Part shown: one piece after another, positions 1 through 64,000 of the stretch
How the letters are laid out: every line of letters starts with the position of its first letter
Position numbering within the stretch: the stretch's first letter is position 1
Origin: Trypanosoma brucei
Taxonomy: Eukaryota
Length of the DNA: 64,000 nucleotides
Reading direction: 5' to 3'
NCBI GenBank assembly: GCA_000002445.1
Contig: CP000067.1
Span: forward strand, 256,001 to 320,000
Made by a program: the position numbers and the translations under genes
The notes under the pieces: model-generated
What the model was told of the DNA's origin: nothing
What the model saw: the letters and a program-made list of their open reading frames with translations, nothing else
Databases searched by the model: none

Positions 1-505
1 CATATGCATCCGAAACCAACACGCCAACTTGTCCACAGCGATGCGCTAGTGACCCACCTCCCACCCTGCAGAATATACACATGTGCATGCGAAAGTGACA
101 CAAGTCATGCCAACAGCCCGCATGGAACAAAACGAAGAAAACAAGCACTCGTTGTCTCAGTCGGTACGCAAATGCTCCACCACACGTATTAGAGTTACGT
201 TGAGCTCCATAAAGGGTGAGCACACCGTTTGACCCCGCCGCTGAAATGAGTAAACATACAGGACTTCCACAACGCCAGTGTTCTTTTGAGAGTGCATGCC
301 GTGGTCTGGAACACAGAAAGTGCATCTCCACTACTGTTTTCTATATTCTCTTCCCTCCCCCCCTTGGGCACATACACACACGCACACACATACATGGGCA
401 AAGGGTTTCTCCAAGGCACCACCGCCGTGTGGGAGGGATGGTGGAAGAGAAGAGTTTTGATTGGAATCACCTCACTTCGTTTCGGGTTAATGTGAATTTT
501 CGGTA

Positions 506-1201
506 TTAACTGTGTACTAAATCAGGACTCCGCGTCCCCTCGCCGGATATATCCTCCTCGTCCACAGAGCAGCAAAGCATGGCGAATGTACGCCAATCAC
601 ATTGACGTGCGTCTCCACCACCCGACAGCAAAAGCATGCGCACGCATTCCGGGTACTCCCGCATCGTACACTCGTGCCAAAACATTCCAGAAAATTCGGG
701 AATGAAGAGCCACTCCCGCCACCCCTTACAAACGTTCTCGGCGACACTTAATGTGAATTCAAGCGGAAGGTACGACAACACATGAAGTACGAGGGTAGAG
801 TGTTGGTGCCAGCGTAAGTCCACGCAATGGGAATTCAGGACTGAGGTTGGCTCCGCATCACTACTAATGTTTGGCGCACCTCCCTCAGAAAGGTACACTG
901 CTACCTCCTCAGCAAACCGCTTAATCATCATTTCCTCTGTCACATCAAGTTCGTTTTGTTCCTTGGGTGTTATACGTAGAGCGGTTGGGAGCCCATGTTC
1001 CCTCGTAACGTCATCAACGGCACAACACGCCTCCCTCGCCTGTCGCTGAGCATCCAGCAGTAGAGCATAAGCGCCATTAAGCTCCTCGACAACATCAGGT
1101 GTGAAAATGTCCGGATAGGCAGCAGCAGTGACCAATCGCTCCTCCGGTTGCCCCTTTATGTACTGTGCAAGCAAACATGCAATGTCCGCACTTGTACGCA
1201 T
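506..1201 (-). CDS. hypothetical conserved protein (about 231 aa from first in-frame ATG; ORF track start at 1240 is GTG)
   Basis: Long minus-strand ORF, in frame with the surrounding unidirectional gene array. ATG at 1201-1199 checked in sequence. No recognisable domain. Confidence 0.45.
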   Translation of the reverse strand: MRTSADIACLLAQYIKGQPEERLVTAAAYPDIFTPDVVEELNGAYALLLDAQRQAREACCAVDDVTREHGLPTALRITPKEQNELDVTEEMMIKRFAEEVAVYLSEGGAPNISSDAEPTSVLNSHCVDLRWHQHSTLVLHVLSYLPLEFTLSVAENVCKGWREWLFIPEFSGMFWHECTMREYPECVRMLLLSGGGDARQCDWRTFAMLCCSVDEEDISGEGTRSPDLVHS

Positions 1202-1665
1202 TTCCGCCTCCAGTTCGTATACAGACACACCCACACACACTGCGGTGCCCTAACAGTACTTCCTATGGGGGACCGCAGCTAATGTGATTAAACAAATGCG
1301 AAATGAAGACATACATGATGAATGGAGATGGGCAATAGAAAAGGGGGTAAGGAAGCAGTGAAGAAGAGTAGAGAAGAAGAGTGGACACATTGGTGAAGAC
1401 TGCAAGTAACACATTCACCTGGGGAATGTGTTGAGAGGAATAAAAGGAGCCCGGAAGTGAGCATGATGTCGCGGAGGGGAGGCAAAAACAAATGCGTGCA
1501 CATTCATGTGCTCCCATGCCCTTCTTTCGCTTTCCAATTAAGTCAGTCATAACTAACCAATCAAGCAGGCTTGACAAAGGGGGGAAAAAAATCATTAAAA
1601 GAAGAGGAAAATACAACGATAGAAATAAACGGGGTATGGCAGAACAAATGCTTAATTGATGAATG

Positions 1666-2442
1666 CTAATGGGGTGAAGCGCTGACGCTGGTTGCTTCCA
1701 TAAAACTGCCGATCAGTTCCTCGAGCGCCACCCTATACTCCAATCTATCTTTATTGACGCTATTGCTACAACCACTACTTTTGCGTGTGCTTGATGACGA
1801 CGTCGCCGTCTCCTCTGCTGAGATGTCATCCAACGCCATTTGCAGTTTTCTGTTCTCCTCACAAAGTTTCCGGTATTTGGTACGTACGCTATAAAGCTTT
1901 TGCTGTAGTCCAGCTTGCTCCTTCTCCCCGCACGTAGAGCACGCGGTTGCAACACGAACCGCTTCATCCGAAGGACCCACAGAAGGTGGCACTATTGGAA
2001 GAGCTTGCGAGCTGAGCTTTTCTGGCGATGCCCCCATCCCTACCCCACATGGTTGGGTACATCTACTCTTCAACTGCATGAGCGCCGTATCCGCCTCCTT
2101 CAGGGCCACCCGGAGTTGCTCCTGTCGCTTCCTTGCCGCAACATCCAGTCGCAACAGGCGCCTCTTACGACATTGTGCCTCCTCTATCTTGTGGTCAAGG
2201 GCCTGTAGTTCGCTCATCATCCTCGCTGTCTCCGTTGTCTGAACTCGCAGTCTGTTTTCCAAGGTCTTATGTAGCCGGGACTTTTCCTCCACTAGACGGC
2301 GGAGCTCTTTGACCCTTGACTTGACGCCCAAAATTAGCGGATCTCCGCCCACCTGAGCAGACGGCGGTCGCTTCGTCAACGATAAGTGACCGGAGCACTC
2401 AAGTGCAGAATGCCCCCCATGCTGTTGATCCACCTCTGACAT
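1666..2442 (-). CDS. coiled-coil protein (hypothetical), about 258 aa
   Basis: ORF 1666..2604 minus. The N-terminal 54 codons translate a polypyrimidine tract (FLCFLRSLLF), so the likely start is ATG 2442-2440. The rest is heptad-rich and charged (ELRRLVEEKSRLHKTLENRL..). Confidence 0.45.
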   Translation of the reverse strand: MSEVDQQHGGHSALECSGHLSLTKRPPSAQVGGDPLILGVKSRVKELRRLVEEKSRLHKTLENRLRVQTTETARMMSELQALDHKIEEAQCRKRRLLRLDVAARKRQEQLRVALKEADTALMQLKSRCTQPCGVGMGASPEKLSSQALPIVPPSVGPSDEAVRVATACSTCGEKEQAGLQQKLYSVRTKYRKLCEENRKLQMALDDISAEETATSSSSTRKSSGCSNSVNKDRLEYRVALEELIGSFMEATSVSASPH

Positions 2443-3312
2443 ATTTTCCTGTCGCGCTCGTGAGAGAGTGAGCCACTTTACTAACAAATTGCTTCCCGCC
2501 ACTGTGAACAAGAGCGATCGAAGAAAGCAAAGGAAGGGAGACGAAAGACAAGATGCGGGGCTGACCAAAAAGGGAGCGAGCATGCATCTGGAAAAATAGA
2601 GCAAAAACCAGAACGCAACAAAGTAAGCTAAGCCGAAATAAGTGTGATACGCTTACTGCCAACTAAACTTCGCCTGCGAATGCAGCACTTGGCACGCATG
2701 CAGGTCAGGGAACACGTAAAGTAGCCCTTCAACCCACAGGGTGAAACAACACAAAGTAGAAGTATATAAACAATTGGAACGAGGGTCACCCCAACTACTA
2801 TTTTACTTGCGCAGTGTCACCCTGTGGCCCACTACCAGTTATTTATCTTCCACCGACAGCACTTCCGAACTTAGACAAGAAACGGTCGTAACGGTTGTTA
2901 TACGAGTTCTACAACACACTCACTACCACCCCTCCTCCTCCCCACGCATTCTCCAACTACTGGCTTTTCAGTTTACCGTCATCCTCAAGTGGGGACCAAC
3001 TTTTTGACTATTAAATTGCGTAGAGTGGTGAGGGGATCAGGTGGAGAACAAGCAAGAACCCATCACCCACATCTGACGGCTATGTTTTATCGGTAAGCAA
3101 CAAAGTTGGAAATAGGGGGAAAATGAGGAAGGATGAGATAGTAAGCGCAGTGAAACAGCAATCGCTCAGAGATCCGCGCATTATTTGCTTTTAAGTATGC
3201 ATACAAATACTTTTTAGTCACAGCGAGGAGGATGTTGATTGGGTGCACTATCCTCACAGAAGAAGCAGGGTGATTGCAGCCAGACGCCGCGTGTCCTCGG
3301 CATAAACCAAAA

Positions 3313-4074
3313 TCACTGCTCAAAGCGTACAGAATAGCCGCCTGTGTTAGGGTCTTTGTCGAACTTGAAATTGTCTGTAGACAATCCAAAATAGTTTAAA
3401 AAACGGTTTCCCATATTTTTCAGTTCCCCGAGCATCTTCTGCATCTCTTCATCTACTTTCGCCTTTGCCTGCCTTTTGCGGTCCTGGCTGCCAGCATCCA
3501 GCGTGCCACCTAGCTTTTCGTATTCCTCATAATCCCCGTACGCATTGGACCACTTCCCCAACACATAATAGCACTCAGCACGTCGATAATACGCCTTACT
3601 GTACTGCTTATTGTGTCGAATCGCCTCGCTGAGGTGAGTGATAGCGTCTTCGGGCATCCCCTGCTTTGATAAACACAGGCCGGCATTGCAGTACACCTGT
3701 GATGTAAGTGTGTAATCAATACCATCATCGTCACCGTCCTGAGCCGCGTCATCGGCCCCCACTTTGGAGGACTTTTCGGTACCGGGTGCTGAACTTTTCT
3801 CTGACACCACACTGGACTCCCCAATGGAGTTCTGAGCTGTACCTTCTGAACCACACGGCGGTACCTCGTCCTGTCGGTGCTGCGTTGGCTTCTTCACCGG
3901 CTTCAATGGTGCGTGCTTAATTGCCTCGCGATACAACTCCAGCGCTTCAGCCACTCGGTCCGCAGCGAATAAATCGTTTCCCGCCTTCTTCAACCTTTCG
4001 CACTCCACCACATCAGGTATCCTCTCGGGCTGGTCCAGTTCGCCATTAGCAGGTAATTCGTCGCTTGTGGTCAT
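3313..4074 (-). CDS. tetratricopeptide-repeat protein, TTC1-like
   Basis: TPR helices (AEALELYREAIKHAP; YCNAGLCLSKQGMPEDAITHLSEAI; YSKAYYRRAECYYVLGKW). C-terminus FGLSTDNFKFDKDPNTGGYSVRFEQ matches the conserved TTC1 C-terminal motif. ORF-track start 4134 is TTG; first ATG at 4074. Confidence 0.6.
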   Translation of the reverse strand: MTTSDELPANGELDQPERIPDVVECERLKKAGNDLFAADRVAEALELYREAIKHAPLKPVKKPTQHRQDEVPPCGSEGTAQNSIGESSVVSEKSSAPGTEKSSKVGADDAAQDGDDDGIDYTLTSQVYCNAGLCLSKQGMPEDAITHLSEAIRHNKQYSKAYYRRAECYYVLGKWSNAYGDYEEYEKLGGTLDAGSQDRKRQAKAKVDEEMQKMLGELKNMGNRFLNYFGLSTDNFKFDKDPNTGGYSVRFEQ

Positions 4075-5002
4075 TGGTTTTGAAGTTTTCTCACGCCCGT
4101 TGTGTTGTAATGAGGAAGTCCGAAACACAAACAAATCAACCCTATGACAAAGTAAGCAACTAACGCAGCGAGAAGTAGAGATGTAAGAAGCGAAAAGTGA
4201 GAAAAGTTGAGCGCACTACAAGACTAAGAAAAAATAAACCATTTGATGACATGCGAGAAGGGTTATGGGGCCTACGTACGTGCACAGTACCCAAAAAAAA
4301 AAAAAAGTAAAACGCTTCATCAAAAACACTTTCAGCATCGAAGGTGTGGCGGGATGCCACTATACGCTACCAGATAGTACAGCGATGTCAGACAAAAAAA
4401 TTTGCGAGCACAACCGCCTTTAAGTGGTATTTATGATTCACGTGCCGCCCCGCACAATACATGACGCGGGTGCCTAATGGTACACGCTGATCGTTCATCA
4501 GAATGCACGTGTTCCTATCGAAATTTGTCCGAAGTCCGCTCATCCTCGTATTCGTCTGCCTGCGGGAAAGTAGACACACCCAATAGATATTTCCAGGTTT
4601 TACACGATGGCGACTTACTTCACCCCGCCCAGACTTGAAACGCTGAACTGACACGCGATGAGCTACCGCAGGGAAGACGCGGCAGTGGGCAAAGCGCTCC
4701 GCTGTTGCTTTCGATATAAGTCGCACATGTTTACAGTTTGTGTTGTCAACACAGTGGAGTTTCACCTGGTCACTAAACGGCACGCCTGTGCCATACCCCT
4801 CAGCACCGGTTCCCCATCGTGACCGGTATGATGCTTTTCGCCGGATTATTAAATTGTGCCGAAACCACGACTTGTTCGCAGGTTTTCCTGCTGGGAGCTT
4901 AGCCGCCGCATCAGCTGACGGTGCCGGCGCCAGGCGCAGCGAGAAGAAACGAAACATTAAATGCCTGGGTTGAAGCAGGCACCTTCTGATAAATATGTAT
5001 GT

Positions 5003-5022
5003 ATATATATATATATATATAT
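5003..5022. repeat. (TA)n microsatellite followed by a T10 run
   Basis: tatatatatatatatatata at 5003-5022, then tttttttttt at about 5041-5050. Confidence 0.9.
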
Positions 5023-5221
5023 AACAAATGATTAAGTACATTTTTTTTTTCGTTTTAAATGGCAGGGGCAAACAGTGGGCCGTAGAGAGTTCCAGCACAC
5101 AGTACAATTCCACTATAAGAGTAGATTAACTTTACAAAAGGGAAATCACCAAAGAATGTGAGGGAAAATTGACTCGCCGGGATTGGGGGGGGGGAAGAAA
5201 ACCAGACATCAGTTTGTAGTG

Positions 5222-5815
5222 CTATGTCATATCTGTCCCAATCTTTCGTTCCTGGTGAAACACAAGGTTCGACGGCTCCTCCGATACGGCGTGTCTCTGC
5301 CGCTTAAACTCCTTATGAAGCCCCTCACGAAGGGCCAAAAGTTTTGTCACGGAGTCATTTACGTCACCTCCAACCTCCTTGCGCAACTCCTCCTTCGCTC
5401 GCTGAAAGTTGAGGACTGCCTGGTGCTCCCACGACGCGCTAAGGGGAACTTCCTCTTCCGTCTGCGTAGCAGGGGCAACATTACCAAACACGTAATCCTT
5501 GTGCCTCATGTATGGGTAGGGATCAATACCCTTCTGCAGACACAACCGGACACGCTCCTCCTCCTTCATATACCGCGGATCATCCATCAGATAAGGCTTC
5601 AATACGGGATAGAACACGAGAGGGAAAACAGTGATACCAGAAGACACGAAGAGTACAACTACCCACGGAGACTCTTCCCCGATGCGGCGACCCAACCGGC
5701 GCACAGGGTCTGACATTCTTGCCATTGCTCTGTTGCAACCGTCACAGAAGGCTCGCATTATGTCGACTGAACGCGTCGTGAGGCGCATCTTCATTCGCGT
5801 CCAAGCAAAGGACAT
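5222..5815 (-). CDS. hypothetical single-pass membrane protein (about 197 aa)
   Basis: Minus ORF with one hydrophobic helix (WVVVLFVSSGITVFPLVFYPVL). ORF-track start 5854 is TTG; ATG at 5815-5813. Confidence 0.4.
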   Translation of the reverse strand: MSFAWTRMKMRLTTRSVDIMRAFCDGCNRAMARMSDPVRRLGRRIGEESPWVVVLFVSSGITVFPLVFYPVLKPYLMDDPRYMKEEERVRLCLQKGIDPYPYMRHKDYVFGNVAPATQTEEEVPLSASWEHQAVLNFQRAKEELRKEVGGDVNDSVTKLLALREGLHKEFKRQRHAVSEEPSNLVFHQERKIGTDMT

Positions 5816-6117
5816 AATATGTGCGCAACTAACTTGTATCCCCTCCTGTTCCAAAGGCCAGTCAGGCTGTTGTAACCACCTCTTTTATGTGGCCTCCTCT
5901 GTTTCACTGCACGTTGTTCCCCTTGACGGAAGTTAACTACAATGCGCTGGTGGCACAAAAAAAGAATATATGCACAGACATCCCCCCAGAATAGACCCAT
6001 TGAGGATAGCACACAAGCGAAGGTGAATTAATCGCCGCACTACCTTATGGCAACACGTTACGAACGCGTAACAAGTACAACTCATAGTTCTCTCGCTACA
6101 GCGTGTTTCGTTTACTC

Positions 6118-7092
6118 TCAAAAACGGTACCTCAGTAACCTCCCCAAAAGTAGATCATCTTCATGACTCAGGGCGCCTGTGACCCACGGTACCAACTCGT
6201 ACTCCATTATAACCTCCTCGGATGCTGTCAGGTCGCGTTCCAGCGCCACCAGGGCAAAAAAGTGCTCCTCCAGGAGTCGCCGGAGTGCCTCCTCTCCGTT
6301 AACGTGGCGCCGCTCTGACTCTTGCAGAAACTCGTCGCGGTACCAGCGCGGAAGCTCCTCAACCTCAAATGCAACCTCCACTCGTGCGTTTCGTCTCCGC
6401 TCACCGCCATCGTCACCGTTTACGAGATCAACAAAAGGTATTATGCCCAGTTCGACACTACTTCCCTCCCCGTTGGTCCAGCAAGCAGGAAGTCGATGAG
6501 ACCTTGTCAATATGACATCAACAGCCCAGCGAAAGTGGTTGGGGGACGGCATCAAGTTTTTTTCGGAAAGAACCTCGTATGCTGAGCAAATTTCCTCCTG
6601 CATGCTACCTTGTACCTCTATGAAGTAGGGAAGCAGTTGGACACGGTGAAGCCGACATTGTCGGCCGCTTTCGTCTTCCATCGTCCGGAAGTCCTGCATT
6701 CGGGGAAGAACGTTTAACCAGCCCCACCACGGCGACAAACTGCGCTGATGCTCAATGGCAAGCCGCCACGCCAAACTGATCCACTCCCCTGCTGTGCAGC
6801 CCAATAGCCGCGACAGCACACCGCGGTTCAGGATCTCCAACTGCGGTGATTGCATTAAGTCCTCCTGCCGCACCCTCGCGCCCAATTTCTGAACCGTTGA
6901 AAGAGAAAATGCATGCCGTGAGGGTACAACCAGCAAAGGTGTACCACTATCGCAGGCGTCCCGTACGTAAACACCATACCCAACGGACGCGTCGCGCTTC
7001 TCAATTAAAACAGTTTGGTGAAGTCCAATCCGCTTGAGAATGGCATATGTTGCGGTGTATTCCGCGAACTTACCGCTCCGTTGCCCCCGCAT
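6118..7092 (-). CDS. SET-domain protein (SETD6 / Rubisco-LSMT-like lysine methyltransferase family)
   Basis: Motifs VLIEKRDASVGYGVYV (SET N-region), IIPFVDLVNGDDGG (like the IP.ADmlNH region) and EEVIMEYE. ORF-track start 7137 is TTG; ATG at 7092. Confidence 0.55.
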   Translation of the reverse strand: MRGQRSGKFAEYTATYAILKRIGLHQTVLIEKRDASVGYGVYVRDACDSGTPLLVVPSRHAFSLSTVQKLGARVRQEDLMQSPQLEILNRGVLSRLLGCTAGEWISLAWRLAIEHQRSLSPWWGWLNVLPRMQDFRTMEDESGRQCRLHRVQLLPYFIEVQGSMQEEICSAYEVLSEKNLMPSPNHFRWAVDVILTRSHRLPACWTNGEGSSVELGIIPFVDLVNGDDGGERRRNARVEVAFEVEELPRWYRDEFLQESERRHVNGEEALRRLLEEHFFALVALERDLTASEEVIMEYELVPWVTGALSHEDDLLLGRLLRYRF

Positions 7093-7440
7093 GCCCCATG
7101 ACGCACTCCAGGCTCGAGGACAGGCGCACACACACAACTGTTAAGACGTCTACAGACTAAAAAGCGGAGGGACAAAAAAAGAAGTGCTGGGGCAGAAAAG
7201 ACAACAAGGCAAACAAGGGAGTAGTGAAAAGGTGTGCATCCTGATTCTTTTCGGCCATGAGGACCGGGCTTTTAAAAAGGAAGCAGCCGGACAAACGGTG
7301 GAGTTGATCGTAACGCCGTTAGTAGACGGCCACAGCAAAACAGAGGAGGGTATTAAAAAAAAGGGGAGAAGCAAATGAGAATAAGGGACGCAACATCCTC
7401 TCATTCTATACCTATTGAAAACAGAAACGGCTCCACCTAC

Positions 7441-10400
7441 TTAGGTGGAGGTGGAAGTTATCCCCCGGTTCCTGCCTTTCAAAGAGGTAACGTATTCCAA
7501 CACCGCTTTGGCAGAAACAACGTTCCCGACGGTGTTCAGCATGTTTGCGTAATCAACCAGGACGTTCAGTAATACTTCTCCCAGTGTTAAGGCATCAGAG
7601 GAGTCATCTTCCGCCACTGGAAGTACAATCGGTTCCTGCAAGGATTCTCGTGTGTTGAAGGAGGGATCCTCCAACAATACCATAGCCAGCAAACCGGCAA
7701 TGTCTTCAAACTGGGAAGACTCACTAAGCAAAACGAGCACCTGAAACGGAAGGGCCTGCGAAGCCAACATTACTGCCGCTTCCATTACCTGACCGTGCCT
7801 GACCAAGTGCGAACACCATCGGCAGATAAGATCTCGTTGCTGCTTGACTGGAAGGGGAGAAAGTTTTGCAAGCACAGCACCCTCACCCCACTTGCCCGAA
7901 AGCTGCAAAGCTTTCACTGCTTCATAGAAGTGGCCCGACAGCATGTACTTATCGACGGCACTGTCTAAGTCACCCCGAGCTCGCAGAAGAGAAGCCACCC
8001 GGCTTGTTGTAAGTGTCAAAAGCTCCGAAGCTGGTCCACTGAGGGCAGCAACCGATGCAGAGATAGCCACAGCAAAATCTGACAGGTGAGGAAACCGGTT
8101 GTCTTCATGACTGACGTCCATGAGGACATCTATAGCTTTTTGTGGCTGCTGAAGCTTCAACAACTCGCGCGCAGTGAGAAACCGTTGTGAAAACACGTCA
8201 ATCTCCTTCCCTTTAGACGCTTCAAGCGCCTCAGCACGGCGTTCGTTCATGTAGACATGGTTGTTGTAAACTACCTCGGATGCCGCGGAAACTTCAGAAA
8301 AGCGATCCGCGCAGTAATAAGGTACTGGGGGTCCAACTTCTGGACCTCCCTTCCATCGTTCAACAGACTTGGACTGCTGACCACCATCGCCACCAGCCTC
8401 AGCGCCGCTACAGTTAAGACCGCGCCTCAAGCAGAACTGCATCCACAGACGCTGTCTCTCCTGTTGACCAAAAAAACGAGCTACCCAAAGGGCAATCTCA
8501 TCAGTACGACTCTGTGTAAACGCATGTTGTATCCCCTCGTAAATATACCTCGGTACCATCGTCTTCCTGTAAAGATCCAGTTCACGTGTCAAAGAGGAAA
8601 TGGCGGCGGTGATCACCTGTCCAAAAGGACCGCGACACGGAAACCGCTCAGGATTAATGCCCCGAATTAGGCAACTTGGACAGATATCACTTGAGGGTCG
8701 AACTTCAGAGGGTACCGCTGAGCATGCGACTTGGGTCTCCAGCACTGTTTGAATGTACATCCGATGCTCCGGAACAAAAAAGGCACTGTTCTGGAGTGGC
8801 CGTCTCAATGCCTTACTGAACACACTACTATTGATACTGGTGAGTAACTTGTCAACCACTACAATGTTACCGGTTAGGGTTAGAAGGAGAAGTGCATCTC
8901 CCAACCACGTTGCCCCACGCGCCTTCAGGTTGATGTCTGTGTTCTTGGAATATCCCATGCGTTCTTGACTGGATATACTCCAGACGCCGAAGGAGCCATC
9001 CGAAAAAACGACCGCAAGATACTCCTCTGACCAATTTCCTGCGTCGGAGGGTTCCCCTTTGTTATCGGATCCACCTCCGCCCTTTGATACGGCCAATGCA
9101 ATTGCAGTCTTCGCCGCGGGGATATCCTTCAGTGATCGCACATGCAACCCAGACGTTCCCACGCCAACAACAGTCACCGCACCAGAGCCGTCAACAACGA
9201 CGGAAGCATCCCTTGTTGGAGTACATAACACCCGGGTAGACGACCCGTTGGGAAACCTCGGGACCGCGTCGCGGTTTGGAACCACTTGATCCCACGACAC
9301 TGTCCAGAAACTCATGGAACCATCTGAAAAAACAATCAAAAGGAGCTCTGGAGCCCCCTTCAAACCCGCTAGGACGGGTGTAAAGATTTGGGGAGCCCAG
9401 GAGGCACTCGCCACCCCTGTCCCTTCATAGGAGTAAATGATGCGGCTTTCTGTAATGTTCCAAACCTCGAACGTGCCGCCAAAGAAAGTTAAAAGCAGGA
9501 ACGTCCCAGTCGCGTCTTGCGTGATATTCTTCATGCGTGTAGCATCAGAGTACTTGGGCTCACGCAGCACTTGGAGCACCACACCGCTGTGACAGTCAAA
9601 CAATGTCACCTGGTGATGTTGTTTAGACTGCTCAGCCTTATTCGTCACCACCCACACACATTCCTTAGAACTGTGCGGCGCGAGAAGTATGATATGAGTG
9701 TTGCTTGTATTAACAAAATTTATTCGTCTCAGGGCGTTGCTGTGTGCCACATCAACCAGGGCCAAGTAACCTGCCTCCAGGGCACAGCACAGCGTGTTGT
9801 CGCCAAGTACGCAAAACCCGGTGGGCTTCTTTAGAGCGGCGGAAAAATAACTGTCGATCACCCACCGTCGGCAATCCACCCTGTACCGCCACCGTGCCAC
9901 AGATCCATCAGAAAATATGACGGCAAAAACATTTGGTGCTGACAGAGACTGGATAACATTTGTTGCCACCTTTGACGCAATACGCGCACCCCTGACATCA
10001 GTAGACACACTCGTTGCCTTGCCCACACGTAGCAGGTACCACGCAGTGAGTCGCTGGTTTGATCCATACGAATACAAAAGTGGAAGCTGCTGCGTATCTT
10101 CAGTCAGTGTGCTCGGTGCAGAAGAGAAAATGCGTCTGAATTCACCATCACCCGCGCTGTATCGTAACACGTTCTCATCGAGAAGCAAGTTTGCCCTGCA
10201 GTCATAGACGCCCACTGAGTTTCTCGTAGCAAAGTACAGGAGCCCCTCCTGAGACTCGCTAAACACAGCGTCCACGACAGTTTCAAAACCGTCCGTGCTT
10301 TCGAATACCAAATTCTTCACACATGCACGGGGGCTTTTCCCATTCCGGTCCTGATCCTGAGAGTAAATCATACCAATTCGGTCACCAAGAACAACACAGG

Positions 10401-10977
10401 AGGTCCAAAATTCACTAAGTTTCGATGTGCGCACGCAAAGTGGGATGAACTTCTCGTTAGTTCCGAGTGCAAAAGTTAGTTGAGGGTCATCGCATGGGTC
10501 ATTGCTCGAAAGATGCGAGTCGTATACAAAACAGGAAGAGTCTTGCGTCACCACAAGGATACGCTTCTTCGTCACAAGGGATATTGCGCAAATGGGACGG
10601 TTGCTAGGAAGCTGGACACTGTTGACAGTCGTACCTTCCGTGACGTTCCATACCTTCAAAACACCCGTTCGGTCGCCCGTAAAAAGTAACAACCCCTGAT
10701 GTGAGCACGAAGGCGACGTCGGATTCCACTGAACAGATGTTACCGGTGAAGCATGGCCATGTAATGTTTGCACCAACTGCATGCTGTTTATATCAATTAT
10801 AATCACTTCGCCAGAGCCCTCGCAATAGGAGCTCGTTGCCAACAAATCATGGCAACTTATCTGAGCTGCTTGATACGGCCATTTCTTTATGTCCTCAATA
10901 AGAGCGGCGGAAGCGCCACCCGAAGCCAACTTTCCAGGAATTAGTCTGGGACACAAAATGGCAGTCAACTGGCTCAT
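7441..10977 (-). CDS. large WD40 beta-propeller plus alpha-helical solenoid protein (about 1178 aa; coat/IFT/nucleoporin-like architecture)
   Basis: N-terminal half has repeated WD-like blades (LHGHASPVTSVQWNP; LLFTGDRTGVLKVWNV; VVFSDGSFGVWSI). C-terminal 450 aa are helical. ORF-track start 11007 is TTG; ATG at 10977. Confidence 0.7.
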   Translation of the reverse strand: MSQLTAILCPRLIPGKLASGGASAALIEDIKKWPYQAAQISCHDLLATSSYCEGSGEVIIIDINSMQLVQTLHGHASPVTSVQWNPTSPSCSHQGLLLFTGDRTGVLKVWNVTEGTTVNSVQLPSNRPICAISLVTKKRILVVTQDSSCFVYDSHLSSNDPCDDPQLTFALGTNEKFIPLCVRTSKLSEFWTSCVVLGDRIGMIYSQDQDRNGKSPRACVKNLVFESTDGFETVVDAVFSESQEGLLYFATRNSVGVYDCRANLLLDENVLRYSAGDGEFRRIFSSAPSTLTEDTQQLPLLYSYGSNQRLTAWYLLRVGKATSVSTDVRGARIASKVATNVIQSLSAPNVFAVIFSDGSVARWRYRVDCRRWVIDSYFSAALKKPTGFCVLGDNTLCCALEAGYLALVDVAHSNALRRINFVNTSNTHIILLAPHSSKECVWVVTNKAEQSKQHHQVTLFDCHSGVVLQVLREPKYSDATRMKNITQDATGTFLLLTFFGGTFEVWNITESRIIYSYEGTGVASASWAPQIFTPVLAGLKGAPELLLIVFSDGSMSFWTVSWDQVVPNRDAVPRFPNGSSTRVLCTPTRDASVVVDGSGAVTVVGVGTSGLHVRSLKDIPAAKTAIALAVSKGGGGSDNKGEPSDAGNWSEEYLAVVFSDGSFGVWSISSQERMGYSKNTDINLKARGATWLGDALLLLTLTGNIVVVDKLLTSINSSVFSKALRRPLQNSAFFVPEHRMYIQTVLETQVACSAVPSEVRPSSDICPSCLIRGINPERFPCRGPFGQVITAAISSLTRELDLYRKTMVPRYIYEGIQHAFTQSRTDEIALWVARFFGQQERQRLWMQFCLRRGLNCSGAEAGGDGGQQSKSVERWKGGPEVGPPVPYYCADRFSEVSAASEVVYNNHVYMNERRAEALEASKGKEIDVFSQRFLTARELLKLQQPQKAIDVLMDVSHEDNRFPHLSDFAVAISASVAALSGPASELLTLTTSRVASLLRARGDLDSAVDKYMLSGHFYEAVKALQLSGKWGEGAVLAKLSPLPVKQQRDLICRWCSHLVRHGQVMEAAVMLASQALPFQVLVLLSESSQFEDIAGLLAMVLLEDPSFNTRESLQEPIVLPVAEDDSSDALTLGEVLLNVLVDYANMLNTVGNVVSAKAVLEYVTSLKGRNRGITSTST

Positions 10978-11243
10978 ATTTTGCTCTGCTTTCGGTGAGT
11001 TATACAAAAATGTGTGTACAGGGGTGTATTACACGGGGGACCAGCCTTCTCTACCCTATACAACATTAAGTGAATTAGCGGATTGCAAAAAAAAGGACCA
11101 AAACCAAAAACCGAGGACAGAGAAAAAAAGTTAGCGGGACAACTAAGGAAAGGTAAGAAGCAAAATAAAATGGCAGTGGAACACCTCCAGTTATTGGTAT
11201 TCAACCAGATCGCCAAATAACGCGTGTTACCTTTACTCGCTTA

Positions 11244-11912
11244 TTAGAGGGGATTTAGTCCTCGAATCCGGTCCAGTAGCACGGCTGCAGAATGAGCACC
11301 TTCCGATAGCGTCACTACGCCGCAAAGGGCCGTCGCTGCGGCCATGCACACCTCCTCTGGGGGCTCCCCTCGCTCCTTCCAACCGGCTCCCTCAAACATC
11401 GTCCCATCGAACAAAACCAAATCGATCACACCAAGTTTTCGAGGAACGTTTGCAATCTCTTCTGACCCCAAATAACCCTTCAAGTTGTGTGCATCAGCCA
11501 CCTGCTTTAGTAAGCGAAGTGTGGATGAGCCAGTTAAGGTGAGTTCAATAGGCATGGCCACGGCAGCACGCACCGAACGTGAACGGACGTAACTGGGATG
11601 TATAAGTGCACAGCGGAAAAGGTCGTTTTCAACTATTTTCTCCCTTGGAACAACCCCCTCCAGTGACTTTTGCAGGCTCGTCGTTGAACTTTCGACCCAC
11701 CCCTCGGGAAGGCTCAAGTTGGCCTCAAGGAATTTGGCCCTTGGAGTGGCAAGCAACTTACTTCCCTCTTCCACCCTCGTAACGGTTGCACCCTCGGACG
11801 TGGACATCCGCGCCTGGGGAAGCTCCCGCGCGCAATCCCTAAGAAGTTTCAAATAGTGCTGCCGATTCCTCGTAGCACCCGCTGCCACGTTGACGACACG
11901 GCGGCTTGTCAT
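11244..11912 (-). CDS. hypothetical protein (223 aa from ATG 11912; alternative ATG 11807)
   Basis: ORF 11244..12203 minus. Its first 97 codons read through a polypyrimidine tract (FFFFVRLRH), so the start is set at the ATG at 11912 (checked); a further in-frame ATG lies at 11807. Confidence 0.4.
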   Translation of the reverse strand: MTSRRVVNVAAGATRNRQHYLKLLRDCARELPQARMSTSEGATVTRVEEGSKLLATPRAKFLEANLSLPEGWVESSTTSLQKSLEGVVPREKIVENDLFRCALIHPSYVRSRSVRAAVAMPIELTLTGSSTLRLLKQVADAHNLKGYLGSEEIANVPRKLGVIDLVLFDGTMFEGAGWKERGEPPEEVCMAAATALCGVVTLSEGAHSAAVLLDRIRGLNPL

Positions 11913-12583
11913 AAATAGCCACGCGTAGGGCAGCGCCCCCGTACTCCCTCGTGGTCGAAATGAAAGAGGAGGCGCAGTGCCTCTCGGGTGACGCAGGCGA
12001 ACGAAAAAGAAAAACAAGACGGAAGAGTGACGAAAGGAGCGTACATAAACACATATTTCCCGAGAGGGAAAAGGCCAAATGAAGCAACACCACATATGGG
12101 TATGTGATGAAAGAGCGACAAGACATATGGCGGAGTGCGGTATGCTGCCACACAAAGGAACGTGGAAAAGGAAAACGATGAAAAAAAAAATCCCACGAAG
12201 CATTCAAATCAGCTCAGTAGAGAGGGGGGCACCACCAATGCAGAAGGAGTGAAAGAAAAAACAACGACCCCACCCACATATATGCATCCCCGTATTTCCC
12301 ACAGCATATACACCTGCAATGCCACTCCCTCTCTTCAACCCTGAGATATGGAAATAAACAAAACCCCGTGACGCAGCAGCGACGTACCCGCGCAGCGTCA
12401 GGGCCCAGAAAGAGGAGAGAGTAGTGGCACGCCTTTATATCGAGAAACGATGGGACTAAAACAGAGAATTAAAGTATGAAGAGAAAACGTTAGGTGCCGG
12501 CTACACGGTGGAGAAATTGAGGACAAAAAAATGTCTGAGTAGCGGGAAAAAAAAAAAACGTACCAGAACCACCAACGCCGCCA

Positions 12584-13702
12584 TCAGTAAAATAACTTGC
12601 GGTACAACACCGAATCTCCCTCCTCCTCCATATCGGCACGTGTAATCCAAAGGGATGCAAAGGAGGAGCTATCTGTCGCCAAAGATGCGCCCACCCAGGC
12701 TCCGTCTACGGCACGAGACAAGTGGAAACCGCCCTCTTTTTCGTAACGAAAGTAACACGAATCCCTTTGCTGAACCTCTGTTAGCAACCGCTCACGGAAA
12801 CCGGGGGCCTGCGCCGTTCCACCACAAAGTGTGTGCGAAACGAACTGCAGTTGCCACTCGGGATCTAAACGCTGCTTGCAGCCCACAACAAGGTCCCCCA
12901 GTGAGCTCCCGAAACCACCAACCGAACGAAACAAAACCTCATATGCCTCCACTCGCGCCCGTCCTTCAACGGTAATGGCGCTCCCATCCGGGGCTCGTAA
13001 CACTAATGACCCTTCTTCCTTGTTACTTTCAGAAGCATCGGTACGAACGGTACATGCCAGTCGTTTAATGTCCCCAACCAAATCATCCATTGCTAATGCC
13101 CGCACGGTAGGAGTCTTGAATCGCGCCACACCTTCTAGTGCTTGTAACTGCTCACTGTCCAACATACCCTTGAGCACCTCCGTGACAACTTTGCCGGCAA
13201 CATCACTCGAAGCCACCGTTCCCCGCAGGGCGTAGCCGTCCAACACCGCAGCGGCGGTGGCGTGACTGTGCCCGACGTCCAACACGACGGTGGAACACTT
13301 CCCCGAGCTCAGTGCCCATGCAACACTTGGTCGTAGGCAATACAGAGCCGTTGCCACACCTGACTCCAATACGGAATGAAATAGCGCCCGCATCACGTCG
13401 AACCGCTCGTGCCACACCTCCGGGACCACGAGGGTGAGGGTTTCCTCCTTTAGGCAATGCAGCTCATCCCCAATAATGCGTGACAGGTAATCCATATTAG
13501 AGTCCCGCTGAGCATCCAAAGACTGTAATGTCCACATGGATGACACGCTCTCTGATCCTGCCCCATCCGCTGCCATTAGCACAGAGGGAAAACTTGTTTC
13601 AGCAGGCGGTTCCAACAAGTGAAGAGACGGAAACTGGCGCGCGCATCTTGTGTCACCAACATAACCAGCCCGCACATTCCATCCAATCTCCACTACTGCC
13701 AT
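12584..13702 (-). CDS. actin-related protein (actin/Hsp70 ATPase fold)
   Basis: AVVEIGWNVRAGYVGDTRCARQFPS resembles the actin N-terminus (lVcDNGSGm.KAGFAGDDAPRAVFPS). VVLDVGHSHATAAAVLDGYAL resembles actin vLDSGDGVtH.VPIYEGYAL. LCGGTAQAPGFRERLLTEV resembles LsGGtTMfPGiadRmqkEl. The ORF-track N-terminus (VCVCVFVC) is (CA)n translation with a GTG start; true ATG about 13702. Confidence 0.55.
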   Translation of the reverse strand: MAVVEIGWNVRAGYVGDTRCARQFPSLHLLEPPAETSFPSVLMAADGAGSESVSSMWTLQSLDAQRDSNMDYLSRIIGDELHCLKEETLTLVVPEVWHERFDVMRALFHSVLESGVATALYCLRPSVAWALSSGKCSTVVLDVGHSHATAAAVLDGYALRGTVASSDVAGKVVTEVLKGMLDSEQLQALEGVARFKTPTVRALAMDDLVGDIKRLACTVRTDASESNKEEGSLVLRAPDGSAITVEGRARVEAYEVLFRSVGGFGSSLGDLVVGCKQRLDPEWQLQFVSHTLCGGTAQAPGFRERLLTEVQQRDSCYFRYEKEGGFHLSRAVDGAWVGASLATDSSSFASLWITRADMEEEGDSVLYRKLFY

Positions 13703-14245
13703 ACCAACACTGCACACAAACACACACACACACACACGAACAGACGTGACTGACGCCCCTGCCACTAACTCTTACTTTAGTATCTGTTATTATCCCCTTT
13801 AGATTATTAACCACCACCCCCACCCCCCCCCACCAGCTGCTTTGAGTAATATTTCTCGTGAATTCGTATGGCACGGTGACTCGTCACCGTGGAGTTGCTG
13901 CTTTCGTGTTTCACAACATTTCCAGTGTTAGTAAACGGCGTCAGTAAGTGGGACAACACCACAAAGGTCGTGTGAAGTTTTGATGCGAACAAGCAGCGAC
14001 AAAAAAAAAAAGAAAAATGAAAAACAGTGAGAAGAACGGTTATAAGCATCCAAAGAAAGAAAACGATCCATAACTAACAGAACGAAGTACCGTGTCAAAC
14101 GTGAGCGGTAACAAAGCTACCGCCATAATTAAAAAAAACACCAAAAATTGTGCGGGACTTCCATGTGAGGCACCTTAGGAAAACCACCGACAGCGCGTCA
14201 TTCCCCCTTTTCTCACCTCGCACCGCCCAGAAATAAACGTTGCGG

Positions 14246-15298
14246 TCAAACAAACGATTTTCGAACGGCTGCGCACAACCCGGCGTCTCTTCCTCTCCGT
14301 GCCAACTCCTCTGCTGCCAGTCTCGTTGGCATTCGGAAAGTTAATTGCTTTACTGTGTCCGGCACGTATGTCTCCTTCACGAAAAGTGTGGTGGCGAGGG
14401 CGCGGGCCCGCACCTCCTCCTCTGCGTTTTTAGCTGCCACACAAACCTCCCACACATCACTAGGCAGCAGCTGCGTTGTAATCGACTGCTCCCGACCAAC
14501 AGAAACACCACAGGAACCCGTAGAGTCCATTTGTATAGAAGAGGACACACAACCGCTAGTAGATGTAGGGGACTTGTGGAGTACTGATGGCGATACACGG
14601 GTACGTTTCACTTGGCAACGATGTAACATGCCGTCAGTATCGTGCATGAATAACTTACACTGCACACACTGCATGCAGGGAACGTGATAGCGTTCGTCTT
14701 GGTACACTTCACTTGCGCAGTGTGCGCAAAGATCCATACCGCATTCGCTACAGTTATAAAGGTAAGTTTCATCCACCGGTTCCGCCTCCGCAGGCAGAAG
14801 GCCCTCCGGGGGGAGTTTCTTTAACCTATGAGGCTTGGCGCGCACCTCCTTGTTTTTACACCAATGGGTCACCCCACAGAAATCGCACGTCACCTCCTCT
14901 GCACCACTGTAATCAGAGATTCTCTTGATGCATAATTCATGGCCATTCCAACAACGCCACAACTTCTCCACTGGATCATACAGTGGACTACCGCTCTGCA
15001 AGAGGTACGCCATAGTCGCCACGGTATTTGTTGTCATTTCCATCTTAACGGATGAATTCATGTCCTTCCCGATGCTTTCAGTTCGCTTCCGTTTTGCGGG
15101 TGCGCGTCGCAGTGGAGACTTCACATCCGAAATATCCCATACTGCGGAATGATCCTGCAATGCCATCGCCACGAAGGGCGAAATATCACTCGGAGCGAAG
15201 GGACATTTTCTTCCCAGGGTGGTTTCCGCCATATCTCCATCATTCTTATTTGCTTGACTCTTTTCCCTCATTGCGTACATTTCAGCAGCGGTGTCCAT
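14246..15298 (-). CDS. cysteine-rich zinc-finger protein (ZZ-type-like Cys cluster)
   Basis: ATG at 15298 checked. Cys/His clusters CDFCGVTHWCKNK and YNCSECGMDLCAHCAS...CMQCVQC fit a ZZ / B-box-like pattern. Confidence 0.5.
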   Translation of the reverse strand: MDTAAEMYAMREKSQANKNDGDMAETTLGRKCPFAPSDISPFVAMALQDHSAVWDISDVKSPLRRAPAKRKRTESIGKDMNSSVKMEMTTNTVATMAYLLQSGSPLYDPVEKLWRCWNGHELCIKRISDYSGAEEVTCDFCGVTHWCKNKEVRAKPHRLKKLPPEGLLPAEAEPVDETYLYNCSECGMDLCAHCASEVYQDERYHVPCMQCVQCKLFMHDTDGMLHRCQVKRTRVSPSVLHKSPTSTSGCVSSSIQMDSTGSCGVSVGREQSITTQLLPSDVWEVCVAAKNAEEEVRARALATTLFVKETYVPDTVKQLTFRMPTRLAAEELARRGRDAGLCAAVRKSFV

Positions 15299-18200
15299 CC
15301 CCTTAAATATTCAAGTGCCCCTTTTCCTCGCCTCGCGTCCACCACGCCTCAGGGAGCACTTAAAGAGAAAATTAAAACGAAAGAAAAAAAAAAAGGGAAA
15401 ACGGTGCGCCAATATAATTGGTACTCAAAAAAAAAAAGAAATGTGGTGTACAGACATATGTTTATATACACACATACATGCATTTATTTTGAAATAAAAA
15501 GAATGAAAAGATTAGAAAGGATTAGAAAAGAGAAAGGAGTAAGGTAAAGAAAAATAAAAATAAAAATAGAGAAGAGAAGACAGAAAAGACAGAAAAAAAC
15601 CCTGTGACTTATAACAAAGTACGTTCGTTAACCTCAGTAATGCACTAGGGTTCCATTTCTAGTAGTTTTTTTTTCCTTTTTTTTTTTGCTTTCCTCCTAA
15701 TTTCATTTTACTCTGACATGTAGTCGTTTCACTGTCCTCCCCCCTCCCCTCCCACATACCTTTTCCTTTCTTTCTTTTTTTTTTCCTCCCTCCCCCCTTT
15801 CCCTTCAGTTGCTCAGCGCATCTAAACAATACCACACACAGACACATAGCTTTAGTTTCTCCACACATTTACACAATTGTTTGCGCCATTGAAGGCTCTT
15901 TCATGCATCTGCATTAATGTTGCGAACACCCCCACAACGTGGGAACAAAATAACGGATGGAAGTGGTAATAATAATAATTATTATTATTATTATTATTAT
16001 TTAAAAAGAAAAGAAAGCAGTGAGGGAAGTGACAGCCGAGTGAGTGGCAATGGCGTGGCCGGTAGGCAAAACAATTTTGAGTTTCGGAATCTCCACCACT
16101 CGATTGTGTTGTCACCATTTCCTTCCAAAGTAAAAATTAAACAAAAAAGTGTTGTTGTTTTTTTTTTCTTCCATCATTCCGCCATTTCGATAGGGGGAGT
16201 CACAGACACACAAGAGCCGGCAATATGGCATTTGTTTTGTGGTGGTTATTGTGGTTGTTGTTTACTGCCTCCACATGTGTGGCAGTAAAGGAAAAAAAAG
16301 GGAAAAAGAAGAAGAAAGAAGAAGGAAGAAGGAATAAGGAATAAGGAAGGAAAAGAAAAAAGAAAAAAGAAAAAAAAACATCCTCACTTTTCCTCCACAC
16401 GAAAGCAAAACTGGCAATCCACGAGAAAACATGAGCCTCACATCTGAAAGATGTGAGTTCAAATAAAACAATTGCGCTTGCAACAAAACCCCGAACCAGC
16501 GGGGTTTCGTTACAAATGCGCATTGAAAAGGTATGGCAAAACGAAAAAAGAAAAGAAAAGAAAAGAAAAGAAAAGAGAAAAGATATGGACTGAAATGAGT
16601 TGACACACGGATGACTAGGGATGATAAATAAACAACTGCAACGGTTTTGATAAAACGACACGTGTTCTTTATGGACTTTTTTTTCTTTTCTTGCTTTTTT
16701 TGAAAGTTTGCCACTTATCGTTGGTTGTTGTTTCTTCATTTATTTATTCTTTTTTTTTTCCTCTCTTGGTTGTCCCGTCTTTCCGCACATCACATCTTGT
16801 TGTTCATTCCGCCACATCTCCACACACTCCTTTTGTTTTCCCTGAGTTATTGTTGTTGCTGTTGTTGTTGCTATATTATTATTGTTGTTATTACTATTAT
16901 TTCACATTTTTTTTCTTTTTAAACTACTTCCGTTTTCTTACGATTTCTTGGCTTTTTATTTTATTACATTTTATTTCATTTCATTTTTACCTCTTTTGTA
17001 CACTCTACCACACCTTTTCTTTTCTTTCCTTTTGTACTCTCACAATATCACCTCTACTTATTCCTTTCTTCAAACCACGGCAGAGGAAAACATGACACGA
17101 CAAATAATGAAATAAAATTAAGTTAACGATATAATTATATGAAGAAAAAAAAAAGAAAAAAAATGACGAGTTGACGCTGTGAAAAATCTACGAGGGAATG
17201 TCAAACAGCCGCTAAACTCAGTCCTCTCATTTGCCTGACGGGGAAACAAAAATGTGACGTGCATGAAAAAAAAAAAACAAAAAAAAAAGAAAATGAAAAT
17301 GAAAATGAAAAAGTGAAAACAAATGTTGGTAAAATAAATCATCGGACCCCGTCTTCATTTTAATTATCTTTATTATTATTATTGTTTTTTTTTACCGCTG
17401 CTGTTATTGTTATCAATAAGAAAAAGCACGCCGTGGTGATAAAAAAGAAAAAAAAGTGAGAGTAGAAGTAGAAAAAAAAAAAAATAAAACAACAACAACG
17501 TCAACAACAACAACAAAAAGAGGGAGAGGAGGTTTGATCAGCTGGCGGAAGAAAAAGTTGGGATCAAATTAAGATAACTTTCAAAAAAGAAAAAAAAAGA
17601 GAGAGGGGGAAAGGAAGGAAGGGAAATAAATAAATAAATGAGGGAGAGAAAGGGGGAAAAAAAAAAGAGAGAAAAGAGAAAAGGGAAGGAGAAGGAGAAG
17701 GGAAGGAAAAAGAAAAGAAAAGAAACTCCCATTCCCATTTACTTCACTTCATCACTGGCTTACTCACTTTACATGTGCGGTAATGTAAATATAAATACAT
17801 GTATAGACACATAAAGGAGTGCGGATACCCATACGGATATTCATACAGAAATAATATAAAGATAAACAAGATCGGTACATTGGTCTCATTCATCCACTTA
17901 CTCAATTTATTTATTTATTTGACTTTTGGTGACAACTGCGCGTTCATGGAGAAGAGGAAATCATGCAGTTTGAAGTGATGGAATTTTTTAAAAAAAAAAG
18001 CGGAGGTGCGTCCCATTTGACAAAAACATAACTCCTCACATTTTTTTTTTAAAAATGCTATTATTCTGTGGAGTTTTCTCCACCGAGGCCGAAGGATTAT
18101 TGATCATGGAAGAATTTGAAGAAATGGTGCACAATAATAATAATAAGTGATGGAAATGATGAAAAGGTGGGAAAACTTTAGAAAGAGGGCAGACAAATCC

Positions 18201-18999
18201 ACCACAAAGTGCAGCACCCTTCCGTAAACAATTTTTTTAAAAAGAAAACGTTCATGATTTCTCCTCCACTCGATCACTCACTCTTTCCTTCATTCTTTCA
18301 TTCATTCATTAACTGACAGAAGGGGAAAAGAAGAAAGAAGGTTAATAAATAAATAAATAAAAAGATGAATGGCCCGAGAGAAACACGCACATACGCGCGT
18401 CACGCAATCCACTGCGCAAACACATTCTGTTTTATATTAGCCAGGAGGAGATAAACAAAGGGGGAAAAGGGAGGGGCAAACAAACAAATAAAAACATAAA
18501 ATAGCATTAAAAGGGAAAAGCCGCAAAAAAAAAAAAAGCAAACGAAAACAAGGAGAAAAGAAAAAAGCCAGTTGCTTGAAGCATATCAAGAAAAACAGAG
18601 GCACGGGGAAGAAAAATAAGTGAATTTTGAAAAGTAATTATTTTTTTTTTGAAGGGAAATTTGCCTCACTGAAGTGCGGCAACAAACGCAGGCACGACAT
18701 GCGCATGTAAATATATATATTAAAATATGCGCCCCCGTGCCTGTTAAGGGGAGAGGAGGAAACACTCAAGGGAAAAAAGAGAAAGGGAAAATATGTGCCG
18801 CACTGACGTATATACTTCTGAAACATCACATACACAGGGACACATACACAGACACAAACACACACAAAAAAAAAAAAAACTGCCTCAAGGTTAATAAAAC
18901 TGGCTGAAAGGGAAAGAGAAGGGGAGGGGAAAAAAAAAAAATGGCGGCGGCCGCGGTTACGGCAAGGGGGAAAAAAATAGTAAATAAAAATGGGGTGCC
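15299..18999. repeat. 3.7-kb gene-free low-complexity region: alternating homopurine and homopyrimidine blocks, with (AAT/ATT)n, (GTT)n, (AAAG)n, (GAAAAT)n and (AAAT)n microsatellites
   Basis: No ORF over 180 aa, and only low-complexity translations. Visible runs: aataataataattattattatt (15958-15992), aaaagaaaagaaaag (16540-16580), ttgttgttgctgttgttgttg (16846-16870), gaaaatgaaaatgaaaatg (17291-17312). Confidence 0.85.
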
Positions 19000-19665
19000 C
19001 TACAGCTCCTGAGATCTTTCAGATGATTTTTTCAGCGACCTCACGGGCGGAAGAAACCCCTCGTCATCGCAAACAGCCCCACGGCGAGCTTCCAGCGGTG
19101 GTCGGACACCACTTCGCAGGCTCGCGTTGGATAACCGCTTCCCCGGCAGATCCACCAGAGACGAGGACATTTGCAGAGACTCGCAGCTTTCCTTTGATGA
19201 GTGGTATGTGCAATCGGAGCCGATGGATGAGCTCCGTGGGGATGGCGAAGACGCTTGATCCTGCCGCATGGCTTCGAATATGTAATTGAAATGTGGATGC
19301 GCATGACCCATCAACTGTTTCGTGGAATCCCCCTGTGGTGTTACAGGCGAATGGGGTTGCTCAGTAGGAGAAGGTATATGCTTCAATTTGTATTGACGAA
19401 ATGACAATTCCCCAAGTCGCATGAACACCAAGTGATTAAGCGCTCCCTCCTTCACAGCAGACTCATGAACCCGAAGCCGCTTATCCTTATACCCTTCCAG
19501 CGGGGCAAAAAACCAATTAACATAACCCTCAGGCTGCAACTCACCCACAAAACAATACCTTCTGTAGGAAAATGTACCCCCGAAATCCAACATGGGTGAG
19601 TAGCTGACCTTCGACAGAACCATGGGGACGCCGTCAACATTCATTTCCATAGGGAGCTCCATCAT
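19000..19665 (-). CDS. hypothetical protein (about 221 aa)
   Basis: ORF-track start 19689 is GTG; ATG at 19665 (MMELPMEMNV). N-terminal beta-rich region, Ser-rich tail. No confident family. Confidence 0.45.
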   Translation of the reverse strand: MMELPMEMNVDGVPMVLSKVSYSPMLDFGGTFSYRRYCFVGELQPEGYVNWFFAPLEGYKDKRLRVHESAVKEGALNHLVFMRLGELSFRQYKLKHIPSPTEQPHSPVTPQGDSTKQLMGHAHPHFNYIFEAMRQDQASSPSPRSSSIGSDCTYHSSKESCESLQMSSSLVDLPGKRLSNASLRSGVRPPLEARRGAVCDDEGFLPPVRSLKKSSERSQEL

Positions 19666-20639
19666 GACCGGACTGATGCGTAAAAGCACTACGCAACACC
19701 TGTGGTTATGATGTTAATTTTACCAACGAATGGAAGGTACAAAAGGGAATGCCAAAAACGACGGCAAGGGAAAAGATATAAATAGGTAAACGGGTATATA
19801 TAAAAAAGAATGATCAGAAATATATAAACCTTACCTTAGCCTATCCGATTGTTGTGAACAGCGAACAGACTTTGCCGAAATGAAACAGATGGTGCGCGCA
19901 CTGATGCAAAGGTAAAAACTTCGCGGGCGCAACACGTTAAAAATTTTTTTTTGGTTAAAATGTTTTCAAGAAGAAGGAAAAGAGAAGAGATGTCAAGATA
20001 TTGAGGGTCGAAACGACATGGGAAAGGCAAGGAGCAGAAACAAACAGCAGCAGCACGTAGCAATAAGGGAAAGGAGGAAACAAAATTATAAAAAGTAGTT
20101 GTGGGGGGGGGGTCGACAACATGTGAACTTGTTCGCATGTTGAAGGAGGAAGTACTGGAAACTGGCACACGGTTTCAGGAATGTGGAAAAGAAAAAAACT
20201 TTTAAGGTAGAAAAGATCGGATGAGCGCATACGCCTCGGCAGCAATATCCCACACGCACAAAAACATATGCCCAAAGCGACATTCACTTCGCTGCAAACC
20301 TCCAGCGCATCCTCGCGGTAACCCCACCATCTGTTCGCATTTCCTCTCACTGTCCCCCTTCTCCTTTTCCACCCGACCGTCACATACGCTTCATACTCTT
20401 GTCGGTTACTCCCAGACGCGTTAACACTTGGTAGAGATTTTCAAAATGCCATCCGTCCCTTGCAATCCCCCTTCGCCACACGCACGCACACATATATATA
20501 TATATATCTACGCAGAGGCATGATGGGCCCCTCGTCACTGCAAGTAATAGTAAATAAGATAAAACAAAATAAACCAAATCCACTGAGCAATTTGTGATGT
20601 CCACAAATGTTTCTCCGATTTGATCGAGACGTCCATGGC

Positions 20640-22112
20640 TCAAACAAAAACACTCTTCACCGCTTCAGTGATAACTTTAGCGGCCCGCAGCAACTCATCC
20701 TCTGTGGCTGTTCCCTTTACAAGAATGCGCAGCGCCGAAAAGTTGCTGCATGCCTCCTCCTTAGAGAAGAGATGGCGAGTAAGAAGAACACCTTTTCGCC
20801 TTGCCGCTTCCACGACCTGCTGTAACTCCTCCTCTACCTTTTGATGGTGGCACTTCACATAAGCGTCGGTTGGGCGCAGGATCACAATTGGGGACACATC
20901 ACCAGCGCACTCCACCAAAGTAATCTTTTCGGGATTCATTCCAGCGCTCCGGATGGCACCACGAAAGAGACCAGCATTTCTTTGAAGTTTTTCGGGGAAT
21001 GAATGGTCCTCATCCAGAAGTTTCAACACGGCCGAAACACCGGCTGTAATGTAAGGGGCAAGAGAAGCAGAAAAGACGTAAGCGGCAGCTGTAAGTCGCT
21101 GGTATTCGATAATAGCGTGCTCTCCAGCACAGAAACCGCCGACTCCACCCATGGCCTGACTTAAGCTTCCAACATATAAATCAATCCGCGTGGTGGGAAT
21201 ACCATAGTGTTCATGCGTACCGCGCCCCGTGGGGCCCATGCAACCGAAACCACAACTGTCATCGAGAATAATACGAAATTTGTACTTCTCACAGAGCTCC
21301 AAAACCTGTGGGAGTTTGCACACATCGCCCAGGTTCTTGAAGACGCCCTCGGTCACCACAAACCTTCTTGAGAGCTTTTTCTCCTTCATTTCTTTTATCT
21401 GCACCTCTCGCAGAATCTCCTCAAGATGCGCCATGTCATTGTGTCGGTACTTGAGCAGGTTCGCACGGGACAACGTGCAGCCTTCGTGTACGGGAAGACT
21501 AACACCATCATCAACGATTAGATAGTCCCCCCTCGATGCGTGACATGGAATAAGCGTTGAAATCGTAGCAAAGGAGAAACTAAAGATGAGGGAATCTTCA
21601 ACACCAAGAAACTTGGCAATGTCTTCCTCCAGCACCATGTGGGGCTTAATCGTACCATAAAACCCACGGGGGCCACAGCTGCCAACGCCGTACGCCACCA
21701 CAATCTTCTTGGCCACATCCACCACCGTGGGATGCGTTGAAAAGGAGTGAAAATCCTCCGTCACGAGGTCAAGGTACTCTCTGCTGCTTGAATCCGATTC
21801 GTCCCGCAGCGTGATGTAGCAGCTATTACGTGCCTCCACCTCTGACATTCCGGTGCGGTTGGGCAGTTGTGTGTTGGCGTTTGGTTTCGCGTCGGCTCTA
21901 AACATCTGCGACCGGAACGCGGCAATTCGGCGCTGTTGCTCCTCCAGCGGTGGCAATTCCGGCTCAACTATTTTTGAAGTGTTGCGCCTACGGATGAAAT
22001 GCAGGGCCAATGCAACTGCGAGGGCCGCCGCCAGAAGGGCCTCGAGTAATAGATGAGAAAACTCTGAGAACGCCAGCGGTGCAGTGGATGAAAGAGTCTT
22101 AAATCCCACCAT
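20640..22112 (-). CDS. SPT1: serine palmitoyltransferase subunit 1 (LCB1-type alpha-oxoamine synthase lacking the PLP lysine)
   Basis: N-terminal TM helix, then an aminotransferase class I/II fold. YVGSLSQAMGGVGGFCAGEHAIIEYQRLTAAAYVFSASLAPY matches the SPTLC1 region GSLeKAlGasGGFCcG...QRLsgqGYcFSASLPP, with no catalytic Lys. ATG at 22112 checked. Confidence 0.75.
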   Translation of the reverse strand: MVGFKTLSSTAPLAFSEFSHLLLEALLAAALAVALALHFIRRRNTSKIVEPELPPLEEQQRRIAAFRSQMFRADAKPNANTQLPNRTGMSEVEARNSCYITLRDESDSSSREYLDLVTEDFHSFSTHPTVVDVAKKIVVAYGVGSCGPRGFYGTIKPHMVLEEDIAKFLGVEDSLIFSFSFATISTLIPCHASRGDYLIVDDGVSLPVHEGCTLSRANLLKYRHNDMAHLEEILREVQIKEMKEKKLSRRFVVTEGVFKNLGDVCKLPQVLELCEKYKFRIILDDSCGFGCMGPTGRGTHEHYGIPTTRIDLYVGSLSQAMGGVGGFCAGEHAIIEYQRLTAAAYVFSASLAPYITAGVSAVLKLLDEDHSFPEKLQRNAGLFRGAIRSAGMNPEKITLVECAGDVSPIVILRPTDAYVKCHHQKVEEELQQVVEAARRKGVLLTRHLFSKEEACSNFSALRILVKGTATEDELLRAAKVITEAVKSVFV

Positions 22113-22751
22113 TGTTTTCTTTTTTCCTTCTTGTTCCGATATGCCCGAATGCGTTATTCTTCCTTTTTACACTTATTATACCCTACCCACCTGTGTCTCG
22201 GTGTTGTTGCTGCTGAAAAGAATCAAGAACTGTCAAGATAACTTCTTGATCACACCACCAAGAAAAAAAAAATTCCACACAGTGAGTAATGCTAAACAAA
22301 GAAAATAAGCCCAAAAGAGACCGGCAAAGTGCGACGATGCTCGGAACTAATACAACACTCGTGTGTAGGGATAGTTAAAACAAACTCATGATCCTGAGAA
22401 AGCAGAGGGAAATTCGCACAGAATGCATCCAACGAAACGCAACCACATCTGCAGACATGCGGCTCCGCAACTGTAGCCCGCACTAAACATAAGCGGCAAC
22501 AACCCCGCAACCCAACCTGCCGGCCGCGCTGTGGAATTGCCTCAGCGCCCATCGCCGACTTGAGAGGACTCTTCAACACACAACACAACACAACACAACA
22601 CACTTCACTCCAGTCCAATCCCAAACTTCTCCCGCCTACGACAGGGTACACAATTCCACCACTTCACGCAGGGAAACCTCTTTTTTCCTCCCTACACTCT
22701 TGGCAACACAACCTATGGAGTGTGTCGAAGAAACGTGATCCATCACGAACC

Positions 22752-23579
22752 TCAGTTAATCCGATGCTTCTTCCGCGACCTCGGCGGTCGGCCATCGAGA
22801 AAAGTCAGCACCTCACACGCCGAAGAGCAGAGTTTGTCAGCGTCGTGTACACTCCGCAAATCACTACGGTCACCCCTTATGTCATCCGTTAGCCGCTGCT
22901 TCACAAATTCCACTAACAAAGAAACTTCATCCAGTGCCAGACTCTCAGCAGCAAAACTGTTCTCTCCGCCACACACCTCTGCAGTCGAACAGTCACCAGA
23001 GCTCCCTTTCTCCGAGCTAAGGGGCGCTGAGGCATTTTTAATTGTCTTCACCTTCTCTGCAAGCAGTAATATATAGTGAATCACAGCATCTCCAATCGGG
23101 TTGGAAGCGCCACACAACGATTGCGCCACAAGGGCATGCAGACACTTGAGGTCCGTCGCATGGCTCACCGCCGCATTGCCATATTTTCGACCCCCCGCTG
23201 ACTCTGCGGCGCCAGTGACGAAATGCGCATCGAAGAAGGCCCATCGCTCAGAACTTAGAAGCTCCTTCGCCCGTTCTTCATAACGTGCGTGCGAGGCCAC
23301 ATGAGCCTCTGACACCTTCCGGTCGTTATCAAGAAGCCTCTGTAGAGCGCTGATGGCACTATGGCGCTCAAAGCGTGCAACTATAGTGTTCAAGTACGGA
23401 CAAGTTAACCAAAAAAGGGTTGCGCCCACAGCCGCAGTGCGGCCGTTGCGTCCAACCTTCCCTGCAGTCGCACACAACACAGCAGCCCCACCATGTTTAG
23501 TGCATGTTGCGAGTTGTGCGTCGGGAACCCGGTAGTTTGATTGGTCAGCCGCCGCCACGAACGCACTCGGGCTCTGCAT
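22752..23579 (-). CDS. hypothetical protein (275 aa)
   Basis: ATG-initiated minus ORF in the array; no recognisable domain. Confidence 0.45.
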   Translation of the reverse strand: MQSPSAFVAAADQSNYRVPDAQLATCTKHGGAAVLCATAGKVGRNGRTAAVGATLFWLTCPYLNTIVARFERHSAISALQRLLDNDRKVSEAHVASHARYEERAKELLSSERWAFFDAHFVTGAAESAGGRKYGNAAVSHATDLKCLHALVAQSLCGASNPIGDAVIHYILLLAEKVKTIKNASAPLSSEKGSSGDCSTAEVCGGENSFAAESLALDEVSLLVEFVKQRLTDDIRGDRSDLRSVHDADKLCSSACEVLTFLDGRPPRSRKKHRIN

Positions 23580-24220
23580 TGTGGCTTCCGCCCAACAAGT
23601 TGGAGGTTTTACACTGATAAGATTAACTTACTATACAAAAGCCTCCACTGTGAGCCCCTGCTAGCCATTTTATATGGTGTGTATTAGCATCAATGAATGG
23701 AAGGGATTGAAGAGACGGTAGTAAAATCGTTTGGCCAAAAAAACACAATGGGAAAAACAAGTGTAGACACAGAAATACATATAGTCACACATACGAAGGT
23801 GTACATGGGTGACAACGCAACAAAGAAACAAGCATCATCAGGGGTGGAAGAATGAAAAAAAAAAGAAAGAAGGATTGCTCACAAGGAGTAAAATTCATCT
23901 ACAAAGAGGAGAATTATTTATACAGAAAGGGACACAGGAATCGAGCGGGTGAGTGACTACCGAAAGCAGGAAAAGGAAACATTAATATGTACAAAAAAAA
24001 AGAGGTGAAGAAAAAGAAGCCCCCTTGTACCCGATAGTTCTCCTCGCCCCTTCCCTCCCTCCACACGGCGTAACAACAACATTCCGCAGGTGGACCATCC
24101 ACACCATATACATAGGAGCATCAAAGCACCTATTATTCCTAAGAAGATTACGCACTGGGGTATACACATGCGCATATATATATATATATATGCGTGCGTT
24201 GCCGCCCGCTGCCATTGCCA

Positions 24221-24721
24221 TTAGACAAGGTCGTATACCTTGTTCACTTCCTCGATTGTAAACTCTTTCTTTTTAGGCACTGCAAGACGTCCCACGTATT
24301 CCTGTATCTCCTTTGCGTTTTTCTTCACCATGTCAGGTCCCGCATAGAGGTATCGTTTTCTGCTCTCCTCCATATTGGCTTTTTTGCGTGCGAGCGTTTC
24401 TGTATAAAGCCTCTCCACACTACTCTCGACATCGGCGGAGGATATTTTTTTGGATAAAGTTTTCCTTTCCTCTTGAATCTCCAAATTTTCACGAGCTGCA
24501 CGTCGTCTGTTCATTTCATGATCGACCTGCCGCACGACGCTACTCTCAATTGCTTCTTTTGGTAGCCGTTTTGGTGGGGCTGTTGGATAAAAACGGGCGT
24601 CCAGTTGTCGAAGGGTCTCCGCTTTGTGTTCAACCGATTTGTCATGAAGGCGTGTGACAAGCGCCTCGAACTGCCCCTCCGTCAACATGAGTCCAATCCT
24701 GGGATGTGAATCTTGTTCCAT
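24221..24721 (-). CDS. hypothetical charged/coiled protein (166 aa)
   Basis: ATG at 24721 checked; Lys/Glu-rich, helical. Confidence 0.4.
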   Translation of the reverse strand: MEQDSHPRIGLMLTEGQFEALVTRLHDKSVEHKAETLRQLDARFYPTAPPKRLPKEAIESSVVRQVDHEMNRRRAARENLEIQEERKTLSKKISSADVESSVERLYTETLARKKANMEESRKRYLYAGPDMVKKNAKEIQEYVGRLAVPKKKEFTIEEVNKVYDLV

Positions 24722-25013
24722 ATCTAGTTTATGTTGTTTTAATCGTTAGCACTTTCCTCACACACCAGAAAAATTCTAAGAAGTGAGCAAGGATTCAAAA
24801 TGGCACCCCTTTACAGGGGAACGGCACATAGTAAAGATCGTAAAATTTAAAGGAAATGGGGTGGAAAAAGAGCAGTGAAGCAAACACTGTTTTGCTCCCC
24901 ATGTACACACCGGGTACAAGCACACGGATACACACAAACAAACAAACGAACGTTTACGCAACTTCGTCTCACATGGACTAAACCTAAAGAGGTGATCACA
25001 CCCCCACAAAAAG

Positions 25014-26399
25014 CTAACAATGAAACTCAGGTGCGCTTACAACTTTATAATCCTCCCACGCTGCGAGGACTTCACGGTCAAGCTCAAAATAGCGGCTCAG
25101 GGGTTTGTGCCACTTCGCGTCCAAATCCACAACGCCAACACGACATATGGCTGCTTGAGGATGCTCCAAGTTAATCGTCACACCATTAGGTGTATCTCCG
25201 CATTCGATGAACCTGACACGCGGGTTGCTACATAAATTTGCTGACTTTTCCTCAGCTGCCGAACCATCCATGCCCAACTTTGGTGGTGACGACAGTGATG
25301 GTGGCAACTCCACCTTCTCTGATATCGTTAAAGCAACAAGCACGGACACATCCTTCGCTGTGACGGAAGCGTAGAAACGCTCAACGCATTCCTCAAAACC
25401 CATTGGAGGGGCAATAAAATGTGTCAAATGAATACCGCTACATGTCTCCATGCATAACGAAAGGGGAAGCTCACTCTGACAAGCACAGCTTTCAGCCGCA
25501 AACTGTCCCTCGCAAGTGCTGCAAACAATCCAACGAACGCTTGACATGTTTCGTGCCTCACTCCACCGAAAAAGCAACTCAATGTCGAGCACAGGCCACT
25601 CACAACTGGAACTGCTGCCAAAGAGTTGCAGATTTGCTAATATGGAGAGGATCCCCGATCGCCGCAGAACAGAGGAAACAATGTCAATAGAGTTCTCATT
25701 CAGCCCTTGACCTGCATCTGTTGCATGAAGAATCGCAAGGTTATTTCCGGGGTGTTCGCTGAGGTGTTGCAGTGCGTCTACGATAGAAGACCCATCACCC
25801 AGCAACAGCTGATTTGGGCAATAGGTGCAGCGACGCTCCATGGACACCGGGGTGCTATGGTTGTGCCTTTTGCGTTTCAGCAGTTGCATGAGCGAGAATC
25901 GGCACTGACGCAGCTTGATTGGATGCAAATAATATTCTACACCGTCCACGACCACACCCACAACAGCGGGCCGCCTCCATACACCCTTTGGCTTGATTTC
26001 CATGGCCAAAGTTGAGTAATGTGGCCAACTGTCTGTCATAGCTTCTGTCCCTACACCGTCAGAAGTGCTTCTCCCGCCATGGAGCTGAATATGTCGTGGG
26101 TCAGCTGCGAAGTTGGAGACAAGCTCAGCGTAAAGAGCTTCTTGGCAACGAGCCGCAAATAGCGGATAGGCAGCGGCGCATCGCTCCCTCAACTTATCGT
26201 CCAACCCGATACCTAATCTGAAACCAATAAAGTCGTTCAGTGCATCACAGCAGGTGGGGCATCTAAGCAGCTTCCGCGCGCTCAGTCGCAATGCAAGTTG
26301 CCACAGCAGATGAGACGGCAGCAGATGGCCCCATTCACGTGCCTCCTCTTCCGACAATGCAAAAACGATGCTACACGCTCCTGCACCGAGGAAGCGCAT
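25014..26399 (-). CDS. inositol-1,3,4,5,6-pentakisphosphate 2-kinase (IPK1 family)
   Basis: Family motifs are present in the right order. N-terminal GAGACSIVF matches the GEGGANLVL box, AMEIKPKGVW matches EIKPKCGF, RFSLMQLLK matches RFxMHQxLK, and VDLDAKWHKPL matches IDLSLKPL. ATG at 26399. Confidence 0.6.
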   Translation of the reverse strand: MRFLGAGACSIVFALSEEEAREWGHLLPSHLLWQLALRLSARKLLRCPTCCDALNDFIGFRLGIGLDDKLRERCAAAYPLFAARCQEALYAELVSNFAADPRHIQLHGGRSTSDGVGTEAMTDSWPHYSTLAMEIKPKGVWRRPAVVGVVVDGVEYYLHPIKLRQCRFSLMQLLKRKRHNHSTPVSMERRCTYCPNQLLLGDGSSIVDALQHLSEHPGNNLAILHATDAGQGLNENSIDIVSSVLRRSGILSILANLQLFGSSSSCEWPVLDIELLFRWSEARNMSSVRWIVCSTCEGQFAAESCACQSELPLSLCMETCSGIHLTHFIAPPMGFEECVERFYASVTAKDVSVLVALTISEKVELPPSLSSPPKLGMDGSAAEEKSANLCSNPRVRFIECGDTPNGVTINLEHPQAAICRVGVVDLDAKWHKPLSRYFELDREVLAAWEDYKVVSAPEFHC

Positions 26400-26674
26400 C
26401 GTCGCTAACCGGGAGTGGGGAGGAGGAATCCCCCGCTATGCATATCGGTCGAGGAGAAGGTTAACACAAAGGAAAACAGGTGCACATCAGAAGGCGGAAT
26501 GGAAAAAAAAAACGGACGGGCAAAAGCAGCTGGTACCATTAAAACGAAAGCAGTGATGGTCCACAGAGACTTCCGAATGTGTGGCAACAAAAAAGTATCA
26601 CGACACGATATAAGGGAAAGAGCGGTGGAACATAGCGTTGTGTGTGAATACGTTTCCCCGGACCACTAAATTCA

Positions 26675-29600
26675 TTATTCTCCTTCACCGTTGGTAGGGA
26701 TGGGACTAATGACGACGTTTGCTGCACCTCCCAGATGACACTCACGCACCAGTTCAGCATACATCTTAGCTTCCGGAGAGGTCCCCATAATTCGCCGCAA
26801 CAATTCCATGACTCGCAGTGCTTCCGCCCATGTCCAACCTCGGCAAAGATTCAGCAGTTTCCCCCGAGGTGGTGGAGACTGTGACAGTAATTCGATAGAT
26901 AACAACCACCTGTCACTGCCGCGCCTCGAGTCACTCCACAAAAGCGCTTGTTCCGGTCTGTCGTGTACAAAGCGCCCCGCTCTCAGTAACAACGTCATGG
27001 CATCATCAACATCGCGCAGCGCAAAGACAAGAAGCGACCGCTCGTAAATGTTCGGATGCTTTAAACTCTTGAAAAAGTAGAGTGCAGCATTGTAGTCATT
27101 TGTTCCGTATGCGGCACTCCGTAACAGATGCGAGGTGATGTTCGCCGGTATTGGCATTTGCATCACCCGGCTCAGGTGATGGTAGAGAAGTCCAATAATC
27201 AGCAGCGCATGGAGAGGTTTATCCTCGCGGAGTGCAACAGGAACACCCCGCCGGCCCTCCCTCCCCAACTGTGTCATTCCGAAACCTTCCACGATATGGT
27301 TGAACAGCCGGCGCACCAACGGCCACACCGTGGTATCACTCCACCTTTCGCCGTCATAATGGAGTAATAGACCCTTCAGTAACGTCACAAGGGGTCGGAG
27401 GTATGTTGCATCCGCCCTGTATTCCTTCATCACCAACATTTGGTACCGATAGACGGCCTTGACTGCAGTGACAAGAGATTTCTCCTCCACTGCCTGGTAG
27501 TAAACGCGCACGGTATTCAGCAGGAAAGAGTAAGGAAATAATGATACCCCTTTACTTACAGCGTCAAACGGGATATGTGGCTTCATGCAAGCGATAAGCA
27601 ACCAGTGCTCATCGATCACCTCATTATTTTCACTCAAATCGCCGATTGCTGTTAGTGCTTGTTCCCATGATAAAACACGAAGTAGTCGCTGAAGCCCATG
27701 TTCGTCCACGTCCAGCGCGCAAAGAGTAGAAAGTTTAGCTGTCTGCATGACATCGTGCATTGATTGCGAAGACTGAAGCAAAGCGCAGCATGCCCCAAGT
27801 ACACGCCTCCTCCACTGCACATCCTTCCTTCCATTGCTGAACTTCGTCCGAAAGGCAGAAATCACAAGCTCATCCGTCGCAAATCTGGTATCGCCATGAA
27901 GCAGATCCTGCAGAACAAGAGTCCAACGGTCCTGCGGATTGCCCCTCCAGAGCAATTTGACAACATTTAAGGCTAAATGGCGAGGCGCCACATAAGCCAG
28001 AGCGGCAGACGACTCCGGATAGGGAGGTTTCGTTCGCTGCATAATTACAATAGCACGCTCCCACTGCCCGGTAAGAGCTAAGGCACTCATACAACTCTCC
28101 AAAGCTACCGCATGCGCAGTAAGATAATGTAGAGGGGTGGTTAATGCAATGCGGGACGACAGGGTAGCATCTAAACGGCCAAAATGAGGAGTTGCGCGAA
28201 GTACCGCTAATGAAAACTCGTGACGAAGACCGGCGGTAAGTTGAACTTTCCCGCTTGCAAGGCAGCGCGAAACCTCCCGCAGGAATGCCTCGCCGGACAA
28301 CTTATTGGTGAGACGGAGATGTTCCACCACGATGGCACAGAGAGCATTGCATCCCTCACCATCTGTGACAATTTCATTACCCGATAGAAACTTGGCATAT
28401 CGGTCGGGAGACACTGGTTTCAGCCCACCCCTTCTCCGCAAGCCAAAATGATGTTTGCGCAGCTCCTGAGGGATAACCTGCACAAAATATTGCTGGACTT
28501 TGCTGCTGGCGGAAAGGCACACAAGTCTAGAAAGTTCCTCGCTCTGGAACGTGAAGCACTGTATCTCACTACTTTCCTCCAATATCGGGGACTTCGGTGA
28601 AAGTTTCGGCTCACTTCGTGCCAGCATCAATGACTTGAGCCTAGCATTATCATGAACATTTTTTAGTTGTCTCCAGTCCCCATGCAGAGCAACGGCTAAC
28701 TGCTCCTCAAAGGAAACAGGCGCTTGCAGCCCACCGGGAAGATTCACACGGCACAGAGCCCCTTCGTAGGCAAGCAGTTCATGGGGCAAAGCAGCGCCTC
28801 TTGATGCATACGGTGCGAGGGGGAGTGCTACGTCATAGTAACGACACCCACAAAGCAAACCAATGGCCTCAGCCCATTCGCCCCTCTGGGCCAGCTTAAA
28901 AGCCCTACGTGACAATGTTCCGGCGTACATGGACTCCCCCGTCGCTCGAGTGGCGTCCGTTAGTATTTGCATTCGTTGCGGGTGGTCGCCAGGTACCATA
29001 CTGAGGATGGGACGCAATATGCCATATGAGTCGACGCCGTTCTGACTACAAAAATGGAGAGAAGCCTCCCATCCCACAGCGGAAATGCAGTCCTTTCGAA
29101 TAAGTAGCGCTTGAGCTGCGTCACGCGACCTCCACCGCTCGTATGTTCTCAATGCACACAGCCAGTTCGGGGCGTATTCGATAGACGAAGCAACAAAGGA
29201 GGGCTCTACAGGGTGAAGACACTCTATAGCTTTAATCCATTGAACCATACGCGAAGTGTGTAACCAAAGAAGCCGTTTGGCCGAAGGCCGGACTTCGTGC
29301 GCGGCATTGACAACGGACAGAGCGACGCTCCACTGGCCTTGGGTTGCATATAACATGGCATATCTAAAAGCCAATACCTCTCTTTCTGACCTTGGCAATT
29401 TCTCAGCCCCAACCAGCGCCAGGAGACGGCAACAACTCAGTGCCGTGTCCGGTTGTTTCCCTCCCAGCTCATAGCAGTGCAGTAGTACACAAGACACAAC
29501 TGGAAGCACACCTCCCAGCTGAGGGCGTTCTCGAATCGCTGCCAGCACTATGGACGCAAATTGAACAATTGTTTCTGAAGCCAGAAGACGGTTGAAAACG

Positions 29601-29980
29601 GCAAGCATGTCATCTTCAGTTTGCCAGGCGCCCACGATAACATGTGGTAGTTGCATCCACAGCCTGGACGTAGGTCCCAGTCTGCTGCACACAAATTCCC
29701 TCCGAGAAGGCGAAAATGCAGCCAACTGGGCGTCCATCAATGTCAAAGAGTTCCTCCAAGTAATGTTATGTCGGGCGAGGGCCTTCCAAACGGTTGTCGA
29801 GTTGCCTTTTGAGGCTAAGAACGACAAACGTTGCTGTTGCTCCGCACGCTGTGTCTCATTCAGCGTCCTCCGCATGAGCCTGAAAGCATCCCCCTTTGTC
29901 AAGGGTTGACCCTCAGTAAGGTGTTTCTTCCATTGCCGTAAAAGGGTGTCATCGCAAAAAATGCGCGCGGAACACCGCAT
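26675..29980 (-). CDS. large alpha-helical repeat protein (1101 aa; possible PPR/TPR-like), hypothetical
   Basis: ATG at 29980; uninterrupted 3.3-kb ORF; helix-rich with repeated amphipathic Leu/Ala-rich about 35-aa units. Confidence 0.6.
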   Translation of the reverse strand: MRCSARIFCDDTLLRQWKKHLTEGQPLTKGDAFRLMRRTLNETQRAEQQQRLSFLASKGNSTTVWKALARHNITWRNSLTLMDAQLAAFSPSRREFVCSRLGPTSRLWMQLPHVIVGAWQTEDDMLAVFNRLLASETIVQFASIVLAAIRERPQLGGVLPVVSCVLLHCYELGGKQPDTALSCCRLLALVGAEKLPRSEREVLAFRYAMLYATQGQWSVALSVVNAAHEVRPSAKRLLWLHTSRMVQWIKAIECLHPVEPSFVASSIEYAPNWLCALRTYERWRSRDAAQALLIRKDCISAVGWEASLHFCSQNGVDSYGILRPILSMVPGDHPQRMQILTDATRATGESMYAGTLSRRAFKLAQRGEWAEAIGLLCGCRYYDVALPLAPYASRGAALPHELLAYEGALCRVNLPGGLQAPVSFEEQLAVALHGDWRQLKNVHDNARLKSLMLARSEPKLSPKSPILEESSEIQCFTFQSEELSRLVCLSASSKVQQYFVQVIPQELRKHHFGLRRRGGLKPVSPDRYAKFLSGNEIVTDGEGCNALCAIVVEHLRLTNKLSGEAFLREVSRCLASGKVQLTAGLRHEFSLAVLRATPHFGRLDATLSSRIALTTPLHYLTAHAVALESCMSALALTGQWERAIVIMQRTKPPYPESSAALAYVAPRHLALNVVKLLWRGNPQDRWTLVLQDLLHGDTRFATDELVISAFRTKFSNGRKDVQWRRRVLGACCALLQSSQSMHDVMQTAKLSTLCALDVDEHGLQRLLRVLSWEQALTAIGDLSENNEVIDEHWLLIACMKPHIPFDAVSKGVSLFPYSFLLNTVRVYYQAVEEKSLVTAVKAVYRYQMLVMKEYRADATYLRPLVTLLKGLLLHYDGERWSDTTVWPLVRRLFNHIVEGFGMTQLGREGRRGVPVALREDKPLHALLIIGLLYHHLSRVMQMPIPANITSHLLRSAAYGTNDYNAALYFFKSLKHPNIYERSLLVFALRDVDDAMTLLLRAGRFVHDRPEQALLWSDSRRGSDRWLLSIELLSQSPPPRGKLLNLCRGWTWAEALRVMELLRRIMGTSPEAKMYAELVRECHLGGAANVVISPIPTNGEGE

Positions 29981-30379
29981 CCCGCATTTCTACGGGGTAT
30001 AAGTAACCCGCACAAATCTGCTACCGCTAGCACACTACACACACAAACACACGGCCATACAATGTTAACGAAGCGAAAAGAAAAAAAGAAAGAAAGGAAA
30101 GAAAGAAAGAAACACCATTACGCTTTATCAACGAAGATCGAAACACAAAATGTGAGTGAACAAAGCAGCAAAGGGACAGACGAAGATGTTGGTCGGAAAA
30201 CGTAAACAGGACTGTTCAAGAAGAATGAATGCTACATCTCCCTAAGAGAGTCCTAGGTGAATAGCATGTACCCCAATCACTCCCAAACACGCGGCGTACA
30301 GCCCCCCAAAAAAAAAAAAGAAAAAATAATGATAATAGAAAAGACGCACCATCATCAGCACTGCCTGAATCACGATACT

Positions 30380-30988
30380 TCAATGCATAAACTCGTTAGG
30401 CTTCCACCGGCGGATAAACTGCGGATCCCTATACTTCCACCCCTTCACCTCGGGATCAGTCCAGCAGAGTGGACGTGGATTCTTGTCTGCATGCGGGTGA
30501 ATACTATCCTCATACAACCAGGCCTTTTCCAACGGGGCAATGCGCGTCTTTAGTTTACGGACAAAGTGGCGGTTAACTTCATCCTTCAAAAACCACCACA
30601 TGAGCATGCAAGGATCACGCTCATACATATCCGTAAGCCTAATACGGTACTTCCCACCCGGGTATGCCGTCTGCCACGTGATGGGCACACGAATCCATTG
30701 ATCACCAACCATCACAACATCTTTAATATTGACAATAACAACATGATCACCCGTTATCATCCCTGGCGTAAAATCAGGTCGATGCTGTCCAGTAATGTAT
30801 TGAGCCGCTACGGCTGCCACACGCGGCAGCTGCTCACCGCGGGCATCGAGTAACCACCACCTCTCCCCCTCGCGGCAGAGCCATTGCTTCGACATATCAT
30901 TATACAGCGGCAGTCCCTCTGGATGGTGCTTGTGGCGCCGTAACACACTCTTGAAGGGAGCCATAACTATCCTGGTTGATCGCTGCAT
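30380..30988 (-). CDS. mitochondrial ribosomal protein uL13m (bacterial-type L13)
   Basis: WWLLDARGEQLPRVAAVAAQYITGQHRPDFTPGMITGDHVVIVNIKDVVMVG aligns to bacterial L13 (WyvvDA.Gk.LGRLAs.iA..LrGKHKp.yTPhvdtGDyvIViNaekVavtG). Cytosolic uL13 (L13a) lacks this pattern. Confidence 0.7.
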   Translation of the reverse strand: MQRSTRIVMAPFKSVLRRHKHHPEGLPLYNDMSKQWLCREGERWWLLDARGEQLPRVAAVAAQYITGQHRPDFTPGMITGDHVVIVNIKDVVMVGDQWIRVPITWQTAYPGGKYRIRLTDMYERDPCMLMWWFLKDEVNRHFVRKLKTRIAPLEKAWLYEDSIHPHADKNPRPLCWTDPEVKGWKYRDPQFIRRWKPNEFMH

Positions 30989-32134
30989 CAGTAAATAGCT
31001 ACGCCAGTAACAAAAATATTACGTCAAGAATATTATATATATTTATATATATATTTATATATATATACTTCCTCCTTCCTACCGTTTATAGCACCCGCCT
31101 TGTCGGTTGGGACCGCAGTGCCTCGCAGGAAGGGAGTTTTACCTTCCGCGTTTTCGTTAACTTTAGGCGATTTCATTGCGCACGATAATAATAAAAAGTG
31201 GAAACAAGCAAGAAGTTTGTAGTACGAACCCCTGTGTGTGAAGGGGGGGGAAGCATTCATTTAGAAAAACTTACGAGTGGTGTGGAGAGGAAATTGCTGG
31301 CGCATGTAAAAAAAAACAAAAAACAGATGGGACGCACATTCAACACAAAGCTGTATACAGCGCTCTCGAGGGTTCTCACACAACCTAAGTTTAGAAAACA
31401 AGCAAGCATTTCTCCCCTCCTCCCTCCAATTCGCGTTCCCCCGATTGTTTATTCGACAGCACCTGACGCCTTGCCCTCAAGTGTTCTCCTCTTCAACTCA
31501 TCTCCCCCAACCATTCACCTCCTTCACAGTTATAAGTAAAATGTGTAGGGGAAAAAGTAAAAACCATACAAGTAGTTACCTTCCATTACCTTTAGCTATC
31601 CCTAGTACGTAGCAATTCTCTTTCGTTGTCTCCTTCCTGTTCCCTTCGCTTGTGACCTTCAGCAGACCCTTGGGTTCCCACAAAACAGTCACAAAGGTTG
31701 AAGGTGGAAAGCAAGTGTAAACATCAACATGACAACTCACGCCAAATAAATAAAAAAAACATTTTCCCTCTCTCTTCCCTTCACGTGCGGACCCCCTGAA
31801 AATCAGTCCCCTTCCACACGGCTACTGTGAGAAGCAAACCTCACCGCATATGCCCTCCCCCATTCAAACACATAACTCGGGGGGAAAGGGATATAAGCAG
31901 AAAAGAAAAAAAGAAAAAGGAAGAAATACTCGCGTTAAGGGAAATTTTTGGGGGAAAAAAAAAAGAATAGCAAGGCAACGCCCTCTTCCCTCCTTTTGCC
32001 TTCCCTCCCTCGTGCTCTCCCTCCCATTTCCTTACAGATCGAAGAACTACTGTGCCCAGCAATGAACAAAAAGAGAAAAAAGACTTTTTCAGACTACACT
32101 CCTTTTTCCCAACTCCGGTTGAGTTTCAGTAGCA

Positions 32135-33967
32135 CTACTGCACGAGGGAAGCGAATGCGGTCATGATCTCCTCGTGTTGCTTCTTGTAGTACTTAACGTT
32201 GGCTTCTTCTCCTTCCTGAGGGTCTCGGAACTTCATTTCCGTGAGACCAGTGTAGACATGAGGGATCTTTTCGCGAATGTAATTCCACGTGATCTTGTGC
32301 TCGCCCGCAGACTCCGCTACAACTCGCTGACCCTCCTCGTAGAAGGTGACAATGTTGCGCAACATCCAGCATGTCTTATACGGTGGGCAGTACTTGTCAT
32401 ACGGAGTGAAGGCATTCTGCTGAAGAAATTCCTCACGGATAACTTTCGCAGTCTCTAGAATTATCTTGTCAGACTCAGAAAGGGAGTCTTTGCCGACGAG
32501 CTGAACAATTTCCTGCAGCTCCTCTTCGCGCTGCAAAATCTCAGCGGCAACTGAGCGCAGCCGCATGTAGTCGGGGTCGAGAGAATTGAAGAAGGGCTCC
32601 AAAGCCTTGAGGTACTTGGAGTAAGAAATGAGCCAGTTCACGGACGGGAAGTGTTTGCGTTGAGCGAGTCGCTTCTCGAGTCCCCAGAAAACTTGCACGA
32701 TACCAAGGGTGGCGGACGTTACGGGATCGGAGAAATCACCACCCGGTGGGGAAACGGCACCAACAATTGTTACAGACCCTTCACGCTTGGGCCCACCGAT
32801 GCATGTCACACGGCCAGCACGCTCGTAGAAGGAGGCCAAACGGGCGCTGAGGTACGCGGGATAACCTCCATCTGCAGGCATTTCAGCAAGACGACCGGAA
32901 ATCTCACGCAAAGCCTCAGCCCAGCGGGAGGTTGAATCGGCCATCATGGCGATGTGTTTTCCCATATCCCGATAATACTCAGCTAAGGTGATACCAGTGT
33001 AAATAGATGCCTCACGAGCAGCAACAGGCATATTGGAAGTATTTGCCACCAGGCATGTGCGCTTCATGATAGACTCCTCACGTCCATCAATAATGGTGGT
33101 GAGAGTGGGAAAGTCCATGAGCACCTCCGCCATCTCATTGCCACGCTCACCACAACCCACGTAAATAACAGCGTCACTGTTCGAGTACTTCGAGAGTGCC
33201 TGACTGATAACTGTCTTGCCACAGCCAAACGCACCGGGGATGGCACAGGTTCCGCCCTGCACGGATGGAAACAGGGCATCAAGCACGCGCTGACCAGTAA
33301 GAAGTGGGTGGTTTCCAGACTCCTTTGAAGCCACAGGCCTGGGGGTCCGCACCGGCCACCGGTGCATGAGCTTGAGCGACTTGACCTTCCCATTGTACTC
33401 CAACTCCACAATATCGTCCTCCAGTGTGTAGTTTCCAGAAGCCACAATGGAAGTGACCCTCCCTCGGATGTTTGGCGGGACCATTATACTGTGGTTGTAC
33501 ATCAGTGAGTTCTCCACGACCGAACCAATAATATCGCCACCGGAAATGAGGTCCCCAACCTTCAAGCATGGTTTAAAATCCCATTGTTTCTGGTCGTTGA
33601 GGGACTTCACCTGGACGCCCCTAGGAATGAAGACGTTCTCCACCATGCGGTAGATGGTATCGAGGGGGCGCTGAATCCCATCAAATATTTCTGACATGAT
33701 ACCCGGCCCAAGTTCAAGGGAGAGAGGCTTACCTGTACAGTAGACTGGATCTCCAACGGTTAGCCCGCCAGTTTCCTCGTACACTTGAATAGTGGCCGTA
33801 TCACCCTCTAGTCGAATGATTTCACCCACCAACCGAAATGAGCCCACCTGCACAAGTTCGTACATCGCGCTGCCGCCCATGTTCTCCGCAATAACGACAG
33901 GTCCGGAAACAGCCTTGACGGAACCCATCCGCTGCTCTGTTTTGTATGGGTTGCGGTCGCTCGACAT
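32135..33967 (-). CDS. V-type proton ATPase catalytic subunit A
   Basis: 610 aa. Walker [13 protein letters not shown]; [20 protein letters not shown]; [11 protein letters not shown]; the whole length is typical of V-ATPase A. ATG at 33967. Confidence 0.95.
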
Positions 33968-34686
33968 CGTGTCTTCTCAACCTTACCGTGCACGAAGAAT
34001 TTGAATTTAAAAAAAAAGCAATTGGTGAAGGGGTGGCTCCACCTCAATTATGCCTTCAGTTGGCCTCTTCCCTTATTTTTCCTTCTGTTCCGTTTTGCTC
34101 GCCTTTCTCTGTTCTATTCTCAAACTGTATGAATAACTACCTGCTTTGAGTACCCGAAGGGTGCGAACTTAAATCCCTGAAAAGGTGCACCAACGTTGTC
34201 ACAAAGCGGGGCGTGACGACCGAGACAGGTCGTCAAAAAAAAAAAAAGAAGGGGAAAGAAAGTGAAAATAGGTGTAAAGAAGAGAAGCGAAGGAAAATAA
34301 AAGTTAGAAACATAAAATGGATAGCACCACCGCGTGTGGGCTCCAAAGTAATAAACACGAAAACAAGGTTGGGGATAGGCAAAATACAAAACACCACTTC
34401 ACGCAGCACCTACATCCGTGGAAGAAAGGGGGATAGGGAGTCTAGAAAACTTGTAAATATGCGCATACGCAAACAACAGTATCTCCGAGTCCTTAAGTAG
34501 GAAAAAAAAGGAAAAAAAGACTCTCCTCTCCCTTTTTACTTCAGAACTCAATCGGAACCGCAGTGCCAGAGCAACTTTAATAACTTTCTTGCGAGCGTGC
34601 ACAGTGGCCTCACAGAAGGGGGGGGGTTAATGGAAGTAAGAACTACACCCAACTATTCACTGCATTTTTATCGTTGCGCATGTTTC

Positions 34687-36591
34687 TTAGTCAGCTTTTA
34701 TGGAGTTGTAAATAGTTCTCACAAACACAGCCGATGCGACAAACCCCATCGTGCCCAAGAAAACGGCAATGAACACCGAAACCTCAAAGGTGTACACCAA
34801 AAAAAGGATCACAGAAAGTGGCTGACGAATTTCCAGCGCTCCGTAGAGATACACAACACTATAAAGAAAAAAGTACACGCCGCAGCTTCCGGATGTACAA
34901 AAGCTTCCCCACCACCACTCATAATCTTCCTCAGAAAGCATGGCATACGTCACCACAACCGCAACCTCCGCACAAACAGCGGAAATGATAAAGGACACAC
35001 CAAAAAGATAGCCAACATAGAGGAAGGGTTGACCCTTCCAGAAGGAACCCAAGACGCAAATGACCTCCATAAACGCTGCAGTGAAGGAAACAATACCGCC
35101 ACCCAAGATGAACATGTAGCGCCTCCTCACGCTTTGTTGGGAAATCGCACGCGGAATACTGCCCACTTTGGTCGGCAACACAAATGCAGACGCCCTAAAC
35201 CCAGCTGATAGGCCAATAAGCGATAATGGTACGGGGACCGCAACCCAGAGAAAGAAGAGAGTAAGAAGAACCGGCAGAGAGACAGCAGTGCTCCCGTGCT
35301 TTGACCAACTGATCATGTTCCCGGCAAGGTACCCCAACAACAGGGATAATGGAACCATAGTCACAGCGGCAATGCCGTTCTTCCATGTCCTGATTTGGAA
35401 AAACACCAGCATTTTCCCCGCCACATATCCGGAGACGCAGCTTGAACAACAGAAGAATATTATCAGATTTGTCAGCAGGTTACCGCTGTGCCAGGGTTGA
35501 TACTTTCTAACGGTCGATGAAATCACCGTCAGGACCACCACAGCCACCATCTGACATCCCGAAGAAACAAGCCCCGTCAGGACGAGGGGCCTCGACGGTG
35601 CTCTAAAGACATCGCCGCGTACAAGCTTCCATCCAGACTCTTCCTGAACGTCACCACTCACAAGCATATCGTTCTGCATAAGAAGGTCTCTACGAACAAT
35701 ACGCAACAAAACGATCATAACGAGCACACCCAGGAACCCGAGGAGAAGCATAGAATTGAACAGTGCTGTCAAGTGGGCTTTCTTCCGCTGGGCCCCTCCC
35801 AGACGCCAGTAGACGTCCCACCGTGTCACAAACACACCTTCACTACTATCCTGCTCCCATGTTACTGAATACGAATACGCCACGTTGGTGGCCCCTGTAG
35901 ATGCAGGATCGGGCCACTCGTCTACGGAGGCACCGTCCGGGGGGCACCCCGTGGGGCTGTTTAGTGTTTTTGGTTTCGCGTAGAATCCCGTCAACATATA
36001 TTCCCCGTTGGGAAGGACGGCGTAAGTTATGGTAAAATGGATATGGTTGTTTATCAAACACTTGTCACCGGCAGCCCCTTCCTCCTTCAACTTTTCGTCA
36101 CCCTTTACATGTACGCCAAGCCGGTACCCGAGTCGTAACTTCTCGGTCGTTCCTTTTTCAATCCTTTCCACAAGTGGTAGGCCAGCAAGAAACATATGAC
36201 CGCGGTAACTCTGAGTAATGAGATTATCAAGGTCCTTCTTGTCACCTTCGGTGTAACTGACAATACACAGAGGCTGGCAAGTTACGTTCCTCAGGACGTT
36301 AACGGAGTACAGCGAAGGCAAAACGTGGTTCCCGAGAAGAAGCTCCCCTAAGTTCTCCTTTCCGGATCCTTCCTTCAGAACATGTGCTGCAGGTTTGCAT
36401 GCTTTCATCTTATAGAAATCGTATGGCACCACACCTTTACTGGAGGTTAGAGAGTTCACCAAAACAGGGACCTCATCGCCCTCTTTGTACCCGATGGGTG
36501 CCGTAATCTTAAAAAACGAGCTTGAAGCCTCGTTCACAGAGAACACAAACAACACCAACACAAGCCGGTAAAAGTGAAACTTGTAGCCCAT
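34687..36591 (-). CDS. transmembrane 9 superfamily protein (TM9SF / nonaspanin / EMP70)
   Basis: Signal peptide, about 280-aa lumenal domain and 9 C-terminal TM helices; the TM9SF hallmark WKLVRGDVFRAPS is present. Confidence 0.85.
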   Translation of the reverse strand: MGYKFHFYRLVLVLFVFSVNEASSSFFKITAPIGYKEGDEVPVLVNSLTSSKGVVPYDFYKMKACKPAAHVLKEGSGKENLGELLLGNHVLPSLYSVNVLRNVTCQPLCIVSYTEGDKKDLDNLITQSYRGHMFLAGLPLVERIEKGTTEKLRLGYRLGVHVKGDEKLKEEGAAGDKCLINNHIHFTITYAVLPNGEYMLTGFYAKPKTLNSPTGCPPDGASVDEWPDPASTGATNVAYSYSVTWEQDSSEGVFVTRWDVYWRLGGAQRKKAHLTALFNSMLLLGFLGVLVMIVLLRIVRRDLLMQNDMLVSGDVQEESGWKLVRGDVFRAPSRPLVLTGLVSSGCQMVAVVVLTVISSTVRKYQPWHSGNLLTNLIIFFCCSSCVSGYVAGKMLVFFQIRTWKNGIAAVTMVPLSLLLGYLAGNMISWSKHGSTAVSLPVLLTLFFLWVAVPVPLSLIGLSAGFRASAFVLPTKVGSIPRAISQQSVRRRYMFILGGGIVSFTAAFMEVICVLGSFWKGQPFLYVGYLFGVSFIISAVCAEVAVVVTYAMLSEEDYEWWWGSFCTSGSCGVYFFLYSVVYLYGALEIRQPLSVILFLVYTFEVSVFIAVFLGTMGFVASAVFVRTIYNSIKAD

Positions 36592-37015
36592 TTCAACAAA
36601 CGGTTCTGTTGGTACTCTCCTCGGCTATGACGTATATATATATATATATTTATTTATATCTTTTACTTTGTTACGCTCCCCGCCTCTACGCTGCGTGGAT
36701 GAATTAGCCTCAGACCGTTTCTATCAACTGCTATTAAAAGGGAAAACTAGATAACCCTCGCTACTCAAAGGTCTTCATTGAAAGTGCCAACGCATACACA
36801 AAGAGCCGGAGAATATTGCAGAGGGCAAACGCGATTAAATCATGCAACTTCAGTAGGTCTGACAACATACAAGCCTTCAACCGCAACGGTGGCAGTCGTC
36901 CCCTCATCAGAGTAGTGAATCAAAAAAATTAATAAAAACCAAATAAAGTTAGAAATGAGCAAAACCGATGTACAGCAGCTTCAGCACATTGCGGGACAGC
37001 TCCCATGCCACAGAC

Positions 37016-37495
37016 TCAATATGGAATCATTGCCTCGTAGTCTGCCGTGCGGCGCGCCAGCACCTCTACTTTCTTGGGGCAAACAAATCCGCCGTTGCGG
37101 TTGCTCACCTTTTTGGGTGGAAGTGGGGTTCCCGCCTTCTTAGCAGCCCGAAATGCTTCAAGGTCCTTTAGCTTCTGCTTGAATGCCTCCTGGCAGCGAG
37201 ACTTACGCACGTGCTCAAAACGCACACAGATGCGCTTGCGAACTGTACGGTTCCTCACCGGTTTGTTGATAATGACACCAACACCACGCGGTGTCACATT
37301 CCATACAATGCCGGTTCGGCCGTGGTAATACTTGTGAGGCATTCCAGCACGTACAGCAGCGTCCGCTACGACGTCAACGTAGTCACCGACCTTGAAATTG
37401 GTCAGTATCGTACTGACAGAAGGAACCCCGTGCTTGCGAAACTTCTTAGCGAAGAGGTGGCGGGTGCCACATTTGTACCCGTGGGAGTGAACCAT
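37016..37495 (-). CDS. RPL21: 60S ribosomal protein eL21
   Basis: MVHSHGYKCGTRHLFAKKFRKHG...YYHGRTGIVWNVTPRGVGVIINKPVRNRTVRKRICVRFEHVRKSRC is a canonical eL21 sequence. Confidence 0.9.
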   Translation of the reverse strand: MVHSHGYKCGTRHLFAKKFRKHGVPSVSTILTNFKVGDYVDVVADAAVRAGMPHKYYHGRTGIVWNVTPRGVGVIINKPVRNRTVRKRICVRFEHVRKSRCQEAFKQKLKDLEAFRAAKKAGTPLPPKKVSNRNGGFVCPKKVEVLARRTADYEAMIPY

Positions 37496-38224
37496 CGCCT
37501 GCTAAACCTAGAGCGGCACATAAACAGAAGCGTGAAGCGAAGAGGTAATTAAAGTGAAAAATGGAAATATGTAAAAACAGCGGGCACGCGGTAAAGCGCA
37601 GCCCGAATAGCCAACATTACCCCTTGCAACGAGGGCCGGAATGGCATGCACCAAGAGGATTAGTCCACCACGACAACGCAATACATCGTGCACAAAATGA
37701 CCCAAGTTTTTGTTCTTCGCCACAGATTTCAACCCCTTTCCCTCTATCTCTCCCCTTCATAACCCACACTGTCCCCTCTTGTCCCCACACACACACACCC
37801 GACGTATTTGCTACAAGTTAAGCAAACTCTCAAACACGGTATATGGGTGGAGAAGAGAAAAAGGGACGGGAAACTGTTTAGCTGCAGCGACTTCGCCACG
37901 ATGAGGTGACTCTGCAGTAGTCCAGCAATAGGGAACAAACATGGTCACTTTCTCTGCTACGGCGGACACCTAGAAAAAAATCAACTGAGTTATCGTTCAC
38001 CAACTATGAAAAACCTTTTCAATTTATTTTGTCCTGCGCCCAACATCTTTGACAATGCAATATAGCAACAGCGAGTATACACCTCTTCACGTTTTGAACT
38101 ATCCGAGACACACTCGTGAGTAGTGTTTTACCCTCATCCCTCTCTTCTGTTGATTTCGACGGCAAAGAGAGGAGAAGGGGGTCAGTGTGCCCACCAAAGA
38201 ACAGTATCGACAGTACCCCGCGTA

Positions 38225-39604
38225 CTACGAGGCTGAGGAGCATGCAAGCAAGAACAATGAATAATACGCGAAAAGCGGCATTGCAGCTACGGCAGGCAAT
38301 TTCTCTGTTGCCGAATCTGCTTTCCCCCCGCGCGACCCCTCCGTGCACGACTTTATGTCCTCCCACTTTACCCTTGTCATGGTACACGATATAAGATTCC
38401 GGCACCACGTGTTGCAGGTACCCTTGGGAAACAGTTTACCACTTGCCTTGCCGCCGCCGCTCCGTAACCGGATCCAGCGCCTCCATAGGAAGCTGTTGAC
38501 TCGAAATTTTGTAGCGAACGCGGTGAGCGCCTCTGTACTAGATAAATTCCCGACGGTTGACTCTACGTCCGGCGCCCTCCTCCACGTCGTTTTATCCAAG
38601 TAGTGATGGCGAAGGCTCTTCAGCTTCATAGTCACGTCATCAAGCTCTGCAATGAAGTAAGATGGAACATTCCCATACAAAGGCGTCAGTGACGGGATTG
38701 TAAAAGACATTATGTCAGGTCCAGCCACCTGGTATAAAAAGTGGTGAATGTGTCCGAAAATTTGCGACACCACGACACTCGCATGTTTCGCCACCAGTGC
38801 GTGGTAGCGCTCCTGAAACGAGGGTTTCCAATACATATCCTTTTCAACGGAACCGAAGGCCCCCCTGCTGAGCACGCCCCAAACGTCGATGTATGGTGGC
38901 ACGTGACTTATGATTATTACCTTCGCATTCTCCTTTTTCGCGTCTTCCAAGCTGGACTCAAGGAACTTCATCTGGTGGCATGGATCAACAACAGTGTCCG
39001 GAATAGGAACTTTGTTACAAAAACACCAGAGGACAGTGTTGAGCACAATGATCCGTAGGCGAGGTGAAACAACACGCTGATAGTACCCACATTCCCGGAA
39101 ACTTTTCCTTTGGCCCTCAGCCAAAAGGCCATTTTCCACCAATATTTCTTCCTGTTTCAGGGTGAAACTCTCCTGCTTAAATGCATCAAAGTGGTAGTTT
39201 GGCACCATATCGTTGTTTCCGAGGGAGACCGCCACACCCAGTCCGAACTCCCCTGTCTCGCCCGATTGTACAGTTTTAACCGCGGCCCGCACAATAAAGC
39301 CGAACGTGTCATTAATAGAAAACCCGCTTTTGCTGAATTTGTGTCGCTGAGCATCACCGTTGACAATAACAACATGAGGTGCTTGAGCCTCCATGTCCTG
39401 TTGAAATGATGTAATGAGTGCTTTTGGGGCATCGCAGCCCATCCGACCGTACTTGGGTGCGGGTTTGTGGCAAGAGTCGTATGCCTTAGACGTACCGTAC
39501 CCAGGGTCGTAGTGCGGATCTGATACCAACCCCACTCTCAAGGCACTACCGCCGCAAAGCGAAACAGCGGCGAAGACTAGAAGTAGTGGAAGGGCATCCA
39601 GCAT
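38225..39604 (-). CDS. calcineurin-like metallophosphoesterase, acid-sphingomyelinase-like (SMPDL3-like), with signal peptide and GPI-signal-like C-terminus
   Basis: Metallophosphoesterase motifs in order: GLVSDPHYD, VVIVNGDAQRH, VSLGNNDM, IIVLNTVLW, VIIISHVPP. N-terminal signal peptide. C-terminus ends in a hydrophobic stretch with no tail (KADSATEKLPAVAAMPLFAYYSLFLLACSSAS). Confidence 0.65.
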   Translation of the reverse strand: MLDALPLLLVFAAVSLCGGSALRVGLVSDPHYDPGYGTSKAYDSCHKPAPKYGRMGCDAPKALITSFQQDMEAQAPHVVIVNGDAQRHKFSKSGFSINDTFGFIVRAAVKTVQSGETGEFGLGVAVSLGNNDMVPNYHFDAFKQESFTLKQEEILVENGLLAEGQRKSFRECGYYQRVVSPRLRIIVLNTVLWCFCNKVPIPDTVVDPCHQMKFLESSLEDAKKENAKVIIISHVPPYIDVWGVLSRGAFGSVEKDMYWKPSFQERYHALVAKHASVVVSQIFGHIHHFLYQVAGPDIMSFTIPSLTPLYGNVPSYFIAELDDVTMKLKSLRHHYLDKTTWRRAPDVESTVGNLSSTEALTAFATKFRVNSFLWRRWIRLRSGGGKASGKLFPKGTCNTWCRNLISCTMTRVKWEDIKSCTEGSRGGKADSATEKLPAVAAMPLFAYYSLFLLACSSAS

Positions 39605-40343
39605 TTACTTTCTCACGTTACCTCGTCTTTTGATATGGTCTCTACGTATTTACCCTCTCTGATGATGTGGTTGAAACGTTCCAATCGCTATGCTCCAACG
39701 AAACGGAATGGAAAGAAGTGAGAAAAGATACGGAAGGCAAATGTTAAAGGGAACAAACATCAGGATAAAACTGACGACGAGCATATACACAAGACAGCCG
39801 CCAGTAACAGGCTCCGAAAGCATGCAGACCGTTGGTACGCACGCCACAGTTATTCTATATCACCTCCGCACGTTAAAAGTTCGCTCGACATCCACAGAAA
39901 CAAAGTAAGAGAAAAATAAAGAGAAGCGAGGATGGGAAAAAAATCAAAAAAAAAACTAAAGAGCCATGTACAAATGTCGCACCATGCTTCGATGCGGTAG
40001 TGACAAGTGGTACCCTGCTCTTTTGCACCCCCATTGTCGTTGCTGACTTTTGTTCCAACATCCGCCAGGTCTGCATCGGGCCTTCGGCAAAAATATCATG
40101 AGCTTCCGCACGAAACCCAGAATCAGCGTGTCTTTTGGCAAGGCAACTGCGGTCCCAAAGTAACTGTAGTGACATATCAAGACGAATAAACTACGTCAGA
40201 GAGTCAGAAAAGATGGCAAAAATGGGGTTGGAGATCGTCGAGTAAATATTCCGGGACTGATCTCCTTGTGTACGTCAAAGGACCGTCTCGGAGCGCAAAC
40301 TATCCAACACGAGGGGATACCTCCCCATTCTTTTTTCCTCAAC

Positions 40344-41870
40344 TCAATTGTAAACCTTTTGTGCGCGGGTTGAAAACAGCCGTTGCGTAACCTCACGTTC
40401 TGCCCCCGGAGGAGGGGAAAAAATAATCCGCCTGCTTCCAAAACCGTACGTCAGGGCCGCAACTAACGCCAAGCCGCCACTGCATGCGGAAATTATTGAC
40501 AGCCAAACCCCGAGGCTTCGAGACGGCAATACAGACGTAGTGCAGTAGTCAATGTCCGTCTTCTCGTAATATACCGAAGCACATATAATAAGGTGGCGGC
40601 ACCAAAAACCACAATGCTCCTTTTCAGTTAGATAGCGACCACCAGCCCGCATCCTTGAAAAAGGTTCCCAATGTGCCTCACTTTGCGCAATGGTTAGATA
40701 ATCCTCCACAGAGTATTCATTCATCCCCCTGAGCGAAACGTGGAGAATGTCTTCCAATTTGTCTCCATAAACCCATGAACCGTTCTCTACCAGATATCGC
40801 TGCTGCAACGAAACCACCCGCCCAGTGTTACTGTCGAGCGTAGCCCGTATGTAGGATGGATTGCTTCCCGCAACCGGGGAAACCGATGGAATTATGTACA
40901 TCGGAGGACCCAGCTTAGATGATGCTACAAATCCCAGTGTACCAGTATGAAAAAACTGCGCTGCGACGGTGAAGCGGTTACTGCCAATGATGCGAAGATA
41001 GGCCTCCCGAAAGTCGTTGCGCCAATAGTAGGTTGCATCTCCAACACTTTTCATACGTACCGCCTCCTCAACATTGAGTATGGGAGGTTCGTTACCCAAT
41101 ATTATAACACTGCGGTCCCGCTGCTTTGCCCATTCAATGGATGCCTGAAGGAATGGAAATTGCCCACACGGATCAACATCCCCAACGCTAAGAGGTGGTC
41201 TCAATGAGTTTGACCACAGTAATGTGTTGAGGACAATTACTCGAATCTTTGTTCCGGCTACATCACGATAGTAAAAGCCACAGTAAGACATGTGTGAATG
41301 TTCCTCTCTTGTAAGCAGACCTTCGCTTAACATAAGACGCAACAGTTGTACGTACTGGGGTTGGGCACTAATGGGGCTGAAACTGTTAGCAGGGGAAAGG
41401 TCATTACCTCCCAGTGCCAAAACTGTTGGTTGTGATGCAGCATCCTGCGTGCCGTTTACCCCTGATGCAGAGGCAATCACACCTATCACCTCCTTCATTG
41501 TGTACTCCATTTCCGCGGGGGTAACCGTTTCCATGCTGTGGCGCATAAGACCACCAGAAAAGAGAGTGAAAGTCCCCTCCCATTTTGCTACGTCATCCAT
41601 AACGGACTGAACGAGCTTCAGTGGAGATTCACAGCCCGGGGTGACGAGTGACGCCTGCCCTTGGTTGCAAGGTCCGTACCCACCGGGTCGGCCATAGAGT
41701 ATATCGTAATTAAAGTCACCAAGTAAGGAAACAGTCAACTTCGGCAGCGTATCACGACCCAACACGCTGGTAGCGGAGGCTCTGAGCACTAATTGATGTA
41801 GTAAATCGGGCGCAATGGTCAGCGCACATACACTAAGGAAAATAACAAAGAGCGTGCAACACCTCTCCAT
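40344..41870 (-). CDS. calcineurin-like metallophosphoesterase, paralog of 38225..39604, with signal peptide and C-terminal TM helix plus cytoplasmic tail
   Basis: Collinear motifs with the neighbour: LLGDFNYD, VIVLNTLLW, VDPCGQFPFLQASIEWAKQ (against VDPCHQMKFLESSLEDAKK) and VIILGNEPP. C-terminal TM helix plus about 30-aa tail. ORF-track start 41876 is GTG; ATG at 41870. Confidence 0.65.
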   Translation of the reverse strand: MERCCTLFVIFLSVCALTIAPDLLHQLVLRASATSVLGRDTLPKLTVSLLGDFNYDILYGRPGGYGPCNQGQASLVTPGCESPLKLVQSVMDDVAKWEGTFTLFSGGLMRHSMETVTPAEMEYTMKEVIGVIASASGVNGTQDAASQPTVLALGGNDLSPANSFSPISAQPQYVQLLRLMLSEGLLTREEHSHMSYCGFYYRDVAGTKIRVIVLNTLLWSNSLRPPLSVGDVDPCGQFPFLQASIEWAKQRDRSVIILGNEPPILNVEEAVRMKSVGDATYYWRNDFREAYLRIIGSNRFTVAAQFFHTGTLGFVASSKLGPPMYIIPSVSPVAGSNPSYIRATLDSNTGRVVSLQQRYLVENGSWVYGDKLEDILHVSLRGMNEYSVEDYLTIAQSEAHWEPFSRMRAGGRYLTEKEHCGFWCRHLIICASVYYEKTDIDYCTTSVLPSRSLGVWLSIISACSGGLALVAALTYGFGSRRIIFSPPPGAEREVTQRLFSTRAQKVYN

Positions 41871-42828
41871 GGTCACCTACAACACGATACCTGACCTTTT
41901 CTTTACGTACTTTCCTACCACTGTCCACCACCAAAGGGCAGCACCGAGAGGACGGCGAAACTCAAGAAAAAGAAGAGCATTGGGAGGTACACAAAAACAG
42001 CGGCATGGGAAGGAACTCAACTGTTATGAGAGCAAAGCTAAAGAGTCGGGAGTACTGCCACCCACATTTGGGAACCGCGCCAGTACTCCACACCAACTGC
42101 CACGAGTGTGCAACGAATTCAAAACGACGAATAAAAAGTGGCTTTGTCTACGAGGCAAAAGAGTCGTTACGAAAATGACTCCAAACGTACCAAAGTCCCA
42201 CTCAGCAGCAGTACTACATAGGGGGGAGTGCGTGGAAGTAACTCAAAAAGCTGCAACCTTCCACTCACGCGAGCCAAGCTACAAAATGAGCACTTCCGAT
42301 TTTACACTGGGTCGCACAAAAGACCTAAAATGGTGCCCCAAAGTCATCGAGATAATCGGCTACAGCGTGAACAAGCACGCATCCCGAAGTGCGCCGATAT
42401 CCGGCACATGCCCTCGTCTACCCAGATCCTTCGCTTTTGCCACGTCGATGTGCAGTGGCATGCCACCAACAGTTCCCACACGAATGTGCACCGACCAAGA
42501 CTGCACCAATCAGGTCGCACCCTGGGTAAATAACCGACGCTAGGCCCACACGAAAACACACGCATACACGTGTAACAGCAAAGAACGTTAGGTAAGCATA
42601 CACTGTGGCGGGAAGAGAAATAGGGAAAGGCAGGCACGCGCTACCGTTGCATAAGCCGGATAATAAGCTTATCTCCTTTTCAGTGAATATAAGTGGCAAA
42701 AAAGCTTGTTACAACATGTGACTAAAAAGAGCAATTAAACAGCGATAAAAACAATGCGCAACGCGGTGGTGAAATGTAAGCGTACATGAATCCGGGGATC
42801 GCAGAAGCACCGAAGGTGGTCCCCAAAA

Positions 42829-43326
42829 TCATTTACTAAAGTCCTCAGCGTCAGCCCCCATCTCACCCTCCAACAACTCGTTGGAGTTGTCCACGCCGCC
42901 CATCACGCCGTAGTTCGCGCTTCCCTCTGAAATCCTCCCAGTCCGTGGGTTCACTGGATGGTCATACATAGAATCGAGGTCCGCCGCGTAGGGCACGCCA
43001 CTTTCCTGCAAGGATCCCTGCATTTTGTGAACGGGTCGGGGGTATGGAATGCGATAATGCACTCCAAGCTCGTAGCGCATTTCCGCCTCACGCAGCTTCC
43101 GCTGTATCATTTCCACGTCGGTAAGTCGAGCATTTTGACGAAACAGCCGCCTTGACTCCTCCATCACATACAACGCATCGTCGTCCGTCTCCCATGGTAC
43201 CGTGAAAGCCGCTTTAAGAAACTTTCGGTACCAGGAAAGAGCCTGTGAGCGATACGGGTTGTTGCACAGTACGGCCCCTGCAGCCTCATACGGCATCCCT
43301 AAAACACACGGTGTCTTGCTATACAT
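42829..43326 (-). CDS. LYR-motif protein (Complex1_LYR family; NDUFB9/NDUFA6-like)
   Basis: LYR/LYK signature ALSWYRKFLKAAF near the N-terminus, then a helical segment and HYRIPYPRP, as in complex I LYR subunits. Confidence 0.5.
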   Translation of the reverse strand: MYSKTPCVLGMPYEAAGAVLCNNPYRSQALSWYRKFLKAAFTVPWETDDDALYVMEESRRLFRQNARLTDVEMIQRKLREAEMRYELGVHYRIPYPRPVHKMQGSLQESGVPYAADLDSMYDHPVNPRTGRISEGSANYGVMGGVDNSNELLEGEMGADAEDFSK

Positions 43327-44025
43327 CCACTTCCCCCCCCTCCTCTATGTGTACGGTCACCGCCCCAATCAAAATGAGCGGGGAAACCCCGTTAAATTTA
43401 GGAGCAAAGGAAAGTCGCAGAGGGAGTGGACCAACAAGTTACCAGATTAATAATAAAGAGGAGGTGGGTGCTCATTCCTACCGCAATAGAAAAGATCCAA
43501 AGTGGTGGACTCGGGGATGATTAGCAAAGAAGTAGGGATCCATTGGATTGAAAACGCTCGGTTAGTTCACTCCGTACACGCACACCTCAGCTACTTCATT
43601 CAGCACACGTGCGCTTGTTCGTAACAGCAGCATGACAAATGCACGGACAAACGTCGACAGCGGAGAAACACAATCTTATCTTCTCTTGATTCTCCGTTTA
43701 AAAGGCGGGGAAGCTCACCATTTTCTGTGTTGCCTCTTTACCCTCGGAGTGTCATAATGTATTTCAAATGATTGTCACGCAACAACGGGCGTCTCCCCCG
43801 TTATTCTGCTACCTCTTCCCACCAAAGAGAATTGGGTTGGGATCGCTAAACACAACAACAGCCTCGTACCAAACTAACTCTGGAGGCCAATCAGAGATGA
43901 CGACTGCTCTAACGAGGGGTAACGTTGCGATCGACACAACGGTAGATTAAACGATCAATGCGCACGAGAGTCAGCCCTTTGACTAGCTCGCACCACATGT
44001 CGTGGTGCCCACCCACGTAGTAAAC

Positions 44026-44026
44026 A

Positions 44027-44061
<35 letters not shown>
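44026..44061. repeat. (CA)n microsatellite, about 18 units
   Basis: Run of acacac... at 44026-44061 in an intergenic spacer. Confidence 0.9.
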
Positions 44062-44063
<2 letters not shown>

Positions 44064-44196
44064 GCACCTACTAACCAAATGTACGGAGCGTCACGATTGT
44101 GGTACGGGCGGGGAAAACGAAACATGAATCGAACGGGAAAAGAGGATAACAGACCTCCGGAACACGGAAGTTTTGCATTCACCACATCCCTTAAAC

Positions 44197-45942
44197 CTAG
44201 AGTATACCATTCTGGAGAGTTTGGAACTGATCGTACCGCCTCGTCCTCCAGTTGTCCACACTACCGACAATGAGTTCCTTAATATAAAGTGCAAAATCTC
44301 CCTCGTCCTCTAGATCCAAACGAAAGCGGGACCGCAGTTGCTGGATGGCAACTTCAGGAGAGGCCCCGAAACAAGGCAAAGTGTTGTAAGGCGTCATTAG
44401 CGAGACAAGTGCTACGATATCATCAGCTTTCTCGCGTATGGCTCTCATCCCCAAGAAGAACAATAGCTTAAAGTAATTAAATGGTGAACTTCCAACACCT
44501 CCCATTACTTCAAGGAGCTCTTGTGACAGTTTGAAAGGGGCTGATTCGAAGTTGACACCACCGGGAGATGTGACGAGCATAAAACCAAAGTCTATGTGCA
44601 CCAAACGGCCGTCTGCCCTTATCAAAATGTTCCCGTTGTGTCTATCTTTCACCTGAAGGATATAGGTAAAGATACTGTAACCAGCCATTGTCTCCACGAA
44701 ATTTCGCTGAGCCTCCCTATATCTTTGGGAACCCTTGCCACCAAAGGCCTCATTGAAGAACTGGGGAAGGTACGCCATCTGACATGACTTCTTGATTCCA
44801 TCAATGGAACAGGCACCCTCTACACACTCAATAATTCCAGAATCCACACCGACGGCAAGTGCCCTATAGGGGACAAGAGAGCATGTAAGTCCGGCATTCT
44901 TCCATATATTGTTGAAGAGGTCAACAAGTTGTAACGCCAACTCCTCTTGCCGCAAATTATCTCCACCTTTGACCACAAATGTGGCTGTACCCCAATTAGG
45001 ATGCCTCCCAAAGAATGACTTCTCGCGCAGACGAGCAGCTCGTTCCTCCGGAAGCTCTCCAAAGACCTTCCGAAACAACTTCATGTCAGGGGAAGCGGAC
45101 TTGATCGCAGTTACCTCCCCTCCTACATCTTCCCCCCTTCGGTCCAGCGACTGCTCCTCCATCAATTCATCTGATTCCGCCGAAATTTTAAACTTTCCAT
45201 TGGGAAGTCGTAACTTAGATGTAGTTGGGTCATTGACAGTTGCAGTGGAATCAACAATGACTTCGCATCGAAGGAGAAACGGCGCTCTCTCACGAGAAAA
45301 GAATACGACACTATCTTCAACAACGATGTTTACAATCCACTTTACCGGATCGTCATTACAACCCAAAGGGCATATGAGTGACTGCGACCTCAGTGATTTG
45401 TTGATTTCATCCAGCTCCTTCTTTAGCTCATGTTGTCGCCGATCTCTCTTGGTGAACGAAATTAAATGTTTACTCAAGTTGGTGATAAGATTGAGGAATG
45501 CTCTCTCATCGTTGAAAAGCTTAAGTCGCAGTTCCTTGCGCCTAATCTCTTCCTCTACCCCGTCAGTGTTGTTGGTTCGATCTGCTACACCCTTGCGGTT
45601 GATGGCAAAACTCTCGATCTTGTCGTGCACTTCCTTCACGCGCCCTCCAAGCCCAACGGCCGAAAACACGTCGCGTACCGAGTCCACTGTCCATGAGAGC
45701 CGCAACGCCAAGGTAAAAGATCGCCCCGCCAGCCAATGCATAAAACGTCGCAGGCGGTTACTTACCTCCGGACCCTTGTGCGTGATACAAGCATGAGATA
45801 TTTGAAGGAAGACCCTTTCAATGGTTGCAAGGGGGAACTCATGCAGATTTTGAACAAGAGCCATTTGCTCATCCTGAGAACCCCTCGGTAGGTACAGCAG
45901 TACCTCCAGAAGCCTGTGAAGACAAAACAAAGCATTCGACAT
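44197..45942 (-). CDS. phosphatidylinositol 4-kinase (type III beta-like PI3/4-kinase catalytic domain)
   Basis: C-terminal catalytic core: GGDNLRQEELALQLVDLFNNIW, IFTYILQVKDRHNGNILI, LVHIDFGFML. ORF-track start 45963 is TTG; ATG at 45942. Confidence 0.75.
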   Translation of the reverse strand: MSNALFCLHRLLEVLLYLPRGSQDEQMALVQNLHEFPLATIERVFLQISHACITHKGPEVSNRLRRFMHWLAGRSFTLALRLSWTVDSVRDVFSAVGLGGRVKEVHDKIESFAINRKGVADRTNNTDGVEEEIRRKELRLKLFNDERAFLNLITNLSKHLISFTKRDRRQHELKKELDEINKSLRSQSLICPLGCNDDPVKWIVNIVVEDSVVFFSRERAPFLLRCEVIVDSTATVNDPTTSKLRLPNGKFKISAESDELMEEQSLDRRGEDVGGEVTAIKSASPDMKLFRKVFGELPEERAARLREKSFFGRHPNWGTATFVVKGGDNLRQEELALQLVDLFNNIWKNAGLTCSLVPYRALAVGVDSGIIECVEGACSIDGIKKSCQMAYLPQFFNEAFGGKGSQRYREAQRNFVETMAGYSIFTYILQVKDRHNGNILIRADGRLVHIDFGFMLVTSPGGVNFESAPFKLSQELLEVMGGVGSSPFNYFKLLFFLGMRAIREKADDIVALVSLMTPYNTLPCFGASPEVAIQQLRSRFRLDLEDEGDFALYIKELIVGSVDNWRTRRYDQFQTLQNGIL

Positions 45943-46413
45943 TGCGTGGGAAAAAGGAAACAAAGATACTCCCCTAAGGTCCCCCCACCACAGGAATCAC
46001 TCGGGCACGCAGTTACTGTCCGCGTCCACTCGGCTTTTCGTGTCGCGGGCATGGGCGGCATTGCGCCATTGTGACATTAAAAAAAAAAGCAAAGAAAGAA
46101 ATTAAATAGGAGGCAAACCAAACAGAAGACTTTAAAAAAAGGACAAAACTCAGAGGCAAAAAACTAACTGTAGGTCACATAAAGATGTAGGTTTTACATC
46201 ACCACGACGGAGGAAAGAAGAAAAATAACCTGTTCGGCCCAGCGTCTTCCCCACCGGGAAGCATCGTAGTTCGCGCCATTCAATGTACAACATTAGAAAG
46301 AATGAAAGAGTTCCGTGAGCAGTGATACAAGCTCCACCCATAACGACTTGTTAACGCTGTGAATTCATAAAACAAGGGGAAGCTACCAACGGCCAACGCG
46401 AAGTAACGGTTAG

Positions 46414-48639
46414 TTACTCCAACGTCCATCCCTTCCTGGAAACAACCATTTCTTCTTTCAAAAAACTCTCCTGTAGCGATGATGACGTCTTCGCCACCTT
46501 GTCAAATAGGCCCTTTTCATCGTCGTCGTATTGGGACACGACGTCAACAGTTTTTACCTCGACCGGAAATGCCGGGAGAGGTCGCAACATGTGATGATCC
46601 TTCCCCAAACTTTTCAGCAACCCCTCCGTGCCTGAATATCGTCTTAAGAAAGATGACTTCTTACGCAGGGCATTGTCGTACGGTACATCGATCCGGGCGT
46701 TGTGCGGCTGCGTTAACTTCAACGGGAGCCACTGCGCTGGGTTGCCACTGTTCTCACCCTTCCACTCAGCCAGTGGAGGAAGGCTCTTTTTCATCCTCGA
46801 AGAGCCAACAGCGAGAAGGTAAGGAATGTCAGGAAGAGTGTTCCTTGCTTCATGCCGTCTTAACAGCACCGTTGCCAAGGCCGAAACAAACTCTGAAAAT
46901 GAGATACCTTGGGCGCTCTCTAATGTTTCTGCGCCTTTCAATGGGATTCTTTCCTCCGACCCCTCTAATTTCGATTTTGCGAATAAAAAACAATGGTCCT
47001 TTGTACCGGAGGTAATAATACACAATTCAGCACAAGCATCATCAAACCTTTCTACAGGCAGCAAATCGTTCGCCGCGTGATGTGAAAATGCCGTCCTCAA
47101 CACCTCCATTTGGGGAGGCAAAATTACTTGCTCAAAGGGAGACTCCAGGAGAGGGACACTTTTAGTTTCGAATGTTGTGCTACCCTTTACGTCGCGTATG
47201 GATATTGTTACATCTTTGTTTGGTCTCAGCAGAAGCTTCCCCTCATCCCCATACGTGACAAATTCTACCTTTGTTCCGTCAATGGAAATATTCCACATGC
47301 TTTTTGGAATAACAACCTCTACGATGTTGGGAGCACGCTGAAATGCATTGGCGCGTTGCTCATCAACGTACACCGTACAGCGCTGAACGCCGTAAATTGG
47401 TAGGCTGTACTCCGCTGGAGTGGGACGAATGAGCTCCTCTTCAAAAAGCTTAGCAGCCATACCGGTGGTAGATGTGGGTGCTTTTGCAGCGCTTTCCTGC
47501 TTGTCCATTAAAGGAATATCGTCAAACCCATCCTCCGGAAATTTTAGTATGCGAGGAGGGTATCCCTTCCCCGGATCGGGTGTGTCACATGGCCAGTCAT
47601 CCACCGTTAAGTTCCATCCTGAAATAAGAAAAGACGACAACTTGTTCAGAGGTACCTCTGCAGGAAACACCAGATTAGCCGAAGGAGTAATGGAGGCGAA
47701 TTTGTTGTCTTTAATGGGATCTGATACCATCGGAACACCGAGGAACTTGCAATAGTAATCCTCAAACGCGGCCCACACTTTGGCCGTAAAGGGGCGGTGG
47801 TGTTTGTGCTGCGACTCGTTAGAAAAAGCAACTATCGCCAACATTAAAAGGGCCTCTGCGAACGAGTGCAACTCCAGAGCTGCTCGAGTTTCTTTATCGA
47901 CATCTGGATGAACATACTTCATTAACTTGTGTATACCAGTGAATCCATCATACGTGAACACAGAAAGCGCCGCATTCCTTTGAGAAGGAGAGAAATGTGG
48001 AAAGATATCGTCAACCATCCCCTCAAAAGATGGACGATATATCCTGCCGCACTCGGCGTAGCGATCAAACAGAGGAAAAACTATCGAATCAGCTGAAGCT
48101 GCCAGTATATGCGTAATCAAGCGGTTGGCGTACGGTGTCCAGCTATTCTTCCTAGAGTCCAACGATACAACCATTCTTTTCAATACGATGGACCTGCTGA
48201 TGAATGGCTTGAAGAAGCGGCGCATGGTGTATGTTACGCTCGAGTGGATTTTTCCCTGTTCCTCTGCACACAAAGTTACGGCTTCGGAAATTGGATGATC
48301 GTCCTCTAACATTTCAGAGAAGCGCTGTGCCTGGTAACATCGTATACATACCACATTCATAATGGTAATAAACCCGTCGATATCCATGGTAAGATCAAGG
48401 GCGTTTTTCGTTTCACCACCTTTTCCACCCTCGTTGCAACTCCGTTGCAAGCCATGATGCTGCCACAGTGCCCCAAGCAATACCTGGTAGATACCAGTGA
48501 CAGGGCCGACGACGCCAGCAGAGCGTAGAAGCGTCATGAATCCGACATACGTCAAGCGCTGCCTCCGCAAAGACTCGCCGTGACTAAGAGCAATGTCAAA
48601 CAAGAGCCCCCAGTTAGTTTCCTCACTCCTACATGTCAT
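46414..48639 (-). CDS. hypothetical protein (about 741 aa)
   Basis: Uninterrupted 2.2-kb minus ORF. ORF-track start 48654 is TTG; ATG at 48639. No confident domain. Confidence 0.6.
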   Translation of the reverse strand: MTCRSEETNWGLLFDIALSHGESLRRQRLTYVGFMTLLRSAGVVGPVTGIYQVLLGALWQHHGLQRSCNEGGKGGETKNALDLTMDIDGFITIMNVVCIRCYQAQRFSEMLEDDHPISEAVTLCAEEQGKIHSSVTYTMRRFFKPFISRSIVLKRMVVSLDSRKNSWTPYANRLITHILAASADSIVFPLFDRYAECGRIYRPSFEGMVDDIFPHFSPSQRNAALSVFTYDGFTGIHKLMKYVHPDVDKETRAALELHSFAEALLMLAIVAFSNESQHKHHRPFTAKVWAAFEDYYCKFLGVPMVSDPIKDNKFASITPSANLVFPAEVPLNKLSSFLISGWNLTVDDWPCDTPDPGKGYPPRILKFPEDGFDDIPLMDKQESAAKAPTSTTGMAAKLFEEELIRPTPAEYSLPIYGVQRCTVYVDEQRANAFQRAPNIVEVVIPKSMWNISIDGTKVEFVTYGDEGKLLLRPNKDVTISIRDVKGSTTFETKSVPLLESPFEQVILPPQMEVLRTAFSHHAANDLLPVERFDDACAELCIITSGTKDHCFLFAKSKLEGSEERIPLKGAETLESAQGISFSEFVSALATVLLRRHEARNTLPDIPYLLAVGSSRMKKSLPPLAEWKGENSGNPAQWLPLKLTQPHNARIDVPYDNALRKKSSFLRRYSGTEGLLKSLGKDHHMLRPLPAFPVEVKTVDVVSQYDDDEKGLFDKVAKTSSSLQESFLKEEMVVSRKGWTLE

Positions 48640-50803
48640 CGCAACGAGAGGCAAGCACCTTATACAAATTATTCGGGCTTGAAGAGCAGTGTTTTAAAAA
48701 AGTCAAAAGAAGAAGGGACATGTAACGAAGCAGCAAATATAATAATCAGTGGAGAAGAAAGCCGGGAATAGACATAGCAGGAGTTAATGAGACGCTGCCG
48801 GAACACAGCCAATAAATGTTGGCCAGTGGAGCTCCTCTAGTGACACGCAACCTTAATCTCTTTCCAGATATGAAACTCCCATTCCAACGCACTTTAGCTC
48901 ATAGCGCACCACCACCACCACTAGCTCACGCCACAGCGCGGGTACGACGGTACTGCTGGGATTGCGTTTGAACTTTTGCCCTCTGTAGTGGCGTTGAGAC
49001 CGAAGTAACTAGTGTGTCAGGTAAACTCAACAGCAAACAGAGATATGATAACGACTACGCGCCAACTCCTGCGTCCACAAGTACTTCGCCACATTCCAAG
49101 CTCACAACTGAAACTTAAATGATAGCCAAAGAGTCTAATCCAACACCTCTACACGTTGAGTCAGCTGCAGCCCATCCTGGTCACTCGTCAACGGAAAACA
49201 CAAGTGCACACCACTGAGAGCTGCTGGGAAGTCAAAACTGTAAGTAGACTGCATACCTCAATCCTCAGTCCTTTGTGTGTGTTCAACCTCCAGACACGTA
49301 GCATATACACAACTTTGCGCGCACAGATTGTTCCAGCCCCACCCATACACCACCAAAAACGTCAAGAATGTTCCCTCCCCCGCTCTGCCGTCTGTCACAC
49401 CTAATCTTCATCCCTCAACACCACAGCCACCTCTCCGCACACTGCTGCAGCAGTTGATGGCTGTGGTCAATCAGACCAACCTCCAACCGACACTGTTAAC
49501 ACCGCACCACTCTCGAATTAGTGAAAAGATGACATGCGTCGTCCAGTCGGTCGAACAACAAATATTGCAGGTCTACACCATCACGCAGGCAAACCAGCAG
49601 AATCCCACAACTTACCCAACAATAAGTGAAGCAATGCTCATCAGCGGTGTCAGGACTTTCTCTCCCGTAGCAAAAAGCCAACTATGATGTGTCACGGAGC
49701 CCCCTAGTACTCTTCCTAAACCCCACAGCAACCGTGCGTGGAGCGGGCCCAACACAATTTGAAGCTCTCTAGGCGCTTCAACAAACTGTGAAGTGCCTTC
49801 GTTTCTTCCTTCGCATGCATTTGCAAACAGAGCACAGCACCCGACTCGTTGCTGTCAACCTCAAACTGATATCTCGGCAGTTCTCCCCTTATGAAAGTAC
49901 CGGCCTTCCGATGGGAAAAGGTATATCAGCGAGAGGACATTGCGAAATATATCCGAACGACACAGCCTGAAATCAGTGCAAAACGTCGTACCGCTCCTCT
50001 CCATCCGTCTACCGCAAATAACTGGCGAGCAGATGTTTTGCGTGACCTGCAGGTTGCATCGAAATGTTGAGAGAATGAACAACATGTAACCAAGGTAATA
50101 CCAGCCCCCGTTCACACCTGTGAAACGATATCCATGTACGTACTGTTCAAAAGCAGACTTACCAAGCCATATAGCAGGGGTGAGGATCCGTTGCAAAGCG
50201 AAGGGGACAGACGACGTATAAAGGGTAAAAGCGAAAGGCACAACAAGGGATATTTCACCGCAGTAGCACCATAGCTACGCCTAAGCCCAGTACGAGCCCA
50301 TATAGCAACAGAGCCGTTGACCATCGCGCAAAAAACGAGTTTAATCGCGCATGAGTTGAGAGTCTACGTCCAGCAACTGACCGAAGGGTGCGACGTAGGG
50401 TTGAAACAAAAACCAAGTGGTGGTCACCTACGACAATACAGCGCCTTAATGTGCGGCAAAGATCGTCCAATTAGAGCCTAGGTAATCCCCGAACTCACAC
50501 ACGTGGTGTACATGAAGCTATGTAGTACAAACATCGAACGCCTATGAACATATCAACCATTTAAATGTACCATCTCGACCGAATGTCGCGAATTTGTGCG
50601 CGCAAGACCGACCAAACAACACAAAACTGAGCTAGTGATAGAACCAAGGCCACTGAACTGGGTACGGTTAAGGGGCGTTTTGTGATACTCTACACCGTCC
50701 CGACACCTCAAGTGCGTGAATTAAGCAATAAAAAATGCTGCGAGGTTAACCACCGAAACAGCAACCCTGCGGATCGGTACCCGCACCGGACGTCGATACT
50801 CTA

Positions 50804-53530
50804 TCACGACCATTTTTTAAGGAAAGGGTTGACGAGCACGTCCGGGTCGTCTGAAGAATCCCTCTTCCCCTCGACGACAGGAGGTATATCGCCACCCCAA
50901 ACGTGTCTCGTGGGCTGCGGAGAACCAGCTTGGTGACGCTGCGTGAAGTTCAGTGGCGCTGCGGGATACCCCGCGCTTGCTGCCGTTGGTGGTTTTGGAT
51001 GTGCTAACGAAGTCTTACTGGGCCCCATGCTTAGCTGTTTCACGGCAGAAGTTGGAACGGGCGCAAGATTCACCACAGGGGGCAGTGGGGCCGACACGCC
51101 TGCTGCAGCACCCGGAAATAGTTCCGCGGGACCACTCTGTGGTCCACCTTTAATAGGGTGGACTTCAGCCGCCTGATCTCCATGATGCTGCAGGTTCGTT
51201 GAAACCCTTCCAGCACATTGGAATTGCACTTCATTCGCTGATACCCTTTCCGTTTTAAAGTGTCTCCTTTGCTTCCAGCATTGTTGCAAAAATCCAGACG
51301 CGCTGACAGCAACAATACTAATAACTGTGAAAAAAAGTGTGCTCATATTTATCGAAGACGTTTCGCCTCCGTAAGTTCCCACATCACCACCAGCGAACGG
51401 GTTAGCATCGAGGGTTTGAGACTGCCCTGGAGCAGGTGTATTGCCGTGACTATCACCTACAGTGGTATTATCACTGGCGGTACAGCGGCAACCACCAACC
51501 GAAAAATCAGACTTATCTCGACCCCCTTGAACTGCTTCGTCGGTTAATCCAACAGTGTCCACGATTTTCGCCACAACCTGCCTAAGCTTCATAACACCTT
51601 CACGGCACTCGGGCACCAATTGATTCTGAACAACGCAGCGCCCCCTCATATTATACACATCGTCACCAATCAGGCTGGCGAGTGCGCTCGCGTCGTCAGC
51701 CAACTGCTTCAAAAGCACAACAAAATCCGTTCCATCCTCTCTGGTCTCTTCTAAAGAGACCTTGCCATCCCTCTCATAACGTTTCTGCAACTCAGTTTCA
51801 TCATCATCAGGTTGCTGTGGCTCAGCTTCATTATCATCAGGTTGCTGTGGCTCAGCTTCATTATCATCAGGTTGCTGTGGCTCAGTTTCATTATCATCAG
51901 GTTGCTGTGGCTCAGTTTCCTTATCATCAGGTTGCTGTGGCTCAGCTTCATTATCATCAGGTTGCTGTGCCTCAGTTTCCTTATCATCAGGTTGCTGTGC
52001 CTCAGTTTCATTATCATCAGGTTGCTGTGGTTCAGTTTCCTTATCATCAGGTTGCTGTGCCTCAGTTTCCTTATCATCAGGTTGCTGTGCCTCAGTTTCC
52101 TTGTCATCAGGTTGCTGTGCCTCAGTTTCCTTATCATCAGGTTGCTGTGGTTCAGTTTCCTTATCATCAGGTTGCTGTGCCTCAGTTTCCTTATCATCAG
52201 GTTGCTGTGCCTCAGTTTCCTTGTCATCAGGTTGCTGTGCCTCAGTTTCCTTATCATCAGGTTGCTGTGCCTCAGTTTCATTATCATCAGGTTGCTGTGG
52301 TTCAGTTTCCTTATCATCAGGTTGCTGTGCCTCAGTTTCCTTATCATCAGGTTGCTGTGCCTCAGTTTCCTTGTCATCAGGTTGCTGTGCCTCAGTTTCC
52401 TTATCATCAGGTTGCTGTGCCTCAGTTTCATTATCATCAGGTTGCTGTGCCTCAGTTTCATTATCATCAGGTTGCTGTGGCTCAGTTTCCTTATCATCAG
52501 GTTGCTGTGCCTCAGTTTCATTATCATCAGGTTGCTGTGCCTCAGTTTCATTATCATCAGGTTGCTGTGCCTCAGTTTCATTATCATCAGGTTGCTGTGC
52601 CTCAGTTTCCTTATCATCAGGTTGCTGTGCCTCAGTTTCCTTATCATCAGGTTGCTGTGGCTCAGTTTCCTTGTCATCAGGTTGCTGTGCCTCAGTTTCA
52701 TTATCATCAGGTTGCTGTGCCTCAGTTTCATTATCATCAGGTTGCTGTGCCTCAGTTTCCTTATCATCAGGTTGCTGTGCCTCAGTTTCCTTGTCATCAG
52801 GTTGCTGTGCCTCAGTTTCCTTGTCATCAGGTTGCTGTGCCTCAGTTTCATTGTCATCAGGTTGCTGTGGTTCACTTTCATTATCATCAGGTTGCTGTGC
52901 CTCAGTTTCCTTATCATCAGGTTGCTGTGCCTCAGTTTCCTTATCATCAGGTTGCTGTGGTTCACTTTCATTATCATCAGGTTGCTGTGCCTCAGTTTCC
53001 TTGTCATCAGGTTGCTGTGCCTCAGTTTCATTGTCATCAGGTTGCTGTGGTTCACTTTCATTATCATCAGGTTGCTGTGCCTCAGTTTCCTTATCATCAG
53101 GTTGCTGTGCCTCAGTTTCCTTATCATCAGGTTGCTGTGGTTCACTTTCATTATCATCAGGTTGCTGTGCCTCAGTTTCCTTGTCATCTGGCGGCTTTAC
53201 ACGAGCTGATCCATTGGTGGTGTGTGCTGCATCCCTCTCCTCTTCGTTGTGGTTTTTGGCTCTCATCACTTGGCTGCCGCGGCCCACGTTGTTCTCGTCC
53301 GCCTCCTGACGTCCTTGGGCGCCAGTCTTGAGCTGAGTATCGGTTCTGTGGAGGCCGCCATCGCCTTCGACAGGAAACCGAGGTGCTCTGTTGCTTCTGC
53401 GCACTGCTTTCAATGTCCGTGCCTCGCCCACTTTACCTGTGTTAGCGTGTGCTATACAAGTAGAACACCAGCCTGCAACGCATGACACAACGGTTAACAG
53501 AAGTATCTTTGCGGTGTGGAGATGACGCAT
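50804..53530 (-). CDS. repetitive acidic type I membrane (surface) protein: signal peptide, about 47 copies of a QQPDD(K/N)E(T/S)E(A/P) decapeptide, an about 150-aa domain, TM helix, and a Pro-rich cytoplasmic tail
   Basis: ATG at 53530. N-terminal signal peptide MRHLHTAKILLLTVVSCVAGWCSTCIAHA. TM helix LFFTVISIVAVSASGFLQQCW at about residue 735. It is the only one of six open frames across the repeat with a signal peptide, a TM helix and the strand of the gene array. Confidence 0.75.
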   Translation of the reverse strand: MRHLHTAKILLLTVVSCVAGWCSTCIAHANTGKVGEARTLKAVRRSNRAPRFPVEGDGGLHRTDTQLKTGAQGRQEADENNVGRGSQVMRAKNHNEEERDAAHTTNGSARVKPPDDKETEAQQPDDNESEPQQPDDKETEAQQPDDKETEAQQPDDNESEPQQPDDNETEAQQPDDKETEAQQPDDNESEPQQPDDKETEAQQPDDKETEAQQPDDNESEPQQPDDNETEAQQPDDKETEAQQPDDKETEAQQPDDKETEAQQPDDNETEAQQPDDNETEAQQPDDKETEPQQPDDKETEAQQPDDKETEAQQPDDNETEAQQPDDNETEAQQPDDNETEAQQPDDKETEPQQPDDNETEAQQPDDNETEAQQPDDKETEAQQPDDKETEAQQPDDKETEAQQPDDKETEPQQPDDNETEAQQPDDKETEAQQPDDKETEAQQPDDKETEAQQPDDKETEPQQPDDKETEAQQPDDKETEAQQPDDKETEAQQPDDKETEPQQPDDNETEAQQPDDKETEAQQPDDNEAEPQQPDDKETEPQQPDDNETEPQQPDDNEAEPQQPDDNEAEPQQPDDDETELQKRYERDGKVSLEETREDGTDFVVLLKQLADDASALASLIGDDVYNMRGRCVVQNQLVPECREGVMKLRQVVAKIVDTVGLTDEAVQGGRDKSDFSVGGCRCTASDNTTVGDSHGNTPAPGQSQTLDANPFAGGDVGTYGGETSSINMSTLFFTVISIVAVSASGFLQQCWKQRRHFKTERVSANEVQFQCAGRVSTNLQHHGDQAAEVHPIKGGPQSGPAELFPGAAAGVSAPLPPVVNLAPVPTSAVKQLSMGPSKTSLAHPKPPTAASAGYPAAPLNFTQRHQAGSPQPTRHVWGGDIPPVVEGKRDSSDDPDVLVNPFLKKWS
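51791..53190. repeat. tandem array of about 47 near-identical 30-bp units (consensus plus strand ttatcatcaggttgctgtgcctcagtttcc)
   Basis: Directly visible in the sequence. Units differ at 3-4 positions only (c/a, g/c, a/g), which gives the K/N, T/S and A/P alternations. All six frames are open across it. Confidence 0.95.
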
Positions 53531-53800
53531 CGTTAGGCCACCTTGGGAGTAGCTGATATTGAAGAAAGCACACCCCTTCAGATGATGAACTAAACAACAG
53601 GCTCAACTGTATGAGGTAGGTATTGAAATCCTGGGAAAATGTTGGGCGGGACCCCAACCACCTTACAAAGTGAAGGAGGTAGGAAAAGAAAATAACATGA
53701 TGACTCGGCAAACCACAAAATCTCTGACGCAGCAGTTAAATCAAGCAATAAAAAAGTGTTTCAACCATTGGTACCAAAAACCGGGTCCCTTACACAAATA

Positions 53801-54820
53801 TTAATCCCTACGTAGAGAAAATTCCATGGTGTCACCGGGAACAGTATCTATCCTAACCGGCTCCACACCCATGGTATCTATACTGGTACCAATCCGCATC
53901 ATTGTTCCACCGATGCGTTGCGGCTTCACGGGCGGGAGGTTTCTCAAAGATGGAGGTACCACTGGTGGCGCGTCGTATCCCACTTCTTCGAGTGACAAGC
54001 AAGGCCCCCTGGACCCAGCGCCACCAAGGAGGTCTCGCACGTCGCCTCTGGGATGAGGTACTACTATTTCAATAATATCAAGAGGCTTCATCTCCTTCTT
54101 CACTTCCTTTGCCATAACTTCATGCTTTATTTTCCACACACCTGACCCCTCCAGTGCCGCCTCGTCACGAATTTCCTCCGTGGTTTTTAGAGGTGCTGGG
54201 ATCGACCGAAGAATGTCGTCAGCAGCGGCTTTGGCTATATTAAGATCCTTCGCCTCGCTTTTAAGAAGAATAACCACGTGCTTCATGTTCCTTTCGGATG
54301 CAATATAGAGAGGACTTTTCCCATCTATGTCACAAACTTCAGTCTTCGCGTCCGCCCGAAGCAGGCGGTACACGACCTCGTGAAATCCCGCTTTAGCTGC
54401 AACGAACAGTGGAGTTTCTTTCCTACTGTTACGGGCATTAATATCACCTCCTTTTGCTAATATGATCTCAATGAGAGCAGCGTCACCGATGCGGGAAGCC
54501 AAATGCAGGACAGTCTCTCCGCCGCCGCCATTTACCACATTAGGATTCGCACCCCTTTCCAGCAGCAGCTGCGCAACATCCCTCTTTCCGTTAAAGCACG
54601 CTATGTACAGCGGGGTTTCAAGATCTGAACCCTTTAAATCTGTTTGCGCCCCCAGCTGCAGAATCTCCTTGACGGTGCTAACACCTACCCCCTTCTTCAT
54701 GCATGCGTAGTAGAGTGGCGTGTATCCGTCGGAGTTCGTAGTATTTACGTTGCCACACGACAAGGTGCGACGCAGTGTACCATGGTCCTGGCGGTCAATT
54801 GCATCAAAGGCGGCTTCCAT
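53801..54820 (-). CDS. ankyrin-repeat protein
   Basis: At least 5 ANK repeats (GYTPLYYACMKKG; ETPLYIACFNGKRDVAQLLLERGANPN; ETVLHLASRIGDAALIEIILAKGGDINA; ETPLFVAAKAGFHEVVYRLLRADAK; KSPLYIASE). ATG at 54820. Confidence 0.8.
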   Translation of the reverse strand: MEAAFDAIDRQDHGTLRRTLSCGNVNTTNSDGYTPLYYACMKKGVGVSTVKEILQLGAQTDLKGSDLETPLYIACFNGKRDVAQLLLERGANPNVVNGGGGETVLHLASRIGDAALIEIILAKGGDINARNSRKETPLFVAAKAGFHEVVYRLLRADAKTEVCDIDGKSPLYIASERNMKHVVILLKSEAKDLNIAKAAADDILRSIPAPLKTTEEIRDEAALEGSGVWKIKHEVMAKEVKKEMKPLDIIEIVVPHPRGDVRDLLGGAGSRGPCLSLEEVGYDAPPVVPPSLRNLPPVKPQRIGGTMMRIGTSIDTMGVEPVRIDTVPGDTMEFSLRRD

Positions 54821-55026
54821 CTATAAGTTTAGTCGCGTTTTTACCTAACAACAGACGGGAAAGGTATAGACATGCGTGTCAGTGCGCTTGCCACACTGTA
54901 CGAATAAACGGAGCCAGAAACTCTCGGGCAGCTGGAAGCTAACAGGTGGCGCAAAAACATATTTATTCGCAACTCAATTAACAGCACATTCAACACGAAA
55001 GGCCCTCATACCCAAGAGTAAAATTG

Positions 55027-56034
55027 CTACACTTCGTCCTCAACGACACAGTGCTCCAGTGAGTAGGGTTGTACATTGCAGTTTCCACCGCACGTGTATA
55101 CCAACACGCTCCCAAAATGAAGAGAATGATCCTTCTCCTCTTTTCCCTTAGTCAAAAAATAAATGATTGGGGACGTGAGCTGTAGTTCGTACCGTCTTTC
55201 ATTCGAGCAACGGGGGCATCTCGGGATAACTATCGGAGCTGGGGAAGAGCGCAGCGGCTTTTGGCCGGGCCCCCATCGGACACACTGAGAAGGAACCCTA
55301 CCTATTCGGTCCACATACTTCCTCAGAAGTTTTTCCGCCAAAGGTTCATCTTCATCCTCGACCACGGTTGTTTCCACAGCATCTTCGCCGTACGTCTGTT
55401 GCGCCTTGAGCAACTGATCTGGGACAGTGCCGTAGCATAGCTTCGGTTTGGGTGGTTCTTCAAATATATTGAGCACGAAACACGGATAGCAAAAACCCTC
55501 AACAGGAACTTTTGTCCCGTGGGGCACAAGAACCGAAGAGACATCAGTGGATTGAGTTGGCGAGCCCACCTTACATTCATCCGCCATCGTCGTACAGGTT
55601 AGGTTTGTAATGCATACTTCATTGGGACCCTCGTCCACGTATTTAGGATCATCATCACCCCAGTCACCATCTTCTACAAATGTAATGCCCTCATCTTCCC
55701 CACCGCCAACAACAGGGGCAGGTGAAGACTGGACATAAGATGGGTTGAAGTTCTGTGAACGGACTGCAAAGCAGAAACTACCTTTTCCTTCGCTGCAGGA
55801 AGAGCAAATAAGCACGTACACTATACGGTCGTACACATCCAGGGGTGCATATATTTGTGTCAGCAGTGATACCCACCGGGAACTCCTACATTTAGGACAG
55901 TTGAAAATGCTATAGGTTGGTGCCTCTCGAAACAAAACAGCTGAACCACCAATCCTTGACGTGAACGGTGAGGAAAGTTCACTTCCATCCGCCTCTGTTG
56001 GTGTACCAAGCCAGACAACTTCCTTCTTTGCCAT
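55027..56034 (-). CDS. programmed cell death protein 2 (PDCD2/TSR4)-like
   Basis: N-terminus MAKKEVVWLG...SRIGGSAVLF...CPKCRSSRWVSLLTQIYAPLD matches the PDCD2 N-terminus (kvGG.PaWL...C..C...l.fLLQvYAPl). C-terminal CPRCSNERRYELQL...YTCGGNC matches the PDCD2_C region. ORF-track start 56118 is TTG; ATG at 56034 checked. Confidence 0.6.
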   Translation of the reverse strand: MAKKEVVWLGTPTEADGSELSSPFTSRIGGSAVLFREAPTYSIFNCPKCRSSRWVSLLTQIYAPLDVYDRIVYVLICSSCSEGKGSFCFAVRSQNFNPSYVQSSPAPVVGGGEDEGITFVEDGDWGDDDPKYVDEGPNEVCITNLTCTTMADECKVGSPTQSTDVSSVLVPHGTKVPVEGFCYPCFVLNIFEEPPKPKLCYGTVPDQLLKAQQTYGEDAVETTVVEDEDEPLAEKLLRKYVDRIGRVPSQCVRWGPGQKPLRSSPAPIVIPRCPRCSNERRYELQLTSPIIYFLTKGKEEKDHSLHFGSVLVYTCGGNCNVQPYSLEHCVVEDEV

Positions 56035-56214
56035 CCTAACTTTCGTTGCGCGTACGTACAATCGTTCCAACAAGTGTAAAACAAAAACAACCCGCGTGGA
56101 CTCAAGCAGAGAAAACAAAAGTTTAGTTGAGCTAGCAAATTAAAAATGGTTTTGTTCACTAAAAGAATAACCGCGTGATATAGCTTTAACAACATAAGCA
56201 CTAATATTTCCTCC

Positions 56215-56826
56215 CTAAAAAAATTCGAGCAGCGATGCTGTCAGCCACCCGCTGCCGTATGCTTCTCTCAGGTAATACGACGAATTATAGGGGCACTGGG
56301 CAACTACATCACCAATTGTGCATGTCCTAAGAGGAAACAACTCCCTTTGCGGAGAAGCGCCATCACCGGTGGTTACTATGCCATTGCTAATCGACGTTTC
56401 ATGAAACTCAGCGCAAATCCTTTCTGTACATTTCCTAAACACAAGAAGTGGATTCCTGACCCCCCGTCGACGATCCGACCTAGCACCAAAGCACTTCGAA
56501 TCCAATTCGTTCATGAGTAGTTGAAGTTTTTCGGTATGATTCGCCTGAACGAACCCGATATCTAGATCAGCGTCCCATAGTAGCAGCCTCCCCAGACGCG
56601 CGGACCCGAGGAGCGTACCATTCTGCAACCAGCAGTCTACGCTATTTGACCTGAACACTTGTAGTGAGCAGTTAAGGACGTTCTGAAACGCTGCCTCTCT
56701 GTCATAGTAAACATTGTAGCAAAAATCTACGGTCACACTTATTACATATACTAACAACACGAACACAATTGCACGTACCCATGATACTCCAATTCCTCCC
56801 CCTTCCTTTCGATGAACATCCACCAT
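56215..56826 (-). CDS. LicD / fukutin-family protein (putative phosphotransferase), type II membrane topology
   Basis: N-terminal signal-anchor VRAIVFVLLVYVISV. WLQNGTLLGSARLGRLLLWDADLDIGF matches the LicD/fukutin core (GTLLGsvReg.fIPWDDDvDi). ATG at 56826. Confidence 0.5.
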   Translation of the reverse strand: MVDVHRKEGGGIGVSWVRAIVFVLLVYVISVTVDFCYNVYYDREAAFQNVLNCSLQVFRSNSVDCWLQNGTLLGSARLGRLLLWDADLDIGFVQANHTEKLQLLMNELDSKCFGARSDRRRGVRNPLLVFRKCTERICAEFHETSISNGIVTTGDGASPQRELFPLRTCTIGDVVAQCPYNSSYYLREAYGSGWLTASLLEFF

Positions 56827-58057
56827 TTGATTTGGTGGCGAGTGATATCAGATCTTGACGTCGAGCTAATGAGACTCAGTACGAAAAAAGTGCACGCAAC
56901 CTTTGTTTTCGTGGCAATGACAAAAGGTTCAAGTACCTTTAATGTGCGTAAAGAAGTTTTTTATAAAAAACTAAATTCATTTTTTGAAGCCCCACCAATC
57001 GGAACCCATCCACTCCTTCAATACTAACCACAGTGAAGTACTGGGATGTTATCGTGCAAAATAAAAAGGGTTGTGCATACGTGCTTATGCAACATAATTG
57101 ATTTCGTTCCACCCCCGTGTCAGATTTTCCTGGTTAGCACCTCCAACGTTTTGCTGGTACCTTTAAACGACAAATCTGTTTAGACAACATAGGAAAAGGC
57201 AAAGGAGTGAAAAGAAAACGTTAAAGGTGCCGCTGAAGGTTTGCACCACCTCAAAAAAACAAATAAATAAATAAAACGACGGTGGGGTAGAGAAGCGACT
57301 GCTGGTGGCGTAAACGGTGGATGCTGCAACCTCCGAAAAATGGCATATCTCTCTCAGGTCGTGGAGAGCAAACCATTCAACTAGAATGGCGAAAAGGAAG
57401 CACGGCAGACAAGTGCGCTTCTTCAAATCGCACGCACGCACGCACCATCACAGTGAAAAGGGGTATATGACACCTTTAGTTGGCTTCATGAACCAATGTA
57501 CAAATATTAGTAATACCATGTCCGAAAAATACAAGTCGCATTGCGCAATCAAACCGACGACGGGTTTGAGAAAGATGTGCCTTCAAGTAGTTGGTAAAAG
57601 GAGGGAAAGTTCGTACACACAAGCGAATGTGAGAGAGCCGCAATAATGGTTTCCCCGCTCTTCTGTTATTACACCGCCTGAATGAGACATTGTCCCTTCC
57701 CATCACCCTCAACAAGTTGATTACACCCATGGCACCAAATCTCCGCGTTGTGGAAACACGCGGCACGCCCATAATAAGCAGGCAAACTCACTACCACCCC
57801 ACACACATTTACGTCATTGGGAAGTTCTTGGCGCTCAACTTGGCTTGGGTGACAGATACAGCATTTTTTCTCTAGTTTCAGCGGCATAAAAATGGTTAGC
57901 TGCGGTTGAGCAGGACGTCAACAATCGTTAAATTCGGTGAATGGATCCTCCCCACCACCCCACCACCAAAAGGGAAAAAATGCAATCACGCGCAAACACG
58001 GCAAATCATAAAAACGCACTGAGGGGCCGCTTGATCATTAGGTAACCACACATTTGC

Positions 58058-58060
<3 letters not shown>

Positions 58061-58088
<28 letters not shown>
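58061..58088. repeat. (AC)n microsatellite
   Basis: acacac... x14 at 58061-58088. Confidence 0.9.
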
Positions 58089-61000
58089 CAAAATGGCACC
58101 ATCCTTAAAGTGAGGCGGAAGGGTAAGGGACATTTTCACCTTCCCATCAATCACTTAAAGCGACATAAGTGGCAGTAAGTGTGGCAACTTCAAGGGAAAA
58201 GGCAGTCCAAGTTGACAAGAGAAGGCAACATTATCCCAGCGGATATTCAACAAAATGTGAGATGCTGGGTTCTATCTAGTAAGCAGAACGGCATCTTACC
58301 CCTTCCTTTGAAGGGTGAACCCACATAATTAAACAAAGAGAAAAAGAAAATATCTGAACAAAAAACCAACGTACTCACTTATAAGTGTATATTGTAGCTT
58401 GAATGAAGACAGTGAGGCGCAGCACTCGATAAAGAATAAAATTTTGTTGTCAACCGTTCGCCGCAGTGAAAGATCACATAAAGGAAATACAGTGCGGGAA
58501 TCACCGCAAAACTTTCCAGAGTCCGTCTTCATCCTTCAAATCAACCTCCATAAAGACGACGAGTTGGAACAGCAAATTCCGAGCCGCTACAACCTCCAGC
58601 CGACGTAGTGCAAAACTGTGAAGCTCTCACATATTTAGCCGACGATCCAATCCTGTTTTTTTCTCTTTTCACACACTGCTGCATTCAAAAGTAGAAAGCG
58701 AGCAGAACAATTTGAACTTAAAAAACGGGGAAGCTAGGCTGTGACATATATCCCACAGCTGTGATCACCCAACTCCCAGCGCTGGGGATAAAACTGGAAA
58801 GTTAATCAGGGAAACAAACGAATGCATCAGACGCTCCTACAGGAAAAAAAAAGATCTGACTCATTCTAATTGACCCAGAAGCGCAAAAGGTTATAGTATC
58901 GCTGCTGTGAAGAGTAGCTTCATCACCACAACCGTCGCGTGGCATCAGCAACCCCTAACACCACATTACAGCAACTGTTACACGGTTTTTTAAAAAAAAA
59001 TCGTACCGTTAAGGGTACCAGCCTAAACAAAGACGTAAAAGCGTCCCTAATAGCATCGATTATTGAAAATGCTGAGTGAAAAATGTGCCTCACGTACCAA
59101 AGCAGTGCGTAAGCTCTTCTTATGCACAACTCAACCCAAGCCTTTCGGGGTCAAGGAAGTTTTTTTCTTGGATGGCCGTATGTACAGCCCAGCACTCGAG
59201 GGAAGCGCAGTCCGCGCAAAGGTAGTAAGGCATTGGGGTGGTGAACCCTCAAAAATGAAATTCCAGCGCATCACTACGAACGCATAGTCAAGCGTTCGGA
59301 ACCCTTGTACAAAACCAAACATCAAAAAGAGTTGCTGATGCAAATGGCGTACAAGTGAGGGCGCTCACAGAAGTTGTTAGCGCCTGCACCACTGTCACCC
59401 CCTCCCCTTCCCATCTCTCCATATGTCGGGTCAGTTATGTGCTTACCGATGGGCAAAACGGTTGAATAATAAGCAACAAACCGTAGTAACCTTCATTTTG
59501 ACTTCAACACAAAAACATTCTTGGCTTTCGCAGATATCCCCGCTCCAAGAGGATTGAAAGGACCGCACATACAACTGAACCTCCAAACAGCCAAAAGGGG
59601 GAAAGTCACCGGCACAACCTAACATCCACCACGCAAGAAGGATACAGAAGTGCCACGTCACAAAAATCAGTACATTCACTACACTAATACCTTCGCTTCG
59701 GACTGGTTACAACCAGTTCGCCGCGAGATAGGGCGCTACTGGATGAAGCTCGCAACCCCTTCACACCTCGCCCACAAAAGTCCAGGATACTTTACAGCAC
59801 ATTGTATGGTCCCCTTCAACGGCGACGACCACGACTGCATTGCACAATTTTGACGGATGGTTTTAAAAAAACAAGCGGAAGAAACAGGGGAATGTGCACA
59901 TACGATCCAACAAAGAACGTAGTAGCAGAATCAGGCTCACGAATTTCATCCTTGCAGCATCTTGCCGCTCCGGAAACCATATAAACAGTAACTTGAAAAC
60001 ACATTTCCACTACTACGCATACACAGAAAATAATGTGTGGTGCGCCGCGGAAGAACGTGCACGCCGACACATAGCAGATGCATCAATAAAGCAAACTAAG
60101 ACCAAATAACACAGGTTCAAACGGTTACATTGGTCGCATCACAAAGTAGCACTGGTAGCCGGTACAAATGCTAACAATGCCCAAACTTCTCAACGAATCA
60201 ACAAGTTATGTCCCTTCGTTGTTGAAAGAATCACATGATCATAAACACACAAGTACGTTTCCACAACCTACCTTCTCCCAGTCCACAAGACAAATAACGG
60301 ACTGAACAGTCCACTATGATGTCCCTTATTACTTTTTTTTCTTTAAAAAAATGACAAAGAACAGTTCTTCTGTCATAGTGTTGCTCCCAGAAAGTCCCAT
60401 TGAACACATGGGGTGGTAGAACACACGTAACCTCATTACCACTCGTGGTGTGGTACCTACATTGTACCCAATATGCAGATCGGTTATCAGAATCAGTTAA
60501 TCACACCAACACTGCAATTCTTTCCGCGAGTACCGACACATGTTATTCGAAGTGACGGCGTGATGTCAGCGACACGTGGCGACGGCGGTGCCGTAACCCC
60601 AGCGCCTGCTTCATGGCCAACATAAATAAGTTCCTGGTAATAGCTGGTTAAGACCTATTGCACCAACTATGTCGAATTACCGCCCAAGACTTAAAAACCG
60701 CGGCAGCTGAAGGAGGGAATGACACAGAATGGGTCAGGAAGCGGGAGAGAAATGATGATATTCACCTCCCCTACTTCTATTTGCAAAGCTTTAAAAAAAA
60801 CTCTACTATTCTCCATCCACCTCATAGCTGAGGTTGAGACCCTCAAATGAATTTCCACAGAAACACACACACACACCCGAAACCTTCTGTAACCCACCGC
60901 ACCAAACCATCATTGGGATCTCCGCTTCCGACTCTTTGCATGGATCAAGTGCAGGAAGATACATTACCAAGGAAAGAACACAAACGTAACTAGCACTACA

Positions 61001-61905
61001 AAAAAAAAAACTAACCTAATGAGGAGGGGCACAATGGAAGAAAATGCCCTGAAAGGACCGTGACACTTCGCCAGCACCATGGAAATCAAGCACGATTCTT
61101 CCAATCGCTTATAAAGGCACGAGTTTGACCACTCGCGTTTAACCTGGAATAGCAGAAGCCAGCAATCACTGTGTTCCAGATGGGGACCGTTATCCAGGCA
61201 TCGCAAGGCGGACCCGCTGCAACAGATACTTCTGTAAGACTAGGAAATATTCAAACAGAGAAATAGGTGAGGAAAACTGTATTTGTTCGAGGTGAAAAAA
61301 AACTCCCAGGAGCATCTGCCAACAAACACACGGGTGTGGAGTTCGGTGTAATCGCCCCCTGATGGTGGCGGGGGCGGCGTACCCTTAGAGGGGCTAAGTT
61401 CACGCGCAAGATGGGAACGCAGCCAAATATGCTTAAAAGCAGGTACAGTCACTCGCTTCAATGGGGGTGATAGCCTCGGACGGCGCGGTAGAACCCGAGT
61501 GGACACACTTCTGAGGCCACACCATCCTCACCACGTTACATCCGAATGCGGTGCTGGAACTTGCTTCGCCCGCGAATTTTATTGAAGGCACAGTGTCTTT
61601 CCAACGGGGAAAGAGGTTACCTCTGATGAGAGGATGTGTGAAATCACCGCCACACTCTATCTCCAAACGGCATTGGGGAAAAATTGGAAAGGTGGCGGAA
61701 ATAACTGCAGGGCCCTCTCCCGAAAAGGAAGAAAAAAGTCGCCATTAGCGCTTCCTACGACAAAATGTGAAAGCTTTGTACATCTTTATGAAGGATTGGA
61801 AAGAAAAACGAGGGGAAGTATTTTAGAACACACTCCGTCACTGACGAAAGCGGAAACCCCAGGGCGAGGCCGACACCTCGTCACTCACCCTTCCCACTAG
61901 ATGCG

Positions 61906-61910
61906 GAAAA
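61906..61910 (-). terminator. Pol III terminator T-run (T5) downstream of the tRNA-Pro
   Basis: Minus-strand GC then TTTTT follows the discriminator base (plus strand aaaaa at 61906-61910). Confidence 0.5.
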
Positions 61911-61912
61911 AG

Positions 61913-61984
61913 CGGGCCGTTGCGGGAATCGAACCCGCGGCCTCCTGTACCCGAAACAGGAATCATGCCACTAGACCAAACGGC
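61913..61984 (-). tRNA. tRNA-Pro (anticodon CGG)
   Basis: Minus-strand read GGCCGTTTGGTCTAGTGGCATGATTCCTGTTTCGGGTACAGGAGGCCGCGGGTTCGATTCCCGCAACGGCCC. 7-bp acceptor stem GGCCGTT/AACGGCC. A box TGGTCTAGTGG. Anticodon stem CCTGT/ACAGG with loop TTCGGGT (anticodon CGG, G37). B box GGTTCGATTCC. Nearly identical to canonical eukaryotic tRNA-Pro. Confidence 0.85.
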
Positions 61985-62059
61985 CACCGCGTCAGGGGCG
62001 ATAATTAATATACTTCTGGGTGCCACCTAAATTTCCACGTTCAGTCGTTGTTGACATTT

Positions 62060-62236
62060 GTTCAGGTGAGGCGATGCCGGCCACCTCAACGTGGTGCCAT
62101 GGTCCAGTACCCCGTATCATCGGGGGAAGCCAAGAGCCAGCAGCATTCCTTTCATGGGGAACAATGCTTTGCTTTTGCAACGGCACCGAGCAGCACTGAG
62201 ATGAGCCGCGCCGTGATGGAGAACATTTTTTTTTTG
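62060..62236 (+). ncRNA. candidate Pol III small RNA, divergent from the tRNA-Pro and ending in a T9 run (speculative)
   Basis: The stretch lies about 80-250 nt upstream of the tRNA 5' end on the opposite strand. GC-rich with hairpins (ccacctcaacgtgg; ccccgtatcatcgggg) and ends ...gagaacattttttttttg (T9 at 62227-62236). In T. brucei, Pol III snRNA-type genes pair with a divergent upstream tRNA whose A/B boxes act as the promoter. No match to a small RNA I can recall. Confidence 0.15.
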
Positions 62237-63467
62237 TAGAGCCCTGGGCACGTGTTCTCGTGCTATCGGCAGTTTGTTCTATGAATCACTGATTTGTTTC
62301 CGTTGGACTGATAAGTGTTCATGAGGCAATTTTCACCTTGCAGTGGCAGCTGTAGTCTCTCGACTGAGTGAAAGATGTGTGTGAGTTTGTCGTCCGAAGC
62401 GAAAAGGTGATGTAGTTGGCGGCGCTTAATGAAATAGCTGCGGTGCTGTTGACTGTTCCTCATGCGTGGAACGGGCGTAAAGCGGCATTTAAGAGGGTGC
62501 TGCATGTTTGATGTGTTTTCACTTCCGGAATAATTCGGTGGTGGCGTAGACGTACTACTATGTTTGTTGCAGCGGCCGTAGCGCTGAGTTATTGCACCGG
62601 TCAAGAAGTAGAACTAGAGCACGGGGAAAATGAAAAACCAGTAGTTTTGTGCTCAGGCGTATACCCAAAGTGTTCCGTATGTGTTGAGTAGGATAAACGG
62701 AGAAAAAAATGGATGAGAGCGTGGCGTTCACCAGAGTGGGTGCAATTAGAGGGTCCCCGAACTAACGGTTAAAAAATATATCACTTTTCCAGGTTGTCAC
62801 AGGAGTTTTGTCACATGAGCCCGCTATGTGCAGCCCCTAAGCATCAAGGGAAGAATCTTTGTAAGTATAGGAACACCGATCGTAATAAATGGGCGCAGAG
62901 ACTGCCGGTGTTGTTGAGTTCTAGATTAAGGTAAACACAAGTTTTTAATTCCGAGCACGAAGTGTGTTGTAATTGAAGGGTATGTATCATTTATAGTGTG
63001 TGCTACTGGGTGTTTCTCACGCACAAGAAATACTTTGTTGATACCACAAAATCAAGAATACTGTAGTCTTTTTCCTCACGGAATGTAGAAAAATCGAAGG
63101 TGAATGCAAGGTCGTCACTTTAGCGTATACAATGGTTTCATCTCATTTTTTATCTTTCTTTTACTGACCTGGAAATAACGCTTTTGTTACCCCGGAGTCA
63201 GATGATAGGTGGGCCTTTCAGGGAGACGGGGAACAAATACAATGCAAGTGGAGATGACAAGGGTGTGGTAGATGAATGATTCGCAATATGGGGGGAACTT
63301 GCGGTAAATTTACTATCTCTTGTACAGGTGTTGGTTGTATGATCGTACTTAGTATTGTGGAAGTGTTTTTTTTTCACCATTGTTTTGTACGTGTTGTATC
63401 TGTTGTTGTTGGGTGGTAAAGTGTTTATATTTTGTTTTTTGTGTGTTTGGGTAGGGAATTGTAGGTA

Positions 63468-64000
63468 ATGAAAGTCAAGATTATAGAATGGTTGGTCTTC
63501 CTATCTTTTGTTATTTATACCGAAGGGGCCGAAGACGAAGGTCGCTGCAGACTGGTAGATGATCATTCTTTTAAAAATTTACATGAATCCGTATGCTATC
63601 TCAGCTGCCTTTCGGATGCACTAAACAAATTATACACCAATGGAGAGAGGAAGTTGCTTGTGAATGAGGAAGTATATGCGAACGCATCTCGTATATTGGA
63701 TGATATGGAAGGGAGAGCAGGTGAAAGTGTCAAATATTTGAGTGTTATTAGTGATGCAATGGGAGGGAAACATGATAAATTGGAAAAACTTATATCTTAT
63801 GGAAATACAATGGGAGACCTGGTGGCTAAGGTAGGTGGATTATTTGCTGATGTTAATGAAAGTGTGAGGGTGGTGAGAGAGCTGTTGCCCACTGCCCTCA
63901 TGGAAGCAAATAGATACTATACGGCCAGTGCAGAAATTACAAGGACTGTGTGGGATGATGTTAAGGCGGTAGAGGGCAGCGACGAGGAAGCTGCAAAGTG
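63468..64000 (+). CDS. N-terminal part of a secreted/surface-type protein (signal peptide plus helical ectodomain), running past the window end
   Basis: ATG at 63468, preceded by a T/G-rich tract and AG (..gtagggaattgtaggtaATG). Predicted signal peptide MKVKIIEWLVFLSFVIYTEGAED. 177 codons with no stop. AT-rich third codon positions, unlike the upstream genes. The helical, Cys-poor sequence resembles ectodomains of trypanosome surface protein families. Confidence 0.5.
   Translation, partial: MKVKIIEWLVFLSFVIYTEGAEDEGRCRLVDDHSFKNLHESVCYLSCLSDALNKLYTNGERKLLVNEEVYANASRILDDMEGRAGESVKYLSVISDAMGGKHDKLEKLISYGNTMGDLVAKVGGLFADVNESVRVVRELLPTALMEANRYYTASAEITRTVWDDVKAVEGSDEEAAK

What the first reader, a model, noticed from the sequence alone, without database searches (positions are those of the whole stretch)
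15299..18999. A 3.7-kb gene-free, extreme low-complexity block inside an otherwise tightly packed polycistron
Most spacers in this unit are 0.2-1.1 kb, but this one is 3.7 kb. It consists of alternating homopurine and homopyrimidine blocks of 100-400 nt that swap strands, for example plus-strand pyrimidine at 15660-15830 and 16670-17090, and purine at 16290-16400 and 17420-17730. Several microsatellites are interspersed. Such mirror and homopurine tracts can form triplex (H-DNA) and slow polymerases. It could be an unusually long regulated 3'UTR of the 19000-19665 gene plus a 5'UTR, an internal termination and re-initiation boundary within the directional gene cluster, or a locus for an unannotated long non-coding RNA. 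Low-complexity regions like this are also frequent sites of assembly error.
Basis: partly seen in the sequence, partly recalled or inferred. Interest (0 to 1): 0.55.

Follow-up and report, generated by a model that had tools for sequence, protein, structure and literature searches.

The report
Long 3'UTR of a trypanosome gene
The 3.7-kb "empty" stretch is the already-mapped, unusually long 3' untranslated tail of the highly expressed Trypanosoma brucei gene Tb927.4.1000, followed by the normal splicing signal and short leader of the next gene, so it is an ordinary though large feature.

Summary
The window is Trypanosoma brucei TREU927 chromosome 4, 256,001-320,000 (window = chromosome coordinate - 256,000). 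15299-18999 is the longest of 28 inter-CDS spacers (3701 bp, median 468). It is AT-rich, and 22.8% of it lies in pure purine or pyrimidine runs of 12 nt or more, against 2.8% in shuffles.

Published end-mapping (Kolev 2010) accounts for every base:
- 3'UTR of Tb927.4.1000: predominant poly(A) site at window 15491, 3509 nt.
- 132-nt processed-out segment carrying the polypyrimidine tracts.
- AG splice acceptor at 15360-15359.
- 60-nt 5'UTR of Tb927.4.990.

These sum to 3701. The same study places both genes in one Pol II unit with no internal start and lists no separate transcript here. A catalogued lncRNA model (KS17gene_5275a) overlaps this UTR. It falls together with the mRNA on DRBD3 depletion, so it is probably part of the UTR.

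Four Trypanozoon assemblies give 3650-3701 bp, so this is not an assembly error. The orthologous spacer is also the longest local one in T. cruzi and T. theileri, and in T. vivax apart from an unexamined 1890-bp gap (1.3-1.7 kb).

Verdict: already known and ordinary.

The parts
19000..19665 (-). CDS of Tb927.4.1000. It encodes a 221-aa, 24.8-kDa conserved hypothetical protein and is the gene that owns the long 3'UTR.
   Evidence: The protein is identical to TREU927 AAZ10691 and the computed mass is 24.8 kDa. The N-terminal ~100 aa are 35-45% identical to the syntenic genes of T. cruzi, T. theileri and T. vivax. [quoted passage not shown]
15491..18999 (-). Predominant 3'UTR of Tb927.4.1000, 3509 nt. 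In the RNA sense it is 38% U, with 23 pure pyrimidine tracts and 8 pure purine tracts of 15 nt or more across the whole spacer.
   Evidence: Kolev 2010 Table S13 gives the predominant PAS at chr4:271491 and a 3'UTR of 3509 nt. The averaged PAS is 271777 (3223 nt) and the dispersion is 289. The coordinate offset of 256000 was verified at three points and by the AG acceptors. Tract list. Base composition.
15359..15490 (-). Segment between the predominant poly(A) site and the splice-acceptor site, discarded during processing. It carries the polypyrimidine tracts (RNA sense) at 15379-15401 (23 nt) and 15427-15441 (15 nt), and the AG acceptor at 15360-15359.
   Evidence: The sequence was read directly. 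The PAS-to-SAS distance is 133 nt. Kolev 2010 reports a median of 142 nt with an interquartile range of 123-178.
15299..15358 (-). 5'UTR of Tb927.4.990, 60 nt without the spliced leader.
   Evidence: Kolev 2010 Table S12 gives the SAS at chr4:271357/8 and a 5'UTR of 60 nt. CT at 15359-15360 on the plus strand corresponds to AG on the minus strand.
14246..15298 (-). CDS of Tb927.4.990, a 350-aa conserved hypothetical protein and the downstream gene.
   Evidence: The protein is identical to TREU927 AAZ10690 / P0012. Orthologues occur across Trypanosoma.
17583..17725 (.). Largest purine/pyrimidine tract cluster: 44-nt and 86-nt pure purine runs on the plus strand, which are polypyrimidine in the mRNA. 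It lies in one of the subspecies indel hot spots.
   Evidence: Run list. In the four-strain alignment, indel columns reach 9-16% across 17479-17878.
16287..16583 (.). Purine-rich cluster on the plus strand, with pure runs of 48, 36 and 41 nt. It includes (AAAAG)6 at 16546-16576, the best perfect mirror repeat in the spacer.
   Evidence: Indel hot spot.
15666..15806 (.). Pyrimidine-rich block on the plus strand, with pure runs of 22, 19 and 48 nt. It is purine-rich in the mRNA.
16671..17095 (+). Pyrimidine-rich block. Its plus-strand translation is annotated as a 141-aa ORF in T. b. gambiense and is judged spurious.
   Evidence: The gambiense ORF (L008 4184-4609) maps here with a 1-nt indel relative to TREU927. 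Its product is a poly-L/F/Y low-complexity peptide.
18400..18826 (-). Region annotated as a second 141-aa ORF in T. b. gambiense. It is judged spurious.
   Evidence: The ORF (L008 2523-2948) maps here with a 1-nt indel. In TREU927 it is split into ORFs of 75 and 55 aa.

Best explanation
The block is the 3' untranslated region of Tb927.4.1000, followed by the usual inter-mRNA processing signal and the short 5'UTR of Tb927.4.990.

Shown or supported by published data:
- RNA polymerase II transcribes it right to left as part of one long polycistronic unit that starts next to the tRNA-Pro gene near window 62 kb.
- The polypyrimidine tracts at 15379-15401 and 15427-15441 (RNA sense) direct spliced-leader addition at the AG at 15360-15359.
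- Coupled to that, the upstream mRNA is cleaved and polyadenylated about 133 nt upstream, at 15491.
- The Tb927.4.1000 mRNA therefore carries about 3.5 kb of U/C-tract-rich and A/G-tract-rich tail. A minority of molecules end at more CDS-proximal sites.

Inferred:
- The 20-odd internal polypyrimidine tracts are mostly not used as splice signals. They probably serve as a binding platform for pyrimidine-tract and U-rich RNA-binding proteins, namely DRBD3/PTB1 and RBP3.
- These proteins would keep this long mRNA unusually abundant and keep cryptic processing sites silent.
- The low-complexity tracts grow and shrink by replication slippage. That would explain the two- to three-fold expansion in the T. 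brucei lineage.
For: Identity of the window:
- The flanking proteins are identical to TREU927 AAZ10689, AAZ10690, AAZ10691 and AAZ10693.
- An offset of 256000 fits the stop codon, both ATGs and both AG acceptors.

End mapping (Kolev 2010):
- The predominant 3'UTR is 3509 nt, with PAS at 271491 (window 15491).
- The Tb927.4.990 SAS is at 271358 (window 15358), with a 60-nt 5'UTR.
- 3509 + 132 + 60 = 3701, the whole spacer.
- The PAS-SAS distance of 133 nt lies inside the genome-wide interquartile range of 123-178 nt.

Transcription context:
- There is a single Pol II unit, Tb927.4.1190 to Tb927.4.300.
- No novel transcript is listed between chr4 137 kb and 313 kb.
- None of the 8 chr4 nanopore lncRNAs lies here.

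Expression and regulation:
- The mRNA is abundant, at 18.7 copies per cell against a median of 3.
- It is among the nine hypothetical genes Jensen discusses from the 50 most highly expressed in cultured bloodstream forms.
- RBP3 binds this mRNA.
- DRBD3 depletion lowers the mRNA by 1.41 log2 and the overlapping lncRNA model by 1.5 log2. The downstream gene changes by only +0.13.

Conservation and coding potential:
- The orthologous spacer is the longest annotated one locally in T. cruzi (1302 bp) and T. theileri (1666 bp). In T. vivax (1437 bp) it is exceeded only by a 1890-bp gap where those two species carry a phosphoglucomutase gene; I did not check that gap.
- No Pfam hit, and the ORFs are frame-broken between subspecies.
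- No Rfam hit.
Against: - I saw only the tabulated transcript ends, not read coverage, so continuity of the RNA from the stop codon to 15491 is inferred.
- The end-mapping data come from procyclic T. b. rhodesiense YTat1.1 mapped on the TREU927 reference. Bloodstream-form poly(A) sites could not be checked because the Siegel 2010 supplements are not held.
- The averaged 3'UTR (3223 nt) is 286 nt shorter than the predominant one. Some molecules therefore end earlier, and I do not know where.
- A separate lncRNA gene model has been drawn in this interval by others.
- High abundance runs against the usual inverse relation between mRNA length and abundance. The stabilising role proposed for the tracts is an inference, and the DRBD3 effect may be indirect, as that paper itself notes for lncRNAs.
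Confidence: 0.9

Rival explanations
1. Part of the interval is an independently processed long non-coding RNA (the catalogued KS17gene_5275a). It would be released by spliced-leader addition at one of the internal polypyrimidine tracts and would have a function of its own, as with grumpy.
For: - A lncRNA model exists between Tb927.4.1000 and Tb927.4.990.
- The 3'UTR holds more than 20 polypyrimidine tracts that could act as splice signals.
- Some poly(A) sites lie upstream of the predominant one. The averaged 3'UTR is 286 nt shorter than the predominant one, and the dispersion is 289.
- In T. brucei several lncRNAs can be processed either alone or as part of a neighbour's UTR.
Against: - The model is listed as overlapping Tb927.4.1000 and changes in lock-step with it on DRBD3 depletion: -1.5 vs -1.41 log2 in bloodstream forms, and -1.1 in procyclics.
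- The authors state that 50-60% of such down-regulated lncRNAs are embedded in UTRs, and that many are segments of longer mRNAs.
- Kolev 2010 lists no novel trans-spliced transcript here, and Tb927.4.1000 does not appear in its table of genes with alternative UTR processing sites.
- The nanopore direct-RNA lncRNA list has nothing here.
- No Rfam family matches, and there is no sequence conservation outside Trypanozoon.
Confidence: 0.08
2. The block is an internal boundary of the gene cluster, where Pol II terminates and re-initiates, marked by histone variants or base J.
For: - It is the longest and most AT-rich spacer in the array.
- Tb927.4.1000 is expressed far above its neighbours. That could naively suggest a promoter nearby.
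Against: - Kolev 2010 mapped Pol II start regions with 5'-triphosphate libraries. It lists one uninterrupted unit from Tb927.4.1190 to Tb927.4.300, of type 'next to tRNA', with no 'Internal' unit here.
- The highly expressed gene lies upstream of the block in the direction of transcription, so a start site inside the block could not explain its level.
- The poly(A) site and the next splice site are 133 nt apart, which is the normal coupled-processing geometry.
- GC skew does not change sign here, unlike at about 62 kb.
Confidence: 0.02
3. The purine/pyrimidine tracts act at the DNA level, as H-DNA (triplex) or R-loop-forming sequences that slow polymerases or affect replication. This would be in addition to the block being a UTR.
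For: - Pure R.Y runs reach 86 nt, and 22.8% of bases lie in runs of 12 nt or more.
- Perfect mirror repeats are about 15-fold denser than in the other spacers.
- Genome-wide DRIP-seq in T. brucei finds R-loops concentrated in inter-CDS regions. Polypyrimidine and poly(A) motifs are enriched in them, and they track poly(A) site density.
Against: - Only 101 bases lie in perfect mirror repeats with arms of 10 nt or more, and these are short and A-rich. The long tracts are not mirror-symmetric.
- R-loop association is a general property of all T. brucei inter-CDS regions, and RNase H1 loss causes no gene-expression change.
- Downstream genes are expressed, so there is no polymerase block.
- I saw no locus-specific data.
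Confidence: 0.1
4. The length is an assembly artefact of low-complexity sequence, or the interval hides a protein-coding gene.
For: - Low-complexity DNA is prone to mis-assembly.
- The T. b. gambiense annotation places two 141-aa ORFs in the interval.
Against: - Four assemblies are collinear along the whole interval: TREU927 3701 bp, T. equiperdum OVI 3691 bp (70 N), T. b. equiperdum IVM-t1 3688 bp (no N) and T. b. gambiense DAL972 3650 bp (no N). Identity is about 95-96%, and the differences are small indels in repeats.
- The mapped 3'UTR length, processed-out segment and 5'UTR sum to the assembled length.
- The gambiense ORFs are poly-F/L/Y translations of pyrimidine tracts. Each carries a 1-nt indel relative to TREU927.
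- No Pfam hit for the longest ORF.
Confidence: 0.01

Closest known systems
Long regulatory 3'UTRs of Trypanosoma brucei mRNAs (for example RBP10, ZC3H20-22, and many RNA-binding-protein and kinase mRNAs, several kb long)
   Same: - Multi-kb 3'UTR inside a polycistronic unit.
- Full of low-complexity sequence and unused polypyrimidine tracts.
- Bound by or dependent on RNA-binding proteins (RBP3, DRBD3).
- The poly(A) site is set by the next gene's splice signal.
   Different: - The mRNA is very abundant (18.7 copies per cell, among the 50 most highly expressed in cultured bloodstream forms). Long 3'UTRs are generally linked to low abundance.
- The encoded protein is a small conserved hypothetical, not a known regulator.
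UTR-embedded lncRNA models of the Guegan et al. catalogue, as re-examined by Ceballos-Perez et al. 2025
   Same: KS17gene_5275a is listed as overlapping Tb927.4.1000 and is co-regulated with it. This fits the class of 'lncRNAs' that are segments of longer mRNAs.
   Different: grumpy and TblncRNA-23 can be processed independently and go up on DRBD3 loss. This model goes down together with its host mRNA.
Canonical trypanosomatid inter-CDS processing region (polypyrimidine tract, AG acceptor, coupled upstream polyadenylation)
   Same: A 23-nt tract lies 18 nt upstream of the AG, and the PAS is 133 nt upstream of the SAS. The genome-wide median is 142 nt.
   Different: None at the processing site itself. 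Only the length of the UTR upstream of it is unusual, about 9 times the 388-nt median.
H-DNA-forming homopurine/homopyrimidine mirror repeats, and R-loop-prone inter-CDS regions of T. brucei
   Same: It has R.Y tracts of up to 86 nt and a few perfect mirror repeats. Its sequence class matches the DRIP-seq-enriched motifs.
   Different: Mirror symmetry is weak, no structural or locus-specific data are available, and transcription demonstrably passes through.

Membership tests
Trypanosomatid 3'UTR plus inter-CDS processing region within a polycistronic unit | Lies between two same-strand CDSs of one Pol II transcription unit | tested here: met
   All 29 CDSs from 506 to 56826 are on the minus strand. 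Kolev Table S14 lists a single unit from Tb927.4.1190 to Tb927.4.300.
Trypanosomatid 3'UTR plus inter-CDS processing region within a polycistronic unit | Spliced-leader acceptor AG preceded by a polypyrimidine tract upstream of the downstream CDS | tested here: met
   The AG is at 15360-15359 on the minus strand. Tracts lie at 15379-15401 and 15427-15441. The mapped SAS is at window 15358.
Trypanosomatid 3'UTR plus inter-CDS processing region within a polycistronic unit | Poly(A) site of the upstream gene roughly 100-180 nt upstream of that splice site | tested here: met
   The predominant PAS is at window 15491, 133 nt from the SAS. The genome-wide interquartile range is 123-178 nt.
Trypanosomatid 3'UTR plus inter-CDS processing region within a polycistronic unit | Continuous transcript from the stop codon to the poly(A) site | not testable with these tools
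   Only tabulated transcript ends were available. Support is indirect. The authors assigned the PAS to Tb927.4.1000, no novel transcript is listed in between, and the UTR-overlapping model is co-regulated with the CDS.
Trypanosomatid 3'UTR plus inter-CDS processing region within a polycistronic unit | No protein-coding or structured-RNA gene inside | tested here: met
   The longest ORF has no Pfam hit. The annotated gambiense ORFs are frame-broken in TREU927. There are no Rfam hits at E<=1 and no tRNA.
Internal Pol II transcription start or termination region | Mapped primary (5'-triphosphate) transcript starts, or a listed 'Internal' unit boundary | tested here: not met
   Kolev Table S14 has no boundary between Tb927.4.1190 and Tb927.4.300.
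Internal Pol II transcription start or termination region | Chromatin marks: H2A.Z/H2B.V/H4K10ac for starts, H3.V/H4.V/base J for stops | not tested
Independent lncRNA (grumpy-like) | Its own spliced-leader site and poly(A) site, distinct from the neighbouring mRNAs | tested here: not met
   Kolev Table S7 lists no novel trans-spliced and polyadenylated transcript here, and the nanopore lncRNA list has no entry. This covers procyclic and cultured forms only.
Independent lncRNA (grumpy-like) | Abundance uncoupled from the flanking mRNAs | tested here: not met
   On DRBD3 depletion in bloodstream forms, KS17gene_5275a changes by -1.5 log2 and Tb927.4.1000 by -1.41 log2. The model is listed as overlapping that gene.
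H-DNA-forming sequence | Homopurine/homopyrimidine tract with mirror symmetry, arms of about 10 nt or more | tested here: inconclusive
   There are 22 overlapping hits covering 101 bases, the best being (AAAAG)6. The longest R.Y tracts (86, 48 and 48 nt) are not mirror-symmetric.
H-DNA-forming sequence | Triplex formation under supercoiling or in vivo | not testable with these tools
   Requires chemical or enzymatic probing.

The most novel reading that the evidence does not exclude
The most novel reading still open has two parts.

1. The array of more than 20 polypyrimidine tracts is a selected DRBD3/PTB1 (and RBP3) landing platform. It would make a 4.5-kb mRNA one of the most abundant in the cell, against the usual rule that longer mRNAs are scarcer, while also masking cryptic splice sites.

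2. In some life-cycle stage not sampled here, unmasking would release an independent spliced-leader-capped RNA (KS17gene_5275a) and a short-UTR form of the mRNA.
Probability: 0.12. Interest if true: 0.3.

Novelty: already known. Interest (0 to 1): 0.1.

Why it matters
It matters little beyond bookkeeping. The ends of this transcript were mapped in 2010, and the interval already carries a UTR annotation and a lncRNA model in the community database.

Two small points may interest specialists:
- Tb927.4.1000 combines a 3.5-kb 3'UTR, about 9 times the median, with very high mRNA abundance and DRBD3 dependence. That makes it a convenient natural test case for two questions: how long, tract-rich UTRs can stabilise rather than destabilise an mRNA, and why internal polypyrimidine tracts go unused.
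- The case shows that 'lncRNA' models inside long UTRs need end-to-end read evidence before being treated as genes.

For a genome scan, the lesson is that in trypanosomatids multi-kb, purine/pyrimidine-rich, gene-free spacers are expected UTR material and should not be flagged as anomalies.

Tried and rejected
- **Hidden structured RNA.** Rfam at gathering threshold on the whole window found only tRNA-Pro at 61914-61985. Rfam at E<=1 on 15200-19100 found nothing, and ARAGORN found nothing in the spacer. Rejected.
- **Hidden protein gene.** The 179-aa ORF at 16200-16739 has no Pfam hit. The two T. b. gambiense 141-aa ORFs are low-complexity and frame-shifted in TREU927. Rejected.
- **Conserved element across Trypanosoma.** Sensitive blastn of the spacer against the orthologous spacers of T. 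vivax, T. cruzi and T. theileri gave only short low-complexity matches. There is no deep conservation.
- **Constraint within Trypanozoon.** The four-strain alignment shows 1.7% substitution columns in the spacer against 0.75-1.5% in the CDSs, and 6.5% indel columns against 0. There is too little divergence to say anything about constraint.
- **Dispersed repeat or retroelement origin.** Blastn of the spacer against the rest of the window, with and without dust filtering, gave no hits.
- **Known 3'UTR motifs.** In the RNA sense there are two UAUUUUUU (the motif I recall as the RBP10 site), no UUGUACC (PUF9, likewise from memory) and 12 AUUUA. I had no background model, so these counts are not interpreted.
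- **Exact-protein contig look-up** of the 350-aa protein failed, although the identical TREU927 sequence is in the cluster table. I worked around this through orthologues.
- **Word-index homology search** with the 221-aa protein found only Trypanozoon copies. Orthology to the other species had to be shown by synteny and blastp.
- **Supplements not held.** Those of Siegel 2010 (bloodstream poly(A) sites) and Guegan 2022 (lncRNA coordinates) are not available. The exact coordinates of KS17gene_5275a and the bloodstream-form PAS therefore remain unchecked.
- **Bacterial promoter/terminator scan.** Not run, as it is irrelevant to a trypanosome.


Full report
**What the window is.** Every long ORF from 506 to 56826 is on the minus strand. 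A tRNA-Pro sits at 61914-61985. The proteins flanking the finding are identical to T. brucei brucei TREU927 entries:
- the actin-like protein at 12584-13702 is AAZ10689;
- the 350-aa protein at 14246-15298 is AAZ10690;
- the 221-aa protein at 19000-19665 is AAZ10691;
- the serine palmitoyltransferase at 20640-22112 is AAZ10693.

Literature links the locus tags: Tb927.4.980 is 'Actin', Tb927.4.1020 is serine-palmitoyl-CoA transferase, and Tb927.4.1000 is a 25-kDa protein. I computed 24.8 kDa for the 221-aa protein.

Published chromosome coordinates minus 256,000 reproduce the window coordinates of the stop codon and ATG of Tb927.4.1000 and the ATG of Tb927.4.990. At both published splice-acceptor positions the minus strand carries AG, seen as CT at 15359-60 and 19919-20 on the plus strand. 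The window is therefore Tb927 chromosome 4, 256,001-320,000.

**Checking the observation.** The interval 15299-18999 is 3701 bp and is the longest of 28 inter-CDS spacers. The median is 468 bp, 26 of 28 are 180-1146 bp, and the next longest is 2164 bp.

| Measure | This spacer | Other spacers | CDS | Shuffles (n=300) |
|---|---|---|---|---|
| GC | 0.357 | 0.457 | 0.511 | - |
| Bases in pure R or Y runs >=12 nt | 22.8% | 6.2% | 1.1% | 2.8 +/- 0.9%, max 5.7% |

There are 31 pure runs of 15 nt or more, up to 86 nt, and many microsatellites. Perfect mirror repeats are sparse, 101 bases in all, although about 15 times denser than in the other spacers.

**Is the length real?** Three further Trypanozoon assemblies are collinear with the window through the whole interval:

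| Assembly | Spacer length | N in spacer |
|---|---|---|
| T. b. brucei TREU927 (window) | 3701 bp | 0 |
| T. equiperdum OVI | 3691 bp | 70 |
| T. b. equiperdum IVM-t1 | 3688 bp | 0 |
| T. b. gambiense DAL972 | 3650 bp | 0 |

The gambiense and IVM-t1 spacers are about 95-96% identical to the window, and OVI is 94.6% identical including its 70 N. The differences are small indels concentrated in the repeat tracts. Assembly error is excluded.

**What is transcribed.** The supplementary tables of Kolev et al. 2010 (PMC2936537) give the mapped ends:
- For Tb927.4.1000, the predominant poly(A) site is at 271,491 (3'UTR 3509 nt). The averaged site is at 271,777 (3223 nt), and the dispersion is 289.
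- For Tb927.4.990, the splice-acceptor site is at 271,357/8, with a 60-nt 5'UTR.

In window coordinates the 3'UTR is 15491-18999. The processed-out piece is 15359-15490 and contains pure polypyrimidine tracts (RNA sense) at 15379-15401 and 15427-15441. The 5'UTR is 15299-15358. The sum 3509 + 132 + 60 is 3701, so every base of the finding is accounted for.

The 133-nt distance between poly(A) site and splice site lies within the genome-wide interquartile range of 123-178 nt, median 142. The mean signed shift (286 nt) almost equals the dispersion (289 nt). From this I infer that the minor poly(A) sites lie nearly all on the CDS-proximal side.

A 3.5-kb 3'UTR is about 9 times the 388-nt median but inside the reported range of 10 to about 6000 nt. 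In the part of Table S13 that I read (chromosomes 1-3, roughly 200 annotated genes), 4 genes have a predominant 3'UTR of 3.5 kb or more and 7 have 3 kb or more.

**Testing the other readings.**
- *Boundary.* Kolev's Table S14 lists one Pol II unit, Tb927.4.1190 to Tb927.4.300, minus strand, 'next to tRNA', with no internal unit. A boundary is not supported.
- *Separate transcript.* Kolev's list of 1,114 novel trans-spliced and polyadenylated transcripts has nothing between chr4 137 kb and 313 kb. The nanopore direct-RNA lncRNA list has 8 chr4 entries, none near 271-275 kb.
- *The lncRNA model.* KS17gene_5275a does exist between the two genes. In Ceballos-Perez et al. 2025 (PMC12592628) it is listed as overlapping Tb927.4.1000. 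On DRBD3 depletion it falls by 1.5 log2 in bloodstream forms and 1.1 in procyclics. The mRNA falls by 1.41, and Tb927.4.990 changes by +0.13. Those authors state that 50-60% of down-regulated lncRNAs are embedded in UTRs and that many are segments of longer mRNAs. The simplest reading is that this model is part of the 3'UTR.
- *Hidden genes.* Rfam finds nothing even at E<=1. The longest ORF has no Pfam hit. The two 141-aa ORFs annotated in T. b. gambiense are poly-F/L/Y peptides, each frame-shifted by a 1-nt indel in TREU927.

**Comparative view.** Synteny is conserved across Trypanosoma: IP5 2-kinase, DUF501, aminotransferase, the 221-aa orthologue, the 350-aa orthologue, then actin-like. The 221-aa protein shares a conserved N-terminal domain of about 100 aa (35-45% identity) with its syntenic counterparts.

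The orthologous spacer is 1437 bp in T. vivax, 1302 bp in T. cruzi and 1666 bp in T. theileri. In T. cruzi and T. theileri it is the longest annotated spacer locally, the neighbours being about 200-700 bp. In T. vivax it is exceeded only by a 1890-bp gap at the position where those two species carry a phosphoglucomutase gene. I did not check whether that gap hides an unannotated gene. The T. cruzi L003 value of 2255 bp is an N-filled gap.

There is no sequence similarity to the T. brucei spacer beyond low complexity. A long tail on this gene is therefore ancestral in length but not in sequence. It expanded two- to three-fold in the T. brucei lineage. Within Trypanozoon the interval changes mainly by indels in its repeat tracts, with 6.5% indel columns against none in the CDSs and 1.7% substitution columns against 0.75-1.5%.

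Purine/pyrimidine-rich spacers are the norm in T. cruzi and T. theileri. Reviews describe trypanosomatid UTRs as riddled with low-complexity sequence and unused polypyrimidine tracts.

**How it most likely works.**
- *Shown by published data and sequence.* Pol II reads through the interval. The tract-plus-AG signal at 15360-15441 directs spliced-leader addition to Tb927.4.990. It also directs coupled polyadenylation of Tb927.4.1000 at about 15491.
- *Inferred.* The internal tracts are pyrimidine in the RNA for 23 of the 31 runs. They are not used as splice signals, in line with the general preference for the tract nearest the downstream AUG. They may be masked by DRBD3/PTB1, which inhibits trans-splicing when tethered at a tract and whose loss activates cryptic sites elsewhere.
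- *Supporting facts.* The mRNA is bound by RBP3. It depends on DRBD3 for its level. [quoted passage not shown]
- *Caveat.* This suggests the tail stabilises the mRNA, which goes against the usual inverse relation between length and abundance. Whether DRBD3 acts directly on the tracts was not shown.

**DNA-level properties.** R-loops in T. brucei are concentrated in inter-CDS regions, with polypyrimidine and poly(A) motifs enriched in them. This interval is likely R-loop-prone like its peers. Nothing indicates a special role, and the triplex potential is weak.

**Verdict.** The finding is a correct description of an ordinary, already-mapped feature: the long, low-complexity 3'UTR of Tb927.4.1000, followed by a canonical processing signal. 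Novelty: already known. Interest: low.

Noticed in passing
window 51791-53188 (inside the 908-aa ORF 50804-53530, minus strand): A 30-bp unit is repeated 46.6 times at 94% match, giving a 10-aa tandem-repeat protein. The repeat opens long ORFs in several frames on both strands and gives an extreme AT skew of -0.49. The excerpt of Kolev's splice-site table that I saw lists no site between Tb927.4.1150 and Tb927.4.1170.
   Followed up: no
window 56827-64000: This is the head of the transcription unit. A 5-kb stretch with no long ORF holds two published 'novel transcripts': Tb4.NT.8 (window 56978-59834, -) and Tb4.NT.9 (59995-61239, -). Next comes tRNA-Pro(CGG) at 61914-61985 (-), then the plus-strand gene Tb927.4.1200, whose SAS is at window 63455. 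GC skew changes sign at about 61-62 kb.
   Followed up: partly
window 19955-20230 (minus strand): Tb927.4.1010 is an annotated 92-aa 'hypothetical protein' just upstream of the Tb927.4.1000 splice site (19918). Kolev 2010 lists it among ORFs with no detectable transcript. It is probably not a gene but part of the spacer between the serine palmitoyltransferase gene and Tb927.4.1000.
   Followed up: partly
window 48640-50803: This is the second-longest spacer (2164 bp). Unlike the finding, it has CDS-like GC (0.49) and almost no purine/pyrimidine tracts (0.6% in runs of 12 nt or more). No minus-strand ATG ORF of 100 aa or more lies in it.
   Followed up: no
window 14246-15298 (Tb927.4.990): The 350-aa downstream protein has no Pfam hit but carries Cys/His-rich stretches, for example CSECGMDLCAHCASE...CMQCVQC. 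A table in PMC12592628 records a 'kinetochore' localisation for its C-terminal tag.
   Followed up: no
window 19000-19665 (Tb927.4.1000): This is a small protein with a conserved N-terminal domain of about 100 aa and a divergent Ser/Pro-rich tail. It has no Pfam family. The word-index search finds it only in Trypanozoon, although syntenic orthologues exist in T. vivax, T. cruzi and T. theileri. The mRNA is very abundant despite its 3.5-kb 3'UTR.
   Followed up: partly
L008 2523-2948 (+) and 4184-4609 (-), T. b. gambiense DAL972: Two 141-aa ORFs are annotated as genes inside the orthologous spacer. They are low-complexity translations and are not preserved in TREU927, so they are likely annotation artefacts.
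   Followed up: yes
L002 13720-15609 (T. vivax) compared with L004 and L006: T. cruzi and T. theileri carry a phosphoglucomutase gene between the 207-215-aa gene and the WD40 gene. T. brucei and the T. vivax annotation show none there. T. vivax has a 1890-bp unannotated gap at that position.
   Followed up: no

What the first reader, a model, noticed from the sequence alone, without database searches (positions are those of the whole stretch)
38225..41870. Tandem, anciently duplicated acid-sphingomyelinase-like metallophosphoesterases with different membrane anchors
Two adjacent genes encode the same metallophosphoesterase motif series (D-x-H, GD, GNxD/GNE, VxVLNTxLW, HxPP). They have diverged to about 30% identity. 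Both have signal peptides. The first ends in a hydrophobic tail with small residues upstream (KADSATEK then LPAVAAMPLFAYYSLFLLACSSAS), as in a GPI-anchor signal. The second has a TM helix plus a 30-residue cytoplasmic tail. This suggests subfunctionalisation of a secreted or lumenal phosphodiesterase between two membrane contexts, for example surface or flagellar pocket against endo-lysosomal.
Basis: partly seen in the sequence, partly recalled or inferred. Interest (0 to 1): 0.5.

Follow-up and report, generated by a model that had tools for sequence, protein, structure and literature searches.

The report
Live and dead SMPDL3-like gene pair
Two neighbouring Trypanosoma brucei genes descend from one acid-sphingomyelinase-like phosphodiesterase, but only the first (a GPI-anchored bloodstream-surface protein) still has its metal-binding catalytic site; the second is an ancient, catalytically dead, membrane-spanning copy that is better conserved than the live one, so it must do something other than catalysis.

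Summary
The window is T. b. brucei TREU927 chromosome 4. Both ORFs are real, on the minus strand, in tandem and 28% identical (E 7e-49). By sequence profile and predicted fold both belong to the acid-sphingomyelinase-like (SMPDL3A/B-type) phosphodiesterases, including the C-terminal helical subdomain. P1 (38225-39604, Tb927.4.1110) keeps all 7 metal ligands. P2 (40344-41870, by position Tb927.4.1120) keeps 2 of 7, and its orthologues keep 0-3. The "GNE" read as motif III in P2 aligns to the lost motif IV His. P2 is still more conserved than P1 in 21 of 21 species pairs (61% against 52%), so it is a selected pseudoenzyme and not a decaying gene. A syntenic dead-then-live pair in a more distant kinetoplastid contig, together with bootstrapped trees, puts the duplication before the genus. 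Angomonas, Phytomonas and Novymonas have only the live copy. The GPI idea for P1 was already published: big-PI, FragAnchor and PredGPI are all positive, and the protein is strongly enriched in the bloodstream-form surface proteome. New here: P1 orthologues outside African trypanosomes have a TM helix plus cytoplasmic tail, so the GPI signal arose by loss of that tail in Salivaria. What P2 does is not known; a prozyme-like partner role is possible but untested.

The parts
38225..39604 (-). P1 coding sequence (459 aa plus stop) = Tb927.4.1110 / XP_844261 / UniProt Q580D9. SMPDL3-like metallophosphoesterase with an intact di-metal site.
   Evidence: ORF. Exact match to TREU927 accessions. Published qPCR primers for Tb927.4.1110 map at 39031-39053(-) and 38538-38559(+) with no mismatch. 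PDB phmmer SMPDL3B 9e-15. AF2 pLDDT 87.8. Foldseek SMPDL3B E 1.5e-29, TM 0.83.
39542..39604 (-). P1 signal peptide (aa 1-21, MLDALPLLLVFAAVSLCGGSA).
   Evidence: Hydrophobic maximum KD10 2.92 at residue 7. Published SignalP probability 0.999 and signal peptide positive. The cleavage site itself is inferred.
39506..39523 (-). P1 motif I, SDPHYD (metal ligands D29, H31).
   Evidence: Aligned to SMPDL3B 'SDLHLD'. Invariant in 8 Trypanosoma P1 orthologues.
39341..39361 (-). P1 motif II, NGDAQRH (bridging Asp D84; R87 and H88 invariant in both paralogue groups).
39206..39223 (-). P1 motif III, LGNNDM (ligand N130; N131 sits where the ASM family has the catalytic His of GNHD).
   Evidence: Aligned to SMPDL3B 'LGNHDF'. 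GNND is the norm in this clade: 108 of 164 sequences.
38894..38911 (-). P1 motif IV, ISHVPP (ligand H234).
   Evidence: Aligned to SMPDL3B 'IGHVPP'.
38741..38758 (-). P1 motif V, FGHIHH (ligands H285, H287).
   Evidence: Aligned to SMPDL3B 'FGHHHT'.
38345..38416 (-). P1 cysteine cluster of the C-terminal helical subdomain (C397, C401, C407, C420).
   Evidence: Cysteines invariant or nearly invariant across both groups. They align with SMPDL3A 'CDKTCKAFQIC...C'.
38228..38323 (-). P1 GPI-attachment signal: small-residue omega region KADSATEK (38300-38323; D-S-A is the likeliest omega triplet) plus a terminal hydrophobic tail LPAVAAMPLFAYYSLFLLACSSAS (38228-38299).
   Evidence: No residues follow the hydrophobic segment and its hydrophobicity is moderate, KD17 1.86. 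big-PI and FragAnchor positive. PredGPI 1-FPrate = 1 with 0 TM helices. The exact omega site is inferred.
39605..40343 (-). 739-bp intergenic spacer with a long polypyrimidine tract, the usual kinetoplastid signal region for trans-splicing and polyadenylation. The two genes should give separate mRNAs.
   Evidence: Sequence read. The function of the tract is inferred from established kinetoplastid mRNA processing.
40344..41870 (-). P2 coding sequence (508 aa plus stop) = XP_844262 / UniProt Q580E0, Tb927.4.1120 by position. SMPDL3-fold pseudoenzyme and type I membrane protein.
   Evidence: ORF. Accessions. No Pfam hit. PDB phmmer SMPDL3B 3.5e-8. AF2 pLDDT 80.6. Foldseek SMPDL3B E 1.5e-26, TM 0.78-0.80.
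41772..41870 (-). P2 long N-terminal signal sequence (aa 1-33, ending RASA).
   Evidence: Hydrophobic maximum KD10 2.96 at residue 7. A small residue at -1 and A/V at -3 recur in orthologues: ASA, VSA, VQA, VDA. Cleavage is inferred.
41703..41723 (-). P2 degenerate motif I, LGDFNYD (the His ligand is Asn; the Asp varies D/G/N between species).
41538..41558 (-). P2 degenerate motif II, SGGLMRH (the bridging Asp is Gly in 7 of 8 species and Ser in one; R110 and H111 are retained).
41397..41414 (-). P2 degenerate motif III, LGGNDL (the ligand Asn is Gly).
   Evidence: Aligned to SMPDL3B 'LGNHDF'.
41082..41099 (-). P2 degenerate motif IV, LGNEPP (the ligand His is Asn; Asp in the other species).
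   Evidence: Aligned to SMPDL3B 'IGHVPP' and to P1 'ISHVPP'.
40938..40955 (-). P2 degenerate motif V, FFHTGT (no GHxH; the second His is lost in all species).
40434..40514 (-). P2 transmembrane helix (aa 453-479).
   Evidence: KD17 2.05 and a 28-residue uncharged segment. Helical in the AF2 model. Present in all orthologues.
40347..40433 (-). P2 cytoplasmic tail (aa 480-508, net +4) with conserved elements: F-x-PP just after the membrane, then GR-x-RLF.

Best explanation
The locus encodes a live/dead pair of SMPDL3-type (acid-sphingomyelinase-like) metallophosphoesterase paralogues.

P1 (Tb927.4.1110) is the live member. It enters the secretory pathway through a signal peptide and folds into the SMPDL3 catalytic domain plus C-terminal helical subdomain. 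It keeps all seven ligands of the two-metal centre and is attached to the outer leaflet by a GPI anchor. It is found at the bloodstream-form cell surface, where it most likely hydrolyses an extracellular phosphodiester or phosphoanhydride. The substrate is unknown; nucleotides or phosphocholine-type head groups are the precedents in the family. Its GPI signal is a derived feature of African (salivarian) trypanosomes, made by losing the cytoplasmic tail of an ancestral type I TM anchor.

P2 is the dead member. It has the same fold, disulfide cysteines and topology, with a lumenal or extracellular ectodomain, one TM helix and a conserved 29-aa cytoplasmic tail. Its metal site is dismantled in every species, so it cannot catalyse metal-dependent hydrolysis. 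Because it is under stronger purifying selection than P1, it must have a non-catalytic job. I commit to a binding or adaptor role in the secretory/endocytic membrane system, in which the ectodomain binds something and the conserved tail connects to cytoplasmic sorting machinery.

Shown here: fold, family, ligand status, conservation, topology features, surface detection of P1, age of the duplication. Inferred: catalytic activity of P1, actual GPI attachment, any function of P2. My estimates are about 0.85 that P2 is catalytically dead and functional, about 0.3 that its bound partner is P1 (prozyme-like), and about 0.5 that it acts independently of P1.
For: Family and fold: the profile aligns end to end with SMPDL3A/B (E ~1e-34, profile 35-431 against chain 11-413 of 418) and more weakly with ASM (1e-18). 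Foldseek puts SMPDL3B/3A/ASM top for both models, with the next folds 15 or more orders of magnitude worse.

Ligands: P1 keeps 7 of 7 in 8 species; P2 keeps 0-3 of 7 in 8 species. In P2 the former ligand columns are conserved no better than average (0.51 against 0.62, p=0.18), whereas in P1 they are invariant.

Selection: the P2 ectodomain is more conserved than P1 in 21 of 21 matched species pairs (61.3 against 51.6%), with 131 against 94 invariant columns. P2 is an intact ORF in at least 9 Trypanosoma lineages.

Age: metagenome contig L004 is syntenic and carries a degenerate copy followed by an intact copy in the same order. Its RPL21, V-ATPase A and LYR genes are more distant from T. brucei than those of Angomonas or Phytomonas. 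Bootstraps: TrypP2 with the L004 dead copy 88.5%; independent-duplication topologies 1% or less; TrypP1 with other trypanosomatid P1 excluding P2 82.5%.

P1 anchor and location: big-PI, FragAnchor and signal peptide positive. Surfeome enrichment 1419 with 5 peptides, PredGPI 1-FPrate 1, 0 TM helices. The tail-less hydrophobic end occurs only in T. brucei, T. congolense and T. vivax; TM plus tail elsewhere.
Against: No enzymology exists for either protein. P1 has Asn where the ASM family has its catalytic His (GNND in place of GNHD), so its rate or mechanism may differ from SMPDL3A/B. This Asn is the norm in the clade, alongside fully conserved metal ligands.

The GPI anchor is predicted, not demonstrated chemically.

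The transcript study reported P1 mRNA as not detected in bloodstream forms, which conflicts with the protein's detection in the bloodstream-form surface proteome.

P2 orthology to the outgroup's dead copy could be inflated by long-branch attraction. From the Tb_P2 side, the outgroup's intact gene scores slightly better than its dead one (1e-49 against 8e-40).

P2 was not detected in the surface-proteome tables, so its location and even its expression as protein are not established here. R110, H111 and D157 next to the old site remain invariant in P2, so some residual pocket function cannot be excluded.
Confidence: 0.75

Rival explanations
1. Prozyme model. P2 is a catalytically dead partner that forms a heterodimer with P1 through the dimer interface used by this family. 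It would activate, stabilise or sort P1, and its TM helix and conserved cytoplasmic tail would give the GPI-anchored enzyme a link to cytoplasmic trafficking machinery.
For: P2 is a dead paralogue of a live enzyme, conserved and always found together with P1 in Trypanosoma and in the L004 organism. Mammalian SMPDL3A and SMPDL3B have been crystallised as dimers (PDB titles 8w6p and 9k2e). Trypanosomatids repeatedly use dead paralogues as activators: AdoMetDC (PMC5201418), DHS (PMC3663545), PRMT1 (bioRxiv 10.1101/776112) and editosome RNase III pairs (PMC9508840).
Against: Angomonas, Phytomonas and Novymonas have the intact P1-type gene alone at the syntenic site, with no remnant of a second copy, so the enzyme does not need P2 in general. 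P2 is absent from the surface-proteome tables in which P1 is highly enriched.
Confidence: 0.3
2. Both genes encode active phosphodiesterases, and the ancestral activity has been divided between a GPI-anchored surface form and a TM-anchored endo-lysosomal form.
For: Both keep the SMPDL3 fold and the secretory topology. The anchors differ in T. brucei. R110, H111 and D157 near the site are retained in P2.
Against: P2 lacks the motif II Asp, motif III Asn, motif IV His and second motif V His in all species, and T. vivax P2 keeps none of the seven ligands. The replacement residues differ between species. Pfam Metallophos gives no hit. The anchor contrast is recent and limited to Salivaria.
Confidence: 0.05
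3. P2 is a decaying gene relic with no function, kept only because it sits inside a polycistronic unit.
For: Loss of catalytic residues. No protein detected in the bloodstream-form surface-proteome tables.
Against: Full-length intact ORF in at least 9 Trypanosoma lineages and an outgroup. More conserved than its live paralogue in 21 of 21 comparisons. Conserved cysteines, TM helix and tail motifs. A confident fold prediction.
Confidence: 0.03
4. The C-terminus of P1 is not a GPI signal. It is a TM anchor with no cytoplasmic tail that stays in the mature protein.
For: It is derived from an ancestral TM helix. No chemical evidence for the anchor was found.
Against: Three independent predictors call GPI, and TMHMM TM helices. 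The segment is only moderately hydrophobic (KD17 1.86, against 2.75-3.7 for the TM helices of orthologues). It contains prolines and small residues, ends the protein, and is preceded by a D-S-A small-residue triplet. Mammalian SMPDL3B is GPI-anchored (PMC4508342).
Confidence: 0.1
5. The dead copies in Trypanosoma and in the L004 organism arose by independent tandem duplications followed by parallel decay. In that case the Trypanosoma pair would be genus-specific.
For: Tb_P2 scores slightly better against L004's intact gene than against its dead gene. Fast-evolving sequences can attract each other in distance trees. The three sampled non-Trypanosoma trypanosomatids have a single copy.
Against: Same gene order (dead upstream, live downstream) within the same syntenic block. 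Shared lesions: GS/GG at motif II, GVTD identical to T. vivax at motif III, GN at motif IV. Bootstrap 88.5% for a common dead clade against 1% or less for the independent topologies, and 0-5% for an exclusive TrypP1+TrypP2 group.
Confidence: 0.15

Closest known systems
Mammalian SMPDL3B (acid sphingomyelinase-like phosphodiesterase 3b; PDB 5kar, 9k2e)
   Same: Best sequence and fold match for both proteins. Same architecture: signal peptide, metallophosphoesterase domain, C-terminal helical subdomain with conserved cysteines, and no saposin domain. Like P1 it is GPI-anchored at the cell surface (PMC4508342).
   Different: Only about 20-23% identity. P1 has GNND where SMPDL3B has GNHD, so it lacks the catalytic His. 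P2 lacks the metal site entirely and is TM-anchored. The substrates of the trypanosome proteins are unknown.
Mammalian SMPDL3A (secreted nucleotide phosphodiesterase; PDB 5ebb, 5ebe, 5fc1, 8w6p)
   Same: An equally strong profile match (E 1.4e-34, end to end) and fold match, including the cysteine pattern of the C-terminal subdomain.
   Different: SMPDL3A is soluble and secreted, with no membrane anchor, and it has the canonical GNHD.
Acid sphingomyelinase (SMPD1/ASM; PDB 5i81, 5jg8, 5fi9)
   Same: Same catalytic fold and C-terminal subdomain.
   Different: ASM has an N-terminal saposin domain and linker, which both trypanosome proteins lack: motif I starts at residue 28 of P1, directly after the signal peptide. 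The profile match is much weaker (1e-18 against 1e-34).
Trypanosomatid prozymes (AdoMetDC prozyme, DHS dead paralogue, PRMT1 prozyme)
   Same: A catalytically dead paralogue of a live enzyme, retained under selection in trypanosomatids (PMC5201418, PMC3663545, 10.1101/776112).
   Different: Those are cytosolic or nuclear enzymes whose heteromeric complexes and activation have been demonstrated. Here no interaction has been shown, the proteins are extracytoplasmic with different membrane anchors, and the live enzyme exists alone in other trypanosomatids.
Vps29 (retromer subunit with a metallophosphoesterase fold) - from my own knowledge, not tested here
   Same: A precedent for a calcineurin-like phosphoesterase fold that serves as a non-catalytic scaffold in membrane trafficking.
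   Different: It is a cytosolic, small, single-domain protein, not related to the ASM-like subfamily. It did not appear among the fold matches listed.

Membership tests
Acid-sphingomyelinase-like phosphodiesterases (SMPDL3A/B type) | Calcineurin-like metallophosphoesterase catalytic fold | tested here: met
   Foldseek against the PDB: P1 E 1.5e-29, TM 0.83; P2 E 1.5e-26, TM 0.78-0.80 to SMPDL3B/3A. The next fold class is at about 1e-10 or 1e-9.
Acid-sphingomyelinase-like phosphodiesterases (SMPDL3A/B type) | C-terminal helical subdomain with conserved disulfide cysteines | tested here: met
   The profile aligns to SMPDL3A residues 11-413 of 418, including 'C..WCR..I.C...C' against 'CDKTCKAFQIC...C'. 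The cysteines are invariant in both groups. Pfam's separate C-terminal model gave no hit at E<=1, so this rests on the profile-PDB and fold alignments.
Acid-sphingomyelinase-like phosphodiesterases (SMPDL3A/B type) | Seven ligands of the di-metal centre (D, H; D; N; H; H, H) | tested here: met
   This row is for P1: 7 of 7 in T. brucei and in 7 other Trypanosoma species. P2 has its own row below.
Acid-sphingomyelinase-like phosphodiesterases (SMPDL3A/B type) - P2 as an active member | Seven ligands of the di-metal centre | tested here: not met
   P2 keeps 2 of 7 in T. brucei and 0-3 of 7 across 8 species. The motif II Asp, motif III Asn, motif IV His and second motif V His are lost in all. P2 shares the fold and ancestry but should not be filed as an enzyme of this family.
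Acid-sphingomyelinase-like phosphodiesterases (SMPDL3A/B type) | Catalytic His in motif III (GNH[D/E]) | tested here: not met
   P1 has GNND and P2 has GGND. Among the 164 closest relatives, 108 have GNND, 15 GNED, 12 GNDD and only 3 GNHD. The trypanosome genes therefore belong to a distinct sub-clade with a different residue at this position.
Acid-sphingomyelinase-like phosphodiesterases (SMPDL3A/B type) | No saposin domain (separates the SMPDL3 type from ASM proper) | tested here: met
   Motif I begins at residue 28 (P1) and residue 50 (P2), directly after the signal sequences. The profile E-value is 1e-34 for SMPDL3A/B against 1e-18 for ASM.
Acid-sphingomyelinase-like phosphodiesterases (SMPDL3A/B type) | Phosphodiesterase or phosphoanhydride hydrolase activity | not testable with these tools
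   This needs recombinant protein and substrate assays.
GPI-anchored proteins (P1) | N-terminal signal peptide plus a C-terminal omega region, spacer and terminal hydrophobic segment with no cytoplasmic residues | tested here: met
   Sequence features. Published big-PI, FragAnchor and SignalP positive. PredGPI 1-FPrate = 1 and TMHMM 0 helices. Gene identity was established by primer mapping.
GPI-anchored proteins (P1) | Chemical presence of the anchor (PI-PLC release, CRD epitope, lipid or ethanolamine labelling) | not testable with these tools
   No such experiment was found in the papers searched.
Pfam Metallophos (PF00149) | Score above the gathering threshold | tested here: met
   P1 scores 23.4 bits against a cut-off of 21.5, so it barely passes. 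P2 gives no hit at E<=1, so P2 does not meet this feature.
Prozyme-type pseudoenzyme (dead paralogue that activates the live enzyme) | A paralogue of a live enzyme that has lost catalytic residues and is retained under purifying selection | tested here: met
Prozyme-type pseudoenzyme (dead paralogue that activates the live enzyme) | Physical complex with the live paralogue and stimulation of its activity | not testable with these tools
Indirect evidence is mixed: the live gene stands alone in Angomonas, Phytomonas and Novymonas.
   No PPP phosphatase appears among the significant sequence matches or in the top 50 fold matches.

The most novel reading that the evidence does not exclude
P2 is a new kind of trypanosomatid 'prozyme': the first extracytoplasmic one. 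It would be a dead SMPDL3-fold subunit that pairs with the GPI-anchored live enzyme P1 and supplies a transmembrane helix and conserved cytoplasmic tail. A lipid-anchored surface enzyme would thereby become sortable and regulatable from the cytoplasm. The loss of P1's own TM helix and tail in African trypanosomes would have been possible because P2 already provided that link.
Probability: 0.2. Interest if true: 0.75.

Novelty: new variant of a known kind. Interest (0 to 1): 0.42.

Why it matters
P1 is one of the few invariant, non-VSG, apparently enzymatic proteins that have been experimentally enriched at the bloodstream-form surface of T. brucei, yet it is still annotated as hypothetical. 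Placing it in the SMPDL3 family gives it a testable biochemical function, such as scavenging of extracellular nucleotides or phospholipid head groups, or modification of host-derived phosphodiesters.

Its neighbour turns out to be a dead copy that is better conserved than the enzyme. That adds a candidate to the short list of trypanosomatid pseudoenzymes under selection, and it corrects database labels: the orthologues are widely called 'beta-fructofuranosidase-like'.

The change of P1 from a TM anchor to a GPI anchor specifically in African trypanosomes is a concrete example of how a conserved kinetoplastid membrane protein was refitted for a GPI-dominated surface coat.

None of this overturns current ideas. 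It is a useful, moderately interesting annotation result with one hypothesis that can be tested directly.

Tried and rejected
(1) Apparent loss of P1 in the T. cruzi clade. The word-indexed search returned no T. cruzi, T. rangeli or T. conorhini P1 orthologue. Fetching the T. cruzi locus showed an intact, tandemly duplicated P1-type gene, and T. rangeli P0024 appeared in the exhaustive search. The idea was rejected.

(2) The third named-database search, with a 39-sequence alignment, returned only the known P2 group because of the candidate cap. It added no information.

(3) Literature searches by UniProt or RefSeq accession and for 'acid sphingomyelinase-like' together with T. brucei found nothing relevant. 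The gene was found only after I guessed the Tb927 number from the neighbouring V-ATPase gene and confirmed it by primer mapping.

(4) Pfam gave no hit for the ASM C-terminal domain in either protein. Membership of that subdomain therefore rests on the profile-to-PDB alignment and on fold coverage.

(5) A PP2B-like or other phosphatase family assignment was considered and rejected.

(6) I considered that GNND in P1 might be a T. brucei lesion making P1 dead as well. This was rejected because it is the norm in the clade alongside fully conserved metal ligands.

(7) My first conservation calculation for the former ligand positions in P2 used two wrong residue numbers. It was redone correctly.

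(8) I could not run a heterodimer (multimer) prediction, a site-heterogeneous ML phylogeny, or a direct tblastn of Leishmania, Paratrypanosoma or Bodo genomes.

(9) The 100-aa ORF at 39873-40175 in the spacer and the plus-strand ORFs overlapping both genes were treated as chance ORFs and not pursued.

Full report
WHAT IS THERE. The window matches Trypanosoma brucei brucei TREU927 chromosome 4 exactly: both proteins are in the public collection as XP_844261/Q580D9 and XP_844262/Q580E0, on a 1,590,432-bp record. Two minus-strand ORFs lie at the stated coordinates. P1 is 38225-39604 (459 aa). P2 is 40344-41870 (508 aa from the ATG; an in-frame GTG two codons upstream is preceded by a stop). A 739-bp spacer with a long polypyrimidine tract separates them, as is usual between kinetoplastid genes. 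The two proteins are 28% identical over 434 residues, E 7e-49. The observation of a diverged tandem pair is therefore correct.

FAMILY. P1 alone matches SMPDL3B (9e-15), SMPDL3A and acid sphingomyelinase among solved structures. P2 matches the same set more weakly (3.5e-8). A profile of the trypanosome sequences aligns end to end with SMPDL3A/B (E about 1e-34; profile 35-431 against chain 11-413 of 418). This includes the C-terminal helical subdomain and its cysteines. The match to ASM proper is only about 1e-18. The AlphaFold2 models are confident (P1 pLDDT 87.8, P2 80.6). Foldseek puts SMPDL3B, SMPDL3A and ASM first for both (E 1e-29 to 1e-21, TM up to 0.83), and the next fold class (purple acid phosphatases and others) is at about 1e-10. 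Neither protein has a saposin domain; motif I follows the signal sequence directly. 'Acid-sphingomyelinase-like' is therefore right, and more exactly the architecture is SMPDL3-type.

THE MOTIF CLAIM IS WRONG FOR THE SECOND GENE. Residue-level alignments to SMPDL3B, the pairwise alignment and a 17-sequence alignment agree.
- P1 has SDPH (motif I), GD (II), GNND (III), SHVPP (IV) and GHIH (V). That is all seven ligands of the two-metal centre.
- P2 has GDFN, GG, GGND, GNEPP and FHTGT. It keeps 2 of the 7 ligands.
- Pfam Metallophos passes for P1 (23.4 bits, cut-off 21.5) and is silent for P2.
- Across eight Trypanosoma species, P1 keeps 7 of 7 ligands everywhere and P2 keeps 0-3 of 7 (none in T. 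vivax). The motif II Asp, motif III Asn, motif IV His and second motif V His are missing in every species.
- The residues that replace them differ between species. These columns are conserved no better than the ectodomain average (0.51 against 0.62; permutation p = 0.18), while in P1 they are invariant. The metal site of P2 has been abandoned and has not been rebuilt into something else. Three neighbouring residues (R110, H111, D157) do remain invariant.

P2 IS NEVERTHELESS UNDER STRONG SELECTION. Over the same seven species and the same ectodomain span, P2 is more conserved than P1 in 21 of 21 pairs (mean 61.3% against 51.6%), with 131 against 94 invariant columns. It keeps the family cysteines, a TM helix and a short basic cytoplasmic tail with conserved elements (F-x-PP after the membrane, then GR-x-RLF). 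It is a pseudoenzyme with a function, not a relic.

A PECULIARITY OF THE WHOLE CLADE. P1 has Asn where ASM-family enzymes have the catalytic His of GNHD. An exhaustive profile search found 4,578 representatives (612 at E <= 1e-30). Among the 164 closest sequences, 108 read GNND, 15 GNED, 12 GNDD and only 3 GNHD, and nearly all keep the seven ligands. The Asn is therefore a trait of the sub-clade and not a lesion. P1 is probably active, perhaps with a different proton donor or a preference for good leaving groups. That last point is inference.

AGE OF THE DUPLICATION. Synteny is conserved. T. cruzi and T. theileri have ...LYR - patatin - ~1000 aa - P2-type - P1-type - RPL21e - EMP70.... T. cruzi's P1-type is intact and duplicated in tandem together with RPL21e.

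A 22-kb metagenome contig (L004) has the same block. At the P2 position it carries a degenerate gene (DVQ, GS, GVTD, GNIP, GYYE; TM plus short tail). At the P1 position it carries an intact gene (DIH, GD, GNND, AHIPP, GHTH; TM plus tail). Its RPL21, V-ATPase A and LYR genes are further from T. brucei than those of Angomonas or Phytomonas, so it is probably an early-branching kinetoplastid.

In bootstrapped NJ trees:
- Trypanosoma P2 groups with the L004 dead gene in 88.5% of replicates.
- Topologies that imply independent duplications get 1% or less.
- Trypanosoma P1 groups with Angomonas, Novymonas and Phytomonas P1-type genes to the exclusion of P2 in 82.5%.
- An exclusive Trypanosoma P1+P2 group gets 0-5%.

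Angomonas, Phytomonas and Novymonas have only the intact gene at the syntenic site and no remnant of a second copy within 10 kb. The simplest reading is one duplication and inactivation before the trypanosomatid radiation, followed by loss of the dead copy on the Leishmania side. There are caveats. The trees are distance trees with long branches. From the Tb_P2 side, L004's intact gene scores slightly better than its dead gene. I put about 0.15 on independent origins.

THE ANCHORS. P2 has a TM helix (aa 453-479) and a 29-residue, net +4 tail in T. brucei, and the same layout in all orthologues.

P1 ends in a 24-residue, moderately hydrophobic, proline-containing segment with nothing after it, preceded by KADSATEK. 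Savage et al. 2012 list Tb927.4.1110 as positive for big-PI, FragAnchor and signal peptide, with a 'Metallo-dependent phosphatases' domain at residues 20-331. Their qPCR primers map inside P1 with no mismatch, which fixes the gene identity. Gadelha et al. 2015 list the same gene in their bloodstream-form 'Surfeome' with 9 PSMs, 5 peptides, 18.5% coverage and enrichment 1,419, among transferrin-receptor subunits, VSGs and ESAG2. They give SignalP 0.999, PredGPI 1-FPrate = 1 and 0 TM helices. P2 (Tb927.4.1120 by position.1080 is the V-ATPase and .1090 the EMP70 protein) is absent from those tables.

What is new here is the history of the anchor. P1 orthologues in T. cruzi, T. theileri, T. melophagium, T. 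grayi, an unnamed trypanosomatid and L004 have a strongly hydrophobic TM helix plus a 35-62-residue cytoplasmic tail. Only T. brucei, T. congolense and T. vivax have the tail-less end. These three group together in 73% of bootstraps. The GPI signal therefore arose in the salivarian lineage by loss of the tail. The contrast 'GPI against TM' does not go back to the duplication.

HOW IT MOST LIKELY WORKS.
- P1: a GPI-anchored, di-metal ecto-phosphodiesterase at the bloodstream-form surface or flagellar pocket. Its substrate is unknown; family precedents are nucleotides for SMPDL3A and lipid or phosphocholine-type substrates for SMPDL3B and ASM.
- P2: a type I membrane protein whose SMPDL3-fold ectodomain can no longer bind the catalytic metals. 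It should act by binding, with its conserved tail engaging cytoplasmic machinery.

Whether P2 binds P1 is open. In favour: the family dimerises in crystals (the 9k2e and 8w6p titles), trypanosomatids repeatedly use dead paralogues as activators, and P2 never occurs without P1. Against: P1-type genes work alone in three other trypanosomatid genera, and P2 was not co-detected with P1 at the surface. I put about 0.3 on the partner model and about 0.5 on an independent non-catalytic role.

NOVELTY AND SCORE. The genes, the GPI prediction for P1 and its presence at the surface are already in the literature. I did not find the SMPDL3-type assignment including the C-terminal subdomain, the dead status and stronger conservation of P2, the pre-genus age of the pair, or the TM-to-GPI switch in any paper searched. 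My searches cover open-access text only. This is a new variant within a known family, a conserved TM-anchored pseudo-SMPDL3 next to its live paralogue, and not a new kind of system. Interest is moderate (0.42). It would rise considerably if the prozyme-like partnership were shown.

UNEXPLAINED. The 2012 study did not detect P1 transcript in bloodstream forms and found it low and proventriculus-preferential. The 2015 study found the protein highly enriched in the bloodstream-form surface preparation. Strain or sensitivity differences, or translational control, could explain this. I could not resolve it.

Noticed in passing
window 51791-53188 (inside minus-strand ORF 50804-53530): A 30-bp tandem repeat, 46.6 copies at 94% identity, encodes a 10-residue acidic repeat (about AQQPDDKETE on the minus strand) within a 908-aa ORF. 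It also produces several long spurious ORFs on both strands.
   Followed up: no
window 16001-18000 and 62001-64000: GC content falls to 0.34 at 16-18 kb, against about 0.49 elsewhere. GC skew changes sign (+0.26) in the last 2 kb, while all large ORFs are on the minus strand. The second feature may mark the edge of the polycistronic unit or a strand-switch region.
   Followed up: no
L002 12279-21524 and L001 12206-21524 (T. cruzi): In T. cruzi the unit [P1-type gene - RPL21e - EMP70 fragment] is tandemly duplicated. The two P1-type copies are nearly identical and both have intact motifs plus a TM helix and a ~60-aa tail.
   Followed up: partly
window 41871-42828, compared with L002 4395-9255, L003 4211-9225 and L004 3640-9145: T. 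cruzi, T. theileri and the outgroup contig have a patatin-like gene and a ~900-1000-aa gene between the LYR-family gene and P2. In T. brucei, LYR (42829-43326) is directly upstream of P2, and neither patatin nor PfkB is found anywhere in the window by tblastn. This looks like a local rearrangement or deletion in the T. brucei lineage.
   Followed up: partly
Orthologues P0005, P0006, P0011, P0012, P0014-P0016, P0024, P0029: Orthologues of both genes are widely annotated 'beta-fructofuranosidase-like protein', although their sequence and fold are SMPDL3-like metallophosphoesterase. This appears to be a propagated misannotation.
   Followed up: partly
164 closest relatives (P0023-P0168 plus the Trypanosoma set): Almost the whole clade has Asn, Glu or Asp in place of the catalytic His of GNHD (108 GNND, 15 GNED, 12 GNDD, 3 GNHD) while keeping all seven metal ligands. 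This suggests a large uncharacterised ASM-like sub-clade with a modified catalytic mechanism.
   Followed up: partly
P0023 (EukProt gene model, 1027 aa): This gene model from an unidentified organism fuses two degenerate copies (GG/GA, G[PG]TD, GNIPP, GHTY) whose central ~250 residues are identical. It is either a recent tandem duplication of a dead copy or an assembly or annotation artefact.
   Followed up: no
Tb927.4.1110 = window 38225-39604: The published data disagree. The transcript was not detected in bloodstream forms and was low and proventriculus-preferential, but the protein was strongly enriched in the bloodstream-form surface proteome.
   Followed up: no
L004 12797-14674: In the outgroup contig, a 625-aa secreted cysteine-rich protein with C-terminal leucine-rich repeats, plus further small ORFs, lies between the P1-type gene and RPL21e. 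Several housekeeping genes there (RPL21e, V-ATPase A) are split by apparent frameshifts, which suggests sequencing errors in that contig.
   Followed up: no

What the first reader, a model, noticed from the sequence alone, without database searches (positions are those of the whole stretch)
50804..53530. Membrane protein built on about 47 near-perfect acidic decapeptide repeats, with switchable N-glycosylation sequons
Architecture: signal peptide, about 85 aa, about 47 copies of QQPDD(K/N)E(T/S)E(A/P), an about 150-aa non-repetitive domain, one TM helix, and an about 150-aa Pro-rich cytoplasmic tail. This is the layout of kinetoplastid surface or flagellar-pocket repeat proteins (CRAM-like organisation), but the repeat is neither Cys-rich nor a unit I recognise. 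A single nucleotide (ctt or att on the plus strand) toggles Lys or Asn within each unit. The Asn version creates an N-E-T or N-E-S sequon, so the array is a mosaic of glycosylatable and non-glycosylatable units. The ectodomain is extremely acidic (net about -4 per 10 aa) and could act as a cation- or ligand-binding brush. The 2.1-kb spacer downstream is consistent with a long regulatory 3'UTR, as seen for stage-regulated surface genes.
Basis: partly seen in the sequence, partly recalled or inferred. Interest (0 to 1): 0.7.

Follow-up and report, generated by a model that had tools for sequence, protein, structure and literature searches.

The report
Uncharacterised trypanosome repeat-stalk membrane glycoprotein Tb927.4.1160
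This is a real, expressed but unstudied Trypanosoma brucei gene (Tb927.4.1160) for a single-pass membrane glycoprotein whose outer part is a 47-unit acidic repeat; the gene is conserved across trypanosomes, but only the brucei group has this repeat, so it is a moderately interesting member of a familiar class.

Summary
Window 50804-53530 (-) is an intact 908-aa ORF: signal-like N-terminus, 83-aa basic region, 47 decapeptide units (30 bp x 46.6, 94% identity), 147-aa non-repeat region, one TM helix and a 156-aa Pro-rich tail. AAG/AAT toggles Lys/Asn.

The window is T. brucei TREU927 chromosome 4. The gene is Tb927.4.1160, annotated "hypothetical protein, conserved", and I found no functional study of it.

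Published bloodstream-form glycoproteomics detected its peptides with Asn106 N-glycosylated. That shows expression and a lumenal or extracellular N-terminal part.

Syntenic orthologues exist in T. vivax, T. cruzi, T. theileri, T. melophagium, T. grayi and T. conorhini. They share the layout, a Cys-x9-C helical hairpin and a conserved C-terminus, LxN(P/L)FLx(R/K)WS. Their 27-30-bp arrays encode Pro-free E/A/R/Q units, predicted alpha-helical in T. theileri. The Pro-containing, sequon-bearing acidic unit was seen only in T. brucei and T. b. equiperdum.

Array length differs between strains (47 vs 30 units). "Switchable" glycosylation is ordinary unit heterogeneity. Stage regulation is not supported: mRNA max/min is 1.31 across five stages. 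Location (surface, pocket, endosome or ER; T. brucei ends in KKWS) is unknown.

Best reading: a sorted type I glycoprotein carrying a long charged spacer or brush. It is a new member of a known kind.

The parts
50804..53530 (-). Complete CDS of Tb927.4.1160 (908 aa plus stop).
   Evidence: ORF listing. Window coordinate 50804 corresponds to chr4:306804, the position given for Tb927.4.1160 in the Jensen 2009 supplement. Flanking proteins match TREU927 accessions exactly.
53444..53530 (-). N-terminal signal-like segment, aa 1-29 (MRHLHTAK + 20-residue hydrophobic core + A-H-A).
   Evidence: Hydropathy peak of 2.09 at aa 9-27. Translocation of the downstream sequence is shown by N-glycosylation at N106. 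Cleavage itself is inferred, not shown.
53195..53443 (-). 83-aa basic pre-array region (pI 10.5, net +5). It contains Asn106 (codon 53213-53215), which is N-glycosylated in bloodstream forms.
   Evidence: Composition. Peptides DAAHTTNGSAR (18O-deamidated) and NHNEEERDAAHTTNGSAR (HexNAc) in PMC5724017 supplements.
51788..53194 (-). 47-unit decapeptide array (Q/P)QPDD(K/N/D)E(T/S/A)E(A/P/L). Net charge -162, 13% Pro, 16 NE[ST] sequons. Contains higher-order duplications.
   Evidence: TRF. Unit census. Nucleotide-unit string ICAACGDCAACGDDABBJAABBBHBBADAFBADAFADAFBAEHKEEL.
51548..51754 (-). Conserved membrane-distal core of the non-repeat ectodomain, aa ~593-661: helix - Cys632-x9-Cys642 loop - helix.
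   Evidence: Both Cys are invariant in the six-species alignment A1. Helix-loop-helix appears in the AF2 secondary structure, at low confidence; the T. theileri model is similar.
51275..51346 (-). Transmembrane helix, aa ~729-752 (MSTLFFTVISIVAVSASGFLQQCW), followed by KQRRHFK.
   Evidence: Hydropathy 1.9. Aligned with the TM segment of all orthologues.
50807..51274 (-). 156-aa Pro-rich cytoplasmic tail.
   Evidence: Composition. Orthologue tails are also Pro-rich; tail duplications are seen in T. theileri and T. grayi.
50807..50842 (-). Conserved extreme C-terminus DVLVNPFLKKWS. Family consensus is [DE][LV]xxN(P/L)FLx(R/K)WS. In T. brucei the last four residues also fit a KKXX di-lysine motif.
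   Evidence: L319, N321, F323, L324, W327 and S328 are invariant in A1. Orthologue termini are shown.
48640..50803 (-). 2164-nt downstream spacer, inferred to be a ~1.9-kb 3'UTR plus the 5' processing region of Tb927.4.1150. Polypyrimidine tracts occur only at 48694-48772.
   Evidence: Pyrimidine-window scan. The UTR length is inferred from the known coupling of polyadenylation to downstream trans-splicing in trypanosomes.
53531..53800 (-). 270-nt upstream intergenic region, with a polypyrimidine tract around 53668-53695 followed by AG. This is the likely trans-splice acceptor region.
   Evidence: Sequence read.

Best explanation
The feature is Tb927.4.1160 of T. brucei TREU927 chromosome 4. 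It is a genuine, expressed gene that is annotated but functionally uncharacterised.

**What it encodes.** A type I membrane glycoprotein. The N-terminal hydrophobic segment takes the chain into the ER. The 83-aa basic head, the 470-aa repeat array and a small disulfide-looped helical hairpin lie on the lumenal or extracellular side. One helix spans the membrane. A 156-aa Pro-rich tail faces the cytosol.

**Family.** The gene belongs to a family conserved in synteny across the genus Trypanosoma. The constant parts are the hairpin, the TM helix, the Pro-rich tail and the C-terminal motif LxN(P/L)FLx(R/K)WS. The variable part is a 27-30-bp tandem array that encodes a long, highly charged segment.

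**What changed in the brucei group.** In the other species the array is Pro-free E/A/R/Q sequence, predicted alpha-helical in T. theileri and so rod-like. In the T. brucei group the unit is QQPDD(K/N)ETE(A/P), which cannot be a continuous helix. It should instead form an extended polyanionic chain with about 16 acid-flanked sequons, the type preferred by the oligosaccharyltransferase TbSTT3A.

**Inferred mechanism.** The array acts as a passive spacer or brush, providing steric, electrostatic or cation-binding bulk. The conserved tail motif engages cytosolic sorting machinery that fixes the protein's location.

**Array dynamics.** The array expands, contracts and reshuffles K and N units by unequal recombination. 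There is no dedicated switch.

**Shown:** gene identity, intact frame, expression in bloodstream forms, glycosylation of N106, conservation and synteny, strain length polymorphism.

**Inferred:** signal-peptide cleavage, occupancy of the array sequons, the spacer or brush role, the sorting role of the C-terminal motif, and the location.
For: **Identity**
- Neighbouring proteins match TREU927 chr4 accessions AAZ10690-AAZ10710 exactly.
- The Jensen 2009 supplement places Tb927.4.1160 at 306804, between Tb927.4.1150 and the ankyrin gene Tb927.4.1170.

**Expression and topology**
- Lectin-enriched bloodstream-form glycoproteomics lists two Tb927.4.1160 peptides with N106 modified: HexNAc after Endo H, and 18O-Asp after PNGase F. 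The site was counted 3+3.
- There are only two hydrophobic segments, and basic residues follow the second.

**Family**
- A gene with the same layout sits between the ankyrin and Tb927.4.1150 orthologues in T. theileri, T. cruzi, T. vivax, T. grayi and T. melophagium. T. conorhini has it upstream of the Tb927.4.1150 orthologue, on a contig that begins inside the array.
- Alignment A1 has two invariant Cys and an invariant C-terminal motif.
- Orthologous arrays are 30 bp x 20.5, 30 bp x 37 and 27 bp x 54.

**Physical nature of the arrays**
- AF2 models the T. theileri array as a long helix, aa 64-355, with pLDDT about 70-89.
- The T. brucei array is 13% Pro with net charge -162.

**Polymorphism**
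- 47 units in TREU927 against 30 in T. b. equiperdum, with different unit order and internal higher-order duplications. The flanks differ at only 1/112 and 4/327 residues.

**Sequons**
- The published predictor scores the array sites as TbSTT3A substrates, 0.83-0.87.
- TbSTT3A's preference for acidic flanks is stated in PMC5724017.
Against: - There are no localisation or phenotype data. The gene ID is absent from the held supplements of TrypTag, hyperLOPIT and a bloodstream surface proteome. This is weak evidence, because those files may be truncated.
- No array glycopeptide appears in the glycoproteomic tables, so occupancy of the array sequons is unproven.
- The AF2 model of the T. brucei C-terminal part is unusable (pLDDT 33).
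- The NPF core of the motif is NLF in T. grayi, which weakens an EH-domain reading.
- The orthologous arrays range from polyampholyte to polyanion. A specific acidic function such as cation binding therefore cannot be the conserved one.
- T. congolense and non-Trypanosoma kinetoplastids could not be examined.
Confidence: 0.55

Rival explanations
1. ER-resident lumenal protein. In T. brucei the tail ends in K-K-W-S, a canonical KKXX di-lysine COPI retrieval signal for type I proteins. The polyanionic array would then sit in the ER lumen, for example as a low-affinity Ca2+ buffer or a lumenal spacer, and not on the surface.
For: - The terminal sequence ...NPFLKKWS has Lys at -3 and -4.
- The gene ID is absent from the bloodstream surface-proteome supplement.
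- N106 is half Endo H-sensitive, i.e. carries oligomannose.
- The array has net charge -162.
Against: - Orthologues end in QRWS, and in HRWSR in T. vivax, so di-lysine is not the conserved feature.
- Endo H resistance in T. brucei arises in the ER through TbSTT3A, so the 50:50 ratio does not discriminate ER from post-Golgi location.
- The orthologous arrays are near-neutral polyampholytes, so Ca2+ buffering cannot be the ancestral role.
Confidence: 0.2
2. Cell-surface or flagellar-pocket receptor or adhesin in the manner of CRAM. The acidic array would bind a host or vector ligand or cations, and expression would be stage-controlled through the long 3'UTR.
For: - The layout is SP - repeat - TM - tail.
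- The protein is glycosylated in bloodstream forms.
- The 3'UTR is inferred to be long, about 1.9 kb.
- An acid-flanked NET sequon also occurs in the CRAM repeat listed in PMC2254594.
Against: - The mRNA is nearly flat across five life-cycle stages, with max/min of 1.31.
- It is not in the held surface-proteome tables.
- The unit has no Cys and no LDL-receptor-like module.
- The repeat sequence is not conserved between species, which argues against a specific ligand-binding unit.
- An invariant 470-residue repeat projecting beyond the VSG coat would be an exposed antibody target (inference).
Confidence: 0.2
3. Assembly or annotation artefact: the long open frame would be produced by a mis-assembled or collapsed repeat.
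For: - Every frame examined is open across the array, which produces four spurious overlapping ORFs.
- Short-read assemblies break at this locus. The T. equiperdum OVI contig ends inside the array.
- The T. cruzi assembly has a frameshift in its array.
Against: - The independent long-read T. b. equiperdum assembly has the intact gene.
- N-terminal peptides have been observed by MS.
- The C-terminal part downstream of the array is conserved in frame across seven species.
- Only the exact unit count remains uncertain.
Confidence: 0.03

Closest known systems
CRAM (cysteine-rich acidic repetitive membrane protein) of T. brucei
   Same: Signal peptide, very long acidic short-period tandem array, single TM helix and cytoplasmic tail. 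There is an NET sequon in an acidic context inside the repeat (CRAM unit ITGDCNETDDC, PMC2254594).
   Different: The CRAM unit is Cys-rich; this unit has no Cys. No sequence similarity was detectable and no shared domain was found. This protein has a much longer Pro-rich tail with a different conserved terminus. Its mRNA is not procyclic-specific.
Procyclins (EP/GPEET) of T. brucei
   Same: Acidic, Pro-containing short repeats that are expected to form an extended polyanionic chain. (The properties of procyclins are from my own knowledge.)
   Different: Procyclins are small, GPI-anchored and strictly procyclic. This protein has a TM helix plus a 156-aa cytosolic tail, and it is detected in bloodstream forms.
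TGN38/TGN46 and sialomucins such as podocalyxin (animal type I proteins)
   Same: Type I topology, a tandem-repeat acidic and glycosylated lumenal or extracellular domain, and a short C-terminal sorting or docking motif in the tail. This is an analogy of working principle, from my own knowledge.
   Different: There is no homology. The glycosylation predicted here is N-linked rather than O-linked. The tail motif is unrelated.
ER/K single alpha-helix (SAH) spacers (e.g. in myosin VI/X, caldesmon)
   Same: The orthologues' E/A/R/Q decapeptides (AEAEEAERRR, AEEEAAKRHQ) have the composition of ER/K helices. The T. theileri array is modelled as a helix of about 290 residues.
   Different: Known SAHs are cytosolic; these would be lumenal or extracellular. 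The T. brucei unit has Pro in every unit and no Arg, so it does not qualify.

Membership tests
Tb927.4.1160 orthogroup (syntenic Trypanosoma repeat-stalk membrane protein; no Pfam family) | Position between the ankyrin-repeat gene (Tb927.4.1170 orthologue) and the Tb927.4.1150 orthologue, on the same strand. | tested here: met
   Window ORFs. The same order is seen in T. b. equiperdum, T. theileri, T. cruzi, T. vivax, T. grayi and T. melophagium.
Tb927.4.1160 orthogroup (syntenic Trypanosoma repeat-stalk membrane protein; no Pfam family) | Layout: SP - 27/30-bp charged tandem array - helix/Cys-x9-Cys/helix - TM - Pro-rich tail. | tested here: met
   Both Cys are invariant in A1.
Tb927.4.1160 orthogroup (syntenic Trypanosoma repeat-stalk membrane protein; no Pfam family) | C-terminal motif LxN(P/L)FLx(R/K)WS. 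| tested here: met
   T. brucei has LVNPFLKKWS. The motif residues are invariant columns in A1.
CRAM-type Cys-rich acidic repeat membrane proteins | Cys-rich 12-residue repeat unit. | tested here: not met
   No Cys occurs in any of the 47 units. No Cys-rich repeat domain appears in the Pfam scan.
CRAM-type Cys-rich acidic repeat membrane proteins | Flagellar-pocket localisation and procyclic-enriched expression. | not testable with these tools
   No localisation data were found. The microarray shows a flat mRNA profile.
Procyclin-like GPI-anchored acidic repeat coat proteins | C-terminal GPI-addition signal, with no cytosolic tail. | tested here: not met
   The hydrophobic segment at aa 729-752 is followed by a 156-residue hydrophilic tail.
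N-glycoproteins of the T. brucei secretory pathway | At least one experimentally occupied N-X-S/T sequon. | tested here: met
   N106 was found with HexNAc and as 18O-Asp in the PMC5724017 supplements. This is literature data, read here.
N-glycoproteins of the T. brucei secretory pathway | Occupancy of the 16 array sequons. | tested here: inconclusive
   The sites are predicted TbSTT3A substrates at 0.83-0.87, but no array peptide appears among the observed glycopeptides.
KKXX di-lysine ER-retrieved type I proteins | Lys at -3 and -4 from the C-terminus of a type I membrane protein. | tested here: met
   The protein ends ...KKWS. The feature is not conserved in orthologues (QRWS, HRWSR), and ER residence itself was not testable.
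ER/K single alpha-helix spacers | Pro-free alternating E and K/R sequence able to form a continuous helix. | tested here: not met
   The T. brucei unit has one or two Pro and no Arg. The feature is met by the T. theileri orthologue, whose array is modelled as helix with pLDDT 70-89.

The most novel reading that the evidence does not exclude
The family is a previously undescribed Trypanosoma-wide "molecular ruler". In this reading it is a lumenal or extracellular rod whose length, set by the array, fixes a spacing in the flagellar pocket, endosomal or ER lumen. It would be held in place by a new C-terminal sorting signal, LxNPFLxRWS. The African T. brucei lineage would then have converted the rigid ER/K-type helix into a flexible, TbSTT3A-glycosylated polyanionic brush as an adaptation to its own surface biology.
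Probability: 0.12. Interest if true: 0.6.

Novelty: new member of a known kind. Interest (0 to 1): 0.35.

Why it matters
If the spacer-plus-sorting-motif reading holds, Tb927.4.1160 and its orthologues give three things:
- a conserved, genus-wide membrane protein with a testable new tail motif;
- a natural experiment in which a rigid helical stalk was replaced by a disordered glycosylated one;
- a length-polymorphic invariant repeat, which could serve as a strain marker or serodiagnostic antigen.

There is also a practical point. This family is systematically broken or missed in assemblies and annotations because of its array (T. cruzi, T. vivax, T. grayi, T. conorhini, T. equiperdum OVI). It is not a new biological principle.

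Tried and rejected
**Searches that found nothing useful**
1. Word-index homology search with the 327-aa C-terminal part found nothing. With the six-species profile it found only T. theileri and T. melophagium. It missed even the 99%-identical T. b. equiperdum protein, so this tool is blind here, probably because low-complexity candidates swamp it.
2. Exhaustive phmmer over 1.84 billion representatives found only the T. b. equiperdum orthologue plus one spurious repeat protein. Orthologues were found only through synteny.
3. Pfam searches of the protein and its orthologues and a PDB profile search gave nothing significant. The best PDB hit was CP12 at E=0.086.

**Structure and sequence comparison**
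4. AF2 on the T. brucei C-terminal part with a 4-sequence alignment gave pLDDT 33. I therefore ran no fold search.
5. Cyclic nucleotide comparison of the T. brucei unit with the T. theileri and T. cruzi units gave 15-16 of 30 identities, p = 0.07-0.31. Descent of the brucei unit from the E/A/R unit is possible, since several codons differ by one base, but it is not demonstrated.

**Literature**
6. Full-text searches for the repeat peptides and gene IDs found no relevant paper.
7. The gene ID was not found in the TrypTag, hyperLOPIT, surface-proteome or Kolev transcriptome supplements.

**Not retrievable**
8. The T. congolense locus could not be fetched.

**Ideas rejected**
- "Switch" mechanism for the sequons: there is no feature beyond unit heterogeneity.
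- EH-domain binding as the firm reading of NPF: T. grayi has NLF.
Full report
**Observation.** The window holds an uninterrupted 908-aa ORF at 50804-53530 on the minus strand. Tandem Repeats Finder reports one array at 51791-53188: period 30, 46.6 copies, 94% matches, no indels, score 2383. It is the only array in the 64-kb window scoring 100 or more. Translation gives 46 QQPDDxExEx units plus a leading PPDDKETEA. Of the 47 units, 27 are K, 19 are N and 1 is D. Sixteen units carry N-E-[ST]. Only two segments are hydrophobic enough for a membrane helix, aa 7-28 and aa 726-750, and the second is followed by KQRRHFK. The array has net charge -162 over 469 residues and is 13% Pro. The 83-aa region in front of it is basic (pI 10.5), and the tail is about 14% Pro.

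**Identity.** Exact protein look-ups place the window on chromosome 4 of T. brucei brucei TREU927. The ankyrin gene at 53801-54820 is AAZ10708/XP_844267, and nine other ORFs match AAZ10690-AAZ10710. The Jensen et al. 2009 supplement lists Tb927.4.1160, "hypothetical protein conserved", at chr4:306804. It lies between Tb927.4.1150 (302414) and the ankyrin gene Tb927.4.1170 (309801), which fits window coordinate 50804 with an offset of 256,000. All ORFs of 200 aa or more outside the array lie on the minus strand from 0.5 to 56.8 kb, apart from three short plus-strand ORFs at 34-46 kb that overlap longer minus-strand ones, as expected for a kinetoplastid polycistronic unit. No paper in the searchable library mentions the gene, its strain synonyms or its repeat peptide in the main text.

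**Experimental evidence.** Supplementary tables of Jinnelov et al. 2017 (PMC5724017) contain two Tb927.4.1160 peptides. These come from glycoproteomics of VSG-depleted bloodstream-form ghosts enriched on ricin and ConA. The peptides are R.DAAHTTNGSAR.V, with Asn converted to 18O-Asp by PNGase F, and K.NHNEEERDAAHTTNGSAR.V, carrying the HexNAc left by Endo H. Site 106 was scored 3+3. This shows three things: the protein is made in bloodstream forms, the annotated N-terminal frame is right, and the segment just before the array is exposed to the ER lumen. Together with the single downstream TM helix and its basic flank, this gives a type I topology, with the array outside or lumenal and the Pro-rich tail cytosolic. 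Cleavage of the signal segment is inferred, not shown. The same paper's predictor scores the array sequons as TbSTT3A substrates (0.83-0.87). However, no array peptide is among the observed glycopeptides, so array glycosylation remains a prediction.

**Relatives.** Sequence searches with the non-repeat C-terminal part were almost blind. Synteny was decisive. I took orthologues of the downstream neighbour Tb927.4.1150 and fetched their loci. A gene with the same layout sits between the ankyrin and Tb927.4.1150 orthologues in these species:
- T. theileri: 700 aa, annotated as uncharacterised
- T. melophagium: 640 aa
- T. cruzi: split by a frameshift inside the array, and not called
- T. vivax: about 927 aa, not called
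- T. grayi: split by an N-gap

T. conorhini also has the gene, upstream of the Tb927.4.1150 orthologue on a contig that starts inside the array, so the ankyrin side is missing. A six-species alignment of the post-array parts is only 16-21% identical to T. brucei. It nevertheless keeps two invariant Cys (C-x9-C between two predicted helices), the TM helix, a Pro-rich tail and an invariant C-terminal motif L-x-N-(P/L)-F-L-x-(R/K)-W-S. There is no Pfam family and no PDB relative.

**The arrays.** All orthologues have a short-period array in the same place: 30 bp x 20.5 in T. theileri, 30 bp x 37 in T. cruzi and 27 bp x 54 in T. vivax. Their units are AEAEEAERRR, AEEEAAKRHQ and EQAEQHREE. These are Pro-free and have ER/K-like composition. 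AF2 models the T. theileri array as a helix spanning aa 64-355 with pLDDT 70-89; this rests on a two-sequence alignment and is indicative only. The T. brucei unit has Pro in every unit, and two Pro in 14 of the 47 units. It has no Arg and a net charge of -3 to -4, so it cannot form such a helix. The conserved property is therefore a long, highly charged, extended segment, and not acidity or any particular sequence. Whether the brucei unit descends from the E/A/R unit by point changes is unresolved (15-16 of 30 identities, p = 0.07-0.31).

**Turnover.** The long-read T. b. equiperdum assembly encodes a 738-aa orthologue with 30 units (30 bp x 29.6). It differs from TREU927 at 1 of 112 N-terminal and 4 of 327 C-terminal residues. 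The order of unit types differs completely between the two. TREU927 also shows higher-order duplications, a six-unit block repeated twice and a four-unit block repeated three times. This is the signature of unequal recombination. Sequon counts are 16 of 47 units against 15 of 30. The K/N mosaic is thus ordinary heterogeneity between units. I found nothing that would make it "switchable" in a regulated sense.

**Expression and UTR.** The five-stage microarray values are 6871, 6700, 5669, 6839 and 5251, for cultured, slender and stumpy bloodstream forms and log and stationary procyclics. Max/min is 1.31, so strong stage regulation of the mRNA is not supported. The 2164-nt downstream spacer has strong polypyrimidine tracts only 2.03-2.11 kb after the stop, just upstream of Tb927.4.1150. 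Polyadenylation in trypanosomes is coupled to downstream trans-splicing, which implies a 3'UTR of roughly 1.9 kb (inference). Similar spacers of about 2 kb follow the gene in T. theileri and T. melophagium, but not in T. vivax, where it is 0.65 kb.

**Mechanism.** The best-supported reading is a sorted type I glycoprotein that carries a passive charged spacer. In most trypanosomes this is a rod. In T. brucei it is a disordered polyanionic chain that probably carries N-glycans, giving a brush. The invariant C-terminal motif and Pro-rich tail would be the cytosolic handle for trafficking.

Location is the main unknown. In T. brucei the terminus KKWS fits a KKXX ER-retrieval signal, but orthologues end in QRWS or HRWSR. 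The 50:50 Endo H result cannot separate ER from post-Golgi location, because TbSTT3A installs Endo H-resistant glycans in the ER. The gene ID is absent from the held supplements of a bloodstream surface proteome, hyperLOPIT and TrypTag. This is weak negative evidence.

**Comparison with known proteins.**
- CRAM shares only the gross layout and an acid-flanked NET in the unit. The Cys-rich unit that defines CRAM is absent.
- Procyclins share the acidic, Pro-containing repeat character but are GPI-anchored.
- TGN38/46 and sialomucins are functional analogies only.
- ER/K single helices describe the orthologues but not the T. brucei array.

**Verdict.** The gene is real, expressed and glycosylated. 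It is annotated but uncharacterised, and it belongs to a genus-wide syntenic family with a lineage-specific repeat. I class it as a new member of a known kind. Interest is moderate to low (0.35). The most useful new points are the family definition, the conserved tail motif, and the change from a helical to a disordered array in the brucei lineage.

Noticed in passing
window 56827-64000: There is no complete ORF of 120 aa or more in about 7 kb upstream of the LicD gene. A tRNA-Pro(CGG) lies at 61914-61985 (-), and GC skew flips to +0.26 at 62-64 kb. This looks like the boundary of the polycistronic unit or a strand-switch region. In T. cruzi, T. theileri and T. grayi a gene of about 2060 aa lies directly upstream of LicD instead.
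   Followed up: partly
window 15300-19000: An AT-rich stretch (GC 0.34 at 16-18 kb, with positive GC skew) with no ORF of 200 aa or more sits inside an otherwise uniform minus-strand gene array. It has no Rfam hit at gathering threshold.
   Followed up: no
window 51682-53331: Four long spurious ORFs (549, 478, 465 and 402 aa) overlap the array on both strands, because the 30-bp unit has no stop codon in those frames. They should not be read as genes.
   Followed up: yes
L005 6214-8630; L003 5303-9347; L007 5737-8099; L008 1-1151; L001 end: The orthologous gene is broken or missed in several public assemblies and annotations:
- a frameshift inside the array in T. cruzi
- no gene call for it or for the ankyrin gene in T. 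vivax
- an N-gap and split models in T. grayi
- contigs that start or end inside the array in T. conorhini and T. equiperdum OVI

   Followed up: yes
L006 7519-7776; L007 ~7119-8099: The cytoplasmic Pro-rich tail is itself tandemly duplicated in T. theileri (117 bp x 2.2) and T. grayi (two copies of about 45 aa). The tail is therefore also evolving by duplication.
   Followed up: no
window 50807-51787 (query); P0055: The word-index protein search did not return the 99%-identical T. b. equiperdum protein that is present in its own collection. A negative result from that tool is unreliable for low-complexity or Pro-rich queries.
   Followed up: partly

What the first reader, a model, noticed from the sequence alone, without database searches (positions are those of the whole stretch)
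51791..53190. The 30-bp array is almost unit-perfect, implying concerted evolution or recent expansion, and a likely collapsed or variable assembly region
About 47 units differ at only 3-4 positions. Long identical tandem repeats are where short-read assemblies collapse or mis-size copy number, and copy number is often polymorphic between strains. All six frames are open across the array, which is why the ORF track shows five overlapping ORFs of 400-900 aa here. Only the minus-strand frame is biologically plausible.
Basis: seen in the sequence. Interest (0 to 1): 0.5.

Follow-up and report, generated by a model that had tools for sequence, protein, structure and literature searches.

The report
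Variable coding minisatellite in trypanosome membrane protein
The 30-bp array is real and is the in-frame repeat region of an uncharacterised Trypanosoma brucei membrane protein gene (Tb927.4.1160); it differs in unit number and order between strains and breaks other genome assemblies, which is ordinary for a parasite tandem-repeat gene.

Summary
The array is confirmed: 51791-53188, period 30, 46.6 copies, no indels. In coding register it is 47 units at 51782-53191. The window is T. brucei TREU927 chromosome 4. The array lies in a 908-aa minus-strand ORF, by gene order Tb927.4.1160. The protein has a signal peptide, a basic N-terminal region, 47 copies of PDDKETEAQQ, a 4-Cys region, a TM helix and a Pro-rich tail.

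There are 12 DNA unit types and 11 variable positions, six of them recurrent. Only five of six frames are open.

Its main inferences hold:
- T. equiperdum IVM-t1 has 30 units in a different order.
- T. b. gambiense DAL972 has a 100-N gap inside the array.
- The T. equiperdum OVI contig ends inside it.
- The non-repeat coding sequence of this gene is 99.5% identical between strains, and array ends are conserved while the interior is scrambled.
- TREU927 carries multi-unit duplications.
- Syntenic orthologues in six other Trypanosoma species carry a tandem array (period 30 bp; 27-30 in T. vivax) at the same place, with a different ER/K-like unit. This is the pattern expected of concerted evolution.

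Whether TREU927's own count of 47 is correct cannot be tested without reads. This is an ordinary coding minisatellite, and its function as a stalk is inferred.

The parts
50804..53530 (-). 908-aa ORF plus stop codon. Assigned to Tb927.4.1160 of T. brucei TREU927 chromosome 4 by gene order. Predicted type I membrane protein, annotated 'hypothetical' in its orthologues.
   Evidence: ORF. Organism from exact matches of the neighbours to AAZ10699, AAZ10700 and AAZ10708. Gene number from Tb927.4.1140 = PI4K (PMC7595295) and Tb927.4.1170 = ankyrin (bioRxiv 2025.07.26.666928). The IVM-t1 orthologue RHW73039 is named 'hypothetical protein'.
53444..53530 (-). Predicted signal peptide, about aa 1-29 (MRHLHTAKILLLTVVSCVAGWCSTCIAHA). 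The cleavage site is estimated by eye.
   Evidence: Kyte-Doolittle 19-residue windows above 1.4 at aa 4-29. The equivalent hydrophobic N-terminus is present in the T. theileri, T. melophagium, T. grayi, T. conorhini, T. rangeli, T. vivax and L. tarentolae orthologues.
53192..53443 (-). Non-repeat basic N-terminal ectodomain segment, about aa 30-113. Segment 1-113 has pI about 10.
   Evidence: It differs by 1 of 339 nt between TREU927 and IVM-t1 or DAL972.
51782..53191 (-). In-frame 30-bp array: 47 units with consensus CCTGATGATAAGGAAACTGAGGCACAGCAA = PDDKETEAQQ, aa 114-583. Net charge -161, 13% Pro, 16 N-X-S/T sequons created by the K4N unit variant (NET or NES).
   Evidence: TRF. Unit parsing. 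Composition.
52802..53161 (-). Higher-order duplication: units 2-13, the six-unit block DAADGC twice. It contains a 215-bp exact repeat at lag 180.
   Evidence: Unit map. Exact-run scan.
51992..52411 (-). Higher-order blocks ACAEB / ACAE / ACAEB (units 27-40). They carry all three copies of the TREU927-only unit type E. Exact runs are 196 bp (lag 270), 169 bp (lag 150) and 139 bp (lag 120).
51347..51781 (-). Post-repeat ectodomain, about aa 584-728, acidic, with 4 Cys. This includes a C(x10)C pair that aligns with a Cys pair in T. theileri and T. grayi.
   Evidence: The AF2 single-sequence model has too low confidence to use (pLDDT 40).
51278..51346 (-). Predicted transmembrane helix, about aa 729-751 (MSTLFFTVISIVAVSASGFLQQC).
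   Evidence: Hydropathy windows up to 1.91. It aligns with the hydrophobic segment of the orthologues.
50807..51277 (-). Pro-rich basic cytoplasmic tail, about aa 752-908, ending NPFLKKWS. The motif N-x-F-L-x-x-W-S at the C-terminus is invariant in T. brucei, T. theileri, T. grayi and L. tarentolae.

Best explanation
The array is a coding minisatellite. It consists of 47 in-frame 30-bp units that encode the central ectodomain of a type I membrane protein. The gene is Tb927.4.1160 of T. brucei TREU927, and it is conserved by synteny across trypanosomatids.

At the DNA level, the array appears to be kept near-uniform and constantly re-sized by out-of-register recombination, slippage or conversion between units. 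This mechanism is inferred from the patterns found; only the patterns themselves are shown. The results are:
- interiors that are scrambled between strains while the first and last units stay anchored;
- strain-specific multi-unit duplications;
- units that resemble each other within a species far more than units of the orthologous array in other species, which is the concerted-evolution pattern.
The same property defeats short-read and low-coverage assembly.

At the protein level (inferred, not shown), the repeat forms a long, polyanionic, proline-punctuated, N-glycosylatable extended spacer. It would hold the small basic N-terminal segment away from the membrane. Copy number would set the length of this spacer and is only loosely constrained. 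In other Trypanosoma species the same position holds an ER/K-type charged repeat that would form a single alpha-helix rod. This suggests that length and charge matter more than the exact sequence.
For: Shown:
- Array and register.
- Only the 908-aa frame extends beyond the array, and all genes of the region lie on the minus strand.
- Organism and gene identity.
- Signal peptide, TM helix and tail.
- Orthologues in IVM-t1 (738 aa, 30 units) and DAL972 (at least 33 units plus a 100-N gap). The gene's non-repeat coding sequence differs at 7 of 1317 nt, while unit orders are not alignable.
- First unit (type I or M) and last units (FFL or FBO) are conserved in position while interiors differ.
- Block duplications DAADGC x2 and ACAE(B) x3. 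The second set carries every copy of the TREU927-only unit E.
- Arrays sit at the same place in the syntenic gene of T. theileri (20.5x AEAEEAERRR), T. melophagium, T. grayi, T. conorhini, T. rangeli and T. vivax. The period is 30 bp, or 27-30 bp in T. vivax. L. tarentolae has none at the DNA level.
- Within-species unit identity is 0.87-0.93 against 0.52-0.67 between species.
- Four contig ends and two N gaps fall at this array among the ten assemblies inspected.

Inferred:
- Spacer function, from net charge -161, 13% Pro, 16 sequons, and i/i+4 opposite-charge pairs of 0 in T. brucei against 0.18-0.37 in other species.
Against: - No expression, localisation or glycosylation data were found. 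Tb927.4.1160 is absent from the main text of all searchable papers. It is also absent from the held supplements of the TrypTag, surface-proteome and cell-surface-phylome papers.
- No homologue is detectable by sequence outside Trypanozoon. Orthology with other species therefore rests on synteny, architecture and the C-terminal motif, with about 19% identity.
- Copy-number differences come from assemblies of uneven quality. IVM-t1 was built from MiSeq reads plus only about 7,500 PacBio reads (PMC6395869).
- TREU927's own count is unverified.
- The exact 908-aa product is not in the 15-billion-protein collection although its neighbours are. The deposited gene model may therefore differ from this window.
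- AF2 gave no usable model.
Confidence: 0.8

Rival explanations
1. The TREU927 array as given is mis-assembled, either collapsed or mis-sized. On this view 47 is not the true copy number and the unit order is partly artefactual.
For: The same array is unresolved in six other assemblies, with contig ends or N gaps. There are internal exact repeats of 139-215 bp. The exact 908-aa product is not in the protein collection although neighbouring TREU927 proteins are. That would fit a different copy number in another deposited version. TREU927 is diploid, and its two alleles could differ in length (my own knowledge).
Against: The array has no N or ambiguous base, keeps its frame, and has the same anchored first and last units as other strains. 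The longest exact internal repeat (215 bp) is shorter than a Sanger read, so in principle the variant pattern makes each read placeable (read length and the Sanger origin of TREU927 are from my own knowledge). Differences from other strains are not explainable by simple collapse, for example 4 against 8 D-type units.
Confidence: 0.2
2. The repeat is maintained mainly as an immunodominant tandem-repeat B-cell antigen, acting as a decoy or 'smokescreen', rather than as a structural spacer. Unit turnover would then be driven by immune selection.
For: Tandem-repeat proteins of trypanosomatids are often strong serological antigens (my own knowledge of the TR-antigen literature, not tested here). 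The ectodomain location is predicted. Four of the six recurrent variable sites change the amino acid. Five of 7 substitutions in the non-repeat coding sequence between TREU927 and other strains are non-synonymous.
Against: No serological data were found for this gene. The counts of substitutions are tiny, and the ankyrin neighbour shows a similar ratio of 3:1. The repeat position and 10-aa period are conserved in the stercorarian and T. theileri-group species examined (their differing host immune contexts are my own knowledge), which argues for a structural role.
Confidence: 0.15
3. The array is non-coding satellite DNA, or one of the other open frames (plus strand 549, 465 or 402 aa; minus strand 478 aa) is the real product.
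For: Five frames are open across the array.
Against: Those ORFs end within about 110-140 nt of the array. They encode low-complexity strings with no start context. The plus-strand ones run against a unidirectional minus-strand gene cluster. Open frames are expected for a 10-codon unit, at about 0.62 per frame by my calculation. Only the 908-aa frame has a signal peptide, a TM helix, a conserved C-terminus and syntenic orthologues.
Confidence: 0.02

Closest known systems
CRAM (cysteine-rich acidic repetitive integral membrane protein) of T. brucei, whose coding repeat is one of the three classical hypervariable minisatellite markers MS42 / CRAM / 292 (MacLeod et al. 1999, as cited in PMC2481433)
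   Same: Both have a type I membrane protein architecture with a long acidic tandem repeat making up most of the ectodomain. In both, a coding minisatellite has an allele size that varies between T. brucei stocks. The architecture of CRAM is from my own knowledge.
   Different: The unit here is 10 aa (30 bp) and contains no cysteine. CRAM's unit is 12 aa and Cys-rich (my own knowledge). No sequence relationship was tested because no CRAM sequence was available. This locus was not shown to be any of the three named markers.
ER/K single alpha-helix (SAH) spacer domains
   Same: The orthologous arrays in T. theileri, T. melophagium, T. grayi, T. conorhini and T. rangeli are E/A/R/K decapeptides. 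They have 0.18-0.37 i/i+4 opposite-charge pairs per residue, at the same position in the protein. The idea of a length-setting spacer carries over.
   Different: The T. brucei unit PDDKETEAQQ has a proline every 10 residues, no i/i+4 salt-bridge pairs and net charge -3. It should not form an SAH.
Procyclins (EP / GPEET) of T. brucei
   Same: Both are acidic, proline-containing short tandem repeats predicted to form an extended polyanionic surface structure (procyclin properties are from my own knowledge).
   Different: Procyclins are small GPI-anchored proteins with dipeptide or pentapeptide repeats. This protein has a TM helix and a 157-aa cytoplasmic tail and a 10-aa unit.
Trypanosomatid tandem-repeat (TR) antigen genes in general, for example MARP, GM6, T. 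cruzi CRA/FRA and Leishmania K39
   Same: All share near-identical in-frame repeats, copy-number variation between strains and chronic assembly problems. The general assembly point is made for T. cruzi in PMC5994713, listed but not read in detail.
   Different: Many of those are cytoskeletal or cytoplasmic. This one has a signal peptide and a TM helix. Antigenicity is untested.

Membership tests
Coding minisatellite / tandem-repeat protein gene | Head-to-tail units whose period is a multiple of 3, in frame with a longer ORF | tested here: met
   Period 30 with 0 indels. The 47 units are in frame in a 908-aa ORF that extends 339 nt and 978 nt beyond the array.
Coding minisatellite / tandem-repeat protein gene | Copy number and internal unit order differ between strains while flanks are conserved | tested here: met
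   47, 30 and at least 33 units with different unit maps. The gene's non-repeat coding sequence is 99.5% identical. Caveat: these are assembly-based counts, not read-based ones.
Concerted evolution of a repeat array | Units are more alike within a species than between orthologous arrays of different species | tested here: met
   Within-species identity is 0.87-0.93. Between-species identity is 0.52-0.67 at the best in-frame rotation. Orthology of the arrays rests on synteny and position in the gene.
Concerted evolution of a repeat array | Edge units escape homogenisation | tested here: met
   The first unit (CCA..., type I or M) and last unit (...GAGTTGCAGAAA, type L or O) are private to the ends and positionally conserved across strains. 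Five of the 11 variable positions occur only in the terminal units.
Collapsed assembly region (in this window) | Excess read depth, or long reads longer than the assembled array | not testable with these tools
   No reads are available. Indirect evidence only: the longest exact internal repeat is 215 bp, and other assemblies break here.
ER/K single alpha-helix domain | Dense i/i+4 E-to-K/R pairs and no helix breakers | tested here: not met
   The T. brucei unit has 0 such pairs and one Pro per 10 residues. Orthologues in other species score 0.18-0.37.
CRAM | 12-aa cysteine-rich acidic repeat (definition from my own knowledge) | tested here: not met
   The unit is 10 aa and the repeat region has 0 Cys.
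Procyclin (EP/GPEET) | GPI-anchored small protein with EP or GPEET repeats (definition from my own knowledge) | tested here: not met
   The protein has an internal TM helix followed by a 157-aa tail and a 10-aa unit.
Classical T. brucei minisatellite markers MS42 / CRAM / 292 | Identity of the locus with one of the three markers | not tested
   The markers are named in PMC2481433. The primary papers are not held. From my own knowledge, none of them has a PDDKETEAQQ unit.
Any Pfam family | Match at or above the gathering score | tested here: not met
   No family was found for the T. brucei protein or its T. theileri, T. grayi and L. tarentolae orthologues.
NPF-type endocytic sorting motif in the tail | Conserved Asn-Pro-Phe | tested here: inconclusive
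   The C-terminus is NPFLKKWS in T. brucei and NPFLQRWS or NPFLSRWS in T. theileri, T. melophagium and L. tarentolae. T. grayi has NLFLQRWS. The invariant pattern is N-x-F-L-x-x-W-S.

The most novel reading that the evidence does not exclude
A trypanosomatid-wide type I membrane protein has kept a decapeptide (30-bp) tandem array at one fixed position throughout the genus Trypanosoma. In the lineage leading to T. brucei, after the split from T. vivax, the whole array was rewritten by concerted evolution. An ER/K single-alpha-helix rod became a proline-punctuated, strongly acidic, N-glycosylatable chain. In this chain a single K/N unit variant switches glycosylation sequons on and off. Copy number (30-47) and sequon density would then be fast-evolving tuning knobs for how far the N-terminal segment reaches through the surface coat.
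Probability: 0.2. Interest if true: 0.5.

Novelty: new member of a known kind. Interest (0 to 1): 0.3.

Why it matters
There are three practical uses.
- The locus is a caveat for anyone using this gene model. The length of Tb927.4.1160 and its orthologues is assembly-dependent: DAL972 has a gap and a frame break, and several draft genomes truncate the gene.
- The array could serve as a PCR-sizable or unit-mappable strain marker for Trypanozoon.
- It is a compact example of concerted evolution. The unit order is scrambled between subspecies whose non-repeat coding sequence in this gene differs by 0.5%. The repeat period is conserved across the genus while the unit sequence is replaced.

Biologically, it marks an unstudied membrane protein that is conserved by synteny. 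It has a large acidic, potentially glycosylated ectodomain and an invariant C-terminal N-x-F-L-x-x-W-S motif. None of this is surprising for a trypanosome repeat protein.

Tried and rejected
- The search for homologous proteins found nothing, either with the C-terminal 328 aa or with a 4-species alignment. Yet P0023, which is 98% identical, is in that collection, and phmmer on the 50% representatives found it at 1e-215. I treat this as a limit of the word index and not as biology.
- phmmer against 1.84 billion representatives gave only the T. equiperdum orthologue and a spurious repeat protein, P0024. Orthologues in other species were therefore reached through the conserved ankyrin neighbour.
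- T. congolense could not be fetched.
- Pfam gave nothing.
- AF2 on the C-terminal 328 aa as a single sequence gave pLDDT 40. No fold search was run.
- Literature: Tb927.4.1160 is not in any main text. It is also not in the held supplements of TrypTag, the bloodstream surface proteome or the cell-surface phylome.
- Guessed Leishmania and Lister 427 gene IDs gave nothing useful.
- The MacLeod minisatellite papers are not held.
- Exact look-up of the 908-aa product and of an M89-start variant failed.
- Rejected readings: the plus-strand or alternative minus-frame ORFs as genes; a non-coding satellite; membership of CRAM, procyclin or ER/K SAH for the T. brucei unit.
Full report
**Observation**

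Tandem Repeats Finder reports a single strong array at 51791-53188: period 30, 46.6 copies, 94% matches, no indels, score 2383. The raw sequence shows it directly.

- Read in the coding register of the minus strand, it is 47 units at window 51782-53191.
- There are 12 distinct DNA units and 7 distinct peptides.
- Positions 9, 12, 16, 17, 21 and 22 of the unit vary recurrently. Two of these changes are synonymous. The other four are K/N, T/A, T/S and A/P.
- Five further positions vary only in the first or last unit.
- Mean pairwise unit identity is 93.2%.
- Five ORFs of 402-908 aa overlap the array. The sixth frame has 197 stops, so 'all six frames open' is incorrect.
- Because the period is divisible by three, each frame repeats ten codons. 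Open frames are therefore expected by chance.

**Where the window comes from**

Nearly all long ORFs lie on the minus strand. They encode eukaryotic proteins without introns: V-ATPase A, EMP70, PI4-kinase, IP5 2-kinase, PDCD2 and an ankyrin protein.

- Exact look-ups identify T. brucei brucei TREU927 chromosome 4. The matches are AAZ10699, AAZ10700 (TREU927 only) and AAZ10708.
- Papers place Tb927.4.1140 at the PI4-kinase gene and Tb927.4.1170 at the ankyrin gene.
- By gene order the repeat gene is therefore Tb927.4.1160.
- No paper in the library mentions that identifier in its main text.

**The gene and its protein**

Only the 908-aa frame (50804-53530, minus strand) extends beyond the array. 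Its parts, are:
- a hydrophobic signal peptide;
- a basic N-terminal region running to residue 113;
- the repeat at residues 114-583, with net charge -161, 13% Pro and no Cys;
- an acidic region with four cysteines;
- a hydrophobic helix at about residues 729-751;
- a basic, proline-rich tail of 157 residues ending NPFLKKWS.

Sixteen units carry N-X-S/T sequons, because the K-to-N variant creates NET or NES. Pfam finds nothing. A single-sequence AlphaFold model is unusable, with pLDDT 40.

**Other strains, reached through the ankyrin neighbour**

- T. equiperdum IVM-t1 (L002) has 30 units and a 738-aa product annotated 'hypothetical protein'.
- T. b. gambiense DAL972 (L003) has at least 33 units. 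A run of 100 N lies inside the array and shifts the frame.
- The T. equiperdum OVI contig (L001) stops 10.4 units into the array.

The unit maps are:
- TREU927: IDAADGCDAADGCCABBJAABBBHBBACAEBACAEACAEBAFHKFFL
- IVM-t1: MDBDDCDBNAAADABDDCBDCBBAAAAFBO
- DAL972: MAPQDRNBBSCBDTU-WBCBDXPDBDDBDCFBO

What these maps show:
- The common unit types A, B, C, D and F are shared by all three full-length arrays, so the variants predate the split of these strains.
- The first and last units are positionally conserved.
- The interiors cannot be aligned.
- The non-repeat coding sequence of the gene differs at only 7 of 1317 nt, and the surrounding 5 kb on each side is about 99% identical.
- IVM-t1 has eight D units against four in TREU927, so the difference is not a simple collapse.
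- TREU927 carries a tandem duplication of the six-unit block DAADGC, with a 215-bp exact repeat.
- TREU927 also carries three copies of the block ACAE(B). These contain every copy of the TREU927-only unit E.
- Together these blocks add about 15 units. The excess over IVM-t1 is 17 units.

**Other species**

The gene immediately downstream of the ankyrin orthologue has the same architecture in every trypanosomatid inspected.

| Species | Locus | Array at the same position | Assembly state |
|---|---|---|---|
| T. theileri | L004 | 20.5 x 30 bp, AEAEEAERRR | intact |
| T. melophagium | L010 | about 17.5 x 30 bp, QAEAEEARRR, with 9-bp indel variants | intact |
| T. grayi | L005 | at least 18 x 30 bp, QAEAEEAQRR | N gap inside the array |
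| T. conorhini | L006 | 30-bp units | contig ends inside the array |
| T. rangeli | L009 | 30-bp units | contig ends inside the array |
| T. vivax | L008 | E/Q/R-rich repeat of 27-30 bp, after a signal peptide | contig ends inside the array |
| L. tarentolae | L007 | no DNA tandem repeat; a charged E/R/K/A/Q stretch | intact |

- The C-terminal motif N-x-F-L-x-x-W-S is invariant in the four sequences aligned.
- The T. theileri, T. melophagium and L. tarentolae orthologues looked up by name are annotated only as hypothetical, uncharacterised or 'transmembrane protein'.
- Within-species unit identity is 0.87-0.93. Between species, at the best in-frame rotation, it is 0.52-0.67.
- T. brucei against T. 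grayi gives 0.57. In 2,000 shuffles the 95th percentile was 0.47 and the maximum was 0.57.
- This is the expected signature of concerted evolution. It also hints weakly that the units share ancestry.
- The units of the other species have dense i/i+4 opposite-charge pairs, typical of ER/K single alpha-helices. The T. brucei unit has none and has a proline every ten residues.

**Interpretation**

What is shown:
- The array is an in-frame coding minisatellite.
- It is variable between strains and troublesome to assemble.
- It is homogenised within species.

What is inferred:
- The homogenising mechanism is out-of-register recombination, slippage or conversion.
- The protein role is a length-setting, polyanionic, possibly N-glycosylated spacer in a membrane protein.

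What remains untested:
- Whether TREU927's count of 47 is correct. The longest exact internal repeat (215 bp) is longer than a short Illumina read of about 100-150 bp but shorter than a Sanger read (read lengths are my own knowledge). This favours a correct assembly but does not prove it.
- The IVM-t1 count. That assembly used 2x300-bp MiSeq reads and only about 7,500 PacBio reads (PMC6395869), so its count is also provisional.
- Why the exact 908-aa product is absent from the large protein collection while its neighbours are present. This remains unexplained.

**Comparison with known systems**

- The closest analogue in T. brucei is CRAM. It is a type I membrane protein with an acidic coding minisatellite that is used as a hypervariable marker (PMC2481433). 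The unit here is different, and membership is not supported.
- The T. brucei unit fails the ER/K SAH definition, although its orthologues fit it.
- The protein is not procyclin-like in its anchoring.

**Verdict**

The finding is a new, uncharacterised member of a well-known kind. The phenomenon itself is ordinary for trypanosomes.

Noticed in passing
L003 (T. b. gambiense DAL972, FN554967) about 12089-12188; L005 (T. grayi) about 11960-12117: Reference or draft assemblies carry runs of N inside the orthologous arrays. In DAL972 the 100-N run is not a multiple of the unit in register, and it shifts the annotated reading frame. The called product is 766 aa from an 801-codon span.
   Followed up: yes
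L004 13067-13324 (T. theileri); L005 13219-13512 (T. grayi): There is a second, longer-period tandem duplication (117 bp x2.2 and 156 bp x1.9) in the proline-rich cytoplasmic tail of the orthologues. It is absent from the T. brucei gene.
   Followed up: partly
window 50804-53530 (product): The exact 908-aa translation, and a variant starting at M89, are not in the 15-billion-protein collection. TREU927 neighbours are exact matches there. The deposited Tb927.4.1160 model may differ from this window in its start or its copy number.
   Followed up: partly
window 48655-50803: A stretch of about 2.1 kb downstream of the repeat gene contains no ORF of 200 aa or more. In IVM-t1 and DAL972 the gap between called genes at this place is the same size. 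It could be a long 3' UTR, but this was not examined.
   Followed up: no
window 56827-64000, tRNA at 61914-61985 (-): This is an ORF-poor 7-kb stretch with a single tRNA-Pro(CGG). GC skew flips from about -0.1 to +0.26 in the last 2 kb. It may mark the upstream end of the minus-strand gene cluster or a strand-switch region.
   Followed up: partly
window 15300-19000: This is a low-GC (34-43%), A-rich stretch with no ORF of 200 aa or more. It holds several short A/G-rich tandem repeats: AAGAAGA x9 at 16309, AAAAG x6 at 16546, and others at 16525, 16954 and 17273.
   Followed up: no
window 44024-44060, 58060-58088, 31030-31067: Dinucleotide microsatellites (AC)18, (CA)14 and (AT)19 lie between genes. 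They are potential genotyping markers.
   Followed up: no
window 50807-51781 and 53192-53530, compared with L002 and L003: Five of the 7 substitutions in the non-repeat coding parts between TREU927 and each of IVM-t1 and DAL972 are non-synonymous. The counts are too small for a test, and the ankyrin neighbour shows 3:1 and 2:1.
   Followed up: partly
tool behaviour: The word-indexed protein search returned no hit for a query that has a 98%-identical representative in its own collection. The index-free phmmer search found that representative at 1e-215. Negative results from the indexed search on proline-rich or low-complexity queries should not be trusted.
   Followed up: yes
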